From a virus (taxonomy: Duplodnaviria; Caudoviricetes), in the IMG/VR virus record IMGVR_UViG_3300042010_000129, positions 64,001 through 128,000 of that record: a DNA stretch of 64,000 nt; one strand, given 5' to 3'. This document shows, in pieces, positions 1-64,000 of this stretch; position 1 is the stretch's first letter, and each line of letters starts with the position of its first letter. A model generated the notes under the pieces. It saw only the letters and a list, made by a program, of their open reading frames with translations, did not search any database and was not told the origin of the DNA. The translations under genes were made by a program, and so were the position numbers.

Positions 1-86
1 CGCCGCAAGAAATCCGCAAGTTCGCTCAATTCTTTTTGGCGGTTGCGGCTGACCTCCCCGAACTGCGTAAAGAACAGAGTAAATAA
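1..86 (+). CDS. 3' end of a CDS entering the window (..PQEIRKFAQFFLAVAADLPELRKEQSK*)
   Basis: Open frame from base 3 to TAA at 84-86 with the phage codon style, ending just before the next ATG at 89. Confidence 0.55.
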   Translation, partial: PQEIRKFAQFFLAVAADLPELRKEQSK

Positions 87-88
87 AC

Positions 89-391
89 ATGGCTAAATCC
101 CATTGGTTCCACGCAAAAGCTTCGAACGCAAAAAGAAAATACCTCAAGAAACATCCGGGTTCGATTTACGCGGGTGCCCGTACCGGTGCGGCCAATGGGA
201 ATGGCGCCGCTGCATACCGCGCACAAGTTGACCACATGCGTCAGGAAATCGCACAGATTAAAAAGCAGTTGCAAGCTCTGCACGAATCGGACTCTGCACA
301 CGACGGCCTGCTGCGCCGTCTGATGGCCCTGCAACGCAAGCTCACGATGTTCAAACGGGCCGCAATGGCAACCGCACGTTCGAGGAAATAA
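89..391 (+). CDS. Small basic coiled-coil protein (100 aa), possible internal head/DNA-binding protein
   Basis: K/R-rich ORF with a heptad-like C-terminal half; packed tightly against the next gene. Confidence 0.7.
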   Translation: MAKSHWFHAKASNAKRKYLKKHPGSIYAGARTGAANGNGAAAYRAQVDHMRQEIAQIKKQLQALHESDSAHDGLLRRLMALQRKLTMFKRAAMATARSRK

Positions 392-392
392 A

Positions 393-782
393 ATGGAAGT
401 GATGATCGCCCTCGGGGCCTCAATTAAAGTCAGTGACCGGGGCGAACATTTCGGTAAAGAATTTCGTTCCGAACACGGTTACATCTGCGTGAAAACTGGC
501 GGGCAATTCTCGCCGTGCAAACACAGCGTAACCGATTACGTGGTCAACGAAGAATCTCGCGGACAGGGCCACGGTGATTTTCTGCTGAAGGGAATTGTCC
601 GCACGTACAAATCGGATATCGGCGGTCAGGTCAGCAGCATTGCCAGCCTGCACGTGTTCTACAAAAACGGATTCCGACCAGCACTCAAACTCGATGCAAC
701 TTTGGAAGAGACGAAAAAGCTTTTCAAAGATGAATGGGGTAGCCTGCTGATGGTTTATAAACCGGCGAAGGATTTCACTTAA
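393..782 (+). CDS. GNAT-family acetyltransferase-like protein with N-terminal tag MEVMIALGAS
   Basis: Acetyl-CoA motif A-like VVNEESRGQGHGDFLL and motif B-like ASLHVFYKNGF. Confidence 0.7.
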   Translation: MEVMIALGASIKVSDRGEHFGKEFRSEHGYICVKTGGQFSPCKHSVTDYVVNEESRGQGHGDFLLKGIVRTYKSDIGGQVSSIASLHVFYKNGFRPALKLDATLEETKKLFKDEWGSLLMVYKPAKDFT

Positions 783-1705
783 TGGAAATGGAAATTGCGC
801 TGGCGGGTAGTTCTGTTCTGTATCATTTGATCCCGATGGAATACGCGATCCCAGCCCTGCAAAACAACCGCTTCAAACTCGCTGCAACCAACGAAGGCGT
901 TGAATCCGAATTCGGAAAGCAGCAATACTTCTTGAGCCTTGCGCGCTCGAAGCACAGCCACTATTTCAAAAGCGAAATCGGTTTTACGCACGTGGTGTTC
1001 GTCCTCGACGGCCAGAAGATGGGCCAGAATTACCAGATTAAACCTGTTGATTACTGGGCCAGCCAGAAGCATGTGACCTCCGATGAAATGGAAGACCGTT
1101 TGTTTGCCGACAAGCTGTATATCCCTTGCGTAAAATACGTGAAGGAAATTCATTTCATGGCCGAGCGCGAAGCCAAATACAAATCGAATGACAGCCTGAC
1201 ACTGGCGCTGTTGGCGAAACGTAACGGCATTGAGCTTTTCCAGTACGAAAAGTTTGAAGACTTCGTGAATCTGGACAAGCGCAAGAAAATCAAGCTGGAA
1301 GTCAGCGACAAGAAGAAACCGAAATTCGGTGCGAAGAAAGGTTTTGACCCCGGCCCGGATGGCGACCTGCAAGCTTGGTACGTGGCGTCTCAAATCGTCT
1401 TCAAACCAAACGAAGATTTCGGCACGCAATTTGTCAAAGGGGCCAAGCACAAAGAAGAACGCAAGGCCCGCGACCGTATACGTCGCCAGATTAACGACAT
1501 GAAGCGTTATATCGACGTAGAAAAACGCGCCGTCTACGATTTCAACAAGCTGCTTGGGTACGCGAAAGGCGGCGAAGATTTGGAATTCCTCGAAAAGATC
1601 AAACGCGTAAAACGAAAACTGCGCGTGGATACCAAAGGCTTTCTTGACTACGTGCGCAAGCGCTGGATGACTCAAGAAGAAAGAGAAATGCACGGCTTGG
1701 AGTAA
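782..1705 (+). CDS. Putative ADP-ribosyltransferase-fold protein with N-terminal tag MEMEIALAGS
   Basis: LYH near the N-terminus, FLSLARS (STS-like) and DEMEDR (ExE-like) occur in ART order and spacing; K-rich helical C-terminus; TAATG coupling to the upstream gene. Confidence 0.5.
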   Translation: MEMEIALAGSSVLYHLIPMEYAIPALQNNRFKLAATNEGVESEFGKQQYFLSLARSKHSHYFKSEIGFTHVVFVLDGQKMGQNYQIKPVDYWASQKHVTSDEMEDRLFADKLYIPCVKYVKEIHFMAEREAKYKSNDSLTLALLAKRNGIELFQYEKFEDFVNLDKRKKIKLEVSDKKKPKFGAKKGFDPGPDGDLQAWYVASQIVFKPNEDFGTQFVKGAKHKEERKARDRIRRQINDMKRYIDVEKRAVYDFNKLLGYAKGGEDLEFLEKIKRVKRKLRVDTKGFLDYVRKRWMTQEEREMHGLE

Positions 1706-1709
1706 CCGC

Positions 1710-3518
1710 ATGGAAATGCAATTGGCTGTGGCCGCAGTACGACTTAGTGTTGCGCGCCCATTCGTAAAGGGTTGGGATAAAAACGGAGTCGGCGTGAAAG
1801 CCATCCGTAAATTCCTGCCTAAAAATAGCAAAGGTTATCGGCTGTATATTCCGATCAAGAAAACGAAGGCCGACCGCGTTGTGGTGCCGAGTGCGGTATT
1901 CCACGCAATCCACGAAGCCGGGTATTCCATCGAAGATTACATCAACGGAATCGCGGTGGCCCCGGACGGTAAACGCCGCGTGCGTATCGGCAAACTTCTG
2001 CGTGATGCTGAAGCCATTAAAGAATTCGCAAACGATCCACAACGTTCGGCACACAAAGACGAATACACCTGCGTGATTTCTGCGCATCCTTACGATGTGA
2101 TCGGAATGTCTACCGGGCGCCGTTGGGATAAGACAACCTGCATGCGCCTAGCAACGCCTGAGAACAAAGGTGACGCGGGCGAAAAGGCTGTTGAGTTCAT
2201 GCCGGGCACCGTTGCGGAAGGCACGTTGGTTGCCTACGTGATCAGCCCCAAAGATAAAAACATCAACAAGCCGCATGCGCGCCTGTTGATCAAACCGTTC
2301 AAGAAAGCTGACGATCAATCTTTCGTTTATTTCAAAGTCGAAACCGCTGTTTACGGCCAACCGATTCCCGGTTTTAAACGCACGGTCGAGAACTGGTTGA
2401 AGCGCGTGAACAAAGGCGCACAGGCCGGTATTTATAAGCTGCATAAAAGCGTTCACATTGACCGCTCTGATGATTTGCGCACAGCGATTATCGCGGACTA
2501 CGAAAAGGTTGATGATAAAGACCAGTTTATCCTGAAAAATATGTACCCGGCTGGCGGGCCGAAAGTCTGGCTGAACGCCGACAAACGTTGGTTGCCCGAC
2601 ATGCTGCGCGTCACGACCGATACTCACAATCTGGAAGAAATTGTGAACGCTGCACGTGGGGCCGGAATTCATGCAAATAAAATCGGTGCGATTTACGATC
2701 AGGTAATTCCAGCCGACGACATGCGCAATTACGACCTGTCGGAATTCCTGTTGGGCACGCATGCGCAGGAATTGTTTGAAACCAGTAAACACCTTGGTGC
2801 CGCCGCCCGCGAACAATTCGAATGGGCTGACGACGAAGAAACCAACGCCGAACACGCGATGAAATACGGCCTTTACGATTCGCGCTGGCTGTCGTCCGTG
2901 ACCGATATCAGCCCGGATCTTTTGCGTCAATTGGCACAGAAATTCATTTACGGTGCGTACCGCTGGACGCCTGAATTGCAGGTATCGAAACTGCGTGGCG
3001 CCAAGCACATTCGGCTGTATCTGGCGTTTGTTGCAAACGGTTTGCTGGCCGACACCGGTTGGCTGACGCAGCGCGTAGACATTCGCAACCTGAAAGACTA
3101 CGTTAAGAAATCTAAAATCCCGGCCAGCTGGGATGAAGAAATTGTCGATCTGATTAAAACGATTAATTGGAACGCGAATTTCCGCAACTCCACGTCGAAC
3201 AGCATCAACGGTGAAGCCTGCGTACTCAACGTGGCGCCGGACTGGGCAGCGGTGTTCCCTGAATGGATTCCCGAATCGCGTCGGTTCCTTAGCGAAAAGG
3301 CGGTTGGTGTTCTGGCTAAAATGGCCCGGCACAATAAAACGATTCGCGACCAACTGGTTTACTGGGCATACAGCCAAAACCGCGATGCGCTTGCCAACGG
3401 TTATACGTGGTTTGCAGTTCGTAAAAACGTGCGTGATTTTATCCATCACGTGGCCGCGCAGAAAGGCGACGACGAAGCGATTACTTTCGCCCAACGCATT
3501 ATGTCTCTACAGAGTTAA
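1710..3518 (+). CDS. Large paralogue A (602 aa): tag MEMQLAVAA, conserved ~270 aa N-domain, unique C-domain
   Basis: Shares HPYDVIGMSTGRxWD..CMRL, EGTLVAYV, ARLLIKPF and VYGxPxPGF with the next two genes; SD GGAG upstream. Confidence 0.85.
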   Translation: MEMQLAVAAVRLSVARPFVKGWDKNGVGVKAIRKFLPKNSKGYRLYIPIKKTKADRVVVPSAVFHAIHEAGYSIEDYINGIAVAPDGKRRVRIGKLLRDAEAIKEFANDPQRSAHKDEYTCVISAHPYDVIGMSTGRRWDKTTCMRLATPENKGDAGEKAVEFMPGTVAEGTLVAYVISPKDKNINKPHARLLIKPFKKADDQSFVYFKVETAVYGQPIPGFKRTVENWLKRVNKGAQAGIYKLHKSVHIDRSDDLRTAIIADYEKVDDKDQFILKNMYPAGGPKVWLNADKRWLPDMLRVTTDTHNLEEIVNAARGAGIHANKIGAIYDQVIPADDMRNYDLSEFLLGTHAQELFETSKHLGAAAREQFEWADDEETNAEHAMKYGLYDSRWLSSVTDISPDLLRQLAQKFIYGAYRWTPELQVSKLRGAKHIRLYLAFVANGLLADTGWLTQRVDIRNLKDYVKKSKIPASWDEEIVDLIKTINWNANFRNSTSNSINGEACVLNVAPDWAAVFPEWIPESRRFLSEKAVGVLAKMARHNKTIRDQLVYWAYSQNRDALANGYTWFAVRKNVRDFIHHVAAQKGDDEAITFAQRIMSLQS

Positions 3519-3522
3519 ATAA

Positions 3523-6282
3523 ATGAAATTAGAAATGGCATTGGCCGCCGTGTCCATGAAAACGGCACTGAAATATCGCCGCAATTGGGATCGCAATGCA
3601 CCGATTGTGAAGCTGTTGCAATCCATGATGCCGTTCGGGCCGGGCAAGAAAGGTTATCGCCTGTATTTCGATATCGGCGTGAATCATAAAGCGCACTTCA
3701 CGGTTCCACCGGCTGTGCGTTCGGCTCTGCAAAAAGCAGGCTACGCGCCAACCGATTATCTGGCGAAGAAATGCGTCAAGATCGGTGACAAAGAACAGAA
3801 GAACGTTTTCAATATCGGCAAAGTAATTGCGAAAGATCCACACGCAAAAGCGGCGTTCGATAATGATCCACAATTGCAGAACACCAAACAGGGTGCTTTG
3901 CAGGTCGTGATCAGCTGTCACCCGTATGACGTAATCGGTATGAGTACCGGGCGTGCATGGGACAAAATGTCGTGCATGCGCCTTGCTGACGGCGAACACC
4001 GTCTCGATCCCGGTTCGAACGCGCATTACGTGCGCAATGACGTTTCGGAAGGCACGTTGGTTGCGTATGTCGTCGGCGCCGATGATTCGAATATCCAGCA
4101 CCCAAAAGCACGCTGCTTGCTGAAGCCTTTCTACAACGAAAAAGGCGAAGTGCTTTATCGTCGCGAAACCCGCATTTACGGCAATCCGGTTCCCGGTTTC
4201 GATATTATTCTTTCGCGTTTTCTGCGTAAGATTAATGCGCACCTTCCGGAAGGCACGTTCAAGATGGGCCGTGGCCTGTATGACGATGGCATGGGGCAGG
4301 AGCATTATCACAAAGCATCGCACGACGATAACCTGTCGATTGAAGACGTAACGACCGACACAGCGCACGCCGTGCAATTTGTGCAGCAGCAAATCAAGGC
4401 CATGCCTGACCACGATATGCGCGACGAACATATCGACAATATCATCACCTATCTGAACAACGACGAAATTCAAAGTCGTTTGAAAGAAACGCAAATTGAT
4501 GAAATCGTCGAAACCCTAAAAGGCGTGAAGGCCGCAGTTAACGGCATTCATTTGCTGGCCTACAAGGATCAGCCTTTGGGTACGGTGCTGGCTGAAGTCG
4601 GGCGCCGCATTGGCTCATTCGATAAAACGAAAGGTTTCACGAAAGAAATTCTGGCCGGTCTGGATGACGACCGCGTTCACAACCTTTCGCACGGTGGCGG
4701 CAATCCGGTAATCGAAGCGCTTAGCCGCGTGGAAGAATTGAGCGATTATGAACTGCGTGATAACTCGCGCATTTTCAAAATGATCCTCACTGGCAAAACT
4801 CCAGTACCTTCGAAAGAGGAATTGGAAACCTTGCCAAATTGCGCACGCATTTTGAATACCGCTGCGCACGCTGCCCGCCACATGACGATGCTCAATGATG
4901 ATTCGATGCAGAAAGGTGCATATGCAATTATCGACCTCGGAATTGACGTGGAAAATGCAATCTGGCTCGGCCCGGATGCAGCAGACATGATGTACGCAAC
5001 TGGCGGCATTAATCTTTTCCTCGGTTACGTGATGGATAACGTCGGCAAACTGAGTTCGGATGCGTTGTGGGCCGCTGACCCTGCCGTAACTGCAATGGCG
5101 CTCGCGAATCGCCGGGTGTTCCGCTTCCTCGATAAACAGGAAGATCGCCAAATTGCATTCATGATGGATCATGTGAAAATGGAACAGGTTAAATACCTGA
5201 TCCTGAATCCACGGCAGGAACAACTTTTCAAAGACAACAAAGCGGCGCTCATTAAATACCTCGACGATAACGAGGAAGTTATTCCGTCAATCCTCGGTAA
5301 TGGATGGGAACCGCAGTACGTGAAAAACTTGGCGAATCTCCATTTGCCAGCCGTAATGCATTTGACCGAAAGCGATGGCATTTTCACTTCGGGACTTGCC
5401 GATACGATGCAGGGAATTATCCCGGCGTTGATGGCATGGGACGGCCCGAAACTGGAACCGCTGACCACCGATGTGGAAAACGCATTGCAGATTATCGTGC
5501 AGGCCGGAAACCTTCTGGAAAAGCCGTTGCATCTGGAACGGAAAATCGACGAAGATCAATTCGAAATTCGCGATATCACGGACGTATCGGACAACTACGT
5601 GCAACGGGCCAGTGCCAATCGGTATACCCGTATTAAATCGTTCCCTGAATTGCTGTATAAGCTGGATTTCAACGGCGAACGTGCGGACATTACACATTCG
5701 ACCGAACTCATGGAACATTTGGGCGGCGATGCATTCGGTTGGGTTCCTACCGATAAGCTTCCGGGCGAAATGCGTAGCATGCTGAAACTGGTGCGTGAAA
5801 TGGATTTGGGGCCTGCAATTGATGCGCTCTACAACCTGATCAACGCAACGCGTTTGCTTCCATTGGAAGAGGTGGATGCGGGCGTTGAACGACGCATGAA
5901 TGACCGCGAAATTTTCATGCCCGACGATGACGTATTGGACGAAGACGCCTACGAAGAGGCAGACGCTGCGTACAATGAAATTCGTGAATCAATTGAAAAC
6001 GAAATCATTGAGAACAATTACAAAACCATTCGCCTCAATCGTAAGCTGTTGGAAGCGTTGGAAAAAATCAAAGACTTCGTGGGCTATGACGAAGACGTTG
6101 ACTATTTCGAGGACGACGCTCCACTCGCCACATTCGCCACCGATTTGACGAACGTTTCCGAAGACGATTACGCCGACAATGAAGACCGCGTGCGCGATTT
6201 GCGGGCTGAGTTGAAAAGTGAATGTGAAAGCCGTCCGAACGAACAGCAGGAAATGGAAGACGACGCTGGTTTCAGCGAATAA
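3523..6282 (+). CDS. Large paralogue B (919 aa): tag MKLEMALAA, conserved N-domain, acidic helical C-terminus
   Basis: Same N-domain motifs as paralogues A and C; D/E-rich last ~150 aa. Confidence 0.85.
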   Translation: MKLEMALAAVSMKTALKYRRNWDRNAPIVKLLQSMMPFGPGKKGYRLYFDIGVNHKAHFTVPPAVRSALQKAGYAPTDYLAKKCVKIGDKEQKNVFNIGKVIAKDPHAKAAFDNDPQLQNTKQGALQVVISCHPYDVIGMSTGRAWDKMSCMRLADGEHRLDPGSNAHYVRNDVSEGTLVAYVVGADDSNIQHPKARCLLKPFYNEKGEVLYRRETRIYGNPVPGFDIILSRFLRKINAHLPEGTFKMGRGLYDDGMGQEHYHKASHDDNLSIEDVTTDTAHAVQFVQQQIKAMPDHDMRDEHIDNIITYLNNDEIQSRLKETQIDEIVETLKGVKAAVNGIHLLAYKDQPLGTVLAEVGRRIGSFDKTKGFTKEILAGLDDDRVHNLSHGGGNPVIEALSRVEELSDYELRDNSRIFKMILTGKTPVPSKEELETLPNCARILNTAAHAARHMTMLNDDSMQKGAYAIIDLGIDVENAIWLGPDAADMMYATGGINLFLGYVMDNVGKLSSDALWAADPAVTAMALANRRVFRFLDKQEDRQIAFMMDHVKMEQVKYLILNPRQEQLFKDNKAALIKYLDDNEEVIPSILGNGWEPQYVKNLANLHLPAVMHLTESDGIFTSGLADTMQGIIPALMAWDGPKLEPLTTDVENALQIIVQAGNLLEKPLHLERKIDEDQFEIRDITDVSDNYVQRASANRYTRIKSFPELLYKLDFNGERADITHSTELMEHLGGDAFGWVPTDKLPGEMRSMLKLVREMDLGPAIDALYNLINATRLLPLEEVDAGVERRMNDREIFMPDDDVLDEDAYEEADAAYNEIRESIENEIIENNYKTIRLNRKLLEALEKIKDFVGYDEDVDYFEDDAPLATFATDLTNVSEDDYADNEDRVRDLRAELKSECESRPNEQQEMEDDAGFSE

Positions 6283-6307
6283 AAACAGTAATTTTATAGT
6301 ATGTTAC

Positions 6308-6343
6308 GCCGGGAAGGTTTAGGCTGACCCGGCTTTCTTTTTT
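6308..6343 (+). terminator. Intrinsic terminator-like hairpin after paralogue B
   Basis: GCCGGG...CCCGGC stem followed by TTTCTTTTTT. Confidence 0.55.
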
Positions 6344-6357
6344 ATGGATCAAAAAAC

Positions 6358-9021
6358 ATGCTAATTGACTTGGCTTTCCTCGGTACAGCAGCGGTTTCAA
6401 TGCGTAGTGCTTTGAAATACCGCCGCAATTGGGATAAGAACGGGCCTACCGTTCAATTGCTGCGCAAATTCATGCCGCGTGGTTCCAAAGGGTTTCGCGT
6501 TTATGTTCCCATTGGACACGCACAAGTTACGAACAACGTGGTTATTCCGTTGCCAGTTCGCTTGGCCGTTCGCAAAGCCGGTTTCCGTATCACTGATTAC
6601 CGGGCAAAGCGTTGCGTTAAGCTGAACGACAAAGATCAGAAAAACGTATTCAATATCGGTAAGGTTATTTCGAAAGACGCCGTGGCAAAAGCCGCATTCG
6701 ACAATGACCCGCAATTGCAGAACAGTTCTACCTCCGAATTCACAATGGTTATTTCCTGTCACCCATACGACATTATCGGTATGTCTACTGGCCGTGATTG
6801 GGATGAAACCAGCTGCATGCGCATGGGAGATTATCGCGACGATTACAGCGATGGTTCCAACGTCAGCTATTTGAAACATGACGTGGCCGAAGGAACGTTG
6901 GTTGTTTATGCCGTGCGTTCTGACGATACGAACATCACGAAACCATTGGGCCGTTGCCTGTTGAAACCTTTCCTGCGTGACGATGGATCGGGTTCTATTT
7001 TCTATCGTCGTGAAACCGATGTTTACGGCAACCCGGTTCCCGGTCTGGCTGAAACGTTGGCGCGCTTCCTGCGCAAATTGAATGCCGGTGTGCCTGCCGG
7101 GATTTATAAGCTCAACGAAAAGCTTTACAACGACGGCCTTGTACCGCGTGCAGAAAACGATGGTTCTTCCGAAGGGCCAACCGTTGACTGGGCAGTGGTT
7201 GACGATCAGCAGAAGCTGAAAGAACGTCCCGAAATGTTTGCAGATTTTGCGAACTATTTGATGAAACGAAACGCGGAAGGAATCACCGATACCAGTGTGG
7301 TGATCAACATCCTGATCGACCACGCAAAAACGATCAACGCACGTTTCGTCAAACCAGCGGCCCGCGTAATTGCCAATCCAAAATTCGCTGCTGCATTCCT
7401 CGAACATGCTGCGTCTTCATTCTCGGATTCCGATTCGGATAGCATCGCTAAATTCATGGCATCGCCTGAGTTCCGCCGTGCGCTGTTGCGTGCTGAACGC
7501 GAAGCAGAAGAGGCGCCGGATACCTACCGTTCGCTTTCGTTCCTGAGTCCGAAAAACGCACATCGTTATTTCGTGCGTGAAGTAAAAGACAATCCGGACA
7601 ATTACAACTATGCGGCAATCAGCTACGCGTGCGGCACCGTTGACCTGTTGCCGGACGATGTTGAATCCATTCCAGAACTACACAAACTCGTATTTAAATA
7701 TGCAGAGTTGATTCGTGAAAGTTCTGTGTTTGGTTCGACTGCTTATCAGGAATCGGCACACCGCGTGCTGTCTACTGTTGAGCCGTACAAAGGCGAATAC
7801 ACGCGTGCAGAAATCGAGGATATTGCCGCGACGTTGGCCGGTGATAAACAGACGTATCGCGCAATCATGGCGTGGTATATCAATTCGAGTACAGCAAACG
7901 ACCGGATGACTTCTGATTTCCTTGCCGATTTCATCAAGGAAGTCCGGTTCCGTTGGGCGCTACGTGATCGTCGGATGCGTAAACGAATTCTCGGCCTGAA
8001 AAACATTTCCGACAATGCCCGCCGCATGATTACAAATGCTATCGTGGAATTGATGGATAACCACGAAGCGCAGGATGCCGCCAGTATCCAACGTGACGTG
8101 ATAGCTCACATTCGCCGCACAGGTTTTGACTGCCTGACTGCCGGTAACTACCTGAGCATTTTGGGTAATGCCCCGCAGTTGTTTAAATCGCTGTGGTATT
8201 CGGAAGGAAATGAAATCGGTGCGGAAATGGTTGAGGCCCTGTTGGCCCGGCCTTCGATGCTGAGTGAACGCATTCGTGAAAATCCTGATGCAGTGCCACA
8301 AAACGATTTCCAACAAAACATTTTCCGCGTGGCAAAAACGTTCGTGGTTGTGATCGGTAATCCGACAGAACAAGACAAGGAAATTGGCGCTGTCGATCCG
8401 GACGTGATGCGGGTTCTGGTTAAATTCGGTGGTGCAATGCGTGCCCTCGGACACTTCATTATCAACCTCGCTGATTATCCGGAATTGTTGAACGGTTCGA
8501 CCTACGTTGGTGCCGGTATTTTCCCACTGGATTTGATCGGTGAAGACAACGGCCACAAGTTCCTTGATTCACTGCGTGAAAAAGATATCGACGCAACGCA
8601 AACCCTGTTGAAAGCTGTAGCGCACGATTTTGCGCAGATGGGTTTGTATGCGGGCGCAGCTACCCGGCAGAATCGCGTTCTCAGTAATGCCGGTGCCCCT
8701 AGCGGTATTGCAACGATGGCGAAATCCCCGCCAGAATTCGCAGTCGCTGCCCAAGGGCGTTACGTTGCGGCAATTCAGAAGGTGAACAGTTTTATCGAAA
8801 ACTTCCCGGTAAGCGGAACTATCGAAGACTGGGAAAAACTTCTGCCTCAAATGGATATGGAACATCTGCCAGCCTTCAACGAAATGGTGGACGGCATGCT
8901 GGATAATCAGCGTCAAGTTCAGCAGACCGCGCAGATGTTTGCGATGTTTGCCCAAGGCGAAACGAAAGAGGCATTGAAGGCCGCACTTCCGCCCGAATGG
9001 CTCACGATAAAGGATTTGTAA
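6358..9021 (+). CDS. Large paralogue C (887 aa): variant tag MLIDLAFLGTAAVS, conserved N-domain, helical C-domain
   Basis: ALKYRRNWD, KNVFNIGKVI, AAFDNDPQLQN, ISCHPYDIIGMSTGRDWD and SCMR are near-identical to paralogue B. Confidence 0.85.
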   Translation: MLIDLAFLGTAAVSMRSALKYRRNWDKNGPTVQLLRKFMPRGSKGFRVYVPIGHAQVTNNVVIPLPVRLAVRKAGFRITDYRAKRCVKLNDKDQKNVFNIGKVISKDAVAKAAFDNDPQLQNSSTSEFTMVISCHPYDIIGMSTGRDWDETSCMRMGDYRDDYSDGSNVSYLKHDVAEGTLVVYAVRSDDTNITKPLGRCLLKPFLRDDGSGSIFYRRETDVYGNPVPGLAETLARFLRKLNAGVPAGIYKLNEKLYNDGLVPRAENDGSSEGPTVDWAVVDDQQKLKERPEMFADFANYLMKRNAEGITDTSVVINILIDHAKTINARFVKPAARVIANPKFAAAFLEHAASSFSDSDSDSIAKFMASPEFRRALLRAEREAEEAPDTYRSLSFLSPKNAHRYFVREVKDNPDNYNYAAISYACGTVDLLPDDVESIPELHKLVFKYAELIRESSVFGSTAYQESAHRVLSTVEPYKGEYTRAEIEDIAATLAGDKQTYRAIMAWYINSSTANDRMTSDFLADFIKEVRFRWALRDRRMRKRILGLKNISDNARRMITNAIVELMDNHEAQDAASIQRDVIAHIRRTGFDCLTAGNYLSILGNAPQLFKSLWYSEGNEIGAEMVEALLARPSMLSERIRENPDAVPQNDFQQNIFRVAKTFVVVIGNPTEQDKEIGAVDPDVMRVLVKFGGAMRALGHFIINLADYPELLNGSTYVGAGIFPLDLIGEDNGHKFLDSLREKDIDATQTLLKAVAHDFAQMGLYAGAATRQNRVLSNAGAPSGIATMAKSPPEFAVAAQGRYVAAIQKVNSFIENFPVSGTIEDWEKLLPQMDMEHLPAFNEMVDGMLDNQRQVQQTAQMFAMFAQGETKEALKAALPPEWLTIKDL

Positions 9022-9447
9022 ATGGAACTGTTTATTGCACTGGCTGCCGAGGATGTGAGCGCACGGATTTCTGATGGTGTGCGTTCCATTCTGAAAAAGT
9101 CGTATAGCTCACTGTTCGCGAATGTGTTTGTGCGGGTTTTCGATATTGAGGATCGGCACAAATCGGATATCAAAATCGTTCGTGAAATGCCGAAAGAATA
9201 TGCACCGGTTTGGGTTACGGTCGAGAACGCGCAGCACGATATTGTGACGTTCGTTTTCGCGGTGCCTACGCTTGCGCCAGTGCTGCACATTCCAAACCCG
9301 CCGCTGGCCTACGTGATCCACAACGAAAAAGTCGAGCAATTCAAACTCGAACCACGCGTTGTGCAGGTTCGCGGGGCTGACTACGCAATCGCTGCTGCTG
9401 TCGCACGCCGGGCACCGAACTTTATTGAAATCGGAGTGAGCAAATAA
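9022..9447 (+). CDS. Hypothetical protein with N-terminal tag MELFIALAA
   Basis: ORF abuts the upstream stop; tag matches its neighbours. Confidence 0.75.
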   Translation: MELFIALAAEDVSARISDGVRSILKKSYSSLFANVFVRVFDIEDRHKSDIKIVREMPKEYAPVWVTVENAQHDIVTFVFAVPTLAPVLHIPNPPLAYVIHNEKVEQFKLEPRVVQVRGADYAIAAAVARRAPNFIEIGVSK

Positions 9448-9671
9448 TGGAAATGATCCTCTCGCTTGCGCGGGCTGGATCGGCGGAACGGTGGGATGCA
9501 ATTCCGGAAGTACGCTTTGACAAAGCAAAGGAAGGGCACTCACTGAATGCGTCCGGCAAACTCTCAAAAAAGCGCCGCAGAAAACGCCTGAAAAGCGGAC
9601 TGATCGACACGCCTCTAAAGGGCGCAGAGAAACGGCAAATGGATATTCAGGACACGGTTAGATGCCCGTGA
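9447..9671 (+). CDS. Small basic protein with N-terminal tag MEMILSLARA
   Basis: TAATG coupling; KKRRRKRLK basic patch. Confidence 0.65.
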   Translation: MEMILSLARAGSAERWDAIPEVRFDKAKEGHSLNASGKLSKKRRRKRLKSGLIDTPLKGAEKRQMDIQDTVRCP

Positions 9672-9678
9672 GGTAGAT

Positions 9679-9942
9679 ATGCCAAAGCTAACAATTAAAG
9701 GTCGTGCCAAACAATCGGATGGCGTGCAAAAACCAGAACACGATGGCGCTCGCATTTTGCGTTGGGAAGACGACGACAAAATGATGCACGATGTACCGAA
9801 GGCTAAAAAAGCTTCGTTGCTGAAAGATCGCACGCGTTCCGGGCAGCAAGGCGCCATGGCTTTCCCGCACGATTACATCGACAAAATGCACGTGTCCAAA
9901 TCGAACTGGTTGGGCCGTCGTGAACGGGGACGCCAACGATGA
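9679..9942 (+). CDS. Small hydrophilic/basic hypothetical protein (87 aa)
   Basis: SD GAGGT upstream; ATGA overlap with the next gene. Confidence 0.7.
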   Translation: MPKLTIKGRAKQSDGVQKPEHDGARILRWEDDDKMMHDVPKAKKASLLKDRTRSGQQGAMAFPHDYIDKMHVSKSNWLGRRERGRQR

Positions 9943-10544
9943 CCGAGATTATCATTGACGGTTTTGCCGCTGATAAACCTACCGGCGATTTGCGGGATGT
10001 TTTCGGTGATCCGTTTAAAGACTTTCGCGAAATGCAGGAAGCGAAAAAACAACGGCAGTGGCAAGAAATCGAAATTGATTTGAATCCAGAAGTGAACCCG
10101 CTGTCACCTGAAGGATTTGATCAGACTTTCCAGCGTGTTGCGGAAGCGTCGAAGCCGCGACCGAAAGGGATTGGTGAAGACTGGTTTCGTTCGTTGCTGC
10201 GCAAAGGCCTTCAGAACGCGCAGGCCAACAAAGAGCGCAACGCACTGGCAACCGCTAGCGATCCAACTGGAAAGCAGCAGCACGGCGACCACAAGGCCGA
10301 TGGCAAGCTCGCACGCACGGCGAAAGTGGCACAAGACCACAAGATGAAAAAGCAGCAAGCACTTCGCGAACTTCAAAAGCGTTTGGCAGCAGTAAACAGC
10401 AAACGCCCGAAAGATCCAACGAAGGTGCAAGCGTGGTCGGATCGTCGCCAAGCGCTGGTGAAAAAGATTGCAGAAAAACGTGAGTCGATGCGTTTCTCTG
10501 ACAAGCGTGTGGCGAGCCTACGGGAGGAACGCCGTGGAAATTGA
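9939..10544 (+). CDS. Hypothetical protein (201 aa) with acidic N-half and basic coiled-coil C-half
   Basis: Codon style and overlap with neighbours; charge segregation visible in the translation. Confidence 0.75.
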   Translation: MTEIIIDGFAADKPTGDLRDVFGDPFKDFREMQEAKKQRQWQEIEIDLNPEVNPLSPEGFDQTFQRVAEASKPRPKGIGEDWFRSLLRKGLQNAQANKERNALATASDPTGKQQHGDHKADGKLARTAKVAQDHKMKKQQALRELQKRLAAVNSKRPKDPTKVQAWSDRRQALVKKIAEKRESMRFSDKRVASLREERRGN

Positions 10545-10920
10545 AATGGAGTTCAAAGATCCGAACGGGCTTGAATTAAGTACGCTGCACAATTTGGGGC
10601 AGATGCTTATCGAGTACATGCCGGACTGGTCGCCCAAATACATGCGCTGTGATTCGCCTGTCGATCTTCGGGGTTTCTTCCTGAATGGCAAAATGTTCAC
10701 CCGCGCAACGTATCAGTTTTCCAAGTACGGAAATGAATTCTTTATTCACGTAGATTTCAAAGACACCGTGGAAGTTTACGTGGTAGAGAAAAAAGTCGGG
10801 GAAGTTATCCGGCGCAAACTTTATACTGTGGATAGGCCGGATAGCCTGAAACTTTTCCGCATCATTACAGACGAATTGGAGACGGCTACTAATGCCTATC
10901 AAGAAAGCGAAGCCAATTAA
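10534..10920 (+). CDS. Hypothetical protein (128 aa; GTG start chosen inside the 10468 ORF)
   Basis: GGGAGG 6 nt before the in-frame GTG at 10534. Confidence 0.6.
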   Translation: MEIEMEFKDPNGLELSTLHNLGQMLIEYMPDWSPKYMRCDSPVDLRGFFLNGKMFTRATYQFSKYGNEFFIHVDFKDTVEVYVVEKKVGEVIRRKLYTVDRPDSLKLFRIITDELETATNAYQESEAN

Positions 10921-11332
10921 AAAGTCCAGCACCAAGTCTGGCAAAAAAGCAAAAGTTAGCGCGGTTGCAACGCGGGCGCGTAAGCTGGGCCTGACCTCGC
11001 ACGGTTATGGTCGGTGGGGTAAAAACGGGCGTATCACGCACCGTACCGCTGGCAATAAACTGGTCGAAGTTAAAGACAGCAAACACAACCGGGTAATGAC
11101 TCGCGAAGGCAAAAGCAAAGCCAGTACCTTGCTTGCAAAAATGAGCGCCGATTACACGCAGAAAGCCGTGAAAATCAAAATGGCACTCAAGAAGGCCGAA
11201 GGCCGCGACGACAAAGAACAGGTTTCCCATCTGAAACAGTTGCTCGCCAAAGCTCAGAAAGAAATGGAAAAGGCGCGTGAGCGTACTTTGAAACTGCATG
11301 GCCGTCCGAAGAAACAAGCGGGCGCCGCGTAA
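10892..11332 (+). CDS. Lysine/arginine-rich histone-like basic protein (146 aa)
   Basis: MPIKKAKPIKKSSTKSGKKAK start and very high K/R content; last gene before the convergent terminator. Confidence 0.75.
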   Translation: MPIKKAKPIKKSSTKSGKKAKVSAVATRARKLGLTSHGYGRWGKNGRITHRTAGNKLVEVKDSKHNRVMTREGKSKASTLLAKMSADYTQKAVKIKMALKKAEGRDDKEQVSHLKQLLAKAQKEMEKARERTLKLHGRPKKQAGAA

Positions 11333-11344
11333 TTGACCACAAAC

Positions 11345-11384
11345 AAAAAAGCCCCCGAATCCATTGCGGAAACGGGGGCTTTTT
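11345..11384. terminator. Bidirectional intrinsic terminator between convergent blocks (copy 1 of a repeated element)
   Basis: AAAAAAGCCCCCG-AATCCATTGCGGAAA-CGGGGGCTTTTT; A-tract and T-tract flank the stem. Confidence 0.85.
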
Positions 11385-11392
11385 CTTTTCTG

Positions 11393-11728
11393 CTACTCGA
11401 CAATCAGCGCATCTTTTTCAACGAGCCGGATATAACACTCGACGCCACGACTGCTGTCCGTCGAATGAATATACATGTGCAGGGCATTCATATGTTTCGG
11501 AATGCCGTGTTCATTTCCCAAGAAAATGTAATTGCTGAAATCTTCGTGGGGAATCCACTCGCTGACCAAACGTTTCAATTCAGCTTCCATTTCTGGCGTA
11601 CTGCGAAACGTCAACTTCGACCGGCCCCACAAATGCTTAAACGACGGGCCGAGTTTTCCACCTTCGAGAATTTGATGCGTGGGCAACAATTCCATGACGC
11701 CTCCTAGATCGGGTAATTGCCGCAGCAA
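11393..11728 (-). CDS. Hypothetical protein (111 aa; start may be the second Met)
   Basis: ORF in the tightly packed - strand block, ending next to the terminator. Confidence 0.6.
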   Translation of the reverse strand: MLRQLPDLGGVMELLPTHQILEGGKLGPSFKHLWGRSKLTFRSTPEMEAELKRLVSEWIPHEDFSNYIFLGNEHGIPKHMNALHMYIHSTDSSRGVECYIRLVEKDALIVE

Positions 11729-12009
11729 CTGACAATCAGGGTCTGGCCGTTTTTATCGCCGCTGGTGATAATCACGTCGTTGTTACGCAGGCCGTGAGAA
11801 CCAGTCGCCAAGTTACGGAAATCGTCTTCACCGAATGCTTTGCAATTATCGAATTGCTTCGTGAATTCTGCGCGTGCGTCGAGACGTTCGCTGACCAGCA
11901 TCTGCACATCTGGAATACGCGCAATATAACCGCGAAACAGTTCCTCGATTTCGTCGAAGCACATGGCGCCCATCTGGAAAAAGCATTGATACGTGTCGAT
12001 TTTCTTCAC
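11704..12009 (-). CDS. Hypothetical protein (101 aa)
   Basis: ATGA overlap with the DHFR stop. Confidence 0.65.
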   Translation of the reverse strand: MKKIDTYQCFFQMGAMCFDEIEELFRGYIARIPDVQMLVSERLDARAEFTKQFDNCKAFGEDDFRNLATGSHGLRNNDVIITSGDKNGQTLIVSCCGNYPI

Positions 12010-12521
12010 ATCAAATACTCGATGACGTTGTAGCGTTCATGTTCCGTAACCGTTTTCCATTCCAGCCGGTTGACCATGATGTGATGGAAGAACGACGGGT
12101 GTACTTTCGCATCACATTCGAACACGTCGTGAATGTGCGTCACGCGGACTTTATGCGCCCGTGGCAACGCGCCTTGAATCAGGCGCACACCGCCGATAAC
12201 CCACGCCCATTCCAGATTGGATGCTTCACACAAAACGGTCGCGATTTGAATTGCTTCCTCAAGCGAACGCGCAACGTGGAAATCCGCACGGCCTTCAGGA
12301 ACCACGAAACTTTCACCGGGCGCAGAAGTGACCACGATATGCGGGCGACCGGGCAGCATACGCCCATCGAAAGATTCCCACGTCTTGCGGCCCATGATCA
12401 TTGGCAGGCCCATCGTCTGATCTTTGAACTGCTGCAAATCCCCCGGAAAGTGCCACGGCATTTTACCGTCTTTGCCGATACCGCCCTCTTCGTCACACGC
12501 GAAAATAATACCGAGTTTCAT
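12006..12521 (-). CDS. folA: Dihydrofolate reductase
   Basis: IFACDEEGGIGKDGKMPWHFPGDLQQFK, IMGRKTWES, LPGRPHIVVT and WVIGG motifs. Confidence 0.95.
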   Translation of the reverse strand: MKLGIIFACDEEGGIGKDGKMPWHFPGDLQQFKDQTMGLPMIMGRKTWESFDGRMLPGRPHIVVTSAPGESFVVPEGRADFHVARSLEEAIQIATVLCEASNLEWAWVIGGVRLIQGALPRAHKVRVTHIHDVFECDAKVHPSFFHHIMVNRLEWKTVTEHERYNVIEYLM

Positions 12522-12808
12522 TTCAGAATCTCCGGATTGAATTGACCCACGAAAATGTCACCGGCATGCTGATTGATCGGGCGCTTTATACGCACGTGCA
12601 ACATGCCGCGTTGAACATTGGCCGGTGTGGATTTTGGCACTTCGAAGTTATCCGAAATATTCTTCCGGAAATGTTCGACGTTTACGGGCGCACCGCTAAC
12701 CTCGACCAAGAAGTGTTTCGAATCACACATGGCGCGCAGAAAAGCAACCGATGCGTCGATTACTGGCTGCTTGGGATTCTTGAACGGATTGTGATGGTCG
12801 TCACTCAT
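12518..12808 (-). CDS. Hypothetical protein (96 aa)
   Basis: ATGA-coupled on both sides. Confidence 0.7.
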   Translation of the reverse strand: MSDDHHNPFKNPKQPVIDASVAFLRAMCDSKHFLVEVSGAPVNVEHFRKNISDNFEVPKSTPANVQRGMLHVRIKRPINQHAGDIFVGQFNPEILK

Positions 12809-13134
12809 GCCGCAGCCTGAACCTTACGGCGCTTGGACTTCGGCACCGTGACGTATGCGGTTTCCCAATAGCTGCTGATCTTTTTGTATTCTTCCGGAAC
12901 GTTTACAGCAGTGAGGAAACGCATCGGATTATCGCCGCAGAAATGTTTGATTTCTTCGGTGTACGAAGTCTTCGCCTGTGGCATACGCGGCGCGCATTGC
13001 TCAATGATCGAATGCAGTTCGGCAGTCTGGCACGGCAGTTCTTGCCAGTTGGCGCTTTGGCCGTCATTCAGCCAATCAGTGTGGCCGATGGCTAAGGCAC
13101 GTTTGGTTTTGTCGCAAACGAGGTAAATTTTCAC
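12805..13134 (-). CDS. Hypothetical protein (109 aa)
   Basis: Coupled overlaps with both neighbours. Confidence 0.7.
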   Translation of the reverse strand: MKIYLVCDKTKRALAIGHTDWLNDGQSANWQELPCQTAELHSIIEQCAPRMPQAKTSYTEEIKHFCGDNPMRFLTAVNVPEEYKKISSYWETAYVTVPKSKRRKVQAAA

Positions 13135-13463
13135 TGGAATTTCTCCAAGATATTCAGAGCTTGGCGATTCACGGCGGTGATCAGGCGGATCGGTGCGCCG
13201 GTTTTGAAAGCGATGCTCGGATTGAAAACCGGAATGCCTTTGAAATAACCGACGTGGCCTTCTTCCAGCGATTCAGCTTCGAAGTAAACGTGGTTCTGCA
13301 TTTCCTTGAACAGCGGAGAAATGCGGCAAATCACGATTGCCTTCACCGGCATATCCGGCTTGTCCAGTTGCTCGGCGTCGGGCAGTGCGTAGGTCTGTGT
13401 CCAACCGTTGGTGTGTTCGTAGAGACGGTCGGAAATGTGGCACGGCATCGCGTAATGTTTCAT
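13131..13463 (-). CDS. Hypothetical protein (110 aa) with a GHVGYFKGIPVF motif shared with 13729-14433
   Basis: Motif match to the neighbouring 234 aa protein. Confidence 0.7.
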   Translation of the reverse strand: MKHYAMPCHISDRLYEHTNGWTQTYALPDAEQLDKPDMPVKAIVICRISPLFKEMQNHVYFEAESLEEGHVGYFKGIPVFNPSIAFKTGAPIRLITAVNRQALNILEKFQ

Positions 13464-13466
13464 GAT

Positions 13467-13727
13467 TTACTCCAGTGTGATTTTGCGTTCGTTTTGAAAC
13501 GTGATTGAAGTTTTTGCACAGCCCGTAACGATCCGGGTTTTGCCGAGATTAAAACTGGGCTGTGACAGCATGTGCTTTTTCTGAATCAACTGAAAGCAGC
13601 CCTTGGGCCAGACATTCAGACTCAACAGGATTTCTTCGTAGTCCGCCGAAAGCTCAACTTCAAGCGGGCAGAAAATATAATGCAGCAGAAATTCTTTACG
13701 CTTTTTGTCGAACAGTTCGGCGTCCAA
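13467..13727 (-). CDS. Hypothetical protein (86 aa)
   Basis: Fills the gap between two coupled - strand genes. Confidence 0.55.
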   Translation of the reverse strand: MDAELFDKKRKEFLLHYIFCPLEVELSADYEEILLSLNVWPKGCFQLIQKKHMLSQPSFNLGKTRIVTGCAKTSITFQNERKITLE

Positions 13728-13728
13728 T

Positions 13729-14433
13729 TTATACGTCCTGTTTAGGTTGGCCCATTTTCCACGGGTAGTGGATTTCGATCAGGTCATTGGGGTTGATCAT
13801 GCGGCGGTGCATGAACGAATCGGTAAAAACCGGAATTCCTTTGTACCAGCCGAGGTGCCCATTGAAGTGTTTTTCAATGTCCTGTTCCCGGCGCATTTCC
13901 CAAACTTCGGAGTTCATCGCTTCGTTAAATTTCGGCACCAAACGAGCGGGAATCAGGATGTGTTCCGGACGACCATGAACGATGTTGAAAAGCTTTTCAT
14001 CCCACTGTTCACCAGTCACCGGGAAGTAACTTGTGCGATCATATTTCGCCCGGTAATACGGTGTGCGTTGGTATTCCAGTTGACGGCTGAACTGCCCGCC
14101 CCACTGGCCGAAAATGATAGGCGCACCGCGCACATAGGAGCGCTTCGGATCGGCGTAAACATCCGAAAAGATTTCAACCGAATTAACGGTGCCGATGAAA
14201 CCACCTTCAAGGTTTTCCGGGGTCATTGGTGCCAGCTGAATGCAGGCTGTTTCCTTTTCCCACTTCACCAGCAAATCCATGTACGGCGCTGGCAGCAGAA
14301 CGTAGGTTGCGTTCGACGACATGTCGAGAAACAACGCCAAAGATTCGAGGTTGTCTTTTGCGAAGAACGTCTGCCCATCACGCGGCAAATCCCAGTGGTT
14401 GAAAATATCTTCGACCGCTACATCTTTATTCAC
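13729..14433 (-). CDS. Hypothetical protein (234 aa) with two internal capsid-P-domain-like repeats
   Basis: YVLLPA..GGFIGTVNSVEIFSDVY and HILIPA..GHLGWYKGIPVFTDSF. Confidence 0.75.
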   Translation of the reverse strand: MNKDVAVEDIFNHWDLPRDGQTFFAKDNLESLALFLDMSSNATYVLLPAPYMDLLVKWEKETACIQLAPMTPENLEGGFIGTVNSVEIFSDVYADPKRSYVRGAPIIFGQWGGQFSRQLEYQRTPYYRAKYDRTSYFPVTGEQWDEKLFNIVHGRPEHILIPARLVPKFNEAMNSEVWEMRREQDIEKHFNGHLGWYKGIPVFTDSFMHRRMINPNDLIEIHYPWKMGQPKQDV

Positions 14434-14445
14434 AGTTTTTGTCCC

Positions 14446-14880
14446 TTACAGAAAATAGTCGGAAAGGCGGGCCTGTGACTGGCGCATTTCCACCTTGTGT
14501 GGCGTCGGGTCTGCAACGCATGCAGTGATGTACGCGTTCCAGTTCATAAAAATATGATCGACTTTGATTTCCGGATCGCCCCTGTCACTTAGGCGCTTGT
14601 GGTAATCCGCCCGCAGGTCACGGCTCGGGTAGAAAACGACGTATGGAATTCCAGCAGCATGCAACGCACGGCGCGTAGTCAACCATATCGGCAACATCAC
14701 GGTAACGCCGGGAATTTTCAACGCTTGGCGAACGCGATCAATTTCGGATTCATCCTGCAACGGTAAATTCAAATCCACGAACGAAAGGTTTTGCTGATTC
14801 AACATGGATTTTCCGATACCGGGAAAACCGCAGATAACGCGCACGCCTTCGGGCATCCTGTATTTTTCATGCGCTGTCAT
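14446..14880 (-). CDS. Small P-loop NTPase/kinase-like protein
   Basis: Walker A VICGFPGIGKS near the N-terminus; nucleoside-monophosphate-kinase-like size. Confidence 0.7.
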   Translation of the reverse strand: MTAHEKYRMPEGVRVICGFPGIGKSMLNQQNLSFVDLNLPLQDESEIDRVRQALKIPGVTVMLPIWLTTRRALHAAGIPYVVFYPSRDLRADYHKRLSDRGDPEIKVDHIFMNWNAYITACVADPTPHKVEMRQSQARLSDYFL

Positions 14881-15401
14881 TCGATTGGCTCCCCGTCGTA
14901 ATCCTGAAGTGGTGCTTTCTCGGCCACTGGCTGTTTTGGAATGTCTTCGTCTGGCGCCATTTCACGCACAAACAAATCCATCGAATACCAGACCGACATG
15001 TAATATTCTGGAACGTCTTTCCATTCATCGCCATCGCGAATTTGACGGTGCGCGTCGTCGTGAACTTCTTTCCATTCATACAGGAAACGCCCGGTGGCCC
15101 CTGCAAACATTTGGTCGAGGATTTGCACCATCGTCCGATGCATGTGCTGGGCCTTCGGTATATGCGCAGTCAGCAACTTTTTATCGAAGTTTGCGAACGC
15201 TACAAACTCCGGCATTACACGGTCGTGGAACTGCACAATCCAACCCGTTTGTTCAAGCATTTCCTGCCATGCCCAAATGTCGTTGGTGAACTCGCCACAA
15301 TCGCCGCGTGCCTTCCAGCGCTTTTTGAAATCAGCGTTGAATTCATCACGTGTTTTCTGTGCGCGTTCTTCTGCTGTCGGGAAATTCGATACGTTGATCA
15401 T
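14877..15401 (-). CDS. Hypothetical protein (174 aa; start reassigned to MINVSNFP)
   Basis: ATG at 15401 overlaps the upstream TGA (ATGA). Confidence 0.7.
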   Translation of the reverse strand: MINVSNFPTAEERAQKTRDEFNADFKKRWKARGDCGEFTNDIWAWQEMLEQTGWIVQFHDRVMPEFVAFANFDKKLLTAHIPKAQHMHRTMVQILDQMFAGATGRFLYEWKEVHDDAHRQIRDGDEWKDVPEYYMSVWYSMDLFVREMAPDEDIPKQPVAEKAPLQDYDGEPIE

Positions 15402-15787
15402 TGTGAATTCTCGGTGTTCTTCGTTGCGATATAACGCGTCATGGGAACCGGATTTAATTCCGGGCAATCCGTGTGCATTTTCCCGTGACCCGCAGGCGTG
15501 GCGAATAACCAACCTTTGAGCGTCACCAGAACCGTGCCCTGATCGCACACCGAAAAGCTTGGCGTATGGTCGTGGCACGCTTCGCCCCAAGTGGTTGGAA
15601 CGCCTGTGATGGTAATGCCGTATTCATCGGCAACCAGCATCACGTTTTCCCAAAGGTTTTCATGCGTGCAATTTTCAAGTCGCTGCTGCACACGGATGTT
15701 CGTTTTAGAATCCGGCAAATGACGGTAAAGGATGGAACCGAAACCGATCAGCAGACTCAAGAAATGCACGTCTTTGGAAAACTCCAT
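15398..15787 (-). CDS. Hypothetical protein (129 aa)
   Basis: TAATG coupling to thyA. Confidence 0.65.
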   Translation of the reverse strand: MEFSKDVHFLSLLIGFGSILYRHLPDSKTNIRVQQRLENCTHENLWENVMLVADEYGITITGVPTTWGEACHDHTPSFSVCDQGTVLVTLKGWLFATPAGHGKMHTDCPELNPVPMTRYIATKNTENSQ

Positions 15788-17178
15788 TAGTTCCCCGCAA
15801 TCGGCGCTTTGATCGTGTCGTAGGATTCGTAACCGACCAGTTCGATATCTTCGACTTTGATATCACGAATCGAATCGACGGGGCCACAATTGATTTTCAG
15901 TTTCGGCGCCTTGTGGATAATCGGACGCTGCAATTGTTTTGCGACTGCATCCATGTGGTTCAGGTAAATGTGCGCATCGCCTTCCGTTACGTGGAAGAAA
16001 CGAGCGGTCAGACCGTGCGCGTGCGCCAGCATTTCGGTAAGCATTGCGTACTGCGCAACGTTGAACGGCATGCCGAGGAAAATATCGTTCGAACGCATGA
16101 ACAATTTGCAGTCGAGGAAATGTTTCCCTTCGCGGTCAGTAACCGAACTGACGTTCCACTGGGCCAGCGTGTGGCACGGCGGCAATTGCATTTCGTCCAG
16201 CTGCGCAACGTTCCAGCCGGTCAGGATAATGCGACGGCCTGCAATGTGTTTGTCGATTTTCCCTTGATGGAAAAGCACTTCGTTTTTGATCGCTTCTTCA
16301 ACCAGTTTAATCTGGTCGATTTCGCGGCGGATCGCTACGTGCCCATGACCGTTTTCAAAACCGGTATGCGAGAAACCACGCGAACCGTATTTTTCCCACG
16401 CGTTATCGTAAAGTTCGCTGGCCGGAATAAAACGAATGTCTTCCCACGCGCACCATTGCTTGCCATAAAGCGGCCCCAAATAACCGTCACTCAAAGCATT
16501 TTCCGGAATGCCCCAGTTATTCAGCTTGGCTTCGATTGCAAACGTCTGATCTTCGGTGCGCTCGCTCAACTGAAAATGACGGCCCCCGCCTTCCATGTGG
16601 CGAATGAAAGGGACGCCGATTTCTTCCATAAAATCGTTCATTACTTTTCGCTGATTTTCGCCCAACATAGTCAGCCGCTCGAACAGTTCGAGCGGGGCGC
16701 CTTCGTAAACTTCGGTGCCGGGCTTAACGTTGCCGTCCCAAATATTTACGTTCATTTCTTTCAGCGATTTCAGGTCGCATTTGCCTTCGAGCATCCAGCG
16801 AATGGTTTCCTTTTTCATCGTAAGGAACATCAAACGCTTGCCGGTAATTGCCGGGAAATTCTGACGCAAATCGAATTTCATATTCACGTCACCAAACGCG
16901 GACAGGGTTCCGATTTTGGTACGGTCTACGCGGCGCTCGCCGTTTTCCAGAATGAAACGCAGCCAGTCGTTGTACTGATGATCGAACGGGTTGTCTTCGA
17001 AGCTGACTTTTTCACCGCCGACGAACATCAATTTTTCGATAGTGGTGTGCGTGATTTCACGCGGGCGACCATCGGCCAGCGTCTGATCACCAAGATCAAT
17101 CGCATATTCTTTGCCTACGACGGTGTAACCCTTCTGTTCGAAGGCTTCAACGGAGAGTTTCTGTTTACCGATGTGCAT
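15787..17178 (-). CDS. thyA: Thymidylate synthase (ThyA-type) with N-terminal extension and insertions
   Basis: DRTKIGT, LGPLYGKQW, RRIILTGWN, LPPCH (catalytic Cys), RSNDIFLGMPFN and GDAHIYLNH; SD AAGGAG. Confidence 0.95.
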   Translation of the reverse strand: MHIGKQKLSVEAFEQKGYTVVGKEYAIDLGDQTLADGRPREITHTTIEKLMFVGGEKVSFEDNPFDHQYNDWLRFILENGERRVDRTKIGTLSAFGDVNMKFDLRQNFPAITGKRLMFLTMKKETIRWMLEGKCDLKSLKEMNVNIWDGNVKPGTEVYEGAPLELFERLTMLGENQRKVMNDFMEEIGVPFIRHMEGGGRHFQLSERTEDQTFAIEAKLNNWGIPENALSDGYLGPLYGKQWCAWEDIRFIPASELYDNAWEKYGSRGFSHTGFENGHGHVAIRREIDQIKLVEEAIKNEVLFHQGKIDKHIAGRRIILTGWNVAQLDEMQLPPCHTLAQWNVSSVTDREGKHFLDCKLFMRSNDIFLGMPFNVAQYAMLTEMLAHAHGLTARFFHVTEGDAHIYLNHMDAVAKQLQRPIIHKAPKLKINCGPVDSIRDIKVEDIELVGYESYDTIKAPIAGN

Positions 17179-17203
17179 AACAACTCCTTTAAAAAGGCAT
17201 TAA

Positions 17204-17232
17204 TTGCCTGTTGTGCGTAATTTACTTATATA
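17204..17232 (+). promoter_or_regulatory. Candidate sigma70-like promoter in the divergent intergenic region
   Basis: TTGCCT (17204-17209), 17-nt spacer, TATATA (17227-17232), upstream of the baseplate operon. Confidence 0.35.
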
Positions 17233-17271
17233 CAATATTTACAGTATTCCATGCACTGGGGGGAACCACAC

Positions 17272-17565
17272 ATGGGCCAACCTAACGTTCGTATCAATAC
17301 TGACCTTTCCAGCGGTCACGGCTGCTGGCCTCCTACGTTGCCGATTCAGGCGTCAATGAACGTCTTCTGCAATGGGCTGGCTGAAGTGCGCGTAGGCGAT
17401 GCGTACATGGTTCACCTTTGCCCCGGTAAAGGCGCACACCAAGGCAAGGCATTAACCGGCGCCACAAAAACATTCACCAACGGCAAATTGGTTCACACCG
17501 TGGGCGGCGCTATTGATTGCGGCGACTTCGCGCAGAACGGTAGCCCTAACGTTTTCTCGGGATAA
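17272..17565 (+). CDS. PAAR-like spike-tip protein (T4 gp5.4-like)
   Basis: D..SGHGCWPP, VFCNG...VRVGD, H..C, AIDCG, GSPNVF pattern; SD GGGGGA before the ATG at 17272. Confidence 0.9.
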   Translation: MGQPNVRINTDLSSGHGCWPPTLPIQASMNVFCNGLAEVRVGDAYMVHLCPGKGAHQGKALTGATKTFTNGKLVHTVGGAIDCGDFAQNGSPNVFSG

Positions 17566-17568
17566 ATC

Positions 17569-17955
17569 ATGGTTGATAAAACATATCGGTTCTCGGACGT
17601 AAGTCTGTACGCCGAACAAATGCAAAACGCTTTGGTATTTGACGAAGATTCCGTCAACCAAAACATCCTGATGATTCTGGCTACACCGATTCGCAGTGCA
17701 TGGTTTAACCCGTCGATTGGCTGCTTGATTCCTGAATACCTTTTTGATCCGGTGGACGAATACACCGCTGACAAAATCAAAGACGAAATCATTAGCGTAT
17801 TGCCGCGCAATTTTGAAACCCGTGTGATTGTTACCGGGTGCATTGTTGTGCCGATGCCTGATGATGGGCTGTTCTACGTCACCATCCAATACGATGCGCC
17901 CGACCTGAACAAAACCAAAATCGTTTTCAACTTTAACTTGGGCCGGACATTATGA
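17569..17955 (+). CDS. Baseplate wedge protein, gp25-like
   Basis: DEDSVNQNILMILATPIRSAWFNPSIGCLIPEYLFDP..ETRV matches the gp25/GPW pattern; position after PAAR. Confidence 0.9.
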   Translation: MVDKTYRFSDVSLYAEQMQNALVFDEDSVNQNILMILATPIRSAWFNPSIGCLIPEYLFDPVDEYTADKIKDEIISVLPRNFETRVIVTGCIVVPMPDDGLFYVTIQYDAPDLNKTKIVFNFNLGRTL

Positions 17956-19415
17956 GTGAACGTGACGCTTTTCCTACATCGGTCGTTGACCTCGACGAAT
18001 CTGCACTTTTCTTTGCAGAAAAATTGCGTGAAACCGGCGTGTGGGATGACATGCTGCCGACGAACGTTGGTGCATTCATTCAGCGTATTTTTGCGGGTTC
18101 TGCTGTCGGCCACCAACACGGTATCCACACCGCCGCACGTAACGCGTTTTTCGGAACTGCGCAGCGGGATTCCTCGATCTACGCATTGACTCGCGGCCAC
18201 GGTGTTTTCATGGAACGTCGGGCCGGTGCGTCGGTGACTGTGCGCATGCGTAACGGTTATCCGAACACAATGTTTGTGCCGCCTTTCAGCCAGCACGTTG
18301 TGGACAGCACGCCGTTTTATAATCCGGCGCAATATTACGTTGTTTCCGGACAGACCACCGATATCATCCTGACGCAGGGCGTTATCAAAACCAAAACGTT
18401 CGACCTCGACGCGATTCCAAATCTCGACCTGTTTGAATTCCTTTTGGGCGAACCGGGTTTCAATGTCAGCACCGATCTTTATGTGACGACCACTGATAAA
18501 AACACCGGCAACCAACGCACGTGGGAACCAACGGAACGCGGCCTGTACGAATACACGGCTGACGATTACGTTTATTTCCATAGCACTACGGCCAGCGGCG
18601 ACGTGTCGTTGATTTTCGGCACTGGTGAATACGGCGCGAAATTGCCGACTAAAACCACGCTGACAATTCGCTACGTTGTGAACGAAGGCACGAAGCACAA
18701 TGCGAAACTGCCGGGCATTCGCACCAGCTACATCGCCAGCCCAATGATTCAAGGCGAAACGCTGGAAACTACCAGTGGCGGCGCCGATCCAAAAACCGCA
18801 GCGTACTACCGCACTTATGCGCCGGTTCTTTACCGGGCAAAAGATAAGTGGATTTCCGTTGAAGAAATTGCGGCGGGTATTCGGAAATATCCGGGCGTTG
18901 CTGACTGCGCAGTTTTGGGCCAGCGTGATATCGCACCAGAAGATAAAACGTGGATGAACACAATCCGCGTTTGTGTGCTTCCGGAAAACACCGATAACTG
19001 GGGCGGATCGAATCCAAATCCTAAATCGGCAAGCTGGCAACAATTCGTCACGTGGCTGCAACCGAAACTGCATGGCTCGCTCGAAGTGCAGGCGTGGAAC
19101 CCTAGCCAAGTGCTGGTGAAAGTTCAGGTGCAAATTGCGTTCTTCAGTTGGGCTGCACCGAACGTAGAAAACTTGATGCAACAAATCGAAGAACGGATTT
19201 ACGCACTGTTCAAAAAACGTCACGGAATTCTCAAACGTCGCGTGTCGAAATCCGACATTGAAAAGGCCTGCCGTCTGCCGACCGGTGAAGTGGATTACAT
19301 CGAAGTTCTGTCGCCAATTGAGCGGTCGATTGTTTTGGAAGATCCGACTTCCTATTGCGTGTTGGCTGAAAAGCCTTTGCTGATTCCTGTGATTTCGGAG
19401 CGTGTGGATGAATAA
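17952..19415 (+). CDS. Baseplate wedge protein, gp6/baseplate-J-like
   Basis: AFFGTAQRDSSIYAL, LIFGTGEYG, YVVNEG, SGGADP and PVLYRAKDKW.S.EE follow the gp6/J pattern. Confidence 0.85.
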   Translation: MSERDAFPTSVVDLDESALFFAEKLRETGVWDDMLPTNVGAFIQRIFAGSAVGHQHGIHTAARNAFFGTAQRDSSIYALTRGHGVFMERRAGASVTVRMRNGYPNTMFVPPFSQHVVDSTPFYNPAQYYVVSGQTTDIILTQGVIKTKTFDLDAIPNLDLFEFLLGEPGFNVSTDLYVTTTDKNTGNQRTWEPTERGLYEYTADDYVYFHSTTASGDVSLIFGTGEYGAKLPTKTTLTIRYVVNEGTKHNAKLPGIRTSYIASPMIQGETLETTSGGADPKTAAYYRTYAPVLYRAKDKWISVEEIAAGIRKYPGVADCAVLGQRDIAPEDKTWMNTIRVCVLPENTDNWGGSNPNPKSASWQQFVTWLQPKLHGSLEVQAWNPSQVLVKVQVQIAFFSWAAPNVENLMQQIEERIYALFKKRHGILKRRVSKSDIEKACRLPTGEVDYIEVLSPIERSIVLEDPTSYCVLAEKPLLIPVISERVDE

Positions 19416-22400
19416 GATTGATTTTTCCGAATTGGATGTTGAATTCATCCGTTCGGAACCATTGTGGGGCGCCTTTCTCGAAGCCGTGCAGGAATTCCTG
19501 ACGGCGCAAGTTCGTGACCCGTTGTCGCAGGTAATGGATATTCGCGATATCAAGGCCACGACGCCGCTTGTGTTTGTTAAACAGGCGTTGAAAGACCTCG
19601 GAATTACCCTGCCGCCCGATATGATTGTTGACCCGGAACGTTTGTACAATTCCATGTACATGATTCCGCTTCTGCACCAAGTCACCGGCCTCGAATCTGC
19701 CACGCGAATGATTGCCTACATCTTGGGCCGTCGCGTGGTTTCGCGTGACCTCTACACCGAGGATTACATTTCGTTTTATGAGGAACCGTTGGGCGCTCTG
19801 CGTATCGACGGTGGCACGTGGTACAAAACAACGCACATCAATCTGGAAATGCAGAAAGTTCCTGCTGACCAGCGCATCACTTTGCCTACCGGCACAACGC
19901 TGAAAGATCGTTTTCTTTCGGCGTTTTTCTCGTTGGCGCCCGTGAACCTCGTTATCGACCAATTCTTTTTCAGCATTGAAATCGAAAACATGGATGATTT
20001 CGCGATTCAAGGTGTGGTGTATCGCCAGCCAATGCGCCGCCTGATTTGTGATGCGGATTATTCGTTGGATTCTGCTGTGTTTGCAATCGACGGCCCGGAC
20101 ACCGTGAACACCGGGGAATCGGCAAGCTATCGCCTGATCACCAAGGGCCAAGAATTCGAATCGAACGAATGGACTTCCACGCATCCCGGTTTGGTTTCGG
20201 TTAAACAGGGACACGCGACGTTCTCCGGATTTCAACAGGATACTTTGATTACTTTGCAGGCCACCATTCGCGGCCAAATCGTCACCAAAAACGTGACGGT
20301 TAAAATGGGCATGCAAGATATTCGAATGCTGGTTATCGACGGCCCGGATGAAATCCTTTCGACGCAATCCGGCGATTATCGTGTGGTGGTTTATCACTCG
20401 ACGGGCAACGACGTTATTCCGGTTGACCTGAAAGTTTTGAGTCCTTACGCGTATTTCGTGGGCAGCACTTTGCACGGTCGTAACCTGACTGAGGATCAAG
20501 AAGTTTTGGTCAGTTGCAAAGTCGTAATCAATGGCATTTCTTACGCGGCTTCCAAGCACGTGAAAATGCGTTTCGTTGATCCGAATGTGCATCTGATCGG
20601 CCTCAGTATTTCCGGTGCGAACCGTTTGAAAGAGGGAACGGCCAGCCAGCTTTATGCGACTGCGTTTTTCTCTGACGGTAGCAGCGCCGATGTATTGTCT
20701 AACTGGGGTTCGAGTTCGCCTGTCGTTGCAATTGATAACGGGCTGGCTTCGACGATGTTGGTAAACGGCGAAACCGATGTGGAAATCACCGCTGAATATG
20801 GTTTCCGTCAAATCGTAATGACCGCGCAGCACGAAGCCACGGTTTATCCTGAATTCCTGCAACAGGCGTCACTTTCGATCATCGGCCCAACGCTGGTTAG
20901 CGAAATGGAACGTGCGCAATATACCTGTCTGGCAATTATGTCTGACGGCACTTCGACCACCGTTGTTCCTGAATGGTTTGTAACGGAATTTCAAATCAGT
21001 CCTACCGGTGTTTTCACAGCCGGTTATGTGGACGATCAAATCAACATGGAAGTGCGCGCACAATACGGCGGAATGACTCAAATTCTTCCGATCACCGTAG
21101 AACGCCCACCGGTCACGCTGCAACAATTGCTGATCGTTGGCCCCGACACGGTAAAAGAAGGAAATATCAATCGCTACGAAGCTTTTGCACAATACACAGA
21201 CGGGCACATTGTACCAATCGAACCGATTTGGACTCTGAACCCTGTAATGGATTGGGCGACGTTGATCGACGGCGAATTGCTGATTGATACGCCAGAAGAA
21301 CCGCTGATCAATATGCAGGTTTCTTATGCAGAGGGTACGCGGGTTTATCAGCAGACAAAAACAATTGTTTGCATCGGTGCAACGAACAGCATTCAAGGCC
21401 TGATGATCACCGGCCCGAACGAAGTAAATGCACTGGATCGAATTGTTCTCACGGCAACCGCGATGTATGAGGATGGTTCTTTTGCAACGGTGCATCCGCA
21501 GTGGGAAGTTTTCACGCTCGACGTTAACGCGGAATTCATTGCTGCTGACATTGCAGGTTACGGCGTCGTTACCGGGCGCAACGTTGATTTCGATATGCCG
21601 GTGACTGTGCGTGCGACGTACTTCCAAGAAACCGCAGAATATACGGTGCTGGTGAAATACGTTGCGACCAAAGGCCCCGACGTTCCTGTCAGCAGTCGCA
21701 TTATCGGTAACGCAGTTATTTATTCGACGCAAATTGCATCGTTTAGTCAGGCAATTCTGTTTAAACAATGCACGAATGAATTGCTCGTTTCTTCCGATTG
21801 GACTGTCGATAATCCGAACGTCGTTGTTGATGAAAACGGATTCGTTACCTGCAAACTGAATCAGGATATGACGTTCACAATTACTGCCGTTTGGTCGTGT
21901 GGCGGATACACCGTTACCGATTCCATGGCGGTGACAGTTGTTCCGGTTGATGCTGCATATATCGGCCTTGGAATTACTGGCCCCGACACGATTCAAATCG
22001 GGGTAAAAGAACGTTACTCGGCTGAAGCGTACACGCCTGATTCTGGAATCGTTGCGGGCCAAGGTGTGCCAGTCACGCCGAAATGGCAAATCATTACGGA
22101 CAGTCTGAATATTCACATGTTCGACGATGGTCAGGTGATGGTGCAAAACGCCGTAGTGAATCAGACGTTCACAATCAGCGGTGAATTCCAGTTCGAAAAC
22201 ACGATTGTAACCGGAACAAAAACGGTGCGTGTGTTGGGTAGCGGGCCAATCTATTGCACAGGCCAAGAAGAAACCGTAGATTTCTCTACGTTGTTCTCGA
22301 AAAGCATCATGATTTCCGAACAGCAGTTCCGCGATGATTTCGTGGGTTACGGTTACATGATGGTGCCAACTGTTTTCGGCCCCGTGAAGTTTTACGACGC

Positions 22401-22557
22401 GGTGACAAATACCGAAGGCGGATGGGGCGGGCCTGATGGTTCGAATATTCCAGCCATTCACAAAGAAACAGCCAATGGCGTCGAAGTCAGCTGGTACGTG
22501 TATCGCACAATCGGTCACGACCTCGGCCAGAAGTCCTACAGGATTACATTCGGATGA
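19408..22557 (+). CDS. Baseplate wedge protein (gp7/P2-I-like N-terminus) extended by ~8 Ig-like repeats and a C-terminal tip module
   Basis: Follows the gp6-like gene; repeated I-x-G-P-[DN]-x-V..Y-x-A...DG....V...W units; GGAG 7 nt before the ATG at 19408. Confidence 0.75.
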   Translation: MNKIDFSELDVEFIRSEPLWGAFLEAVQEFLTAQVRDPLSQVMDIRDIKATTPLVFVKQALKDLGITLPPDMIVDPERLYNSMYMIPLLHQVTGLESATRMIAYILGRRVVSRDLYTEDYISFYEEPLGALRIDGGTWYKTTHINLEMQKVPADQRITLPTGTTLKDRFLSAFFSLAPVNLVIDQFFFSIEIENMDDFAIQGVVYRQPMRRLICDADYSLDSAVFAIDGPDTVNTGESASYRLITKGQEFESNEWTSTHPGLVSVKQGHATFSGFQQDTLITLQATIRGQIVTKNVTVKMGMQDIRMLVIDGPDEILSTQSGDYRVVVYHSTGNDVIPVDLKVLSPYAYFVGSTLHGRNLTEDQEVLVSCKVVINGISYAASKHVKMRFVDPNVHLIGLSISGANRLKEGTASQLYATAFFSDGSSADVLSNWGSSSPVVAIDNGLASTMLVNGETDVEITAEYGFRQIVMTAQHEATVYPEFLQQASLSIIGPTLVSEMERAQYTCLAIMSDGTSTTVVPEWFVTEFQISPTGVFTAGYVDDQINMEVRAQYGGMTQILPITVERPPVTLQQLLIVGPDTVKEGNINRYEAFAQYTDGHIVPIEPIWTLNPVMDWATLIDGELLIDTPEEPLINMQVSYAEGTRVYQQTKTIVCIGATNSIQGLMITGPNEVNALDRIVLTATAMYEDGSFATVHPQWEVFTLDVNAEFIAADIAGYGVVTGRNVDFDMPVTVRATYFQETAEYTVLVKYVATKGPDVPVSSRIIGNAVIYSTQIASFSQAILFKQCTNELLVSSDWTVDNPNVVVDENGFVTCKLNQDMTFTITAVWSCGGYTVTDSMAVTVVPVDAAYIGLGITGPDTIQIGVKERYSAEAYTPDSGIVAGQGVPVTPKWQIITDSLNIHMFDDGQVMVQNAVVNQTFTISGEFQFENTIVTGTKTVRVLGSGPIYCTGQEETVDFSTLFSKSIMISEQQFRDDFVGYGYMMVPTVFGPVKFYDAVTNTEGGWGGPDGSNIPAIHKETANGVEVSWYVYRTIGHDLGQKSYRITFG
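20080..22240 (+). repeat. Eight tandem ~90 aa Ig-like (Big_2-like) protein repeats
   Basis: Repeat starts FAIDGPD, LVIDGPD, LSISGAN, LSIIGPT, LLIVGPD, LMITGPN, SRIIGNA, LGITGPD. Confidence 0.75.
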
Positions 22558-24005
22558 TTGCAAATACTCCAAATCTTCGGTTTGTTAAACCGTTGTCGAA
22601 ATATATGCAGCTGCGCATTCGAATGTTTGGGCGCCAGCGCTTCGCAAAAACCTATTCGGTAACAGGTTCTAACCTGAATTCCGTAACGCTGCCATTCACG
22701 CCGTGGTCTGCGCAAACGCTTGAGATTTATTTGGATAGCGTGCGCGTTCTAAGTGGCTATAACGTAAACGGGGCGGTGGTTAGTTTTACACCGCCTTTGG
22801 CTGGTCGTCTCGAATTTGTCGATGATGACGAATTGGTGGATACGGGCCTGAAATGGTTGCCCGTTCCACTACCAAACCTTTTGCAATCGAATGACACACA
22901 AAACACCGCATATGGCACGGATCGCCGCGAAGGTCAGCAGATTGCAACGCACGCACAACCGGTATGCATTACACAGGGCGCATTAGGCTTTGCGCGCCCC
23001 AGTCCGGATAATGATCAGTTGCTTTATTGCCCGTATTACGGGATGTATGGCCGCGATTCGATTACCTACGCAATTAAAACGGATCTTGGGCAATTGTCCG
23101 ATTTCCGTTGCATTGATATTCGCGTGCGTGACCCGAATTATATTCCGACCATGCGCCTAGCCTGTTTGTCGTCTGTGAGTAGTCCTGTGCAGGTTGACGG
23201 AAACCTAAAGGATATTGTTCCTAATGGTGCCTATCAAATCTACGCGGATATTCCTACAGGCGGCGGAATTCAATTGCCGAACAAGGATGGCAACGGCCCC
23301 CGCGAATACCATTTCGTTATTCAGGGCGCGGATGAAAACGGCGATTGGTTTGAGCCTGAAGAATACTTCGATCCGGGCACGTTCGAAATCATTGCAGAAA
23401 CGCAACAAGGATTCACTGTTACCTTTATCGGGAACGCAGAGGATTACGGGTTTGCAAACGCCACACGCGTCTCTGTAATGACGGAATTCGACGGTGAAGA
23501 ACTGCCGATTAAACTGCGTTACATGGATACGGATTTGTTGTCGGTGAAAATCGCCAGCAATAAACCGATTCCAATTGAAAGCCTGCCAGTCAGTGTGGCC
23601 GATCCGTTGATTGAACTGGATAACGGCGGGGCCGGAACTGCCGAATGGATTTACAACGACGATTGGATTTCTGATACCGGAATTAACCTCGATATGTTGT
23701 GGGAAAACCCGGTGTTCGAAGAGCGTGACGTTTCTGTCACCATGTCGTTCGGCGTTCAATTCAACAAATACAATCCGCAAACGCAGTTGCCGACGATGCC
23801 TATCCCGTATTCCAAGACTGTAACCGGGAAATTCATTACGGCAGAAGACGTTGCAAATAACGAAGTTGTCCAACCAGAAGATACCCAAGAAACGCTGCTT
23901 ACTGGCCTGTTTTGGGAAACCTCGAATCAATTCTCTCCAGTGTACGAAGGAAATCTCGTATTGAATTCGACATTCGATTGGCAGATTGTGGTTGCGACTC
24001 CATAA
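22554..24005 (+). CDS. Virion/baseplate-associated structural protein with an Ig/cadherin-like (Big_9-like) segment
   Basis: LLYCPYYGMYGRDSITYAI resembles tandem-95/Big_9; lies in the baseplate operon. Confidence 0.65.
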   Translation: MIANTPNLRFVKPLSKYMQLRIRMFGRQRFAKTYSVTGSNLNSVTLPFTPWSAQTLEIYLDSVRVLSGYNVNGAVVSFTPPLAGRLEFVDDDELVDTGLKWLPVPLPNLLQSNDTQNTAYGTDRREGQQIATHAQPVCITQGALGFARPSPDNDQLLYCPYYGMYGRDSITYAIKTDLGQLSDFRCIDIRVRDPNYIPTMRLACLSSVSSPVQVDGNLKDIVPNGAYQIYADIPTGGGIQLPNKDGNGPREYHFVIQGADENGDWFEPEEYFDPGTFEIIAETQQGFTVTFIGNAEDYGFANATRVSVMTEFDGEELPIKLRYMDTDLLSVKIASNKPIPIESLPVSVADPLIELDNGGAGTAEWIYNDDWISDTGINLDMLWENPVFEERDVSVTMSFGVQFNKYNPQTQLPTMPIPYSKTVTGKFITAEDVANNEVVQPEDTQETLLTGLFWETSNQFSPVYEGNLVLNSTFDWQIVVATP

Positions 24006-24065
24006 TTTAAAGGGAAAGGGCATTCTTAAACGGATGCCCAAACTCTTTATAAAGCGGGGAAACAA

Positions 24066-24308
24066 ATGACTGAATTCATCAATCCGCTGACCGTATTGCG
24101 TCAGCAGAAAGAAGCCAAAGCACAACAAATCGCCGTCGCTTCTGCCGCAGAAATGGAAGCGCAGGAATTGGCTACGGCCAGCGCGTTGACGAACGTTGAT
24201 CCGTCGATGTGCCCTAAATGCGGTCGTAGCATGGGGTTCGGTTTTTTGTTTGATCGTACCCGTGTTTACTACTGTGATGTTGATCGCGTTTCGCAGCCGA
24301 TGGAATGA
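24066..24308 (+). CDS. Small protein with a C-terminal Zn-ribbon-like CPKC..YCD motif
   Basis: SD GGGGA upstream; CxxC plus a later Cys. Confidence 0.7.
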   Translation: MTEFINPLTVLRQQKEAKAQQIAVASAAEMEAQELATASALTNVDPSMCPKCGRSMGFGFLFDRTRVYYCDVDRVSQPME

Positions 24309-24313
24309 ATTAA

Positions 24314-26629
24314 ATGACTGATAAGCTGGTTTTACTCGACGCCGGGGAGCAGGCGCTAAATAACGCTAGCGCCGGTGGCATTCTGATTAAACCTGCATCG
24401 TTCCGTATGGGCGATTCGGATTTGTACGCCACCAGTACCCAACACACTGATATCGTCGGCAACTTCATTTGTGGTGGAACAATTCACCACGTAGAAACTT
24501 TGAGTGCCCGCGTTTGCCGTTTCGTTCTGACCATTGATACCCGGCTGCTGACCGAGCCGACTGAAGTAAAAGAAGTTGTTGTTTTCTTCGAAGGAAATGT
24601 CGCTTTTGGCCGTGCTGTTTTTGCCGAAGCGTATATCCTGAATCCAAACGAACCGACTCGCCTTTCTGTTGTGCTGGCAACCAGCCGCGCAGACCTGACC
24701 ACAATCAATGTGAGCGTGGGCGAATATGAGTCGATTCCAAGCACTGCATTTCTTTACCGCTTACCATCCCCTGCGCAAACGGATTTCGCCGCTATTTCTG
24801 TATTGAATGGCAAACGAAATCCTGACGGCACATCCAGCCCTGTAATCGCAACGCGGTACGGGGCAGGTTCGTTTCAGTGGGGTTTCACCGATCACAATCG
24901 GGTATTTAATGGCAAGCCAACTTCTGCCACCAGCACCACGTTTAAAATCAGTAGCTCGCTGCAATGGGCCGCTGACGAACAGGTAATTGTTCACGTTGTG
25001 GCTGGCAGTGGTGAAGGACAAACCCGGCGTTATCGCTGGAACGCAGGCGCCCAAGAATTCCGCGATCCCGATGCACAAGCGTTGCCGAATTTGGCGAATT
25101 CCACGATTGGTATTTGGAAACTCATTACCAGTTCGACCGGTACAGGTTCTGGCCCCGGTGACGGCAATCTGGTTATTCCGCCAACCACGGAAATTCCGCA
25201 AGATTGGGTACTCACTCCCGGTTCTGACGGCACGCTGGTTTGGCAACCGCCGAAAGCTGCTTCGCGTATTATTTCCACGCTTTACACCGGGCCTTCCAAG
25301 CTCGATGTTAACGCCCTGAACTTTATGGGCACTGGCGACATTGCGCGTTACACCACTGGTGAATTGGTCGCAGAAAACGCGAACTACATTTACCCGGCTG
25401 TTGGTTTGACCACGCAGCACCGTTCGGCCTTCCAATTGTCGGCCAGTGAACTGGAATTCGCAGAGAATATTCCGTCGAGTGTTCCAATTGATTTGCGTGT
25501 GTTTACTAAATCACCTTCGACCGGTACGCGTGCAGTTTTCACCACGTTGGAATTCGTCGGTGACGGCCTGCAAGTCGAATATGATTTGGGCCAGTCGGTA
25601 GAAAGCAATTCGCACGTGTTCTGTTTCGTGCAATCCACGCTGCAACCGATCACCACCTACAGCATTGATCAAACGACCAATAAGCTGCGCATGGTGGCCC
25701 CGGTTGAAGCCGGTTTGGATATTGAATTCAAACTGCTTTCGTACATTCAGGAAACCGGCTACAGCACGCGGATCGTCACGAAGACTTACAGCATTCAGGG
25801 CGAGACTTATTTCCTGAAATTGCCGACCAGTCCGCAATCCATCGAACAGGTTTTTGTAAGCCAGTCCGGTGCGCACATTCATGAGAAAAACTTCAGCCTG
25901 ATCGACGACGCGTTGGTGTTCACCGCAACACTCGAACCAGACGTAGAAGTTGAAGTGATGGTATTCGAAAATATCCAAAGCCAAGGATCGGAACAAACCG
26001 GTTTGAACGGCATTGTGATTGACGGATATGTTTCGCACAAAAACCTCACGCTGTTGCGTCACAATGCGCCGCCTGTAGAGCTTCCAATTCCAGCGCCGAA
26101 AATCGCGGTTGGTGATGGCCTGACCATCGACAATTCGACAGGCACTGCAATGATTTCTTTGAACGAAGATGCATTTCCGTCGCTGCGCAAATCGCGTTCG
26201 TGGTCGGTTGAACAATCGTTTAAAGTGGCGAGTGGTGCAGCGGCTCAAACCATTACCCTGACGCAGGGCCAAGCGTCGATGTATGTTGTGCATGTGGATT
26301 TCATTGCGAAACTCGGCCCCGGTTATCAGTCGGCAGAAGGAACGGAAAATATCGAGTTTGTTGTCGGTGTTCGTTCTACGCAATCTGTTGAACCTGATTT
26401 CGGTCGTCAGATTCGCGGTACAGGCACAGCCGGTGTGATTGCCAACAATGCGAAGGGCGGCACGGCTTATGCTAACGCCAGCTTTACGCAAATCTTTAAA
26501 ATTGACCCGGCGAATCACAGCGCAGAAACAATCGACCTCGTTGCAAAAATGCGCGTGAACAATGCGAACACTGCACAATTTGGTGTGCTGCTTTCGATCA
26601 ACCTGAATATTATCGAGATTCCAATATGA
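24314..26629 (+). CDS. Baseplate/tail-fibre attachment protein (tail-collar DUF3751-like N-terminus, repeated beta modules)
   Basis: LLDAGEQAL...FRMGDS N-terminus typical of fibre-anchor domains; repeated F.GDG...Y.L / V.V.Q.G....Y modules. Confidence 0.65.
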   Translation: MTDKLVLLDAGEQALNNASAGGILIKPASFRMGDSDLYATSTQHTDIVGNFICGGTIHHVETLSARVCRFVLTIDTRLLTEPTEVKEVVVFFEGNVAFGRAVFAEAYILNPNEPTRLSVVLATSRADLTTINVSVGEYESIPSTAFLYRLPSPAQTDFAAISVLNGKRNPDGTSSPVIATRYGAGSFQWGFTDHNRVFNGKPTSATSTTFKISSSLQWAADEQVIVHVVAGSGEGQTRRYRWNAGAQEFRDPDAQALPNLANSTIGIWKLITSSTGTGSGPGDGNLVIPPTTEIPQDWVLTPGSDGTLVWQPPKAASRIISTLYTGPSKLDVNALNFMGTGDIARYTTGELVAENANYIYPAVGLTTQHRSAFQLSASELEFAENIPSSVPIDLRVFTKSPSTGTRAVFTTLEFVGDGLQVEYDLGQSVESNSHVFCFVQSTLQPITTYSIDQTTNKLRMVAPVEAGLDIEFKLLSYIQETGYSTRIVTKTYSIQGETYFLKLPTSPQSIEQVFVSQSGAHIHEKNFSLIDDALVFTATLEPDVEVEVMVFENIQSQGSEQTGLNGIVIDGYVSHKNLTLLRHNAPPVELPIPAPKIAVGDGLTIDNSTGTAMISLNEDAFPSLRKSRSWSVEQSFKVASGAAAQTITLTQGQASMYVVHVDFIAKLGPGYQSAEGTENIEFVVGVRSTQSVEPDFGRQIRGTGTAGVIANNAKGGTAYANASFTQIFKIDPANHSAETIDLVAKMRVNNANTAQFGVLLSINLNIIEIPI

Positions 26630-27045
26630 GGCACTGGGTCGTCAACGGCGCTTTGCGAAAAGGTGATTGTGTAGAAGGTGGCGTGGAAATCAGCGAAGAA
26701 CAATATCGTTATTTCCTCGACAATTATGAGCTTCTCACAATCGAAGTCGTAGACGGCAAGGTGCGCACCCGTGTTGATATGGTTGCGTATCGGCGGGCCG
26801 CTCTTGCGAGACTTGAAAACGTGAATTACATCGTCGTGGACAACAGGAAATATTTCGACGATGAACTTCCGTATTTGAGTGGGGATTATTTCCTGCGCAG
26901 CGGTGGCCCTTGCCTACTCACAAAGGAACAGATGATTAAAAAGGTGACGGAAAGAAATCGTGATTACACCATGCGGCGTTCGGGCATCCAAACTGCTAAA
27001 ACGCCTGAAGAGGTGGATGGGTATCTGATATGTCGAATGACTTAA
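26626..27045 (+). CDS. Tail fibre assembly chaperone-like protein
   Basis: GVEISEEQYRYFL N-terminal pattern of Tfa-like chaperones; directly after a fibre gene. Confidence 0.5.
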   Translation: MRHWVVNGALRKGDCVEGGVEISEEQYRYFLDNYELLTIEVVDGKVRTRVDMVAYRRAALARLENVNYIVVDNRKYFDDELPYLSGDYFLRSGGPCLLTKEQMIKKVTERNRDYTMRRSGIQTAKTPEEVDGYLICRMT

Positions 27046-27830
27046 CGATTGCGGTACTGGATAATAAATCGGTATCGGTTCCAATTGGTAGAACAGTCCT
27101 GACGAACATCAAACGTCAGAACTCGCTGAAAGTTCAAAGTGCAATGACCGGCACTGAAGTTGTGGCCCCGAATTACACGGCTATCGACGCACCCGGTTAT
27201 GACGGCGAACAGGCATACCGAACCGATGCCGATGTGGTTTATTTCGATACGCCGGTAGACCGTGACGCGCTGCGCATTGCGGAAATTGTCTTCGATGACA
27301 AAACTGGTGTGCTGACTTTTTATCGCAAAAACGGATCGCATTTCGAAGTAACTTCTTTTCTGCGTCAAATTGATTTCGGTGTTGGGCCAGCTGGCACGCG
27401 TGGTGATCCGGGTAAAGACGGAACCATGGGCGACGACGGAATTGATGGAAAAGACGGTGAAACGGGATGCGCCGGATTGCAGGGAATTGAAGGGCGTCCC
27501 GGCCCTGTCGGTGATCCGGGGAAAGAGGGCGAAGTGGGCAGCGCCGGGCCGTATGGTGCATTAGGCCCCACAGGCCCACGCGGTGATATTGGCGCAATGG
27601 GTGTGCCCGGTTTCGAAGGTAAACGCGGATTGTGTGGATTCAGTTGTCCAACTACTTCGCGTGGCCCGTGCGGCCCTCAAGGTAAAACCATGAACGGTTA
27701 TGTTCAGACCGGCCCTTATCCGAAAAATAACGATTTGATTTGGGCCGCTGCTGAAGACTGCATGGAACCACGTTGCCCCGCAACCTTTGACCTGACCGAC
27801 GTAGGCACCCGACCAGTGTCGTATGTGTAA
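27030..27830 (+). CDS. Collagen-like fibre stalk 1 (266 aa)
   Basis: About 30 Gly-X-Y triplets preceded by FDDKTGVLTFYRKNG. Confidence 0.85.
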   Translation: MSNDLTIAVLDNKSVSVPIGRTVLTNIKRQNSLKVQSAMTGTEVVAPNYTAIDAPGYDGEQAYRTDADVVYFDTPVDRDALRIAEIVFDDKTGVLTFYRKNGSHFEVTSFLRQIDFGVGPAGTRGDPGKDGTMGDDGIDGKDGETGCAGLQGIEGRPGPVGDPGKEGEVGSAGPYGALGPTGPRGDIGAMGVPGFEGKRGLCGFSCPTTSRGPCGPQGKTMNGYVQTGPYPKNNDLIWAAAEDCMEPRCPATFDLTDVGTRPVSYV

Positions 27831-27849
27831 CGAATTGAAGGGATAAAAA

Positions 27850-30348
27850 ATGAAAGATTGCAGTTCGTTACCGGTCATTGCGCCCCAGTCGGTTCCCGTG
27901 CGAAAAATCATCGCACAGTGCGGCGAATGGATTACGCTTTGCGGTAAAGGAAAACACCAGATTTCCTATTTCCTCGGATTGCTGCAAGGGCCTGTAACCA
28001 TTTGGTTCCAACGCGAAAGTATCGAGGATGAAATCTACGTTTATCAGAACGGGGAAATCATTGCAGCGGCGCCACTGAAAACCGAAAGCGGTTCGTTTAC
28101 GTTTGATTATTCGCCACTCGACGAAAAGCCGGGTAACGATGAAATCATTCTGACCCACGAAGGTGCGACAGTTGGCGCCCGTGCGCATATCCATTTTCTG
28201 TGCCCTGTTGATCCATGCTTGCCACCAGTTGTGGCCGAACCGAACCCGGTTGAAACTACGCTGATTTGTGGCAAGTCGTGGCACCAAGCGGGCTATGTGA
28301 AAAAGAACACAATTTTGCTCGGTGACAAACCGGGCCGCGTCGATATTATTTGGTCGGTTGTAGGTAATGGATTGGTGCAGGTTTTCCAAGACAAAACTTT
28401 GCTGCTGACCATGACGCCGGATCGCGAAGCTCTGACCAGTTTCGAATACGATCCTGAACTCGGTGACGTTTATGTGTTGACCCAAGGAACGGGCGCCGTG
28501 GATTACATTTTCACGTGCCCTTTCAAAGAAGAAACACCAGAAATTCCGAGCTTCGAATTCGTTTGTGATGCGACTGAGGATTATGTTTTCAACGCACCGC
28601 AATTAACCGAATTGATGCTGCCTGTCTTGATCGGCACCATTGATTTTCGTGTGCAGTTGGTGGAAACGGCGCAGCTGACGTTCTCGCAAAACAACGTTCC
28701 GTTTTATGTTGTGAGCGGGCACACGGGGGAAGTGAATTTCTCCTACGATTACAATCCGGATAAAGGCAAAGTCACGGTTAACGCCGAGGGCTACGGGGAA
28801 ATCGCGATGTTTGCGAAATGCCCCTACAACGCACCCGATCCTGACCCGGTTGATATCGACGCAGATTGCGGAACCACGCTGAACACGTATCCCGGCTATT
28901 CGAATATCACGATGGATATGGACGCAATCAGCGGCCAAACAATTCTTGATTTAATCCTGACGGAAACAACGATTGAAGTTATCCACACCGGTACTTCGCG
29001 ATTCATCACAGAATCCGGCAGCTATCCGATGCAGTATGACCGTTCGGTTCCCCTGATTATCAAAGGGCGCGGAAACGATTTCCAAATGCGCTTGAGTTGC
29101 CCGGTTCGCACGCCTGTAACAGGCACCATTGATTGCGGCGTAATTCGCAACTTCGATTCCTATTCGAATATCACTGTTCGTTACGGATCGACCGCAGGCA
29201 ATACCACGATTACCACCAGCCAAGACGTGAGCGTTTACCGCGATAATGTTTTGGTCGGATTTGGGCGTGACGTCACGTTCTTTTATCCGGGCACTGGTAC
29301 GGTTCTCGTTAAGTGTGATGTTCTCGACGAATACCTGACGATTTCCGCAACGTGTCCAGCGGTGAAAACCCTGCCATGCGGTGATCAGTTCGTGCAGTTC
29401 AACGCTGGCGACATTATCGACCTCGCATTTAATACGCCGCTTATTCGTGGGCATGTTGATGTGTCGATTGAAATCACGGGTAACGTGAGCGCGGTTTTCC
29501 GTCTCGGTTCGAATGACGTTCACACCAGTACGCAAACCGAAACGTTTACGAATATCTGGAACACTGCAAACGGCCTTCGTGTTGTTAGCAGCGGCACCGG
29601 ACAATTCAAACTTTTCGTGAAGTGTGCGGTTCCGATTTATATCGTCAGTGAAGAAACGAAAACAGAGCAAGTTGATTGCCAACCGGGCGAGACTGCCGGT
29701 GGTGTTCCGGGCGGTAATACGTTCGTGACCGCAACGTGGAAAGTAATCACTTATTCAGACGGTTCGGTTGTGACAACGACCAAAACTTATGACGGTGTGT
29801 GTATGCCAGCAACAGCAGTTCCAATTCGTGCCCCGCGCTGGGGTGTGGCGATGTTTGCAAACCGTTTGTTTACCGGTGGCCCTATCGCCGCAGAAATCAC
29901 CAGCGAAGAACAATCGTATGGTGTGGTCGCAAACCCAAGTCCTAGCGGGCGCAATTACACGCATTGGACTGGCATTCAACAATTCGCTGATCAGGTGATG
30001 ACCAACACGTTCGCGATTACTCCGGAATCTCCGGGGATTATCACGCCGACAATTTCCGTGGACGATTTCGTTTACGTGATGTGGGATAAGCGCGCTGGTA
30101 CGCAGCTGAAAATCATTAACCTCGGCAACAATTTCGAGGTGGTGTTTGAGGGCATTTTGTGGCGTAACGATCTTTTGGGTAACTACGAAGGATTGCCCGG
30201 ATATAATCCAAATCTTCCGATCTATTTGACCGTGCAATACGACGACGGTACAGGTGTTCGCGACTGGATCATTGTTCGGCAGGAAACCACGACGCTGCCT
30301 GAATTCAGCCCACGGACTGATAGCTATTCCATTCAATACGTGCCGTAG
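27850..30348 (+). CDS. Cys-rich adhesin/fibre tip with six CUB-like repeats and a C-terminal tip module (832 aa)
   Basis: Six ~90 aa beta units bracketed by C[GD] and C[PA]; 18 Cys by my count. Confidence 0.7.
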
Positions 30349-30356
30349 GAATTCTC

Positions 30357-31382
30357 ATGACAGGATTAACAAGAATCCCGACGTACATGATCCGTGCGAA
30401 GGGCGAGAAAGATTCCAGTATTCTCGAAGTAAAAAACGAACGCCTTTCTGCAACAGCGCCGTCCGATGCCGACGTAACAGAAATCGAATCCGCGATTTAC
30501 GATGAAACTCAGGGCACGCTTACTTTTCGTTTTTATAACGGACAGGAAATGCGTGTTCCGGGTTTCCCGGTTCCTTCGAAAATTCCAGCAGGCCCTACGG
30601 GGCCGCAGGGACTCGCAGGCATTGACGGAAAAAACGGAAAAGATGGGCGCGATGGTGCAGTAGGCAGCGCAGGTTGTGCGGGGCCTCAAGGTGTAATTGG
30701 TCAAACGGGGCCAAAAGGTGAAACCGGTCGCACTGGTCAACCCGGCCCCGCTGGCCCAACAGGCCCCCAAGGCCCACAGGGATTGCAAGGCCCATTAGGC
30801 CCCACCGGCCCACAAGGCCCACAGGGGCCACAAGGCCCACGCGGTGAACAAGGCCCGCAAGGTCGCCCCGGCCCGAAAGGCCCTGAAGGTTTTATGCACA
30901 TTGTGGTTTCCACTTCGGAACCGGAAGAAAAAGATCGCGTCGATGGTTTGTTGTGGGTGAATCCTGCAATTGATTATTTGTGCGGTGTTTATAATCCTCC
31001 GGTTTGTCCGGAACCAGAACCGTGCCCGCCGCTCGCATTTAAAGAGCAAACTTTCCAACTGAATGCGACTATCGGAAAATCCAGCAACGTGCATTATCTC
31101 GGCCCTACGGCGGGCGTTGTGAAAATCACGTATGCAACTGCAAACGCAGATGCGCCGGGTGATCCAGCTGGTGGTTATGTCGGCAATCGGATTGATGTTC
31201 GCCATCGCGGAATTGTGGTTGCTACCAACGGTGCAGATGAAATTGTTTTCCGTGATCAACCGAAAGCTTTCGAATTTGCATACGAGCCGTCGAATGGTAA
31301 CGAATTCATCACGGTGGAAATGTCGCACAGCGATTCGAATTCCGATTGGTGGTCGTACAAAATCAGCGGCCCTACTTTGTAA
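30357..31382 (+). CDS. Collagen-like fibre stalk 2 with a C-terminal CUB-like domain (341 aa)
   Basis: About 33 Gly-X-Y triplets; GLLWVNP hinge; [21 protein letters not shown] unit resembles the repeats of 27850-30348. Confidence 0.85.
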
Positions 31383-31400
31383 AAATATTCAGGGTGATTT

Positions 31401-31916
31401 ATGACCGAGCTTACGCGGATGCCCGTTTCGATGTTGCACGCCCGTGGAAAAACTGGCGGCAATCTCAAAAACACGGGCACGAAAGTTCAAGTCGCAACAG
31501 AAGCTGAAAATGCGGTTCCTTCCCTTGTGGCGGGTACGCTGAATCAGAACGGTTTGTTGCGCTTGAGAATGTCGGACGGAACCTACGTCGAAGTTGATGG
31601 TTTTTATACAGCGAATTCAATCATTCAAGGCCCTGCTGGCCCGCGTGGTTTCGCTGGTGAAAACGGTCGTGACGGAACGAACGGTCGCGATGGGGAACAA
31701 GGTGCAACAGGTTGCCAAGGGCCAGCTGGCCCACGCGGTGATACTGGCCCGGAAGGCCCTCGCGGCCCACAAGGTATTCAAGGCCCACCGGGGCCAAAAG
31801 GTGAACCGGGGCCACGCGGCTCTGACGGTTTTGTTCAAGTGTTTATCCAATCAGCCGATCCCTCGGCAATGGAAGGTACGACTGTGAAAGCTGGCGCACT
31901 TTGGGTGAAACCGTAA
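31401..31916 (+). CDS. Collagen-like fibre stalk 3 (171 aa)
   Basis: About 22 Gly-X-Y triplets; ends in GALWVKP. Confidence 0.85.
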
Positions 31917-31933
31917 TCGGAAATATGCAGTAA

Positions 31934-31960
31934 AAAGGCTCCTTTAATGGGGCCTTTATT
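31934..31960 (+). terminator. Terminator-like hairpin
   Basis: AAAGGCTCC-TTTAAT-GGGGCCTTT followed by ATTGTTT. Confidence 0.5.
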
Positions 31961-32012
31961 GTTTCTAAGTAATTTAAATACAGAAACTAAAATTGATGGT
32001 GGAACTGTTACT

Positions 32013-35000
32013 ATGAGCGAATTAACCATCAGGTCGCCAAATGGCGCGTGGGTTGACATTTGCGCCAGCGAATGGAAAGTTCTGCAAGAAGACGGTACGT
32101 GGAAAGAAATTGATCCCGTGAATGATTTGCGCGTTCGTCACGGTTCGAATGATTATTGGCTGCAAATCAATTGTGATCAGGACGCGGCTTATTGCCCGCC
32201 GGAACAATTGGCTGATTGCTGGCCCGGTTACAGCGGCAATTTCGACAGTTCCGAATTCAAACCCGGTGGCCCAACTGGTTATTTGGTTTGCGATTGCGAC
32301 GGACTCAATTGCAAAACGTACACCGGCCACACACCGAGTTATAACGTAAAAGGCGGTCGGTTTATTTCGACCAGTCCTGTCGTTGAGAAAACAATTGCAC
32401 AATCGTTGCCGACTACCCTGTTTGGTTCGGAAGCAGAAATCACTGAGGTTTTGGTTTACGCCGGTACACGCAGCGGCCATATCGAAGTGTCTGCACTCGA
32501 ACTTGATACAGGTGTTCGCGTTCGCGTTTACAACGATTGCATTTTGCTCGGAGATTCCGACGTAAGCGGCGATTATTTCAACGTCTTTTTCAACACCGAA
32601 CCACCGGAAACAAACGAGGACGATTGTGGCGATCCAATTCCTGCAAACAATTTCCTCACAGTTCGCGTTGACGCTCCAGCCGGTTCGCGCTGGCGTGTAA
32701 AACTTGGCGATGTAAACGTCGATCAAATCACAAGTTTCCAACGGCCTGCCCCGTGCTTCGGTACGTTTGGCCCGAACCTGCCCTGCTTCGTCAACGATGA
32801 AAACTATTTGTTGCCGGGTGAAGCGGTTTACGAAAATGTGCATTATTTGCCAACCACTGGCCGCGTCGATATTGACCTGACTGTGAACGGCATTGATCCG
32901 GTTCATTTCCAAGTGTTTTACAACGGTGGCCTGATCGGTGATTTAGTTACGAATAACACGCCGCAATTAACGCAGGTTGCTGCAACCCTGACGTTCAACC
33001 ATAACGTGGTTGGCGGCGATAACTTCGTGATTATTCGTTACACGGCCCCGCGACAATACAACGATTGGCATTATTCGATTTTCTGCCCCGGTATGCGCGG
33101 CTCGCGAATCAACATGATGGAATGCATGGGTGTGCCTGATCCCGTGCCTTACGACGTTCTCTGTCGGCCCCTGAATGAATCGCTTGACCCGTACCACGCA
33201 ATCGTCAGCCGTGGCGCCCACACCGCAGATATTTATTACGACTACGCGGGTAAAGCTCGCGGCGATATCGTGGTGGAATATTTCGCGACGGATGCTGTGC
33301 AATTGCTGTTTTACCAAGGCAGTTATCCGAACGAAACTCTGCTGGCCGGTACGGTTTCCACAATCAGCGGACACAACCGTTTTTACTTCCGTTTTGAACC
33401 ACAAAACGGATCGGTTGTTCACGTGCGCGTTATTGGCCCGTGCTGCCCGGATTGGGCATTCACCATGAGTTGCCCGGTTCCGCCGCCTGTGTTGAATATT
33501 GCAGACGCGGAAATTGTTCGTGGATCGAAAGGCCAAACTTCGTATCTGTGTTTTGACGTAGTTTTGGAGAATAAAACTCCGCGCCGTACCACGTTCAATT
33601 GGGACACAACGCCACTCACCGCAATTGTTTCGAATGACGGATCTTGCACCGTTACAGAAACCGTTCCGAACTCGCCATTCTGCAATATCTTGGCGACTGG
33701 TTCCGGCGTCGAAGCAGGTTCTTCGAACGATACGTGGATTGGTTATTCGTGCTACCGAATTCGTTCGAGTTTGCACAGTCCGAACTGCGCGGTTGGCGGT
33801 CAGTATTACGTTGTCGAAACAGAAATCGAATTGCCTTATTCCGGCACGTACACAATCGTCGGTTGTGCGGACGATAACATGGTCGTTTATTTGGACTGTG
33901 TTCCGAAAATGTCGGCGCCTTCGTGGGAATGGGCAGCATCTGCGCAAATCACGGCAAACGCTGGATGGCAGACGCTTTCCATCATGTATCAGAACGTCCC
34001 GAACTGCACACCGGGTTGGGCGAAACTGGTAATCCTGAATAGCGCGGGTCAGGTTGTTTTTGCGACCAGTCCTTATACGCATTTGTGGCGTTCTAAGGTC
34101 GGTGGCATCACTGCAAATCCTCCGCCGTTGAGCATCACTTACGGCGCGGATTACAACAAAGTTTTGGGCAGCGGTGCAATCGAAGCTTGCCAACTTTCTA
34201 CCCGTATTTGTGTTCCAGTTTGCGGCACTGATTTGATGGGGCCAGACGTAACCTTTTTGCTGTCGTTGAAAGATTTGACGACCGCAGAGCCGGGGAAAAT
34301 GTCTGCAATCGGCACCATTAAAAACAACAACCAATTTAATTGCAGCCAAAATCCTTTGGACGCAGTTTCTGGTTACGGCCTGAACACTTATATCAACCGT
34401 GGCGCATACAACATGTACACGGGCGACCTGCTGACGTATGGCTCGGGTCAGAAAATCATGGAAGCCGATATCAACATTCCGGCGTCCGGACTTTATACGT
34501 TTTTCTTCCACGGAATGGATCATGCAGTTCTGACAATGGATTGCCAACAAATCGCGGCGGTTAGTGGTGCTGGCGGTGGTGTTCGTGCATGGGCGCCTGC
34601 AAATAAAGGCTTCCGTAAATTCGCAATCACTTACGCAATGAGCGCTTCGAATAGTGCGCGTCCCGGCTACGCTGCACTTGTGATTATGGATACGCAAAAC
34701 CGCGTTGTTTACGCATCGCATCCTGATCACTGGCGCGGTAAAGTTTTGAACGCTGGTACTCCGCCAAGCTGCAATCAATTCGCGACCAGCTGCCTCATTT
34801 CTGGTAACTCGATTCAGGAACAACAATCGGGCGGCGGTGGATCGACTGGTTACACCGTAGGATACGGATCTGTGCAGGTGCGAACTTCTTTGCACGGCAA
34901 CGGACACCAACCGAACGGCATTAACTATTCGCTGCAATATTCACCGAATCTTCCGGCTGGTGTTTACACCATGCTTTGGACGGCGGATGACGTTTCGAGT

Positions 35001-35627
35001 TTTTATGTGAACTGCGTTCACGTGCGTGATAAAAATTCGAACTGGCGCACAATTGATTCGTTCCAGTTTGCGCATCCGGGCGGTGCGGTTCCGTTGACGG
35101 TTATTTATCGCAACACAGGCGGCAACGTAGCGTGGGTGAACTGGGCAATTCTGAACAGTGCCGGGCAAGCCGTTTCTGTTTCGCGTCCGGGCCTTCCGGG
35201 TGAAGCATCGGCAGTCGGTGACGTGGTTGCCGCAACTGTTGGCGTTCCACTGTACAACACGGTTTATCGTGGTCGTTTGATGACGCATATTTCGCGCTCC
35301 ATCGGTTCCGGTGGTACTAACTATGCGTGGTGGAGTGCTGAACGCGATATCGTTATTCCGGCTGACGGCGATTATTACATTGTCGGCGGTGCTGATGATG
35401 CGTTGGGCGTTTACATCGGTTGCCAAGGTCGTGGCATTGGTGGCGAGCGGTTCCAGTTGAAAGCTGGCGCACAGAAAATGCAAATCCGTTGCTACAACTA
35501 TAAATCTGGAAACCCGAACTATTTCTGGTTCACGCTTTACAACTCGGCAGGTCAAGTTGTCTATGACAGCAGCGCAGCCGGTTGGAAAGGCAAGTGGACG
35601 GATCTGGATTTCTCTGGATTGAGCTAA
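32013..35627 (+). CDS. Large Cys-rich adhesin: CUB-like repeats, split Calx-beta and four PA14-like lectin domains (1204 aa)
   Basis: Start reassigned to MSELTIRS (the upstream ATG lies inside the hairpin); PA14-like G.Y.....ADD..V.. motifs; Calx-beta halves. Confidence 0.75.
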   Translation: MSELTIRSPNGAWVDICASEWKVLQEDGTWKEIDPVNDLRVRHGSNDYWLQINCDQDAAYCPPEQLADCWPGYSGNFDSSEFKPGGPTGYLVCDCDGLNCKTYTGHTPSYNVKGGRFISTSPVVEKTIAQSLPTTLFGSEAEITEVLVYAGTRSGHIEVSALELDTGVRVRVYNDCILLGDSDVSGDYFNVFFNTEPPETNEDDCGDPIPANNFLTVRVDAPAGSRWRVKLGDVNVDQITSFQRPAPCFGTFGPNLPCFVNDENYLLPGEAVYENVHYLPTTGRVDIDLTVNGIDPVHFQVFYNGGLIGDLVTNNTPQLTQVAATLTFNHNVVGGDNFVIIRYTAPRQYNDWHYSIFCPGMRGSRINMMECMGVPDPVPYDVLCRPLNESLDPYHAIVSRGAHTADIYYDYAGKARGDIVVEYFATDAVQLLFYQGSYPNETLLAGTVSTISGHNRFYFRFEPQNGSVVHVRVIGPCCPDWAFTMSCPVPPPVLNIADAEIVRGSKGQTSYLCFDVVLENKTPRRTTFNWDTTPLTAIVSNDGSCTVTETVPNSPFCNILATGSGVEAGSSNDTWIGYSCYRIRSSLHSPNCAVGGQYYVVETEIELPYSGTYTIVGCADDNMVVYLDCVPKMSAPSWEWAASAQITANAGWQTLSIMYQNVPNCTPGWAKLVILNSAGQVVFATSPYTHLWRSKVGGITANPPPLSITYGADYNKVLGSGAIEACQLSTRICVPVCGTDLMGPDVTFLLSLKDLTTAEPGKMSAIGTIKNNNQFNCSQNPLDAVSGYGLNTYINRGAYNMYTGDLLTYGSGQKIMEADINIPASGLYTFFFHGMDHAVLTMDCQQIAAVSGAGGGVRAWAPANKGFRKFAITYAMSASNSARPGYAALVIMDTQNRVVYASHPDHWRGKVLNAGTPPSCNQFATSCLISGNSIQEQQSGGGGSTGYTVGYGSVQVRTSLHGNGHQPNGINYSLQYSPNLPAGVYTMLWTADDVSSFYVNCVHVRDKNSNWRTIDSFQFAHPGGAVPLTVIYRNTGGNVAWVNWAILNSAGQAVSVSRPGLPGEASAVGDVVAATVGVPLYNTVYRGRLMTHISRSIGSGGTNYAWWSAERDIVIPADGDYYIVGGADDALGVYIGCQGRGIGGERFQLKAGAQKMQIRCYNYKSGNPNYFWFTLYNSAGQVVYDSSAAGWKGKWTDLDFSGLS

Positions 35628-35638
35628 GGTGAAAATAA

Positions 35639-37672
<2,034 letters not shown>

Positions 37673-37677
37673 TGACG

Positions 37678-37707
37678 AAAAGGGGCCTATTTTTTGGCCC
37701 CTTTTTT
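37678..37707 (+). terminator. Intrinsic terminator
   Basis: AAAAGGGGCC-TATTTTTT-GGCCCCTTTTTT. Confidence 0.8.
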
Positions 37708-37717
37708 GGAGTTTTTT

Positions 37718-40700
37718 ATGGCATTGATTAAACTAAATGGCACGGCGCTCGCCTCTTCACAGTGGAACGATTTCGGAACTATTGCCGCGATCAACGACGG
37801 CAACAACGCAACCGGTTGGTCTGGTGGTGGCGTTAGTTCTACGGCTGACTGGGCCGCGATTCTATTTGCAGGCGCAGAAAAAGCAAAACAAGTAGACGCC
37901 TATTTCTATTCGTGGGGCAACACGATTGTAATCGGCTACGCGAATGCTGCACCGACTTCGAAAGCAAGTTTTACCGTTGTCAGAACAATTGACATTCGCA
38001 CGCAACCGAATGACGACCTCGGTGTGCCGTGGGCGCGGCTTACGAAAAACACGATTATTTTACCGGGCGACGTGGCCGGTACTTATTGGGGCATTTACAC
38101 CAACGACGTAGGGCCGGGTATTCTCGGATTTAACGGCGGTGGCCTCGACCGCGCACGCATCATGGAATTGAATTTCTACAAAGATGACGTGATTGTTCCT
38201 GCTGTTCCATCCGGGCCAAACCCGAAACCTCCATCCGGCTCGCCAGCCATCCCGTTCGCCACAACTCCCGGTGGTTGGACACGGACTGAAATTGCAGTAA
38301 ATGGCAGCGGGACATTCACACCGGGTGTCGATACCACGCTGATTGCAGTTGGTTTGCAGGGCGCTGGTGCTGGTGGTCGAGTCAACGTATCGACAACTGG
38401 TTTAACTACGCCTAATGATTCCACATTAAATGGCGGCGACACTTTTATTTCTAATGCGAGTGGGCAAATTGCGGTGGCCCCCGGTGGCATTGGAAACGCT
38501 ACTCCATTTTTGCCGAAATTTCCGGGTAGCCTCGGAACGCTTTGTGATTGGATTCGCGCAACTGATGGAAGTGGCCGCGCAGGCGGAACAACTGCCATCG
38601 GATCGAACACCAGTGTGGCAGGTGGTGCGTCGTTTATGGGTGGTACGGCGGGCACCGTAATTACGGGCGGTCTTGCTACGCAGAATACAAACGGCCCGGT
38701 TACTGCGACCACGACATTTACAGGAACTGCTGCACTTCCATTTACGCCGACGTATGTAAACGCAAACCGAAATTCCAGTTTGGGCCTTGTGACAACGAAC
38801 GGTTTGGCGCCGTCCGCTGGAAATCCAACAACCGGTTCCATTGAATATTCGTTCAAAGCTTATGCGGGACAGGCGATTACCGTTAACGCCGTTGCGGTTA
38901 CTCCAGCCGGAACCTGTACGCTCACGTATTATTTGAACGGTGTTGCAAAAGGAACACTCGTTGCCTCAACCGGCACCGCATTTCCTGTAGTTTTCACACC
39001 CGAAGTTGATGGCACTCAAACCATTAAATTCGAACTGATTATTACCGCAACTACAGGCTCCCCTCCGATCTGCCGTCTGACGAACATGACGATGACCGGT
39101 GTTGGTCAGGCCGGTGCGCAATCCGGTGCATCCGGTCGTGCTGCTACATTCTTTTTCTTACCTGACGGCCCATTTGATTATACGGTCGGTAAAGGTGGTA
39201 TTGGTCAACCCGGTGGGCAAGCCATAACAGCTTCGCATCACGGTACACGCGGTTCTGGTGGCGGTGGCGGTGGTGGTAACGGCGGCGATGGCGTAATCGT
39301 TATTTACGAATACAAAAGCCCATTACCTCTGGAAAAAGCACCAACGCCACTTTTCCCCACCTACAACCAATCGCTAACCAACGAAGTTCTGGCGGCGTAC
39401 CGCACGAATTATACCGGCACTGCTTCTGTAACAGCTGGTTTGGGCTGGGGATCGCAAACCGCATTTACGCATAAACTTCGACCACGCACGAAATTTGTGT
39501 TGGCAGTGATGACCGGCCCCGGTGGTCAGTGGCGCGGTACTAACGTTGCCTTGGAACCGGATCAATCGCTGCCTACCGTGTTAACGTCTGGTTCGATTGT
39601 AAATACGGCGGAATCTGGTTGGACGGGTAAAACTTATGGTGGCTCTACCGGTAACGGTGGCATCGGCGGCAATATGCTGCCAGCCGATAACGTTTTGTTC
39701 GGTGCAAAAGGTACGACAGGGCAAGGCTCTGGCGCTTCTGATACAAACCAATCTGTAATTGCCGGTAGTTTTGGTAGTGGTGGACAGTCGAGTTATTTGA
39801 ACATTGCTGGCGGCGGTTGTGGCGGTTACGGATTAGTCGCAATTTCTAGCGCGCAATTCAACGAAAGTCGCACACTGGATTTGTTGATCGGTAACACCGG
39901 AACATCGGCAGGCGCTGGTGCAATTTTCATCTACGAATCGGAAACTGATTACGGCCCTTTCATTACGCAATTGGCAGAAGAAATTCTGTTTCAAAGCGGA
40001 ATTGCTGCAACCGCAACAACGCAAACTGCCGAACAGGTTTTGATCAAACAGACTGACGCCGGTTCGAACATTTCGCAAACGTCGGAAAACATTCTGTACA
40101 AGGAATCCGACAGCGCGAACAACCTGCAAGTTTCGCATGCGCATATTGCGTTTGTTGTTGATGCTGACGATCCTGCCACAACGGTTTCGCAGAACTCCGA
40201 AAACATTCTGTACCGCAGCGGCCCTGCCTCGACCAACATTTCGGTTTCGGCTGAACAAGTGTTTATGAAGGTAGGCACTCTACCGTTCCGCATTAGCAAC
40301 ACCGTGGAATTGGTTTTCGCCGCTGAATTACCGTCTGTTTTCTGGTTGAATTTCGGCACCATTCAATACCCGATGATTCGTCAATCCTACGATTCGCAAA
40401 TTGGCCGTGCAACCTCGGTTCAACCGGGCGCGTATATTCAATTGGAATCGCCCCACATGGAAGGCACGACGCTGGTTGTAAACGGCGTGGAAGTGGGATT
40501 GAGTTCGCCAGTTGCGAATAACGATCAGGTATTCATTCGTGGTGGTATTACCAACTTTTTCCAAACGGAAATGAACGTCTATACCTACTACACGAAGAAC
40601 GGGACAATCGCCCGCGAATTGGTAGGTCAATGGAAATTCACACGTGAGCCGCTGACGCCGACAGTTAGTCGCAAATATAGCGTGCCGTACACGAACACCA

Positions 40701-41911
40701 GTTGGATTAAAACGCACAACTATTTCAGTCTGGCAAATATCGTGTCTGTTTGGACGCAGGCCCGGACAATGCTCGGCGCCACACTCGAATCGTTCTATGT
40801 TTCCGGACGTTCCGCGTTGGCAAATTTGACCAGCACGTTTACAAAAGCATTGGCCTCTATGTTCCGTGGCCCGGATGCAATTGCTGATCAGAAAAACCAT
40901 TCCACATTTGAAGGCCCCGACGCAGACTTCACGCAAGCGTTGACCACTGAGTTCCGTGGCCCGGACGCAATCATTACTAAAGCGCAGGAAACAAACACTG
41001 CGTCGAATAATGCAGCGAACGATAATCCTCCGAATGTTCATTTGGAAGATGTGTTTGGTTTTGAGCAATCTTACCTCGGTCTGAAACCTGAAGACTTGTT
41101 CGATTTTGAACAGTATCAGCAGCACATTGACCAATACGAAAACACAAATTTCGAAGGCAATACCGCGAAAGGTTTCGGCCTCACGCTCGCCCTCGAATAC
41201 AAAATGATTGGCCCCGTGGGATCGGCATTGGTTCACAAAGATTACGAATATAACGCGGTTGGTAAATCGTATTCTTCTGAACAAATTTTCACTGCTATTC
41301 CAAACAGCGGCGTCGGCATTCCGTTCTTCATGAGTTTCATTGGAACGATTGCATATTCTGTTTTGGTTGCAACTGATTATACCAAATCGGCACCAGCAGG
41401 AACCGGCACGTGGTTGTTGCCTACGGGCGATGCTTACGTGGGTCGCAATGGCTTCGGTTCGTTTGCATTTACTGGAACGGAAAAAGCAAATGCGCATCCG
41501 GAATTGGCGGATCGTGAAGTTTATGTGCATCACGCGCACGAACAGGGCTATTTCACAACCAGTCCAATTATGCACAAAGTTGGGTTCGGAACGTTTGAGA
41601 AATTCGGCATTATTACGAAGGTTTATTCCAGCGTATTCGGATTGGGCAGCGTTCATGTGAAACAGAACTCGGCAATGGCTCCATTGAGTGCGTACCGACC
41701 AGCCGAGGCAGTGAGTGGGCGCAGTAATCAGGCCAGTTTGTATATGGGCTTCGATTCGTTGCAGGATGTTCAGGATTACACCGAACAGTATTCCGGCGTA
41801 ACGACGTTGCAAATGTATAACGGCTACGTTTACAACCTTGAGGTAGATAAATCGTTTGTTTGCGAAATCTATTTCAACGGGCCTATTTCCGGTCTTATTC
41901 AAGGAGGTTAA
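37718..41911 (+). CDS. Large multidomain tail fibre: discoidin/F5-8-like N-domain, two Gly-rich domains, ~20 aa repeats (1397 aa)
   Basis: ASSQW..AINDGN..TGW..ELNFY discoidin pattern; GSGTFTP..VGLQGAGAGG and GGNGGDGVIVIYEY Gly-rich fibre motifs; SD GGAG before the ATG at 37718. Confidence 0.75.
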   Translation: MALIKLNGTALASSQWNDFGTIAAINDGNNATGWSGGGVSSTADWAAILFAGAEKAKQVDAYFYSWGNTIVIGYANAAPTSKASFTVVRTIDIRTQPNDDLGVPWARLTKNTIILPGDVAGTYWGIYTNDVGPGILGFNGGGLDRARIMELNFYKDDVIVPAVPSGPNPKPPSGSPAIPFATTPGGWTRTEIAVNGSGTFTPGVDTTLIAVGLQGAGAGGRVNVSTTGLTTPNDSTLNGGDTFISNASGQIAVAPGGIGNATPFLPKFPGSLGTLCDWIRATDGSGRAGGTTAIGSNTSVAGGASFMGGTAGTVITGGLATQNTNGPVTATTTFTGTAALPFTPTYVNANRNSSLGLVTTNGLAPSAGNPTTGSIEYSFKAYAGQAITVNAVAVTPAGTCTLTYYLNGVAKGTLVASTGTAFPVVFTPEVDGTQTIKFELIITATTGSPPICRLTNMTMTGVGQAGAQSGASGRAATFFFLPDGPFDYTVGKGGIGQPGGQAITASHHGTRGSGGGGGGGNGGDGVIVIYEYKSPLPLEKAPTPLFPTYNQSLTNEVLAAYRTNYTGTASVTAGLGWGSQTAFTHKLRPRTKFVLAVMTGPGGQWRGTNVALEPDQSLPTVLTSGSIVNTAESGWTGKTYGGSTGNGGIGGNMLPADNVLFGAKGTTGQGSGASDTNQSVIAGSFGSGGQSSYLNIAGGGCGGYGLVAISSAQFNESRTLDLLIGNTGTSAGAGAIFIYESETDYGPFITQLAEEILFQSGIAATATTQTAEQVLIKQTDAGSNISQTSENILYKESDSANNLQVSHAHIAFVVDADDPATTVSQNSENILYRSGPASTNISVSAEQVFMKVGTLPFRISNTVELVFAAELPSVFWLNFGTIQYPMIRQSYDSQIGRATSVQPGAYIQLESPHMEGTTLVVNGVEVGLSSPVANNDQVFIRGGITNFFQTEMNVYTYYTKNGTIARELVGQWKFTREPLTPTVSRKYSVPYTNTSWIKTHNYFSLANIVSVWTQARTMLGATLESFYVSGRSALANLTSTFTKALASMFRGPDAIADQKNHSTFEGPDADFTQALTTEFRGPDAIITKAQETNTASNNAANDNPPNVHLEDVFGFEQSYLGLKPEDLFDFEQYQQHIDQYENTNFEGNTAKGFGLTLALEYKMIGPVGSALVHKDYEYNAVGKSYSSEQIFTAIPNSGVGIPFFMSFIGTIAYSVLVATDYTKSAPAGTGTWLLPTGDAYVGRNGFGSFAFTGTEKANAHPELADREVYVHHAHEQGYFTTSPIMHKVGFGTFEKFGIITKVYSSVFGLGSVHVKQNSAMAPLSAYRPAEAVSGRSNQASLYMGFDSLQDVQDYTEQYSGVTTLQMYNGYVYNLEVDKSFVCEIYFNGPISGLIQGG
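39960..40325 (+). repeat. Seven ~19-20 aa repeats, consensus [TS]-Q-x-[AS]-E-[QN]-[VI]-L-x-[KR]
   Basis: ITQLAEEILFQ, TTQTAEQVLIK, ISQTSENILYK, VSHAHIAFVV, VSQNSENILYR, ISVSAEQVFMK, ISNTVELVFA. Confidence 0.7.
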
Positions 41912-41937
41912 TTTAATAGAAACGTTGGAGAACTCAC

Positions 41938-42360
41938 ATGGCGCTGACACCAGTAAAAAAGCTAAGTGAAGTCGGCAACCGGGTACGCAAGTATTTCGAA
42001 TTGAAAACCTTGCTACTCGCCCCCAACGCTTCTGAATCCTTTGTGATTGATAGCGGTTCGTCCGCTATCGTCCAAAGACTAGAAGTTAGTGGGCCGTGCG
42101 TGGTTGAAGTTTTCGGGACAGAAACACACAATCCGATCATTGATAAAACCCCGTATAAGTTTGTCGCCGTCGCTGGCCATCTTGTGGATGATGGCTCAAC
42201 AACCCTTCGGGATGGAACCGTAATTAAATCGCGACAATATTCGATTTTTGTGAATTTGGAAAACCCGATCCGTCCGCAGGTGTACGGTCAAATCACGAAC
42301 TCGCAGCCAGTCGCAGCCAGCATCACAATTAAACTTATGTACCTGACCGTCGAGGATTAA
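41938..42360 (+). CDS. Small virion structural protein (140 aa)
   Basis: SD GGAG; beta-rich; lies in the structural operon. Confidence 0.7.
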   Translation: MALTPVKKLSEVGNRVRKYFELKTLLLAPNASESFVIDSGSSAIVQRLEVSGPCVVEVFGTETHNPIIDKTPYKFVAVAGHLVDDGSTTLRDGTVIKSRQYSIFVNLENPIRPQVYGQITNSQPVAASITIKLMYLTVED

Positions 42361-42362
42361 AA

Positions 42363-43553
42363 ATGGGTATCGCAATTCTGAAAGAAGGTTTTGTCACAGC
42401 GGGCAAAGTTACGCTCGATGTGATCGACACCATGTTGGCAAACGGTTTCACCGCCGTTTTCCCTGTTGATGGTTCCGGTGTTTATCAAAAACCGGTTGGC
42501 GCGGCGCTTGAAGAATTCGTGGTAACTCTCGAAGCTGGCCCCGACGTTGATCCACTCAACAAAGTAGGCGTGACGCCAAAACAACCTTGGCGCATTAACT
42601 TCAGCGTAACCGATAACGCAACGTTGGGCGTTTTTGTCGGTAGTTCCAACGCGCTTCCGGCTGACGGTTCGATTCCGTATACCTCGGATACCGTGACCAC
42701 TACCACCGTAACCGGCGCCACTAAAAACACCCGTCTGGTGGGCGCGAAAGGTATTGTCGGTGCTGATTACACGCCGCCACGCAAAGCGAAATCTGCGTCT
42801 TCGCAAGTCGATAAAGATTTCTTCACCGATCAGAGCGAATTCGCTCCGCACTGGAACAACCCAACCGAAGGTTTTATCAACCGTCGGAATAAAGTTTGGC
42901 TGGATATCATTTCCACCACTCCACCGGGTATCGGCGGCAACGTTGCTGCTGAAGTTCTTCCGGTTTATCCAACCGAACCAGAAAAAGATATCTCCAACAC
43001 CTACCCGCTTTCGTACTACCTCGCAATTACTGATCGCGGTGTTTTCCTGTCGATCTGGCAGGGTTCCGTTACCGACATGCAGGGCCAAGATTTTTCGTGG
43101 CTGCTGGTTCAGCGTCCGGTTAAACGTGATACCGGTCTGGTTGTCACCGAAGGCAAGGCCCCGGTTTTCTGCGTGAACAGCGTAGGCAACCAAATCAACC
43201 GTTTCGTGGTTCGTGAATCTGACGTAACCGACGCCAGCGCAATTATCAGCGCCGTGGTCGATACCAAAGACGGCACCGCCATTATCAACGACAAAAAACA
43301 GGTTGGTGTTTCCGAAAATAACCAGTACATCGTTAACTATCCGTCGCGCCTGAATACTCCGCGCTACGCATACACCTACGAACTGGACATGATCGGTTTC
43401 GCATCGGCCACCGTTATTTCCGGCACCACGGAAGTTCCGCAAACCCTGTACGGTGAAGCGCAGCCGCGTACCTACCTCGGCATGCATTCCAACCTTCCGG
43501 CAAACAACGGCATGCGCATTGTCGCCCTGAAACTCGGCGCTGGCATTGCGTAA
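42363..43553 (+). CDS. Abundant virion structural protein, paralogue 1 (396 aa)
   Basis: Highly biased codons (ACC, GGT/GGC, ATC, TTC); shares GKAPVFCV, INRFxVRE, SRLNTxRYAYTxELDM and NxGMRIV with the next gene. Confidence 0.8.
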   Translation: MGIAILKEGFVTAGKVTLDVIDTMLANGFTAVFPVDGSGVYQKPVGAALEEFVVTLEAGPDVDPLNKVGVTPKQPWRINFSVTDNATLGVFVGSSNALPADGSIPYTSDTVTTTTVTGATKNTRLVGAKGIVGADYTPPRKAKSASSQVDKDFFTDQSEFAPHWNNPTEGFINRRNKVWLDIISTTPPGIGGNVAAEVLPVYPTEPEKDISNTYPLSYYLAITDRGVFLSIWQGSVTDMQGQDFSWLLVQRPVKRDTGLVVTEGKAPVFCVNSVGNQINRFVVRESDVTDASAIISAVVDTKDGTAIINDKKQVGVSENNQYIVNYPSRLNTPRYAYTYELDMIGFASATVISGTTEVPQTLYGEAQPRTYLGMHSNLPANNGMRIVALKLGAGIA

Positions 43554-43566
43554 GGAGAAATAAATA

Positions 43567-44619
43567 ATGGCAGTTTCTGGATTTTATGTTCGCCGCAGCG
43601 GTTATACGCATGTGGGCGAATTGATGCTCGCAGTAATCAACGACCTTTCCACTAACGGTTTCACCGTGCGCTTTCCTGCTGCGTGGGTTCCACCGGTTGA
43701 CCCTGCTGGCCGCGCCGCTTTTAAAGTGACGCTCGAAGCAAGCGAAACCGTTGACCCACTCAACGCCACCGCTCTGCAAAATAAACAACCGTGGCGCATT
43801 CAGGTTCAAGTTTTCGACAAACACACCGCAGGTTTCACCGTTGGTTCGCAGCAGTCTTTGCGCACCGATGGTTCGGCCAGCTACGGCACCCAAGGCACCA
43901 CCACGAAAACCCTGAAAGGCCCGCTCGGTGCTGTCGGCGGTTACTACACCAAAAACCCGGCTGATCTGGCGACGTTTGCACCAGACCCAACCAAACCGGC
44001 AGAAGGTTTTATCAACCGCACTTCCCGCGTTGTTTTGAACGCGTTGGATTTGTCCGATAGTTTCCCGATGACTTATTCGCTTTCGATCACTCCACGCGGC
44101 GTGTCGTTGTGCATTTGGGAAGACTACGTTTCTGACAGCGGCGCAACCGCCGTTTCGTGGGTTGTAATTCAGCGCCCGGTAAATCGTGAAAACGGCGAAA
44201 TCGTTATCACGGGTAAAGCGCCGGTCTTCTGCGTATACAGCACGAACGGAACCATTAACCGTTTCATCGTGCGAGAACAGGACGTGCTGCGCCCTTCGGA
44301 TTCCGTGGACGCAACCAAAGACACGGATTACAACAACGCATTTCTCAATTCTCTGGAACAAGTAGCAATTTCCGAGGGTAATAAATACGTCGTTTCGTTC
44401 ATGTCGCGTCTCAACACCACCCGTTACGCGTACACCCACGAACTGGATATGGTCGGTTATACCTCGGCTGACGTGGTTTCGGAAAACACCGAAATTCCTC
44501 TGACTGTTTACGGCGAAGCAACGCCGCGTAAATACGTTTCGCTTCTGGCGAACGGTGCGAATAACACCGGCATGCGTATTGTGACACTCAAGGAAGGCGG
44601 CGGTATTTCGCTGACTTAA
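43567..44619 (+). CDS. Abundant virion structural protein, paralogue 2 (350 aa)
   Basis: End-to-end similarity to 42363-43553; SD AAGGAG. Confidence 0.8.
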   Translation: MAVSGFYVRRSGYTHVGELMLAVINDLSTNGFTVRFPAAWVPPVDPAGRAAFKVTLEASETVDPLNATALQNKQPWRIQVQVFDKHTAGFTVGSQQSLRTDGSASYGTQGTTTKTLKGPLGAVGGYYTKNPADLATFAPDPTKPAEGFINRTSRVVLNALDLSDSFPMTYSLSITPRGVSLCIWEDYVSDSGATAVSWVVIQRPVNRENGEIVITGKAPVFCVYSTNGTINRFIVREQDVLRPSDSVDATKDTDYNNAFLNSLEQVAISEGNKYVVSFMSRLNTTRYAYTHELDMVGYTSADVVSENTEIPLTVYGEATPRKYVSLLANGANNTGMRIVTLKEGGGISLT

Positions 44620-44640
44620 TACAGGGAATATGTTTCCCTC

Positions 44641-44670
44641 GAAAGGGGGCCTTGTGCCCCCTTTTCTTTT
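44641..44670 (+). terminator. Intrinsic terminator after the paralogue pair
   Basis: GAAAGGGGGC-CTTGT-GCCCCCTTTTCTTTT. Confidence 0.8.
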
Positions 44671-44683
44671 TGGAGAATTTCCT

Positions 44684-45748
44684 ATGTCGCTTTTGCAACA
44701 CGATGGATTTGATAACTACGGCACGACCACACTGAATGGCGTGGGCACCGTGGCAAATATTCAATGGTTGAGTCGCGGTTATGTGCAGCCTACCGCTGCA
44801 TGTTCCTGCTCGACCGCCTACGGTAAAAACAGCGGTTCGCTTGGTATTGGTTTGAGTGGTTCGACCACCGATCAGACTTGGATTAAACGTCCAATTAAAC
44901 CGGAATCTTTTTTCTCGACCGGTGCCGCATACACTCCGACCATTCGCGTCGTAAAAGGTTTTGCCGCACGTTTCGTTATTCAGCCAACGGGCAACCTGCA
45001 ATTTGCACGAATCGCAGGCGTGAACGTTTCGGTTGGTTCCGATTGGTACATTTACGTCGATGGCGTGAACACCAATTACCAAATCGAACTGAACATCTGG
45101 AACTTCGTTGAATTGGTTGTAGATATCGAAAACAACAAATTCGAGTTGTGGATGAGCGAAGTGAAGATCGTCGAAAAAGCGATCACCGGATACACCCTCG
45201 ATTTTTGGGAGATTCGTTCGCAATTCACTAGCGGCGGTAACACCAGCATTTATCTGCACGTTGACGACCATTATTTGCTGGACGGCACTGGCCCGTACAA
45301 CAATGCGCGGATCGGTAAATGCACGACTTTGACCCGTTATCCGACCGCAGATTTTTCTGTACAGATGACGCCACTGTCGGGCACCACGAACTTCCCGCAG
45401 GTTAACCAAGCGACACCGGATAACGATTCCACTTACGTCAGTTCTGCTGTTGCTGGCGCGACGGATTTGTACACCAACGTTTCCGCAATTCCAACAATCG
45501 ACGACGCTGCAATTCGTGCGGTTTCGATTGCCCCGTCTGCGCGTATGCTGGAACCGGATTCGCTGTCGGTTACTGCCGTTATTAACGTGGCCGGAACTGA
45601 GGCTGTTGGCTATCGGATGAAATTGAAAGCTGCGACGTACACCAGTGCTGCGCATATTTTCGAAACCAGTCCTGCAACCTCTTTGCCTTGGACTCCGACG
45701 GAAGCACAGAACGTTCGTTTCGGTCAGCGCATTTTGCCGAAGCCCTGA
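44684..45748 (+). CDS. Virion/fibre protein with a concanavalin-like beta-sandwich (354 aa)
   Basis: Start at MSLLQHDGFD after GGAG; IWNFVELVVDIENNKFELW is LamG-like. Confidence 0.7.
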   Translation: MSLLQHDGFDNYGTTTLNGVGTVANIQWLSRGYVQPTAACSCSTAYGKNSGSLGIGLSGSTTDQTWIKRPIKPESFFSTGAAYTPTIRVVKGFAARFVIQPTGNLQFARIAGVNVSVGSDWYIYVDGVNTNYQIELNIWNFVELVVDIENNKFELWMSEVKIVEKAITGYTLDFWEIRSQFTSGGNTSIYLHVDDHYLLDGTGPYNNARIGKCTTLTRYPTADFSVQMTPLSGTTNFPQVNQATPDNDSTYVSSAVAGATDLYTNVSAIPTIDDAAIRAVSIAPSARMLEPDSLSVTAVINVAGTEAVGYRMKLKAATYTSAAHIFETSPATSLPWTPTEAQNVRFGQRILPKP

Positions 45749-45765
45749 TTAATTAGGGGAAACAT

Positions 45766-47658
45766 ATGGCACTTATTTATGCTGACGATTATCAGCAGTG
45801 GGCAACAGCGGCCAGTACCAACATAAAGGCCGCTGGTTTATATCCGCAATACTTGGGCCAAAACGTTCCGGGCTACCTGAGTGAAATGCAGGGCCTCGGT
45901 ATTTATGTGCCGTCTTATGCGCAAGGGTACGGCGGCGCTAACTCGATTCTGTATTCGCTTTATTTCGATACGCAGCGCGGCGCATTGTGTGCCGTGCAGC
46001 CGCGTTCCCCAGCCGATGGACAATCTGCATCGGCCTCGGGATTGCGTCGAAAATTCGATTACGAAGGTGACACGCTTTATTTCGGAACTACGATTGAATT
46101 CGGCGGCGTCACCAGCCAATTCAATGGCGACTTTCTGATCTTCGGAAGCAGCCCTGATAGCGTGGTGTTCACAGGTTCCGATCAGGTCGGTGCGTATCTT
46201 TACGGTGTGGGAATTGACGCGGATGGTTTTTTCACATTCAACGGCGTTTCCACAACCGTGCCTGCGTATTACAAACCTGCGACCGTGCTGTGCTATATCG
46301 ACTTGGTGTTCACGCCGACGACTATGGAACTCTGGATTAATGACGTGCTGGCCGCGACACAAGCGCGCACCAACATAAAATTGAAAGAGTTCGGATTAAC
46401 TGCCGGGAAATTGGTAAAGACTTCTGGTGTGAATTTCTGTTTGTGGATTCACAGCGTAATTATTGCCGACAACACGCCGGGATTCGGCCAGCGTATCGGG
46501 CGCAAGCGAGCGAAGACTGAACAGATTCAAACCACGCCGACAATTGAATCCTCGTTGATTCCTGCGTCCGGTTATATTCCGCTGTCGATCATCCGCCAGT
46601 TTGCATCGGGGCCAACAAACGAATCCGACGTGAACATGATTGGTAGTTTGGTTTCGCCTTTGCCCTACGTGCGAAATGATTTTGGTGGCACACGGACAGC
46701 CGCAAAGAAACCGTATGCGTCTGCAATGAATATTCAGGTAAAACGTTTATTTCCGGCAGCTGACGGAATGTCGGTTCACCCGTATGTGACAATTGCTGGA
46801 ACCAAAGTTTACGGGGATAAGGTGTTGCCGTCTTCGACGTGGAAAATGTTTCACGTGCCGCTTCCAATTGCAGCTGATCAAAACTTCAACGCCTTCAATT
46901 TCGGTTACGAACACGACTACAAAGAACTAAATAAAGTTTACGCAGTTGATCGACAAAATACCGAAGTGTACGGCCCGGAAAATACCTCCAATTCGCAATG
47001 GTGGAACGCGAACGATCTTATCGCGTTTGACTCTAGCCGACTTGGTGGCACCGGGAACTTCTCGGACTTTACCGGGAAAACAATTGTGGCTGCGTCGGGC
47101 ACGTTGCCGACTGCAAACAATTATCCGTTCAAGGCTAACGAGGCGTTCCAGTATGGGCAGGGCATCGACCTCAACGTTAACGGCGCGCTATTCACGCCGC
47201 TGACAGGCACCACGCTGGCGCAACCACACACCATTGATTTCTGGTTTAAAGAATCGGTGGATAACGCAATTTCCGCACTGCTTGGCATTTACACCAACAC
47301 CACAAACACCGCGTCGTTTATGGAACTGCACACGCACGATACGCAGACGACGAAAATGGCGTTGTGGAACAACAATGCGACTGCGCGGTTTATTTCTGCG
47401 TGGGACACTTTCAAATCCAGCACCACATGGCGGCATTACGCGGTCACGTATGACGGCACAACCGTTTCGATTTATATTGACGGCGTGTTGCTCGGGACAA
47501 TTACGTGGACGATTCTGGCGTTTGCTCCGACCTTTGGTTTGGCGCACCGTGCTTACTGGAGACAGGACACGGCTTCGCGTCTGATCATTGAGCGTTATCG
47601 CGTTCGTTCTGGTGTGGCGTTCGCAGGCAACTTCAATCCGGAAACAATCTACACTTGA
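45766..47658 (+). CDS. Fibre protein with a C-terminal LamG/ConA-like domain (630 aa)
   Basis: HTIDFWFK...WRHYAVTYDGTTVSIYIDGVL is a classic LamG pattern; the N-half resembles the preceding gene. Confidence 0.75.
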   Translation: MALIYADDYQQWATAASTNIKAAGLYPQYLGQNVPGYLSEMQGLGIYVPSYAQGYGGANSILYSLYFDTQRGALCAVQPRSPADGQSASASGLRRKFDYEGDTLYFGTTIEFGGVTSQFNGDFLIFGSSPDSVVFTGSDQVGAYLYGVGIDADGFFTFNGVSTTVPAYYKPATVLCYIDLVFTPTTMELWINDVLAATQARTNIKLKEFGLTAGKLVKTSGVNFCLWIHSVIIADNTPGFGQRIGRKRAKTEQIQTTPTIESSLIPASGYIPLSIIRQFASGPTNESDVNMIGSLVSPLPYVRNDFGGTRTAAKKPYASAMNIQVKRLFPAADGMSVHPYVTIAGTKVYGDKVLPSSTWKMFHVPLPIAADQNFNAFNFGYEHDYKELNKVYAVDRQNTEVYGPENTSNSQWWNANDLIAFDSSRLGGTGNFSDFTGKTIVAASGTLPTANNYPFKANEAFQYGQGIDLNVNGALFTPLTGTTLAQPHTIDFWFKESVDNAISALLGIYTNTTNTASFMELHTHDTQTTKMALWNNNATARFISAWDTFKSSTTWRHYAVTYDGTTVSIYIDGVLLGTITWTILAFAPTFGLAHRAYWRQDTASRLIIERYRVRSGVAFAGNFNPETIYT

Positions 47659-47664
47659 TGCACC

Positions 47665-47693
47665 AAAATGCCCTGAGAAATCGGGGCATTTTT
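47665..47693 (+). terminator. Intrinsic terminator with a GAAA tetraloop
   Basis: AAAATGCCCTGA-GAAA-TCGGGGCATTTTT. Confidence 0.75.
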
Positions 47694-47706
47694 CTAAGGA
47701 GTGGCT

Positions 47707-49815
47707 ATGAAGTTACTGAATACCATCGTGTTGCCAAATCAATTGGCGGCACAGGGAATTAACCACGTTGCCATTTACCAAAATGGTGCAGTTTCTACCT
47801 ACCTGAAAGACAAAGTAAATTCTAAACTCACGGCTACCGGGCCGACGACCGCTGTGCCAAATGCGCGGGCCGTCCGAATCAGTCCGAGCGGTGAATATAT
47901 CGGTGTGCAAAGCGACACCAAAACCGTGCGCATTCGCAACGGTGTGCAGGAATCTTTCGACAATAACGTGGGCGCTTTCGGCATTGCTGACACGGGCCAC
48001 ATTGTGATGATCGCGCTGGCGTCCGGCGCCGTGCAGGTTATTGATTCGTCGGTAACAAACCTGACTGTAGCCGTAACCGACGACGACCGCGTGGTGTGTG
48101 CGAAAGGCCGCTACATGGTTTACAACCGCGCACGAACCATCACCGCTCAATATTCTGATTTGGTGTTGACGCCTGTAGCCTCCGCAAAAGAAATCGTTTA
48201 CGTGACGCATGATCACAACGGAAAATTCGTTGTGTTTTATTCGGACAATACTTTCAGCTACGACGGCGCAGCGGCTAAAACGTTCAACGCCCCGGCCCAA
48301 GGTTTCCGTGACGTGGGCGACCAGATTCTTTGTACCGATATGAAAAATGATTGGGCGCTAAGTCATTCCAAACCGCTGGCATTTCCTGAACGGGTTCGCC
48401 CGTTTAAATGGACGGCACCCGCAGACCAGAATACCGATTTCGCCAACCTGCTTTTGATGGCGCCGGGTTCCGGTTTTGCTTCAGCCAATTTCGATTTGAA
48501 GAATGGTTTGGCCGTTACAGCTGCTGCCGTAACTTCGGTTACGGATTCACCCTACGGCGCTACCGGGAAGAGTTTAAATTTCAACGGCACCACGTCTGCG
48601 CTGGTTACAAACGACAGTGCGAATATTCAATTGGCAGGTAACGATTTCACAATCGAATTGTTCGTGAAAATCTCTTCGATTGCTGCTGTTGGTGCATCTG
48701 CTATTTTCAACAAAGGTGCAACCGCAAACGTTGATGCATCGGCCTACGCCTTGCTTGCAAACGCTTCGAAAACTTTCACATTTTCCGCATCGTTTAACGG
48801 TTCTGCATATCAGGTCGGCACCACGAATTGGGGATCGTTTGAATTTGACGTGTGGACGCACATTGCAATCACACGGAAAGGAAACGTGTGGCGTTGTTTC
48901 CAGAATGGAAAATTGCAGGCGAAATTTACTGTCGCTGGTTCTCTGTTTGCACACGCCGGGCGTGGTATTCAGCTTGGGCATTTGCGCTCAACAAACTTCG
49001 CAACCGGCCCGCTGGCCTACCAACTGGGCGGCAACATTAACGGATTCCAGATTCTGAATTATGCGAAATATACGCATGATTTTTATCCGGAAACTCTTTC
49101 TACCACACCGGCCCTGCCATCGAATGGTGTACCGGGCGCAGGTTCCCCGATTGTTGGTGATGCAGCATTGGGTTATTACGGCACCGTGACCAGCACCGCG
49201 CTTATTTCTGGCGATGCACTGGCGTCCGCTGTTGGCCTTACTGCTGGCGTTTCGGTCAACACTGATACCGCGTGGTTGAAATTCGCATCGAACGGGAAAA
49301 CTTTGTTCGTTCCGAAATTGCCAATCCGTTCGTTTATCAGCTGGCCCCAACTTTATGCAGCCGGTTTGGTTTACGGTTTGGATTCTGGTATCGGGCTGTC
49401 GCCGTTGCCAACCGGTGCAACTGTGCAGCAAACCAAACGCGTAACAATTAACGGAAACGTTTACAAAGTTCGTTTGCTTACGGGCGGCAATTCCGATCCG
49501 TACCCAAGCGGCGAATTCAACGTTAGCAACCCGCTGAATGCGCTCGAATCCGAATACACGAAATTGGTTCAGCGTTGCTGGGCACAAGATCCAAACGGTG
49601 CGCCATGGGATAACTTCACCATTGAAGAACTGGGTTCCAATAACGGAACGCATTTAACGTGGTGCCAAGAATCGCACCCATACAGCGGCCCGGCCCGTGT
49701 GCATCGGGGCATTTCTGGCCCGGCTGGTTTCGGTGCAACAGACGGCAATTATACAGACGTTAGTGGCTATACATTCATGTGGCGTCCGGTATTGGAATTG
49801 ATTGGGCCAGCCTAA
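47707..49815 (+). CDS. Fibre protein: beta-repeat N-domain, LamG domain and C-terminal WRPVLEL-type virion module (702 aa)
   Basis: NDFTIELFVK..WTHIAITRKGNVWRCFQNGKL (LamG); AWLKF..GKTLFVPK..ISW..VYG..YKVRLL.GG..WRPVLEL module; SD AAGGAG. Confidence 0.75.
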   Translation: MKLLNTIVLPNQLAAQGINHVAIYQNGAVSTYLKDKVNSKLTATGPTTAVPNARAVRISPSGEYIGVQSDTKTVRIRNGVQESFDNNVGAFGIADTGHIVMIALASGAVQVIDSSVTNLTVAVTDDDRVVCAKGRYMVYNRARTITAQYSDLVLTPVASAKEIVYVTHDHNGKFVVFYSDNTFSYDGAAAKTFNAPAQGFRDVGDQILCTDMKNDWALSHSKPLAFPERVRPFKWTAPADQNTDFANLLLMAPGSGFASANFDLKNGLAVTAAAVTSVTDSPYGATGKSLNFNGTTSALVTNDSANIQLAGNDFTIELFVKISSIAAVGASAIFNKGATANVDASAYALLANASKTFTFSASFNGSAYQVGTTNWGSFEFDVWTHIAITRKGNVWRCFQNGKLQAKFTVAGSLFAHAGRGIQLGHLRSTNFATGPLAYQLGGNINGFQILNYAKYTHDFYPETLSTTPALPSNGVPGAGSPIVGDAALGYYGTVTSTALISGDALASAVGLTAGVSVNTDTAWLKFASNGKTLFVPKLPIRSFISWPQLYAAGLVYGLDSGIGLSPLPTGATVQQTKRVTINGNVYKVRLLTGGNSDPYPSGEFNVSNPLNALESEYTKLVQRCWAQDPNGAPWDNFTIEELGSNNGTHLTWCQESHPYSGPARVHRGISGPAGFGATDGNYTDVSGYTFMWRPVLELIGPA

Positions 49816-49846
49816 TCATTAAATGGATTTAATTCGAGGGGTTCCA

Positions 49847-50608
49847 ATGCGTTTTATTCTCGCCACCGTAATTTATCTATATAGTTCGATGCTTTGGTGC
49901 CAAGAACTGTACGTGCAATCTCAGACTATCACCGACCTTTACGGCTCAGTTTTTCTCGATAAACGAGACGCAAAAAACGTGATATTTCTGGAGCGGCAAG
50001 CGAAACCTTCCGAGGTCAAACATGCCGTAACGCAATACGCCTTGGTTCACAAGTTCGACAAGATAGTGGTACTCGGACAAAAGCAGGATTTGGAAGGCGA
50101 ATACTTTCCGATCCTGACGCAATTCGAAGTGCCAGCAATCCTAACCGGATCGCCAGTCTATCTGCTGCAAGGGACGGGCCGTCTCGCGCAAGACAGAAAG
50201 AAAATGTTTGAGAGTTTGAAGCCCGAAGAGTTCGAAGTCAAAACTGATTACGACCTACGGAAAGCACTTGTCGCCATCCAGAAAAAGCCGAAAGGTTTTA
50301 TCGTGATCAACGTATTCTCGATGGCGGATTCGTGGGGCGACAAACGCAACTATCAGACAATTGAAGAAACTGTAATTCTGCACAGGACTGGTCACGTTGA
50401 GGTCGGTGTGTGTTACGCCGGATTTAAAACGGCGCTTGCGGTTGGCCCTACAGCCGATCCCATAGACGTAAAAACGGTCTTGGCCTCCGGTAAATCCGGA
50501 AGCTTGTGTGCAAACCTTGACCGTCTGCGTCTACTGGATAGATTGGATCTATATTCGCAGTCGGCAGGGAAATTCTACCGTGTCAATTCTCACGCGTTCG
50601 ACGATTAG
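49847..50608 (+). CDS. Predicted exported protein (253 aa), possibly a periplasmic binding-protein-like fold
   Basis: MRFILATVIYLYSSMLWC signal-peptide-like start; alternating alpha/beta pattern; SD GAGGGG. Confidence 0.55.
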   Translation: MRFILATVIYLYSSMLWCQELYVQSQTITDLYGSVFLDKRDAKNVIFLERQAKPSEVKHAVTQYALVHKFDKIVVLGQKQDLEGEYFPILTQFEVPAILTGSPVYLLQGTGRLAQDRKKMFESLKPEEFEVKTDYDLRKALVAIQKKPKGFIVINVFSMADSWGDKRNYQTIEETVILHRTGHVEVGVCYAGFKTALAVGPTADPIDVKTVLASGKSGSLCANLDRLRLLDRLDLYSQSAGKFYRVNSHAFDD

Positions 50609-50864
50609 CAAAGTAATAATCTTGAGCATCGTGGTCGTAATGGTTTGGTCACTGGCTTCATTCAATTGGAACCGACCAAACAAACCCACGGTGCGAGAGA
50701 GTTACGAATGCATTGTAAAAATATGCAGTGATCTTCCGGGGGCTGGGGACGCTTGCTTGGTGCAAAAACCGAAAATAACTAAAATAATAATCAGCGAATT
50801 TGAAGGCGCTGTGACGGTGCAATTCACCCCAACCACAGATAGGTGCGCCGATGGGAGCGATTGA
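50580..50864 (+). CDS. Small membrane-anchored protein with four periplasmic Cys (94 aa; GTG start inferred)
   Basis: VIILSIVVVMVWSLASF hydrophobic segment, then C..C..C..C; AGGGA upstream of the GTG. Confidence 0.5.
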   Translation: MSILTRSTISKVIILSIVVVMVWSLASFNWNRPNKPTVRESYECIVKICSDLPGAGDACLVQKPKITKIIISEFEGAVTVQFTPTTDRCADGSD

Positions 50865-51333
50865 CGTTCTTTACTCCAGTCCGATCCCGGTATCATTGGC
50901 GATTGGATTCAATCTGATATTGCTGGCTGTCGGCTGGTTGTTTGTTCTGCCTTTGCATGAGGAAGTAAAATCCCTTCGTAAGCGGGCTGAAAATTTCGAC
51001 AACAGCTACATTCAGAGTGTTGATGCAATTAAAAAAATGCAGGACGATTTGGACGAAATTCTTGGTGTGGTAAAACACCCGGACACACAGGCCTTAACGT
51101 CTTTGGCAGTTGTTTGCGATGCTTTAATGTCACAGGTAAATGACATTCGCAACAATTTAGGTAAGGAAGACCCGAGGGAACGTGCCGAGCTTTTGAATTT
51201 GCTTGAATCTCTTGAACGTAATTCGGAACGCATTCTGCGCACGGTTTCTGATGTAAGCGATAAACAAAGTCAAGTTACGGGCTTAATGCTCGGATTAGGC
51301 ATGCAGCGCGGCAACCCGCCTCGCGGCGTTTGA
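50851..51333 (+). CDS. Membrane protein: N-terminal TM plus coiled coil (160 aa)
   Basis: LAIGFNLILLAVGWLFVLPL TM followed by heptads. Confidence 0.7.
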   Translation: MGAIDVLYSSPIPVSLAIGFNLILLAVGWLFVLPLHEEVKSLRKRAENFDNSYIQSVDAIKKMQDDLDEILGVVKHPDTQALTSLAVVCDALMSQVNDIRNNLGKEDPRERAELLNLLESLERNSERILRTVSDVSDKQSQVTGLMLGLGMQRGNPPRGV

Positions 51334-51340
51334 GGCTCAT

Positions 51341-52132
51341 ATGGCACCTTTCACTCCTAACAATATCCGTTTTCGTTCTGTCGCCGCATACACTCTTGAG
51401 CATTTCTATAGCACGAAAGCCTACATGCTCGACGTGGTGATTAACGAGCAAAACCAATTCAGCGAAGCAGCGAAAGAAACGCTGCTTTTGCTTTTCAATT
51501 CGTACAGCAAGTGGGCCACGGATATCGAACAGATATTCCTGAACCGCCCGACGCTGACACGACAAGAAATTGAAGCGACCTTGGACGCCGAAGCAGAATT
51601 ACAGGCACGCCACCGTCAAATCTTCGAAGAAAATACGCATTTGTTTTTGCCGAAGTTCATCGAGATTTGGTACAGCGTAAACGCCCACACTCGCAAAGCT
51701 TTCCACACGCTCATTCGCAGCGCAGAAGGACAATCGCATCTTGAGGCCTACCCCATTATCATGGCGGCACTCGGATCGAATCTGCAAAACTGCATGTACG
51801 AACTTTACGAAATTGATTGTTTGCTCGGCGGCGATTTTGTTGAAGACCGTTGCAGTACCAACCGTTCGAATAGCAACCGAATGGTGATTTATGTGGACAA
51901 TTTCGCCCTAGATTATTTTTACAAAACGGGCGTGTTTATGTGTGAAGAAAGGATTCGATACTACAATACAATTGCATGTCGTCGATTACCAACCCTCGTA
52001 AAAAATCATTCCACCTGTAACCTCAGTTACTCCGGTGTAATCGAAGGGGACGAACCGCTGGCAACCCTTTTGAAGCGGTGTGCAGAATACGTCGATATTA
52101 TTGATGTAGAGACGCCGCGAAATCCAGCATAA
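51341..52132 (+). CDS. Hypothetical cytoplasmic protein (263 aa)
   Basis: SD GAGG; long ORF with no recognisable motif. Confidence 0.7.
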   Translation: MAPFTPNNIRFRSVAAYTLEHFYSTKAYMLDVVINEQNQFSEAAKETLLLLFNSYSKWATDIEQIFLNRPTLTRQEIEATLDAEAELQARHRQIFEENTHLFLPKFIEIWYSVNAHTRKAFHTLIRSAEGQSHLEAYPIIMAALGSNLQNCMYELYEIDCLLGGDFVEDRCSTNRSNSNRMVIYVDNFALDYFYKTGVFMCEERIRYYNTIACRRLPTLVKNHSTCNLSYSGVIEGDEPLATLLKRCAEYVDIIDVETPRNPA

Positions 52133-52149
52133 GGAAAGAGGATTTTAAA

Positions 52150-53199
52150 ATGGCTGCAAATATCAATGGTAGCTTGCGCGTAGCCGGTCAGGTTCTGAAC
52201 CTGAAACCGGAAAACCTCGCCGCTGACCCAACGGGTGGCGGTCTGGTTGAATCGCGTCTTTGGTACAACACTGTTTCGAAAGCATTCAAGTTTTACAACG
52301 GCACGGGCGTCGTTGATTTGTCTGCTGGCGGTATTTCGCAAGAAGACCTCGAAACCGCCCTTCTGCCGTATGCAGAAACCACCGATGTAAACACTGCAAT
52401 TTCGACCGCCGTTGCCGATTTGGTAAATGGCACCGAAATGCAGAGCGCAATCGACAACGCACTGGCTGGTCTGGATTTCCAAGAAGATATTCTTGGTTTT
52501 GAAACCGATTTTGCTGGCGTTGCCGGTCGTTACATTCTGGTCGATGGCCTGTCTGGCATTACTCCGACCGTGGGTAACGCAAACGATATCGTCGAAGTAA
52601 CCGCAGGCGGTGAAGCCACCGTGCTTGCTTACGACGTTTCGGTTGCTGGCCCCGGCGCTCTGGTTTGGAATCGTGCAGCAGCCAACGGCGGCGCATGGTA
52701 TCGCTGGAACGGCACCAACTGGGCCGTGTTCGGTGGTCTGTCGGGCTTCACCGCTGGCAACGGTTTGGAAGATGTGGAAGGCACCGTTTCGGTTAAAGCT
52801 TCCAACGCTTCTATCGTGGTCGCTGCTGGTGGTATTTCGGTTGGTGATTTGTCGGCCACTTATGTGACCCCGGCTGCGCAAACTACTGCGATTTCCACCG
52901 CGCTTGCGGATTACGCAACCGATACCGAATTGACCGCCGTTGCTGACGACGTGACCGCTTTGGAAACTCAATTGGGCGCCAGTTTCTTTGCGTTCGATTC
53001 GGGAGCCACTTCGGCCACCACTCACACCATCACTCACAACCTGAATTTCCGTTGGCCGATTGTTCAGCTTGTTGATCCGACCACCAATCAGATCATCACC
53101 GCTGACAGTGTGGAATTCACCACTGTGAACGAACTGGTTGTAACCTTGAGCGTGGCCGCGACTCTGCGCGCTTCGATCAGCTGGGTGAAAACTGCGTAA
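52150..53199 (+). CDS. Abundant fibre/whisker-like virion protein (349 aa)
   Basis: ESRLWYNT..FKFYNG fibre module, Y-A-T..TAI..AL helical repeats, THTITHNL..PIVQLVD C-terminal fibre domain; strongly biased codons. Confidence 0.65.
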   Translation: MAANINGSLRVAGQVLNLKPENLAADPTGGGLVESRLWYNTVSKAFKFYNGTGVVDLSAGGISQEDLETALLPYAETTDVNTAISTAVADLVNGTEMQSAIDNALAGLDFQEDILGFETDFAGVAGRYILVDGLSGITPTVGNANDIVEVTAGGEATVLAYDVSVAGPGALVWNRAAANGGAWYRWNGTNWAVFGGLSGFTAGNGLEDVEGTVSVKASNASIVVAAGGISVGDLSATYVTPAAQTTAISTALADYATDTELTAVADDVTALETQLGASFFAFDSGATSATTHTITHNLNFRWPIVQLVDPTTNQIITADSVEFTTVNELVVTLSVAATLRASISWVKTA

Positions 53200-53220
53200 T
53201 GCAATTGCTGTAAACTGATC

Positions 53221-53250
53221 GGGGGCCATGTGCCCCCTTTCTTTTCTTTT
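53221..53250 (+). terminator. Intrinsic terminator
   Basis: GGGGGC-CATGT-GCCCCC-TTTCTTTTCTTTT. Confidence 0.8.
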
Positions 53251-53269
53251 GTTTCGGGGGAGGTTTTTT

Positions 53270-53440
53270 ATGCTGGTCTGGATTGATGCAAAACCTGTGA
53301 AAAATGAAGCGATGAAACGCAAAATGAAACGCCTGACAAAACGGAAAGTTCTGAACCGTCAAGACACCATCGACGACGAAGGTCTGACTGCTGGTCAGGG
53401 ACGCGGGCCGGAAACTCCATTCAATAAACAGGGACTGTAA
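53270..53440 (+). CDS. Small basic hypothetical protein (56 aa)
   Basis: SD GGGGAGG before the ATG at 53270. Confidence 0.6.
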   Translation: MLVWIDAKPVKNEAMKRKMKRLTKRKVLNRQDTIDDEGLTAGQGRGPETPFNKQGL

Positions 53441-53441
53441 A

Positions 53442-53705
53442 ATGGAAACAATCAAAAAATACGGGGGTTATTTTCTGGCGGGGATCATCTTCGTGCTGTC
53501 GATTGCAGCCGTAGTTTTTCAACGCAAAGAGAAACCACAACCCGAGGCCGACACTTTCAAAGGCGACCGACTGGAAGACAAGGTGCAAGTTGCACCGATT
53601 CAGGAAGCGCACGAACACATAACAGAAGTCCTGAAGCCCGTTCCAAAGACGGAATCCAAGGACATGGCGAGCGCGATTGACGCGTGGAAAAAAGCAGGAG
53701 ATTAG
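53442..53705 (+). CDS. Single-pass membrane protein, inner-membrane spanin-like (87 aa)
   Basis: KK then FLAGIIFVLSIAAVVF TM, hydrophilic C-domain; sits in the lysis cassette. Confidence 0.5.
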   Translation: METIKKYGGYFLAGIIFVLSIAAVVFQRKEKPQPEADTFKGDRLEDKVQVAPIQEAHEHITEVLKPVPKTESKDMASAIDAWKKAGD

Positions 53706-53708
53706 ATC

Positions 53709-54215
53709 GTGGAATTTCTCGTTAAGAGCATCGAAAAGATGATTGAAATTCCGTTGGAAGATGCAGGCGGATTTTTCTTCTGCACACTGGCGGGTGTGAT
53801 TGTTAACTGGATTTGGAAATGCAAACGCGAAGGGATCAAGCTCAGTTCGTACTGGCTTGACGATTTGAAGGGAACCGTTCTGGTTTTTGCTGGCGCATTC
53901 GCAGCATTTCTCACGACCGTGATTCTCGAACCGGGTGTTGGCAAAGCAACCTATTTCGCAATCGGTATTGCTGCTGATTCGATGATTGGTAAACCACCAC
54001 TTCCCCTTGATGTGCGCGTGGCCCTCACGAAAATGAAGGACGCACAAAATGAAATGGCTAATTCTGGCGGCATTATTGTTCCTCCCGGCGTGTTCAAGCC
54101 AGACCCAACTGCCGCCGCAGTCGAACATGCAATTGAAAAAGTTGGACAGAATTACGTTGCAGGCGTCACTACCGGAAAGGCCGACGCCGCTGTCGATCCA
54201 GTCCAACGGAGTTGA
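53709..54215 (+). CDS. Putative holin (three hydrophobic segments)
   Basis: GFFFCTLAGVIVNWIW, TVLVFAGAFAAFLTTVIL and YFAIGIAADSMIG; SD GGAG before the GTG; next to the endolysin. Confidence 0.6.
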   Translation: MEFLVKSIEKMIEIPLEDAGGFFFCTLAGVIVNWIWKCKREGIKLSSYWLDDLKGTVLVFAGAFAAFLTTVILEPGVGKATYFAIGIAADSMIGKPPLPLDVRVALTKMKDAQNEMANSGGIIVPPGVFKPDPTAAAVEHAIEKVGQNYVAGVTTGKADAAVDPVQRS

Positions 54216-54495
54216 ATACGCGGGCTTCACTCTGACGCAATTGGATCAGTTGAGCGATTACGCAAAACAATCCAAGAAAAATACCGACGGATTAAATCTT
54301 TTGGCTGGCGCGCATAACCAGACAATTGATCAATATAATTTGATGGTAGATATTGCGAAACAGCAGGAGGCCCGCGCCAACGAGAACTACGCTCGCTACG
54401 TGCAGGAATTTGACGACCACCAAAACGATAAGCGCTGGTGGTCTGTTGAGAAGATTTTTTGGCAGGCGATAGCAATTATCGGCCTAGCACTTTAA
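54049..54495 (+). CDS. Outer-membrane lipoprotein spanin candidate with a C-terminal hydrophobic tail
   Basis: Lipobox LPA-C15 with Ser at +2; helical periplasmic region; ends IFWQAIAIIGLAL; SD AAGGA. Confidence 0.7.
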   Translation: MKWLILAALLFLPACSSQTQLPPQSNMQLKKLDRITLQASLPERPTPLSIQSNGVEYAGFTLTQLDQLSDYAKQSKKNTDGLNLLAGAHNQTIDQYNLMVDIAKQQEARANENYARYVQEFDDHQNDKRWWSVEKIFWQAIAIIGLAL

Positions 54496-54508
54496 ACCGG
54501 GGACGATT

Positions 54509-54952
54509 ATGCGTATCAGCGAAAACTACACCGACCTTGATGTTGGGTTCGATCTTGTGGCGGTAAAAAACAGGATCAACAACACGCCGCCAATTGAGGC
54601 GCTGCGTGCTGCTGAAAAGGTTGCGGAAAACATTCTTGAACCACTGCGAAAAGAATTCGATTTTCGCATCGTGAGTTGGTACAGGAGTCCGGTGCTGGAA
54701 CGTGAGTATTGCAAGGCCAGTTATTACGATTGGTTGCGTGCGAATGGTCTGCCGTTCAACGAAACGAATTGGGTCAAGTACCTCAACGAAAAACAGCATG
54801 TGTTGGGCGTTGCTGTGTCGCTGATTTCCAACGATGCACAAGCGATCTTCGACCACCTGCAAAACCAAACGTTTGACCTGCTGCAAATGCGCGACGGATA
54901 CATTCACGTTTCGTATGTAGAAAATGCCAACCGCAAAATGGTTCTGGCCTAA
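54509..54952 (+). CDS. Peptidase M15A-like endolysin (atypical Zn site)
   Basis: ILEPLR..IVSWYRSP..QH..G.A..YIHVSY pattern of the Peptidase_M15_3 family. Confidence 0.7.
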   Translation: MRISENYTDLDVGFDLVAVKNRINNTPPIEALRAAEKVAENILEPLRKEFDFRIVSWYRSPVLEREYCKASYYDWLRANGLPFNETNWVKYLNEKQHVLGVAVSLISNDAQAIFDHLQNQTFDLLQMRDGYIHVSYVENANRKMVLA

Positions 54953-54982
54953 TAAAACTTCCCGCATAAGAGGAATCACAAA

Positions 54983-55423
54983 ATGTCCATGTTTGAAATG
55001 ACCGTTCCAAAACGCACGCTGTTTTTCATGGGGCCTCAACGCGCAGGTAAAACATTGGCAATGCAGCAACTGGTGAAAATGAGCGCGGAACTGCGCCAAC
55101 GCATCCTGTTGGTGGGCGAGCCGAACAACCTGCATGCGTTCATGTCGGACGCTGACCTGTACCAGTCCGGGGCACACATCGACCACCTGCCCATGGTGCC
55201 GCGTGAGGCGACCGCGCAGCACCTCCGCGCATCGGACTATGACCTTGTGGCGTTCGTCGGCTCCACGGTGTTTGTAGAGCCGGGCAAGGTGCTTATGTAC
55301 GGCGAGCCACCGGCTGGCATCGTGGCGTTCTTCGGGCGCCTGTGTGAGCCTACCGCCATGGTGCCGCGTGTGTTCTTTGAGACGCATTACAACGGCCACG
55401 ACCGCGCTGTTGCAGTCGGTTAA
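54983..55423 (+). CDS. P-loop protein (146 aa) with a compositionally foreign 3' part
   Basis: FFMGPQRAGKT Walker A-like motif; SD AGAGGA; GC and codon shift after ~55100. Confidence 0.6.
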   Translation: MSMFEMTVPKRTLFFMGPQRAGKTLAMQQLVKMSAELRQRILLVGEPNNLHAFMSDADLYQSGAHIDHLPMVPREATAQHLRASDYDLVAFVGSTVFVEPGKVLMYGEPPAGIVAFFGRLCEPTAMVPRVFFETHYNGHDRAVAVG

Positions 55424-55431
55424 TTTGAAGC

Positions 55432-55473
55432 AAAAAAAGCCCCCGAATCCAATTAAGGAAACGGGGGCTTTTT
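55432..55473. terminator. Bidirectional terminator between convergent blocks (copy 2 of the repeated element)
   Basis: AAAAAAAGCCCCCG-AATCCAATTAAGGAAA-CGGGGGCTTTTT. Confidence 0.85.
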
Positions 55474-55484
55474 CGTTTGGGCCT

Positions 55485-56063
55485 TTAATCAACCCACTTT
55501 CTGCACAGCCAATCAAACAGCGATTGCGTGCTGTGACGATGCGTGATCATGTACGTTTTCAGCTTGTCGATGTTGAAGCCGGTTTGCTGAATCATGTTGG
55601 CGACGACTGTGATATTGCCCGCCATGAGTTGGCTGTAAAAACGTTCGTCGATATCTTCGCTGGTGCCTTCGCCGGGCAACATGAACTGCTGCTGTTTGGT
55701 CAGTGGCGACATAATCACGCCACGATGAATTGCCTTGAGCAAAGTCATGTAGAAGCGATCAAGTTTTCCGAACATCATTTGGTCAATATCGGAATAGAAA
55801 TACGATGGATAAAAATCCACCGGTTCCATTGCGTCAATCTTTTTGATGTACGGGGCGATGCGCACCGATGGCAGAACGTGGCCGTAATATTCAACGTCAC
55901 CGCTTTTGCCATCCTGACCGACATGGATGCGGGCGAATGGTTCACCGACGCAGGCGTGCGTATAACGCGGCGACCCTTCTTCGGTATGGCTCGGATACAG
56001 TTGCAAAATTCCGTCTTCTTTCAGCAATCGGTTTAATTGCTCTTTAGATAAAATCAAGGCCAC
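55485..56063 (-). CDS. Hypothetical protein (192 aa)
   Basis: SD GGAGG upstream; ends next to the terminator. Confidence 0.7.
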   Translation of the reverse strand: MALILSKEQLNRLLKEDGILQLYPSHTEEGSPRYTHACVGEPFARIHVGQDGKSGDVEYYGHVLPSVRIAPYIKKIDAMEPVDFYPSYFYSDIDQMMFGKLDRFYMTLLKAIHRGVIMSPLTKQQQFMLPGEGTSEDIDERFYSQLMAGNITVVANMIQQTGFNIDKLKTYMITHRHSTQSLFDWLCRKWVD

Positions 56064-56364
56064 TTTTTGACACCTCCTTGGGTTTCACTTTCTTGATAAT
56101 GCGCCGCTTGCGCAATTCCTTCAGAACCGATTCGCGGTCAGGCATCACGATTTCTATCAACATGAAATCCTGCATTTTCTCAGGAATGTAGATCGAAGAC
56201 ATTGCGCCTTCTCGCCTTGTAAATTTCACGCCAGATTCCGACAGGGTTTCCGACGCCAGCACCGTGAAAGGTTCGTCAACCAAATCGTCTTCCTTCGACA
56301 CAACCCAGTAATGTTTGCCGGGCTGGCCTTCACGCGGAAATAACAGATTTAATTTCTGGCTCAT
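56044..56364 (-). CDS. Hypothetical protein (106 aa)
   Basis: ATGA coupling to the upstream gene. Confidence 0.65.
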   Translation of the reverse strand: MSQKLNLLFPREGQPGKHYWVVSKEDDLVDEPFTVLASETLSESGVKFTRREGAMSSIYIPEKMQDFMLIEIVMPDRESVLKELRKRRIIKKVKPKEVSKSGLDFI

Positions 56365-56618
56365 ACCAGCCTCAAGCCGATTTTCTCGGCGCTGATTACC
56401 ACCAATGGAACCGGGCAGTTTTCTTGATCGTCGTAGTCTTCGAACACTGGTCGATAGCCGAAATTCTTCACCGACTTTTCATAGACTTCGCGATAACCAT
56501 CACGAACAATCCAAGGGCCTTGCCCGCCCGCTACCAGATCGGCCCAAACCATACCGAGTTCGAAACCGATACGCATTTCCAGCGTCATGTCTTCGAGTTG
56601 ACCGAACGGATCTTCCAT
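56361..56618 (-). CDS. Hypothetical protein (85 aa)
   Basis: Packed between - strand neighbours. Confidence 0.65.
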   Translation of the reverse strand: MEDPFGQLEDMTLEMRIGFELGMVWADLVAGGQGPWIVRDGYREVYEKSVKNFGYRPVFEDYDDQENCPVPLVVISAEKIGLRLV

Positions 56619-56619
56619 A

Positions 56620-57429
56620 TCAGTCGTCGCTCAGGGTTGTCATCAGTGCTTTGAACGCACGGAATTTTTCCAGCGCTTTGTTTTCGTGATCGCGAAGTTC
56701 TTCGACTTCGAGCATCGACGTTTCCAGCTTGTCGCGTAGGGTGTTCATGCGTGCGCCGAATTCTTCCGTCAGCTTGTTCATGCGCGAACCGAATTCATCG
56801 TTGAGGGTATCCATTTCCAGCGAAAGGCTGCTGACAACTTCGAGCGCCAAGTCGGCGGCGGATTGTTGGGCAGGTACGGTTTTGGCGATGGCATTCATTT
56901 CAACGGTTTCCTTAACAACGGTTTCTGGTTTGATTTGTGCTGCTTTTGTAGATTTTTCCGCGACGGCTTTTTCTACGGCTTCCACACTCACCGGACGGCC
57001 CATAGCGGAGTCACGCAGAATGCTCATGGATTCATCACTGATTCCGGCAATGCTTTCTGCAATTTCCAAAACGGGCTTCGGTGGCACATACGGCACTGCG
57101 ATTTTACGCAAAGCTTTCGCGTCCATGAAATCGCCAAGCTTCGGCGGCGTCACGATATCGGAAACAGCTTCACGCAATTCGCGAATTTTCACAGCCTCGC
57201 GCTGGAAACAATCACGCTTCACTTCTTTGATCAGGCCGCGATCTTTTAGACCGCCAAGCGCGGCACGTACCCGCTTGTGTTCGGCGCCAGATTTCCCCGC
57301 CGTTTGCATTTGGCGGTTGATTTGTTCTGCTGACCAGACTTCTTGTATCGGTACAAATTCGAACAGCTTCGCTTCGAGGCTGTTGCATCCTGCCAATAAC
57401 TGCTGCTGCCTTGCTTCAGAAATCGCCAT
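56620..57429 (-). CDS. Winged-helix-like N-domain plus C-terminal coiled coil (269 aa; start at MAISEARQ)
   Basis: LFEFVPIQEVWS..VRAALGGLKDRGLIKEV wHTH-like pattern; heptad C-terminus. Confidence 0.65.
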   Translation of the reverse strand: MAISEARQQQLLAGCNSLEAKLFEFVPIQEVWSAEQINRQMQTAGKSGAEHKRVRAALGGLKDRGLIKEVKRDCFQREAVKIRELREAVSDIVTPPKLGDFMDAKALRKIAVPYVPPKPVLEIAESIAGISDESMSILRDSAMGRPVSVEAVEKAVAEKSTKAAQIKPETVVKETVEMNAIAKTVPAQQSAADLALEVVSSLSLEMDTLNDEFGSRMNKLTEEFGARMNTLRDKLETSMLEVEELRDHENKALEKFRAFKALMTTLSDD

Positions 57430-57433
57430 ACTT

Positions 57434-58102
57434 TTATTCGTCTTCTGTCCGGTTGTAGGTCGGTAGCCACTCACATTCGTTTTGTGGTACATCCATGATG
57501 AACGCGTAGAAAGCACGCGAAGGGGGAACGCCCAAGCGGATATATTCGATCAACCCGCCCGGCCATTTCCAGCCCTTGTACTTGTATTCACAGTTTCCGC
57601 GATTCTCGCCAGTGATGCGGCAAATGCTGAAACCACGATAGCGCGCTTCGTCTGCCACGTCTTCAATGTCGGCCAATTTATTGATGAAGTGTTGCACATC
57701 AAATTCAGGAATTTGCCAGATGTACGGCCACGGCAATTCGGCGTCTTGGCGGTCGAGAAATGCGGCGGTGTGACGACCGGGGCCTACGTGTTCAACCATC
57801 AGTTCCCGTTGGCGCCAGTAGCCCTCGACGTGGAAAGGAAAACGCGAATCGCCGTTGTTGCGTTGGTGATTCAAAAAGCCTTCCTGATATTGGCTAGGCA
57901 CAGGCAGCTTTGGCGGTTCAGCCTTCACGAATTTATAACCGGCATGTTCTTCGGAACTGAACACGAATTCATCGTCGATTCCGATGTAGGTGAAAACACC
58001 GTTGACCGCGACGTTGATGATTTCGATATCGCCGTTGGGCAGGTAAACCCAGTACAGGCCCTTATCTTTAATTTCCCACCAATCCAAAACTTTCATTGTC
58101 AC
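57434..58102 (-). CDS. Hypothetical protein of the W-x-x-[IL]-x3-G-x-Y-W N-domain family (222 aa)
   Basis: LDWWEIKDKGLYW..KFVKAEPPKLP. Confidence 0.7.
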   Translation of the reverse strand: MTMKVLDWWEIKDKGLYWVYLPNGDIEIINVAVNGVFTYIGIDDEFVFSSEEHAGYKFVKAEPPKLPVPSQYQEGFLNHQRNNGDSRFPFHVEGYWRQRELMVEHVGPGRHTAAFLDRQDAELPWPYIWQIPEFDVQHFINKLADIEDVADEARYRGFSICRITGENRGNCEYKYKGWKWPGGLIEYIRLGVPPSRAFYAFIMDVPQNECEWLPTYNRTEDE

Positions 58103-58377
58103 TACCCTGAAAAATATTCGAGTTCTTTCGGAAGCTGCGGCGGCAAATCAATCGCCACAAACACGTGGGTATTTTCGCGGAAACGCCAAAGCACTGAGTC
58201 ATTCATTTGCACGCAGGTGTATACGGATTCTTCGCCTTTGTGTTTCATGCGAATTTCGATGATGTTCCGATCATCCGGATCAGCACGGTCAATCATCCAG
58301 TACGAAACGCCAACCTCAAGCTGGCGCCAGTCCGTGATAAATTTCGTGAGCAAACGACCTTCGTAGGGTTCGCTCAT
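58102..58377 (-). CDS. Hypothetical protein, stand-alone copy of the same N-domain (91 aa)
   Basis: TDWRQLEVGVSYW..VFVAIDLPPQLP. Confidence 0.7.
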   Translation of the reverse strand: MSEPYEGRLLTKFITDWRQLEVGVSYWMIDRADPDDRNIIEIRMKHKGEESVYTCVQMNDSVLWRFRENTHVFVAIDLPPQLPKELEYFSG

Positions 58378-58943
58378 GCCGTGGCCTGCTTGAATGCTGC
58401 GTTCAGGATTTTGCGTTCGATAACGTGACGGAAATCCTCAGTGTCGGAATCGTGGTAACGGGCACCAACCCAAACAAAACTCCAACCGCCATTTCCAGCC
58501 AGACGCACGATCAACGCGCCTTCACCGGCCAGCCCCGTGTAGATTTCCAGCAGGCAGTTTACGAACCGTGGCAGATGGTACATAAAACCCGGAAACCGTT
58601 CGGCTTCATTCGCGGGAGTTTTCAACGAAATGCCGGGACTGTTCAAAATGCCGGACGCTTCGATTGCATCGGTCAGCATTTTGCAGTGGATTTCAGCGTC
58701 GAATTCCTCGGCTTCAGTTGCAGGTTCAGGTGCCGCGACATTGAAGTTTGGCACTTCAACCTTCACGAAGAAATATTCGTCTTGGAAATTGTTGTGTACC
58801 AAATCTTCCCACACTTCGGCACCGATAACGCCGATGGTGCCACCGTCGTACTCGACCACGGAATAAATCTGCGTGTCGCTTTTGAGAACTTTCCAGTACA
58901 AACCATTTTCGGTCAGCTGGTGCCACTCAAGATACTTATCCAT
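58374..58943 (-). CDS. Hypothetical protein of the same N-domain family (189 aa; start MDKYLEW)
   Basis: LEWHQLTENGLYW..FFVKVEVP; TAATG coupling at 58943. Confidence 0.7.
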   Translation of the reverse strand: MDKYLEWHQLTENGLYWKVLKSDTQIYSVVEYDGGTIGVIGAEVWEDLVHNNFQDEYFFVKVEVPNFNVAAPEPATEAEEFDAEIHCKMLTDAIEASGILNSPGISLKTPANEAERFPGFMYHLPRFVNCLLEIYTGLAGEGALIVRLAGNGGWSFVWVGARYHDSDTEDFRHVIERKILNAAFKQATA

Positions 58944-59272
58944 TAATCGGCCCTCATGATCATTCGTCGGACTGTCTGCGCGTGGCATTGTTTGGGCCAG
59001 CAATGGCAGGTCAGTCGCAGGTTTTCACCGCGCAAATATCTGGTGCGCAATTCCATAATTCGCTTCCAATATTTCCCTTTCTTCTGCATACGTCTTTCTG
59101 CGTAGGCATCATAAAGCGCACAGCTTTTCTTTCGTGAGCCGGTTTCGCTAATCGGGTATTTGTTCCCGAATATCGTTTTGCGATCCACGCGCACATCACT
59201 GTAACCGGGTTTAGGCGGATCGTTGACCCGCCCCACAATCACGGTGCCTGTAGAACCAAACAAACCCGCCAT
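58943..59272 (-). CDS. DUF4326-like protein
   Basis: VRVDRKTIFGNKYPI...LTCHCWPKQCHA matches the DUF4326 pattern (R...GNP.. and L.C.C.P..CH). Confidence 0.8.
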   Translation of the reverse strand: MAGLFGSTGTVIVGRVNDPPKPGYSDVRVDRKTIFGNKYPISETGSRKKSCALYDAYAERRMQKKGKYWKRIMELRTRYLRGENLRLTCHCWPKQCHAQTVRRMIMRAD

Positions 59273-59875
59273 TTATTCCTCGGATTTGCAGACTACTTCC
59301 CGCTCGACACGGCGCAGAGATTCCGCCAGCATTTTTGCCATCGGGTGCGCTTTGCAACCGGGGCCGTAGGACACGTCAAACGAATCGTTGTCCAGATCGA
59401 CAGTGACGGCCAGCTTCGGAAGTTCTGGATGGCGAATGGTGAAGAACGCTTTTTCTTCCGTGTCCTGCATCATATGCACATCGGAAAATTCCAACTTCTG
59501 GATATCCGCGATCAGTGCAGCCTTCCACTTTTCCAGATGCGTGATCAGCGGATTGGATTCGGTCGGAATTACTTCACGGAAAGCGCGAACTGCTTCGTCC
59601 CGCAGGTATCCGTAATCGCCCGATTTTGGCACCACGAAATAATTGCCGTCGAGGTCGATCATCAGGTTAATGCGCAGAGTGCCCGACCACTTTTGCACGT
59701 AACCGCGAACCGTGGTGCCGATGCATTTCTTATTTTCGTGACTGCTCCACCACGTAGGGCCGTTGGCTTCCCACGTAACAGCGCGTCCACCTTCAGCGGT
59801 ATCGACCGGCAGGTTTTTCGAAGCGGCTTTGCACCATTTGCGCAGACGATCTTTCAGCAGATTGTTATCCATCAC
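59273..59875 (-). CDS. Hypothetical protein (200 aa)
   Basis: ATGA coupling, consistent codon style. Confidence 0.7.
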   Translation of the reverse strand: MMDNNLLKDRLRKWCKAASKNLPVDTAEGGRAVTWEANGPTWWSSHENKKCIGTTVRGYVQKWSGTLRINLMIDLDGNYFVVPKSGDYGYLRDEAVRAFREVIPTESNPLITHLEKWKAALIADIQKLEFSDVHMMQDTEEKAFFTIRHPELPKLAVTVDLDNDSFDVSYGPGCKAHPMAKMLAESLRRVEREVVCKSEE

Positions 59876-60594
59876 ATGACCTCAAGTTCAAGGAACGTAT
59901 ATTCTTGTCGCCGGGTGATCCGCGTATACACTTCGATATCCGGCAGTTCGATATTTTCCGAAGTGGTGCGGTGATCCAGAATCTCAGGCATGATTTCAAA
60001 TTCACGCATGGAAGCCATCACATTTTCGTTCTTCACAATAGACGCCAACAAATCGCGCCGACCGCCACCGCCCATGATTTGCATGCGGTTATCATAGTGA
60101 CCGATTTGCAGCGCATAAACACCGGGATCAGCAGCTTTTCCAGTCAGATGCCTACGCAAATCCGAATGACCGTTCATAGAGTGCCCCCGTGCGTCACAGG
60201 TGATCCAGAACAGTTCTACGTCGATGCCTTTTGGCTGAATGATGTAACCCGGTCTACATTGACGGGAACTTTTCTTCGCTTCCAAAGGCATTTTTGCATA
60301 GGTGTAAAATTCTTTTAATGCAGTGGCCGCATATTCTTCGTACAACGGCCAATCAGCATGGGCACGCTCAAATGCCTGTTGAACCCGGCGGAACGAGTCC
60401 GCCAGATTCTCACCAGTAGGCTGGATTCTCTCCCCTCCCGCATGGTTTACCCAAACATCCGGCGCCCCCAAGAATTTCTCGTGAATCGCCACCTCGAAAC
60501 GGTCGGTGATGATTGACAAGGCAAATGCGTCTTCGCGGATAAATTTCTTACCTACGAGTTCTTCAACTGCTGGAATAAATTCTTGGAGTTCCAT
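59872..60594 (-). CDS. Hypothetical protein (240 aa)
   Basis: Long ORF in a packed block. Confidence 0.7.
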   Translation of the reverse strand: MELQEFIPAVEELVGKKFIREDAFALSIITDRFEVAIHEKFLGAPDVWVNHAGGERIQPTGENLADSFRRVQQAFERAHADWPLYEEYAATALKEFYTYAKMPLEAKKSSRQCRPGYIIQPKGIDVELFWITCDARGHSMNGHSDLRRHLTGKAADPGVYALQIGHYDNRMQIMGGGGRRDLLASIVKNENVMASMREFEIMPEILDHRTTSENIELPDIEVYTRITRRQEYTFLELEVM

Positions 60595-60600
60595 TTGGAT

Positions 60601-61563
60601 TTACCCGCGATTGGTCGGAGTGAACTTCATTTTACCGTTCGGCAATTTCTCGAAAGTACCAGTGGTATGCAAGATGCCAGCGCCGAGGCGCCACATGGAT
60701 TGCGGGAAACCTTCGATGGATTCCAGAATCGGCGTGGTTTCGATTTCAGCAGGATTGGTGATGGTCACGTAAACCCCATCACGCCACATTTTGAAACCTT
60801 CGTGCGTTACGCGCAGCAAACAAACGTCAGGGAAATCCTTCAGCACGATATCGCAGAACGGGAAATCATACTGATACGACGGACGCTCCTGTACTTGATG
60901 GCGGAACGAACGAACCGGGACAAGGTTCAGATAATCCTGAACGATTGCCATACCGCCACGATGCCAAACCTTCGAAACAGCGGCTGCTTTCTCGACAGTG
61001 TTGATGTATTTTTCCGCATGCTCGAAATCGACCATGTTGATTACATCGTCACGTTTGGTTGGGCCGGAGCGGTAATTGATCCGGTACTCCCACTTTTTCG
61101 TATCGCACGTAATCACGATGCGACCACCGGGACAGGTGGAGGCATACACGAAGTACGGACGTTTTTCGCTGGCTTCCTTTTCGATAAAGCCGTTGGAACC
61201 GATGGCAGCTGCCAAACGATTCAGGAAATCATGAGTTTGAATCGAGATTTCCGGATCGCAAGGTTTTTCCTTAGCAGCTTGAAGACGATGCGAAACGCTA
61301 AGCAGCATTTCTTTATCGTAATCGTCACCGGCAGGGATGCTGCAATTGACAGCCAGTTCGTCGTCGGAATTAAGCGTTACATCCAGCGAGAAATACTTAT
61401 CAGTGCAGCGGTTGTAGACTTCGAATGCAAGGCCCTCGACAGCAGGCCCGTTAGTGCCACCGCTTGCGATGGTGCCAACGGATTTCTTCGAGAGTGGCAA
61501 ACCAGCAGGGAAAGCTTGGTTTACGATTGCACGTAATTGGTCATGCATAGATTGCATCGTCAT
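60601..61563 (-). CDS. Hypothetical protein (320 aa)
   Basis: SD AAGGA; long ORF. Confidence 0.75.
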   Translation of the reverse strand: MTMQSMHDQLRAIVNQAFPAGLPLSKKSVGTIASGGTNGPAVEGLAFEVYNRCTDKYFSLDVTLNSDDELAVNCSIPAGDDYDKEMLLSVSHRLQAAKEKPCDPEISIQTHDFLNRLAAAIGSNGFIEKEASEKRPYFVYASTCPGGRIVITCDTKKWEYRINYRSGPTKRDDVINMVDFEHAEKYINTVEKAAAVSKVWHRGGMAIVQDYLNLVPVRSFRHQVQERPSYQYDFPFCDIVLKDFPDVCLLRVTHEGFKMWRDGVYVTITNPAEIETTPILESIEGFPQSMWRLGAGILHTTGTFEKLPNGKMKFTPTNRG

Positions 61564-61631
61564 CTTCCTTTGGTGGGGATGTTGCGGTTGGTACAGCGTT
61601 GGTGTTGCCCTTTATATTTACAGTTTTTAAA

Positions 61632-62618
61632 TCACTCGGCCAACTGAAGGGGCCGCATGCGATCTTCGATGATTGCGACGGCCTTGCGGCTGATATCGTG
61701 CATACTGCAAGTGCAGGTCACACGTGCATTGTCGTATACGCGGAACCACAATTTGAAATCTTTATCCGTTTTGGAATGCAGCGTAACACCCGCCGATTCA
61801 ATCAGGCCTTTCAGTGGCCCGGTCTTATGCACTTCGGCCCGAACGCTGCCCACGACGAAAAGGTCAAGGTCTGCGAAGTCCGGGTTATCGTCAATGGCCA
61901 GCGTCAGGTCGCACAGAGTCTTTTCCGGACGGATGCGTTTGATTGGACAAACGTAGTCGGCATCACCGATTACAATCCAACCCAAATCCGATTCGTCTTC
62001 GAGTTCATAGCGAACGTTTTCAGACACGAACATATCCATTTGGCGACTGCCGCAACGCCGCTCGGAAATCTTGTCGTATTCGGTGATTGGAACGGCTGCA
62101 ATTTCTTCTGCGCTCTGTGCCGTCAGTACGTGGCCGGATCGTTTGAACACACCGCCAAGGGCCGTGCGCGATGGCTGGTATTTGATACCGGAACCGTACA
62201 CGTTGAACAGCACTAAATCAGAACCTTCGAGGATAACGTCCACACGCGGGCGCAGGTTGTATTCCCATTTGTAAAACACTTCGGCTTTACGGATCTTTTC
62301 CAGTTCTTGAATCAGCTGCTCGATGCGCAGGATTTCTTTTTTGCGCGCTTCGTAACGGGTGATGATTGCGAACGCCAGATGCATCAACACATGGTCGTAA
62401 TCAATTTCACCCTCGGCCCCACGCATCGGACGCATTTCGAGGTCGATGCCCGGCGCGGTGAACGTGACTTTTTCCACGCTGCGCTCGCCGTACATGAGAT
62501 ATTCGATACGCAGTTTGCCACGGTCAGTTTCGACAAAATCATCGCCGCATTGCAGCCGGTCGAATTCACCGTTAATGTGTTCCTGACATTTCAGAACAAA
62601 CGTTTCGAGATTCATCAA
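61632..62618 (-). CDS. Hypothetical protein (328 aa)
   Basis: ATGA coupling to the upstream gene; long ORF. Confidence 0.75.
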   Translation of the reverse strand: MMNLETFVLKCQEHINGEFDRLQCGDDFVETDRGKLRIEYLMYGERSVEKVTFTAPGIDLEMRPMRGAEGEIDYDHVLMHLAFAIITRYEARKKEILRIEQLIQELEKIRKAEVFYKWEYNLRPRVDVILEGSDLVLFNVYGSGIKYQPSRTALGGVFKRSGHVLTAQSAEEIAAVPITEYDKISERRCGSRQMDMFVSENVRYELEDESDLGWIVIGDADYVCPIKRIRPEKTLCDLTLAIDDNPDFADLDLFVVGSVRAEVHKTGPLKGLIESAGVTLHSKTDKDFKLWFRVYDNARVTCTCSMHDISRKAVAIIEDRMRPLQLAE

Positions 62619-62857
62619 ACGATCCTTAGCCGTGGTCGGCAGATATTTTTAACCATCTGGATTAACCGGTCGTTCTCTTCGAACACAACGCCGGTTGCTT
62701 CCACTTCGTGCGGGTTTTCCCACACCTTAATAATTCCGAGGCTCACGCCACACACCGTGATCATCCAGCCGGTGAAGTCGCGGTCATTGTGACAGCCACA
62801 AATGTCATTCAGATGCAGACGAAAAATGTCCTGAAGTTCTTCTTTCTGATCGGTCAT
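62615..62857 (-). CDS. Hypothetical protein (80 aa)
   Basis: SD AGGA upstream. Confidence 0.65.
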   Translation of the reverse strand: MTDQKEELQDIFRLHLNDICGCHNDRDFTGWMITVCGVSLGIIKVWENPHEVEATGVVFEENDRLIQMVKNICRPRLRIV

Positions 62858-62880
62858 AATTTCCTACCCTAGAAAGAGCG

Positions 62881-62902
62881 ATGGCGCCCCGGAGGACGCC
62901 AT
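62881..62902 (-). terminator. Hairpin downstream of the NUDIX gene (weak U-tract)
   Basis: - strand ATGGCGTCC-TCCG-GGGCGCCAT followed by CGCTCTTTCT. Confidence 0.45.
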
Positions 62903-62908
62903 TTGCTT

Positions 62909-63427
62909 TTACGCGGCTTTCTTCAATTTTGCAGGCTTCAATTTCTTGATCGCCTCTTTGTCTTTCTTCGGCAGCTTCTTGATTTCGTCAAGGAACTTGT
63001 GGTGTTCCCGGCTCAGCTTATCGCGAGCTTCCGGAAGGGTGAACCACTTGCGTTTCCGCATGTGCTTTTCCTGCCAGTCGTCCAGCTGCGTGTGAAACTC
63101 CATCGCGTACATCACGACGTTTTGTTTCATGCCGTCTTTTTCGTATTGGAACTTGCCGATCTTTTTGGTAACGGTGCCGGAAACTCCCGCCTCTTCCCAA
63201 CATTCTTTCGCTGCGTTTTCGCGAGCGTCCAAATGCTTTTCCTGACCGCCTTTGGTAAAGCCCCACCAAGCGCCTTTCTTCAATTTCTTGACCAGACAAA
63301 CTTGACGGATACCATCCTTGTCCCGGTAAGGAATGCAGCCCGATTGTTCACGGACTTTCATTTTCTTTTTCTTTTCCGGTTTTTTGGATTTGGCTACTGC
63401 GATTTGGAGTTCTACCTGCATTTGCAT
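62909..63427 (-). CDS. NUDIX hydrolase (Ap4A/DIPP-like) with N-terminal tag MQ(MQ)VELQIAVAK and basic tails
   Basis: REQSGCIPYR, and Nudix box KGGQEKHLDARENAAKECWEEAGV. Confidence 0.9.
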   Translation of the reverse strand: MQMQVELQIAVAKSKKPEKKKKMKVREQSGCIPYRDKDGIRQVCLVKKLKKGAWWGFTKGGQEKHLDARENAAKECWEEAGVSGTVTKKIGKFQYEKDGMKQNVVMYAMEFHTQLDDWQEKHMRKRKWFTLPEARDKLSREHHKFLDEIKKLPKKDKEAIKKLKPAKLKKAA

Positions 63428-63496
63428 ACAGCCCCTTGTTAGTTAATGGAACGGGGGAATAACCCCATCCCTATTAAATTACTGCTCACTGTATAT

Positions 63497-63958
63497 TTAC
63501 AGTTTTGCGGGGGCCGCTTTAAAGCCTAGTGCGTACAGCGTTACGGACTTCTTGTCACCGTCCAACAGTCGGTCAGTGGTTGCGCAATGTGCGGTGCGGA
63601 ATGTGCCTACACATTTCTCAGAAACCCACGACAAACCATATTCAAACGCCACGTCGAGGAACGCACCGGGATTGAGCAAGGTAGCGACTTCGTTGCCGAC
63701 CACTTCGTATTTCCGCTTCGGCATTTCCTGCGTGAACATTTCTTCAATTCGGCAAAGGAATTGCGACGTGTTGGAAAAATAGAAATAGTTCCGTGGCCCT
63801 TCTGGTTCGTCACCGTCTTCTAGTTCATCGTCGTATCCGGGCAGTTGGAACATTTCCGTTGCAACGAATTTGAAAATGCCTTGGTGCCTGTGCGCACCAC
63901 TGGTCTTTGCCAGATAGGCAACGATGTGTTTGCCAAGAAAGAAATATGCCAGATGCAT
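63497..63958 (-). CDS. Hypothetical protein (at least 153 aa; may be 5'-truncated by the window edge)
   Basis: The frame stays open from 63958 to the window end at 64000. Confidence 0.6.
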   Translation of the reverse strand: MHLAYFFLGKHIVAYLAKTSGAHRHQGIFKFVATEMFQLPGYDDELEDGDEPEGPRNYFYFSNTSQFLCRIEEMFTQEMPKRKYEVVGNEVATLLNPGAFLDVAFEYGLSWVSEKCVGTFRTAHCATTDRLLDGDKKSVTLYALGFKAAPAKL

Positions 63959-64000
63959 TCTCGGCAGATCGGTGGTGCGAGCTTCTAACGGCGTGCCCGT

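Follow-up and report, generated by a model that had tools for sequence, protein, structure and literature searches.

Genes of the window and extent of the leader array

The window, the whole stretch of 64,000 nucleotides that was analysed, begins with a run of plus-strand genes, seven of which start with similar short peptides. A first-pass annotation had placed these seven ORFs at 393, 782, 1710, 3523, 6358, 9022 and 9447 and had noted a comparable N-terminus on a NUDIX gene of the minus strand (62909-63427); all eight are present with the N-termini it gave. The genes concerned are the following, an arrow marking the predicted cut.

89..391, plus strand: untagged basic protein of 100 aa (MAKSHWFHAK...), inside the array (ORF list)
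393..782, plus strand: weakly GNAT-like protein of 129 aa, leader MEVMIALG, predicted cut near residue 8 (ORF list, Pfam)
782..1705, plus strand: protein of 307 aa whose N-domain has a putative ADP-ribosyltransferase fold (DarT/Tpt1-like), leader MEMEIALA↓GSSVLYH (AF2, Foldseek)
1710..3518, plus strand: paralog-family member of 602 aa, leader MEMQLAVA↓AVRLSVARPFVKGW (ORF list, paralog comparison)
3523..6282, plus strand: paralog of 919 aa, leader MKLEMALA↓AVSMKTALKYRRNW (ORF list, paralog comparison)
6358..9021, plus strand: paralog of 887 aa, longer variant leader MLIDLAFLGTA↓AVSMRSALKYRRNW (ORF list, Lu11 comparison)
9022..9447, plus strand: protein of 141 aa, leader MELFIALA↓AE (ORF list)
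9447..9671, plus strand: basic protein of 74 aa, leader MEMILSLA↓RA (ORF list)
62909..63427, minus strand: NUDIX hydrolase with a conserved N-terminal extension, MQMQVELQIAVAKS (phrog_10313)

The common leader can be written as M-(E/K)-x-x-Φ-(A/S)-Φ-(A/S). It opens 15 of 19 consecutive genes in the near-identical contig L048, and 13-14 leader-bearing genes each are found in Lu11 and HRDY3. The array had been described as one of seven genes; seven do lie in the window, but the array continues upstream beyond it, as seen in L048. Among the tagged genes of that contig are those of a topoisomerase IB, of two proteins with a putative ADP-ribosyltransferase fold and of the three large paralogs; the gene of the 100-aa protein (9697-9999) is untagged there also. 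The genes of the array are tightly packed: stop codons often overlap the next start codon, and the Shine-Dalgarno sequences are weak. KMPT-N/SprT-like proteins are encoded adjoining the array. The tagged set of this jumbo Pseudomonas phage amounts to about 15 mostly unrelated proteins, each with an 8-residue leader. The literature search found no paper on HRDY3 or on the leader.

The bodies behind the leaders had been called unrelated. This holds for most of them but not for the proteins of 602, 919 and 887 aa, which are paralogs with an N-terminal domain of about 260 aa in common. The AF2 model of the 602-aa paralog (pLDDT 89) gives this domain a weak GNAT-like fold, with VIA-align Z scores of at most 6.1 and only GNATs in the top rows; a Foldseek search against the PDB gave nothing significant. 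The same paralog is 41% identical to ORF132 of RsoM2USA, and the Lu11 counterpart of the 887-aa paralog has MKIALDFMGTAAVSM. The 129-aa protein matches Pfam Acetyltransf_1 and Acetyltransf_7 at E ~0.008, which is below the curated cut-offs, and its HRDY3 ortholog starts MEMTLALAAS. The 307-aa protein has no Pfam match; its AF2 model (pLDDT 83) retrieved Tpt1 and DarT in Foldseek with probability 1.0, E 3e-3 to 1e-2 and TM 0.28-0.32 by query, and Y14, H15, S52, R55, E102 and E104 are invariant. No Pfam or PHROG match was found for the 141-aa protein. Counterparts of the 74-aa protein start MEVLISLAGK in HRDY3 and MNILLTVAKS in Lu11.

The NUDIX hydrolase matches phrog_10313 (E 1.5e-52) from residue 21 onwards. 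The extension in front of the match, which reads MEMQVELQIAVAKS in HRDY3 and ..MMVSLQASPA in Lu11, may be a diverged leader, an assignment that is uncertain. A promoter-like motif, CTGTAAAT, is found 68 nt upstream of this gene; the same motif, middle/late promoter-like in Lu11, is absent from the array and from the upstream 10 kb.

Peptide-level selection and position outside the fold

The strict core of the leader, [ILMV][AS][ILVT][AS], has an overall frequency of about 0.0015 per residue across the window, Lu11 and HRDY3. At residues 5-8 it is present in 12 of 27 L048 genes and in 10 Lu11 proteins, where 0.56 are expected (P = 4e-10). The core counts for HRDY3 are underestimates because the greedy ORF caller took long antisense ORFs in that genome. 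A degenerate DNA pattern of the Lu11 leader gave nine matches, all on the plus strand and only in the homologous cluster. The core and DNA-pattern statistics together exclude chance resemblance of the leaders. Cross-lineage PSSMs, trained on one phage and used to scan another, performed poorly in recovering leaders, since residues 2-4 differ from lineage to lineage; the core regular expression was used instead.

The codons of the leaders differ between copies, as had been noted. All four Ala codons and several Leu, Ile and Val codons are used, and at identical leader residues the third codon position is identical in 60 of 229 comparisons (0.26), which is the random level. Since synonymous sites are random, the leader is not a DNA promoter or RBS repeat, and the sequence comparison indicates that it is selected at the peptide level. 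The consensus is MEMxLALA in the window and HRDY3, MKIQLAVA in Lu11 and MxxLVSLS in Dickeya JA11 and Erwinia Alexandra, shifting in concert within each phage. This drift includes a distal ortholog pair adjoining the head genes, which starts MKVYLAIAAS in Lu11 and MEMMIALAAS in HRDY3. No acidic residues are present in the listed Lu11 leaders.

In both AF2 models, those of the 307-aa and 602-aa proteins, leader residues 1-7 have pLDDT below 50 and the predicted fold begins at about residue 11. On these models the leader is outside the predicted fold. Across the large-paralog family the leader varies in length from 7 to 22 residues with the P4-P1 core kept, and the other long leaders always end ..Φ-x-x-A↓AV.

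Leaders of homologs and candidate sites in head proteins

The T4 capsid-targeting sequence is MKTYQEFIAE, which gp21 removes at Glu-Ala bonds. No window leader has Glu at the predicted P1, and the [LI]-x-E of gp21 sites is absent from them. Two of the cargo families do carry a T4-type leader, ending [LIM]-x-E at the aligned position, in other phages. For the large-paralog family this is the case in Atu_ph07 (MQYTDLIE↓ALKPSEYR), in RsoM2USA_132 (MKTFKQFLNTLME↓ALPLS) and in the metagenomic P0103, P0106 and P0099; neighbour genes of P0103 start MKSFRSYVAED and MKTFKEIRDE. The Atu_ph07 paper lists homologs of T4 gp21 and gp23, and no gp number corresponding to the Atu_ph07 homolog (AUZ95153) was found in its supplement. 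In the 307-aa family the T4-like Vibrio phage K566 has MKKFNEFANELAE↓AV..VYH and P0146 has ..LIKE↓GASSVLYH, while the Sen-NF homologs have no leader. When the leaders are aligned with the predicted Glu↓Ala sites of these homologs, the result is in keeping with the cut suggested earlier, after A-[LVT]-A/S.

Two leader-bearing relatives have been reported in virions. RsoM2USA ORF132 was among ten abundant virion bands identified by LC-MS/MS. PaBG gp83, a Coomassie-visible virion protein, has a variant leader (MLIKINLLEAVA↓AKA) and its gene adjoins that of topoisomerase I. The gel study of PaBG put names to only 14 bands, and the leader-bearing topoisomerase I, gp86 and gp89 are not among them. 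In the Erwinia Y3 record no virion proteins are flagged as identified by MS, and the Dickeya JA paper contains no proteomics.

Head genes were located by means of the PaBG annotation and local tblastn. In four head-module proteins of Lu11 the 5-mer [ILVM][AS][ILVT][AS][SAG] was found nine times in 1,511 residues, against 28 times in 84,346 residues elsewhere, an 18-fold enrichment (P = 3e-9). The scaffold-like protein has seven (0.42 in shuffles) and the capsid protein two (0.18 in shuffles). Candidate sites in the capsid protein are VATA↓SS in Lu11, IATA↓SS in HRDY3, VSES↓H in JA11 and EAVA↓A in PaBG. They give a ratio of mature to full mass of 0.79-0.82, so that the predicted cut matches the mass loss of about 20% published for the PaBG capsid protein. 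With these cuts the mature capsid protein would begin SSREE... in Lu11, behind residue 71, and AAEARRE... in PaBG, behind residue 78. Whether Ala or Ser stands at P1 and P3 of the capsid site tracks the leader of the lineage, over two or three independent lineages only. As far as the sequences go, the leader core behaves as a candidate prohead-protease motif at capsid and scaffold sites. The best internal PSSM match, KEMLIAVATD in the scaffold-like protein, was rejected as a site; it forms part of a repeated fold element and does not covary with the leader, and not every internal match is therefore a cleavage site.

A putative head maturation protease, so assigned by its match to phrog_18299 (E 5e-113), is encoded adjoining the head genes and is annotated in JA11 as prohead core protein protease. 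The family label of this protease comes from the PHROG name only. The Lu11 protease has no sequence relative in the PDB. PF03420 (T4 gp21, Peptidase_S77) was unmatched in Lu11, HRDY3 and G001, and the control genomes were unmatched too. PF07068 (T4 gp23), PF05065 (HK97 capsid) and PF04586 (S78 protease) likewise gave no match in Lu11, HRDY3 and G001.

A proposed capsid-targeting propeptide and its alternatives

The leader is probably a capsid-targeting propeptide, which the head maturation protease would remove by a cut behind Φ-A-Φ-A (probability roughly 0.75). This reading, already put forward in the first-pass annotation, is favoured by every comparative test run, that is by the fold, the leader swap, the published virion homologs and the core in head proteins. 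Late in infection the leader would bring the tagged proteins into the core of the assembling prohead. There the protease would cut after the second small residue of the leader, in a motif with a hydrophobic residue at P4, Ala, Ser or Gly at P3, Leu, Val, Thr or Ile at P2 and Ala or Ser at P1, followed by Ala, Gly or Ser. The protease would cut the same motif in the scaffold-like protein and, some 70 residues from the N-terminus, in the major capsid protein, and the mature enzymes would remain in the head, presumably to be ejected with the DNA. Proposed cargo are the topoisomerase IB, an ART-PolyVal protein (E 1.6e-33; it also aligns inside PHROG families of 1,664-2,900 aa), the DarT/Tpt1-like protein of putative ART fold, GNAT-like proteins, the three large paralogs and several small proteins. 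For these particular proteins packaging, cleavage and ejection are inferred.

The leader could also be a processing signal only, on proteins that do not enter the head. The head protease or another phage protease, such as the SprT/KMPT-type metallopeptidases, would then remove it in the cytoplasm and so activate or time the enzymes. The motif resembles a cleavage site and recurs in head proteins, and genes of KMPT-N/SprT-like proteins adjoin the array. The homologs RsoM2USA ORF132 and PaBG gp83 are however virion proteins, the same families carry T4-type capsid-targeting leaders elsewhere, and a disordered peptide of eight residues outside the fold would hardly inhibit such different enzymes, which makes this explanation unlikely. 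Less probable again is that the leader is recognised by a modifying enzyme, or by a factor of assembly or localisation that has nothing to do with the capsid; a RiPP-like maturase, N-terminal acylation and a replication compartment are examples. GNAT-like genes within the array speak for this, but no radical SAM/SPASM protein or other candidate maturase was found among the Pfam matches of the 20-kb locus or the annotations of syntenic loci, the core recurs at the putative maturation site of the capsid protein and in the scaffold-like protein, and homologs in other phages have the T4 type of leader in the same place.

A secretion, membrane or lipoprotein signal is very improbable, in line with the earlier view that Sec export was unlikely. 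The core is small and hydrophobic and its A-x-A resembles the signal peptidase I rule, but the leader has only about eight residues with a mostly acidic position 2, and it lacks both a hydrophobic h-region (7-15 residues) and a lipobox Cys; moreover the models place the start of the fold near residue 11 and the cargo are enzymes that use nucleic acids or NAD (topoisomerase IB, ARTs). The lowest standing of all is given to a nucleic-acid element (translation enhancer, promoter or recombination joint) or chance resemblance. The tight gene packing, overlapping codons and weak Shine-Dalgarno sequences would suit such an element, but it is refuted by the synonymous-site analysis and is at odds with a leader that varies between 7 and 22 residues around a constant core, and chance is excluded by the statistics given above.

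The proposed capsid-targeting propeptide has its closest parallel in the T4 system (IPI-III, the Alt propeptide and gp21). In both, short N-terminal leaders of 8-20 aa stand on unrelated, non-essential-looking proteins and end in a motif that is also found (here as a prediction) at the maturation sites of head proteins; an ADP-ribosyltransferase, here a protein of putative ART fold, is among the cargo, and two of the present cargo families have homologs with T4-type leaders. The differences are that Glu is absent and the predicted cut follows Φ-(A/S)-x-(A/S) rather than [LI]-x-E, that the phages are jumbo phages of the Lu11, PaBG, Dickeya and Erwinia kind, whose HK97-like capsid protein has about 365 aa, that the protease matches no Pfam S77 model, that about 15 proteins are encoded as one block instead of the 3-4 of T4, and that topoisomerase IB is part of the cargo. 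We know of no phage precedent for a packaged topoisomerase IB. The phiKZ-like giant phages (phiKZ, 201phi2-1, SPN3US) have S/A/G-x-E as propeptide motif of head and ejection proteins. They are likewise jumbo phages with many head-internal proteins, one prohead protease and a short consensus (here predicted), but their propeptides are long, dissimilar and end in Glu, whereas the present leader is uniform, of eight residues, with small residues at P1 and P3. Herpesvirus assemblin cuts its maturation sites between Ala and Ser in (V/L/I)-x-A↓S, a P3/P1/P1' logic that the predicted capsid and scaffold sites, V-A-T-A↓S-S, appear to share. Phage prohead proteases are related to assemblin according to a review. 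The polyvalent proteins (Iyer et al. 2017) have the same domain repertoire, with ART-PolyVal, GNAT and the metallopeptidase-associated KMPT-N, but fused in one giant protein where here the proteins are separate and small, each with a leader of its own. In its repertoire the cargo is reminiscent of T4 Alt and of the polyvalent proteins that phages inject.

The tag had been taken to be an independent one. Since the same cargo families use a T4-type leader elsewhere, the comparison points to a lineage-matched swap rather than a separate invention of the capsid-targeting principle. With odds a little better than even, the jumbo phages of the Lu11/PaBG group have re-coded the capsid address. Their protease would read small residues (Φ-A-x-A↓S/A) instead of Glu, as herpesvirus assemblin does, and any protein bearing the leader would be loaded and delivered; cargo families would therefore move between phage lineages by leader swap, and the leader would list an injected kit of about 15 enzymes, among them a topoisomerase IB carried in the virion and two proteins of putative ADP-ribosyltransferase fold.

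The testable predictions are the neo-N-termini of the approximately 15 proteins, the N-terminus of the mature capsid protein and the use of the leader as a second short tag, orthogonal to the first, with which foreign proteins could be loaded into the heads of phages in laboratory strains. If the reading is true, a simple sequence rule would suffice to list the proteins that these jumbo phages, which infect plant-associated and soil bacteria (Pseudomonas, Dickeya, Erwinia) and whose annotations are about 70% 'hypothetical', carry into the cell, and would point to the enzymes of anti-defence and of host take-over in the first minute. Capsid-targeting leaders and protease specificity would, if so, co-evolve and be exchangeable between lineages on the same cargo families.

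Leader-bearing genes and lineage consensus

The window's phage is a jumbo phage whose relatives are the Pseudomonas phages HRDY3 (313 kb) and Lu11 (280 kb), placed with their kin in the Lu11/PaBG/NCTB/Dickeya JA/Erwinia Y3-Alexandra group (PMC7412058). The shared N-terminal leader is real. Seven consecutive + strand genes at 393-9671 start with M-(E/K)-x-x-Φ-(A/S)-Φ-(A/S), as the first-pass annotation had described, but their bodies are not all unrelated as it had claimed, because the 602, 919 and 887 aa proteins form a paralog family that shares an N-domain of about 260 aa.

Array genes referred to by size:
782..1705 (+), 307-aa protein
1710- (+), 602-aa paralog
3523- (+), 919-aa paralog
6358- (+), 887-aa paralog

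A near-identical metagenomic contig, L048, places the start of the array some 5 kb upstream of where the window begins; the terminase, portal and tail-spike genes precede the array, and the baseplate and tail genes follow it. The leader is found on 15 of 19 consecutive genes in L048, including topoisomerase IB (PF01028) and an ART-PolyVal protein (PF18760, E 1.6e-33); several small cargo proteins have no assigned function. A leaderless 96-aa protein with collagen-like Gly-x-y repeats is encoded mid-array (L048 8118-8408, some 1.9 kb before the window begins) and has orthologs in HRDY3 and Lu11.

The leader is neither a chance resemblance nor a nucleic-acid element. The strict core, the last four residues, has a background of about 0.0015 per residue and occupies residues 5-8 in 12 of the 27 genes of L048. 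The same positional enrichment is seen in Lu11, with 10 proteins where 0.56 are expected (P = 4e-10). Leader length in the family ranges from 7 to 22 residues, with the last four before the mature domain constant. Codons do vary between copies as first noted: all four Ala codons are used, and third-position identity at identical leader residues (60/229 = 0.26) equals the random value. Matches to a degenerate DNA pattern of the Lu11 leader are confined to the homologous cluster. The consensus shifts in concert, lineage by lineage.

Leader consensus in five lineage groups
Window and HRDY3: MEMxLALA
Lu11: MKIQLAVA
Dickeya JA11: M(Q/E/K)xL(V/I)S(L/I)S, at least 8 genes
Erwinia Alexandra: MELMVSLSA and variants
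PaBG: MELAIAS, MKVSFSL, MHTSLSA (topoisomerase I), MLIKINLLEAVAAKA

A distal leader-bearing 120-aa gene, between the head protease and a scaffold-like gene, matches the consensus of its own phage (Lu11 MKVYLAIAAS, HRDY3 MEMMIALAAS). In Alexandra (L035 3817-11925), MALIKI(S/N)L(G/A).. begins three proteins, grouped with MLIKINLLEAVAAKA of PaBG gp83, and MQY(I/L/C).. begins four paralogs of about 290 aa; each may be an alternative class of leader.

A conserved N-terminal extension on the NUDIX gene, M-x-M-Q-V-E-L-Q-I-A-V-A-K-S, may be a diverged leader. CTGTAAAT, which forms the core of a 'putative middle/late promoter' annotated in Lu11, occurs four times in the window against 1.3 expected, a count reached in 7 of 100 shuffles, and is absent from the leader-bearing array and the 10 kb upstream of it. 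One copy precedes the NUDIX start by 68 nt, and another heads the minus-strand block at 11.4-17.2 kb.

Copies of CTGTAAAT, all minus strand:
63495-63502
61616-61623
17237-17244
38716-38723

Cargo folds

The 307-aa protein gave a borderline match to a DarT/Tpt1-like ART fold (Foldseek probability 1.0, E 3e-3), and a 129-aa cargo protein is weakly GNAT-like. The N-domain of the large paralogs (window 1710-2500, and the paralogs at 3523- and 6358-) had no significant Foldseek match in the PDB; all 50 top rows of an exhaustive structural search were GNAT acetyltransferases at low Z (4-6; maximum 6.1). The N-domain has invariant residues S124, H126, P127, Y128, D129, M133, S134, W139 and C144 and may represent a divergent acyltransferase-like domain that is common among jumbo phages and carries varying C-terminal extensions. 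In the AlphaFold2 models of the 307-aa protein (pLDDT 83) and the paralog N-domain (pLDDT 89), residues 1-7 score below 50, and secondary structure begins at residue 11-12; as modelled, the leader is an add-on to the folded domain. A second protein with the KMPT-N domain (425-430 aa) has a shortened leader in Lu11 (48427-49704 (-), MIISLAAAA) and HRDY3 (218579 (+), MNIALAAS). The SprT-like protein bears the leader in PaBG; its orthologs in the window's phage do not.

The head module and a predicted cleavage site

The head module of the relatives runs from the maturation protease (phrog_18299, E 5e-113) through the leader-bearing 120-aa protein (Lu11, HRDY3), a scaffold-like protein and a virion protein to the major capsid protein. 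The acidic scaffold-like protein, of about 640 aa and mis-annotated 'ATPase' or '60S ribosomal-like L2-A', looks like a scaffold or core protein because of its Cys-x-x-Cys pairs, Asp/Glu run of 60-150 residues, helical C-terminus and numerous leader-like motifs. In HRDY3 two ORFs take the place of this single gene, divided where the acidic run ends; the break could be genuine or a sequencing frameshift.

Scaffold-like genes and aligned capsid-protein sites
HRDY3: L042 3230-5205; IATASS
Lu11: 39347-41251; VATASS (residues 68-73)
Dickeya JA11: L040 3216-5174; VSESH
Erwinia Alexandra: STSAN (site only)
PaBG: gp82; EAVAA

In Lu11 the scaffold-like protein holds seven copies of the leader-core 5-mer and the capsid protein two, where composition-preserving shuffles give 0.42 and 0.18; this makes 9 in 1,511 residues of head proteins against 28 in 84,346 elsewhere (18-fold, P = 3e-9). 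Of three VATASS copies, one is in the capsid protein and the other two are in the scaffold-like protein. A cut at the capsid-protein site would leave a computed 0.79-0.82 of the precursor mass, equal to the loss of 'about 20%' published for the PaBG capsid protein, whose EAVAA is identical to five residues of the gp83 leader. At this site and three aligned scaffold sites, Ala or Ser at P1/P3 tracks the lineage's leader, in only two or three independent lineages. An internal leader-like HIVMIALASGAV near residue 100 of a 704-aa tail-region protein (window 47701-49815 (+)) may well be a chance resemblance (weak match, score 8.2, Lu11-trained PSSM).

T4-type leaders and virion proteins of relatives

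The capsid-targeting sequence (CTS) of T4, MKTYQEFIAE, is sufficient to package foreign proteins and is removed by the prohead protease gp21 at Glu-Ala bonds (PMC8442874, PMC9026906). The most telling result of the analysis is that members of the same cargo families carry T4-type leaders in other phages.

T4-type leaders on the cargo families (slash, junction)
Large paralogs, Atu_ph07: MQYTDLIE/ALKPSEYR
Large paralogs, RsoM2USA_132: MKTFKQFLNTLME/ALPLS
Large paralogs, metagenomic homologs: MKKFSTFIDE/ALKPSQFR, MRAYEFITE/ALKPSQYR, ..FINE/AL
307-aa family, Vibrio phage K566: MKKFNEFANELAE/AV..VYH
307-aa family, P0146: ..LIKE/GASSVLYH

Homologs of T4 gp21 and gp23 are listed in the Atu_ph07 paper, and K566 is T4-like, encoding rIIA, rIIB and endonuclease VII. 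The neighbours of the metagenomic homolog P0103 likewise start with T4-type sequences, MKSFRSYVAED, MRTLKGFTQYIRES and MKTFKEIRDE. The Sen-NF homologs of the 307-aa family have no leader and begin directly at the conserved LYH. In alignments the Glu/Ala junction falls on A-V-A/A-V and A-L-A/G-S, and the cut is therefore predicted after the second small residue.

Two relatives of the array proteins are known from virions. RsoM2USA ORF132 (76.6 kDa), which aligns with the 602-aa protein of the window over 254 residues at 41% identity (E 3e-51), was identified by LC-MS/MS among ten abundant bands of purified virions (PMC8504454). PaBG gp83, in syntenic position beside topoisomerase I, is a virion band visible with Coomassie (PMC7412058). 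Within the reach of sequence comparison and these published proteomics, the first-pass proposal of a capsid-targeting leader removed by cleavage is supported; on this reading the tagged proteins would be packaged, cut and ejected.

A literature search found no report of such a system in the Lu11/PaBG group. The T4 CTS ends in Glu and is cut at Glu-Ala, whereas the predicted site of the Lu11-group leader consists of small residues without Glu. The principle is known from T4; what appears to be new is a CTS-like system whose predicted cleavage motif lacks Glu and is built of small residues, in a phage group for which none had been described.
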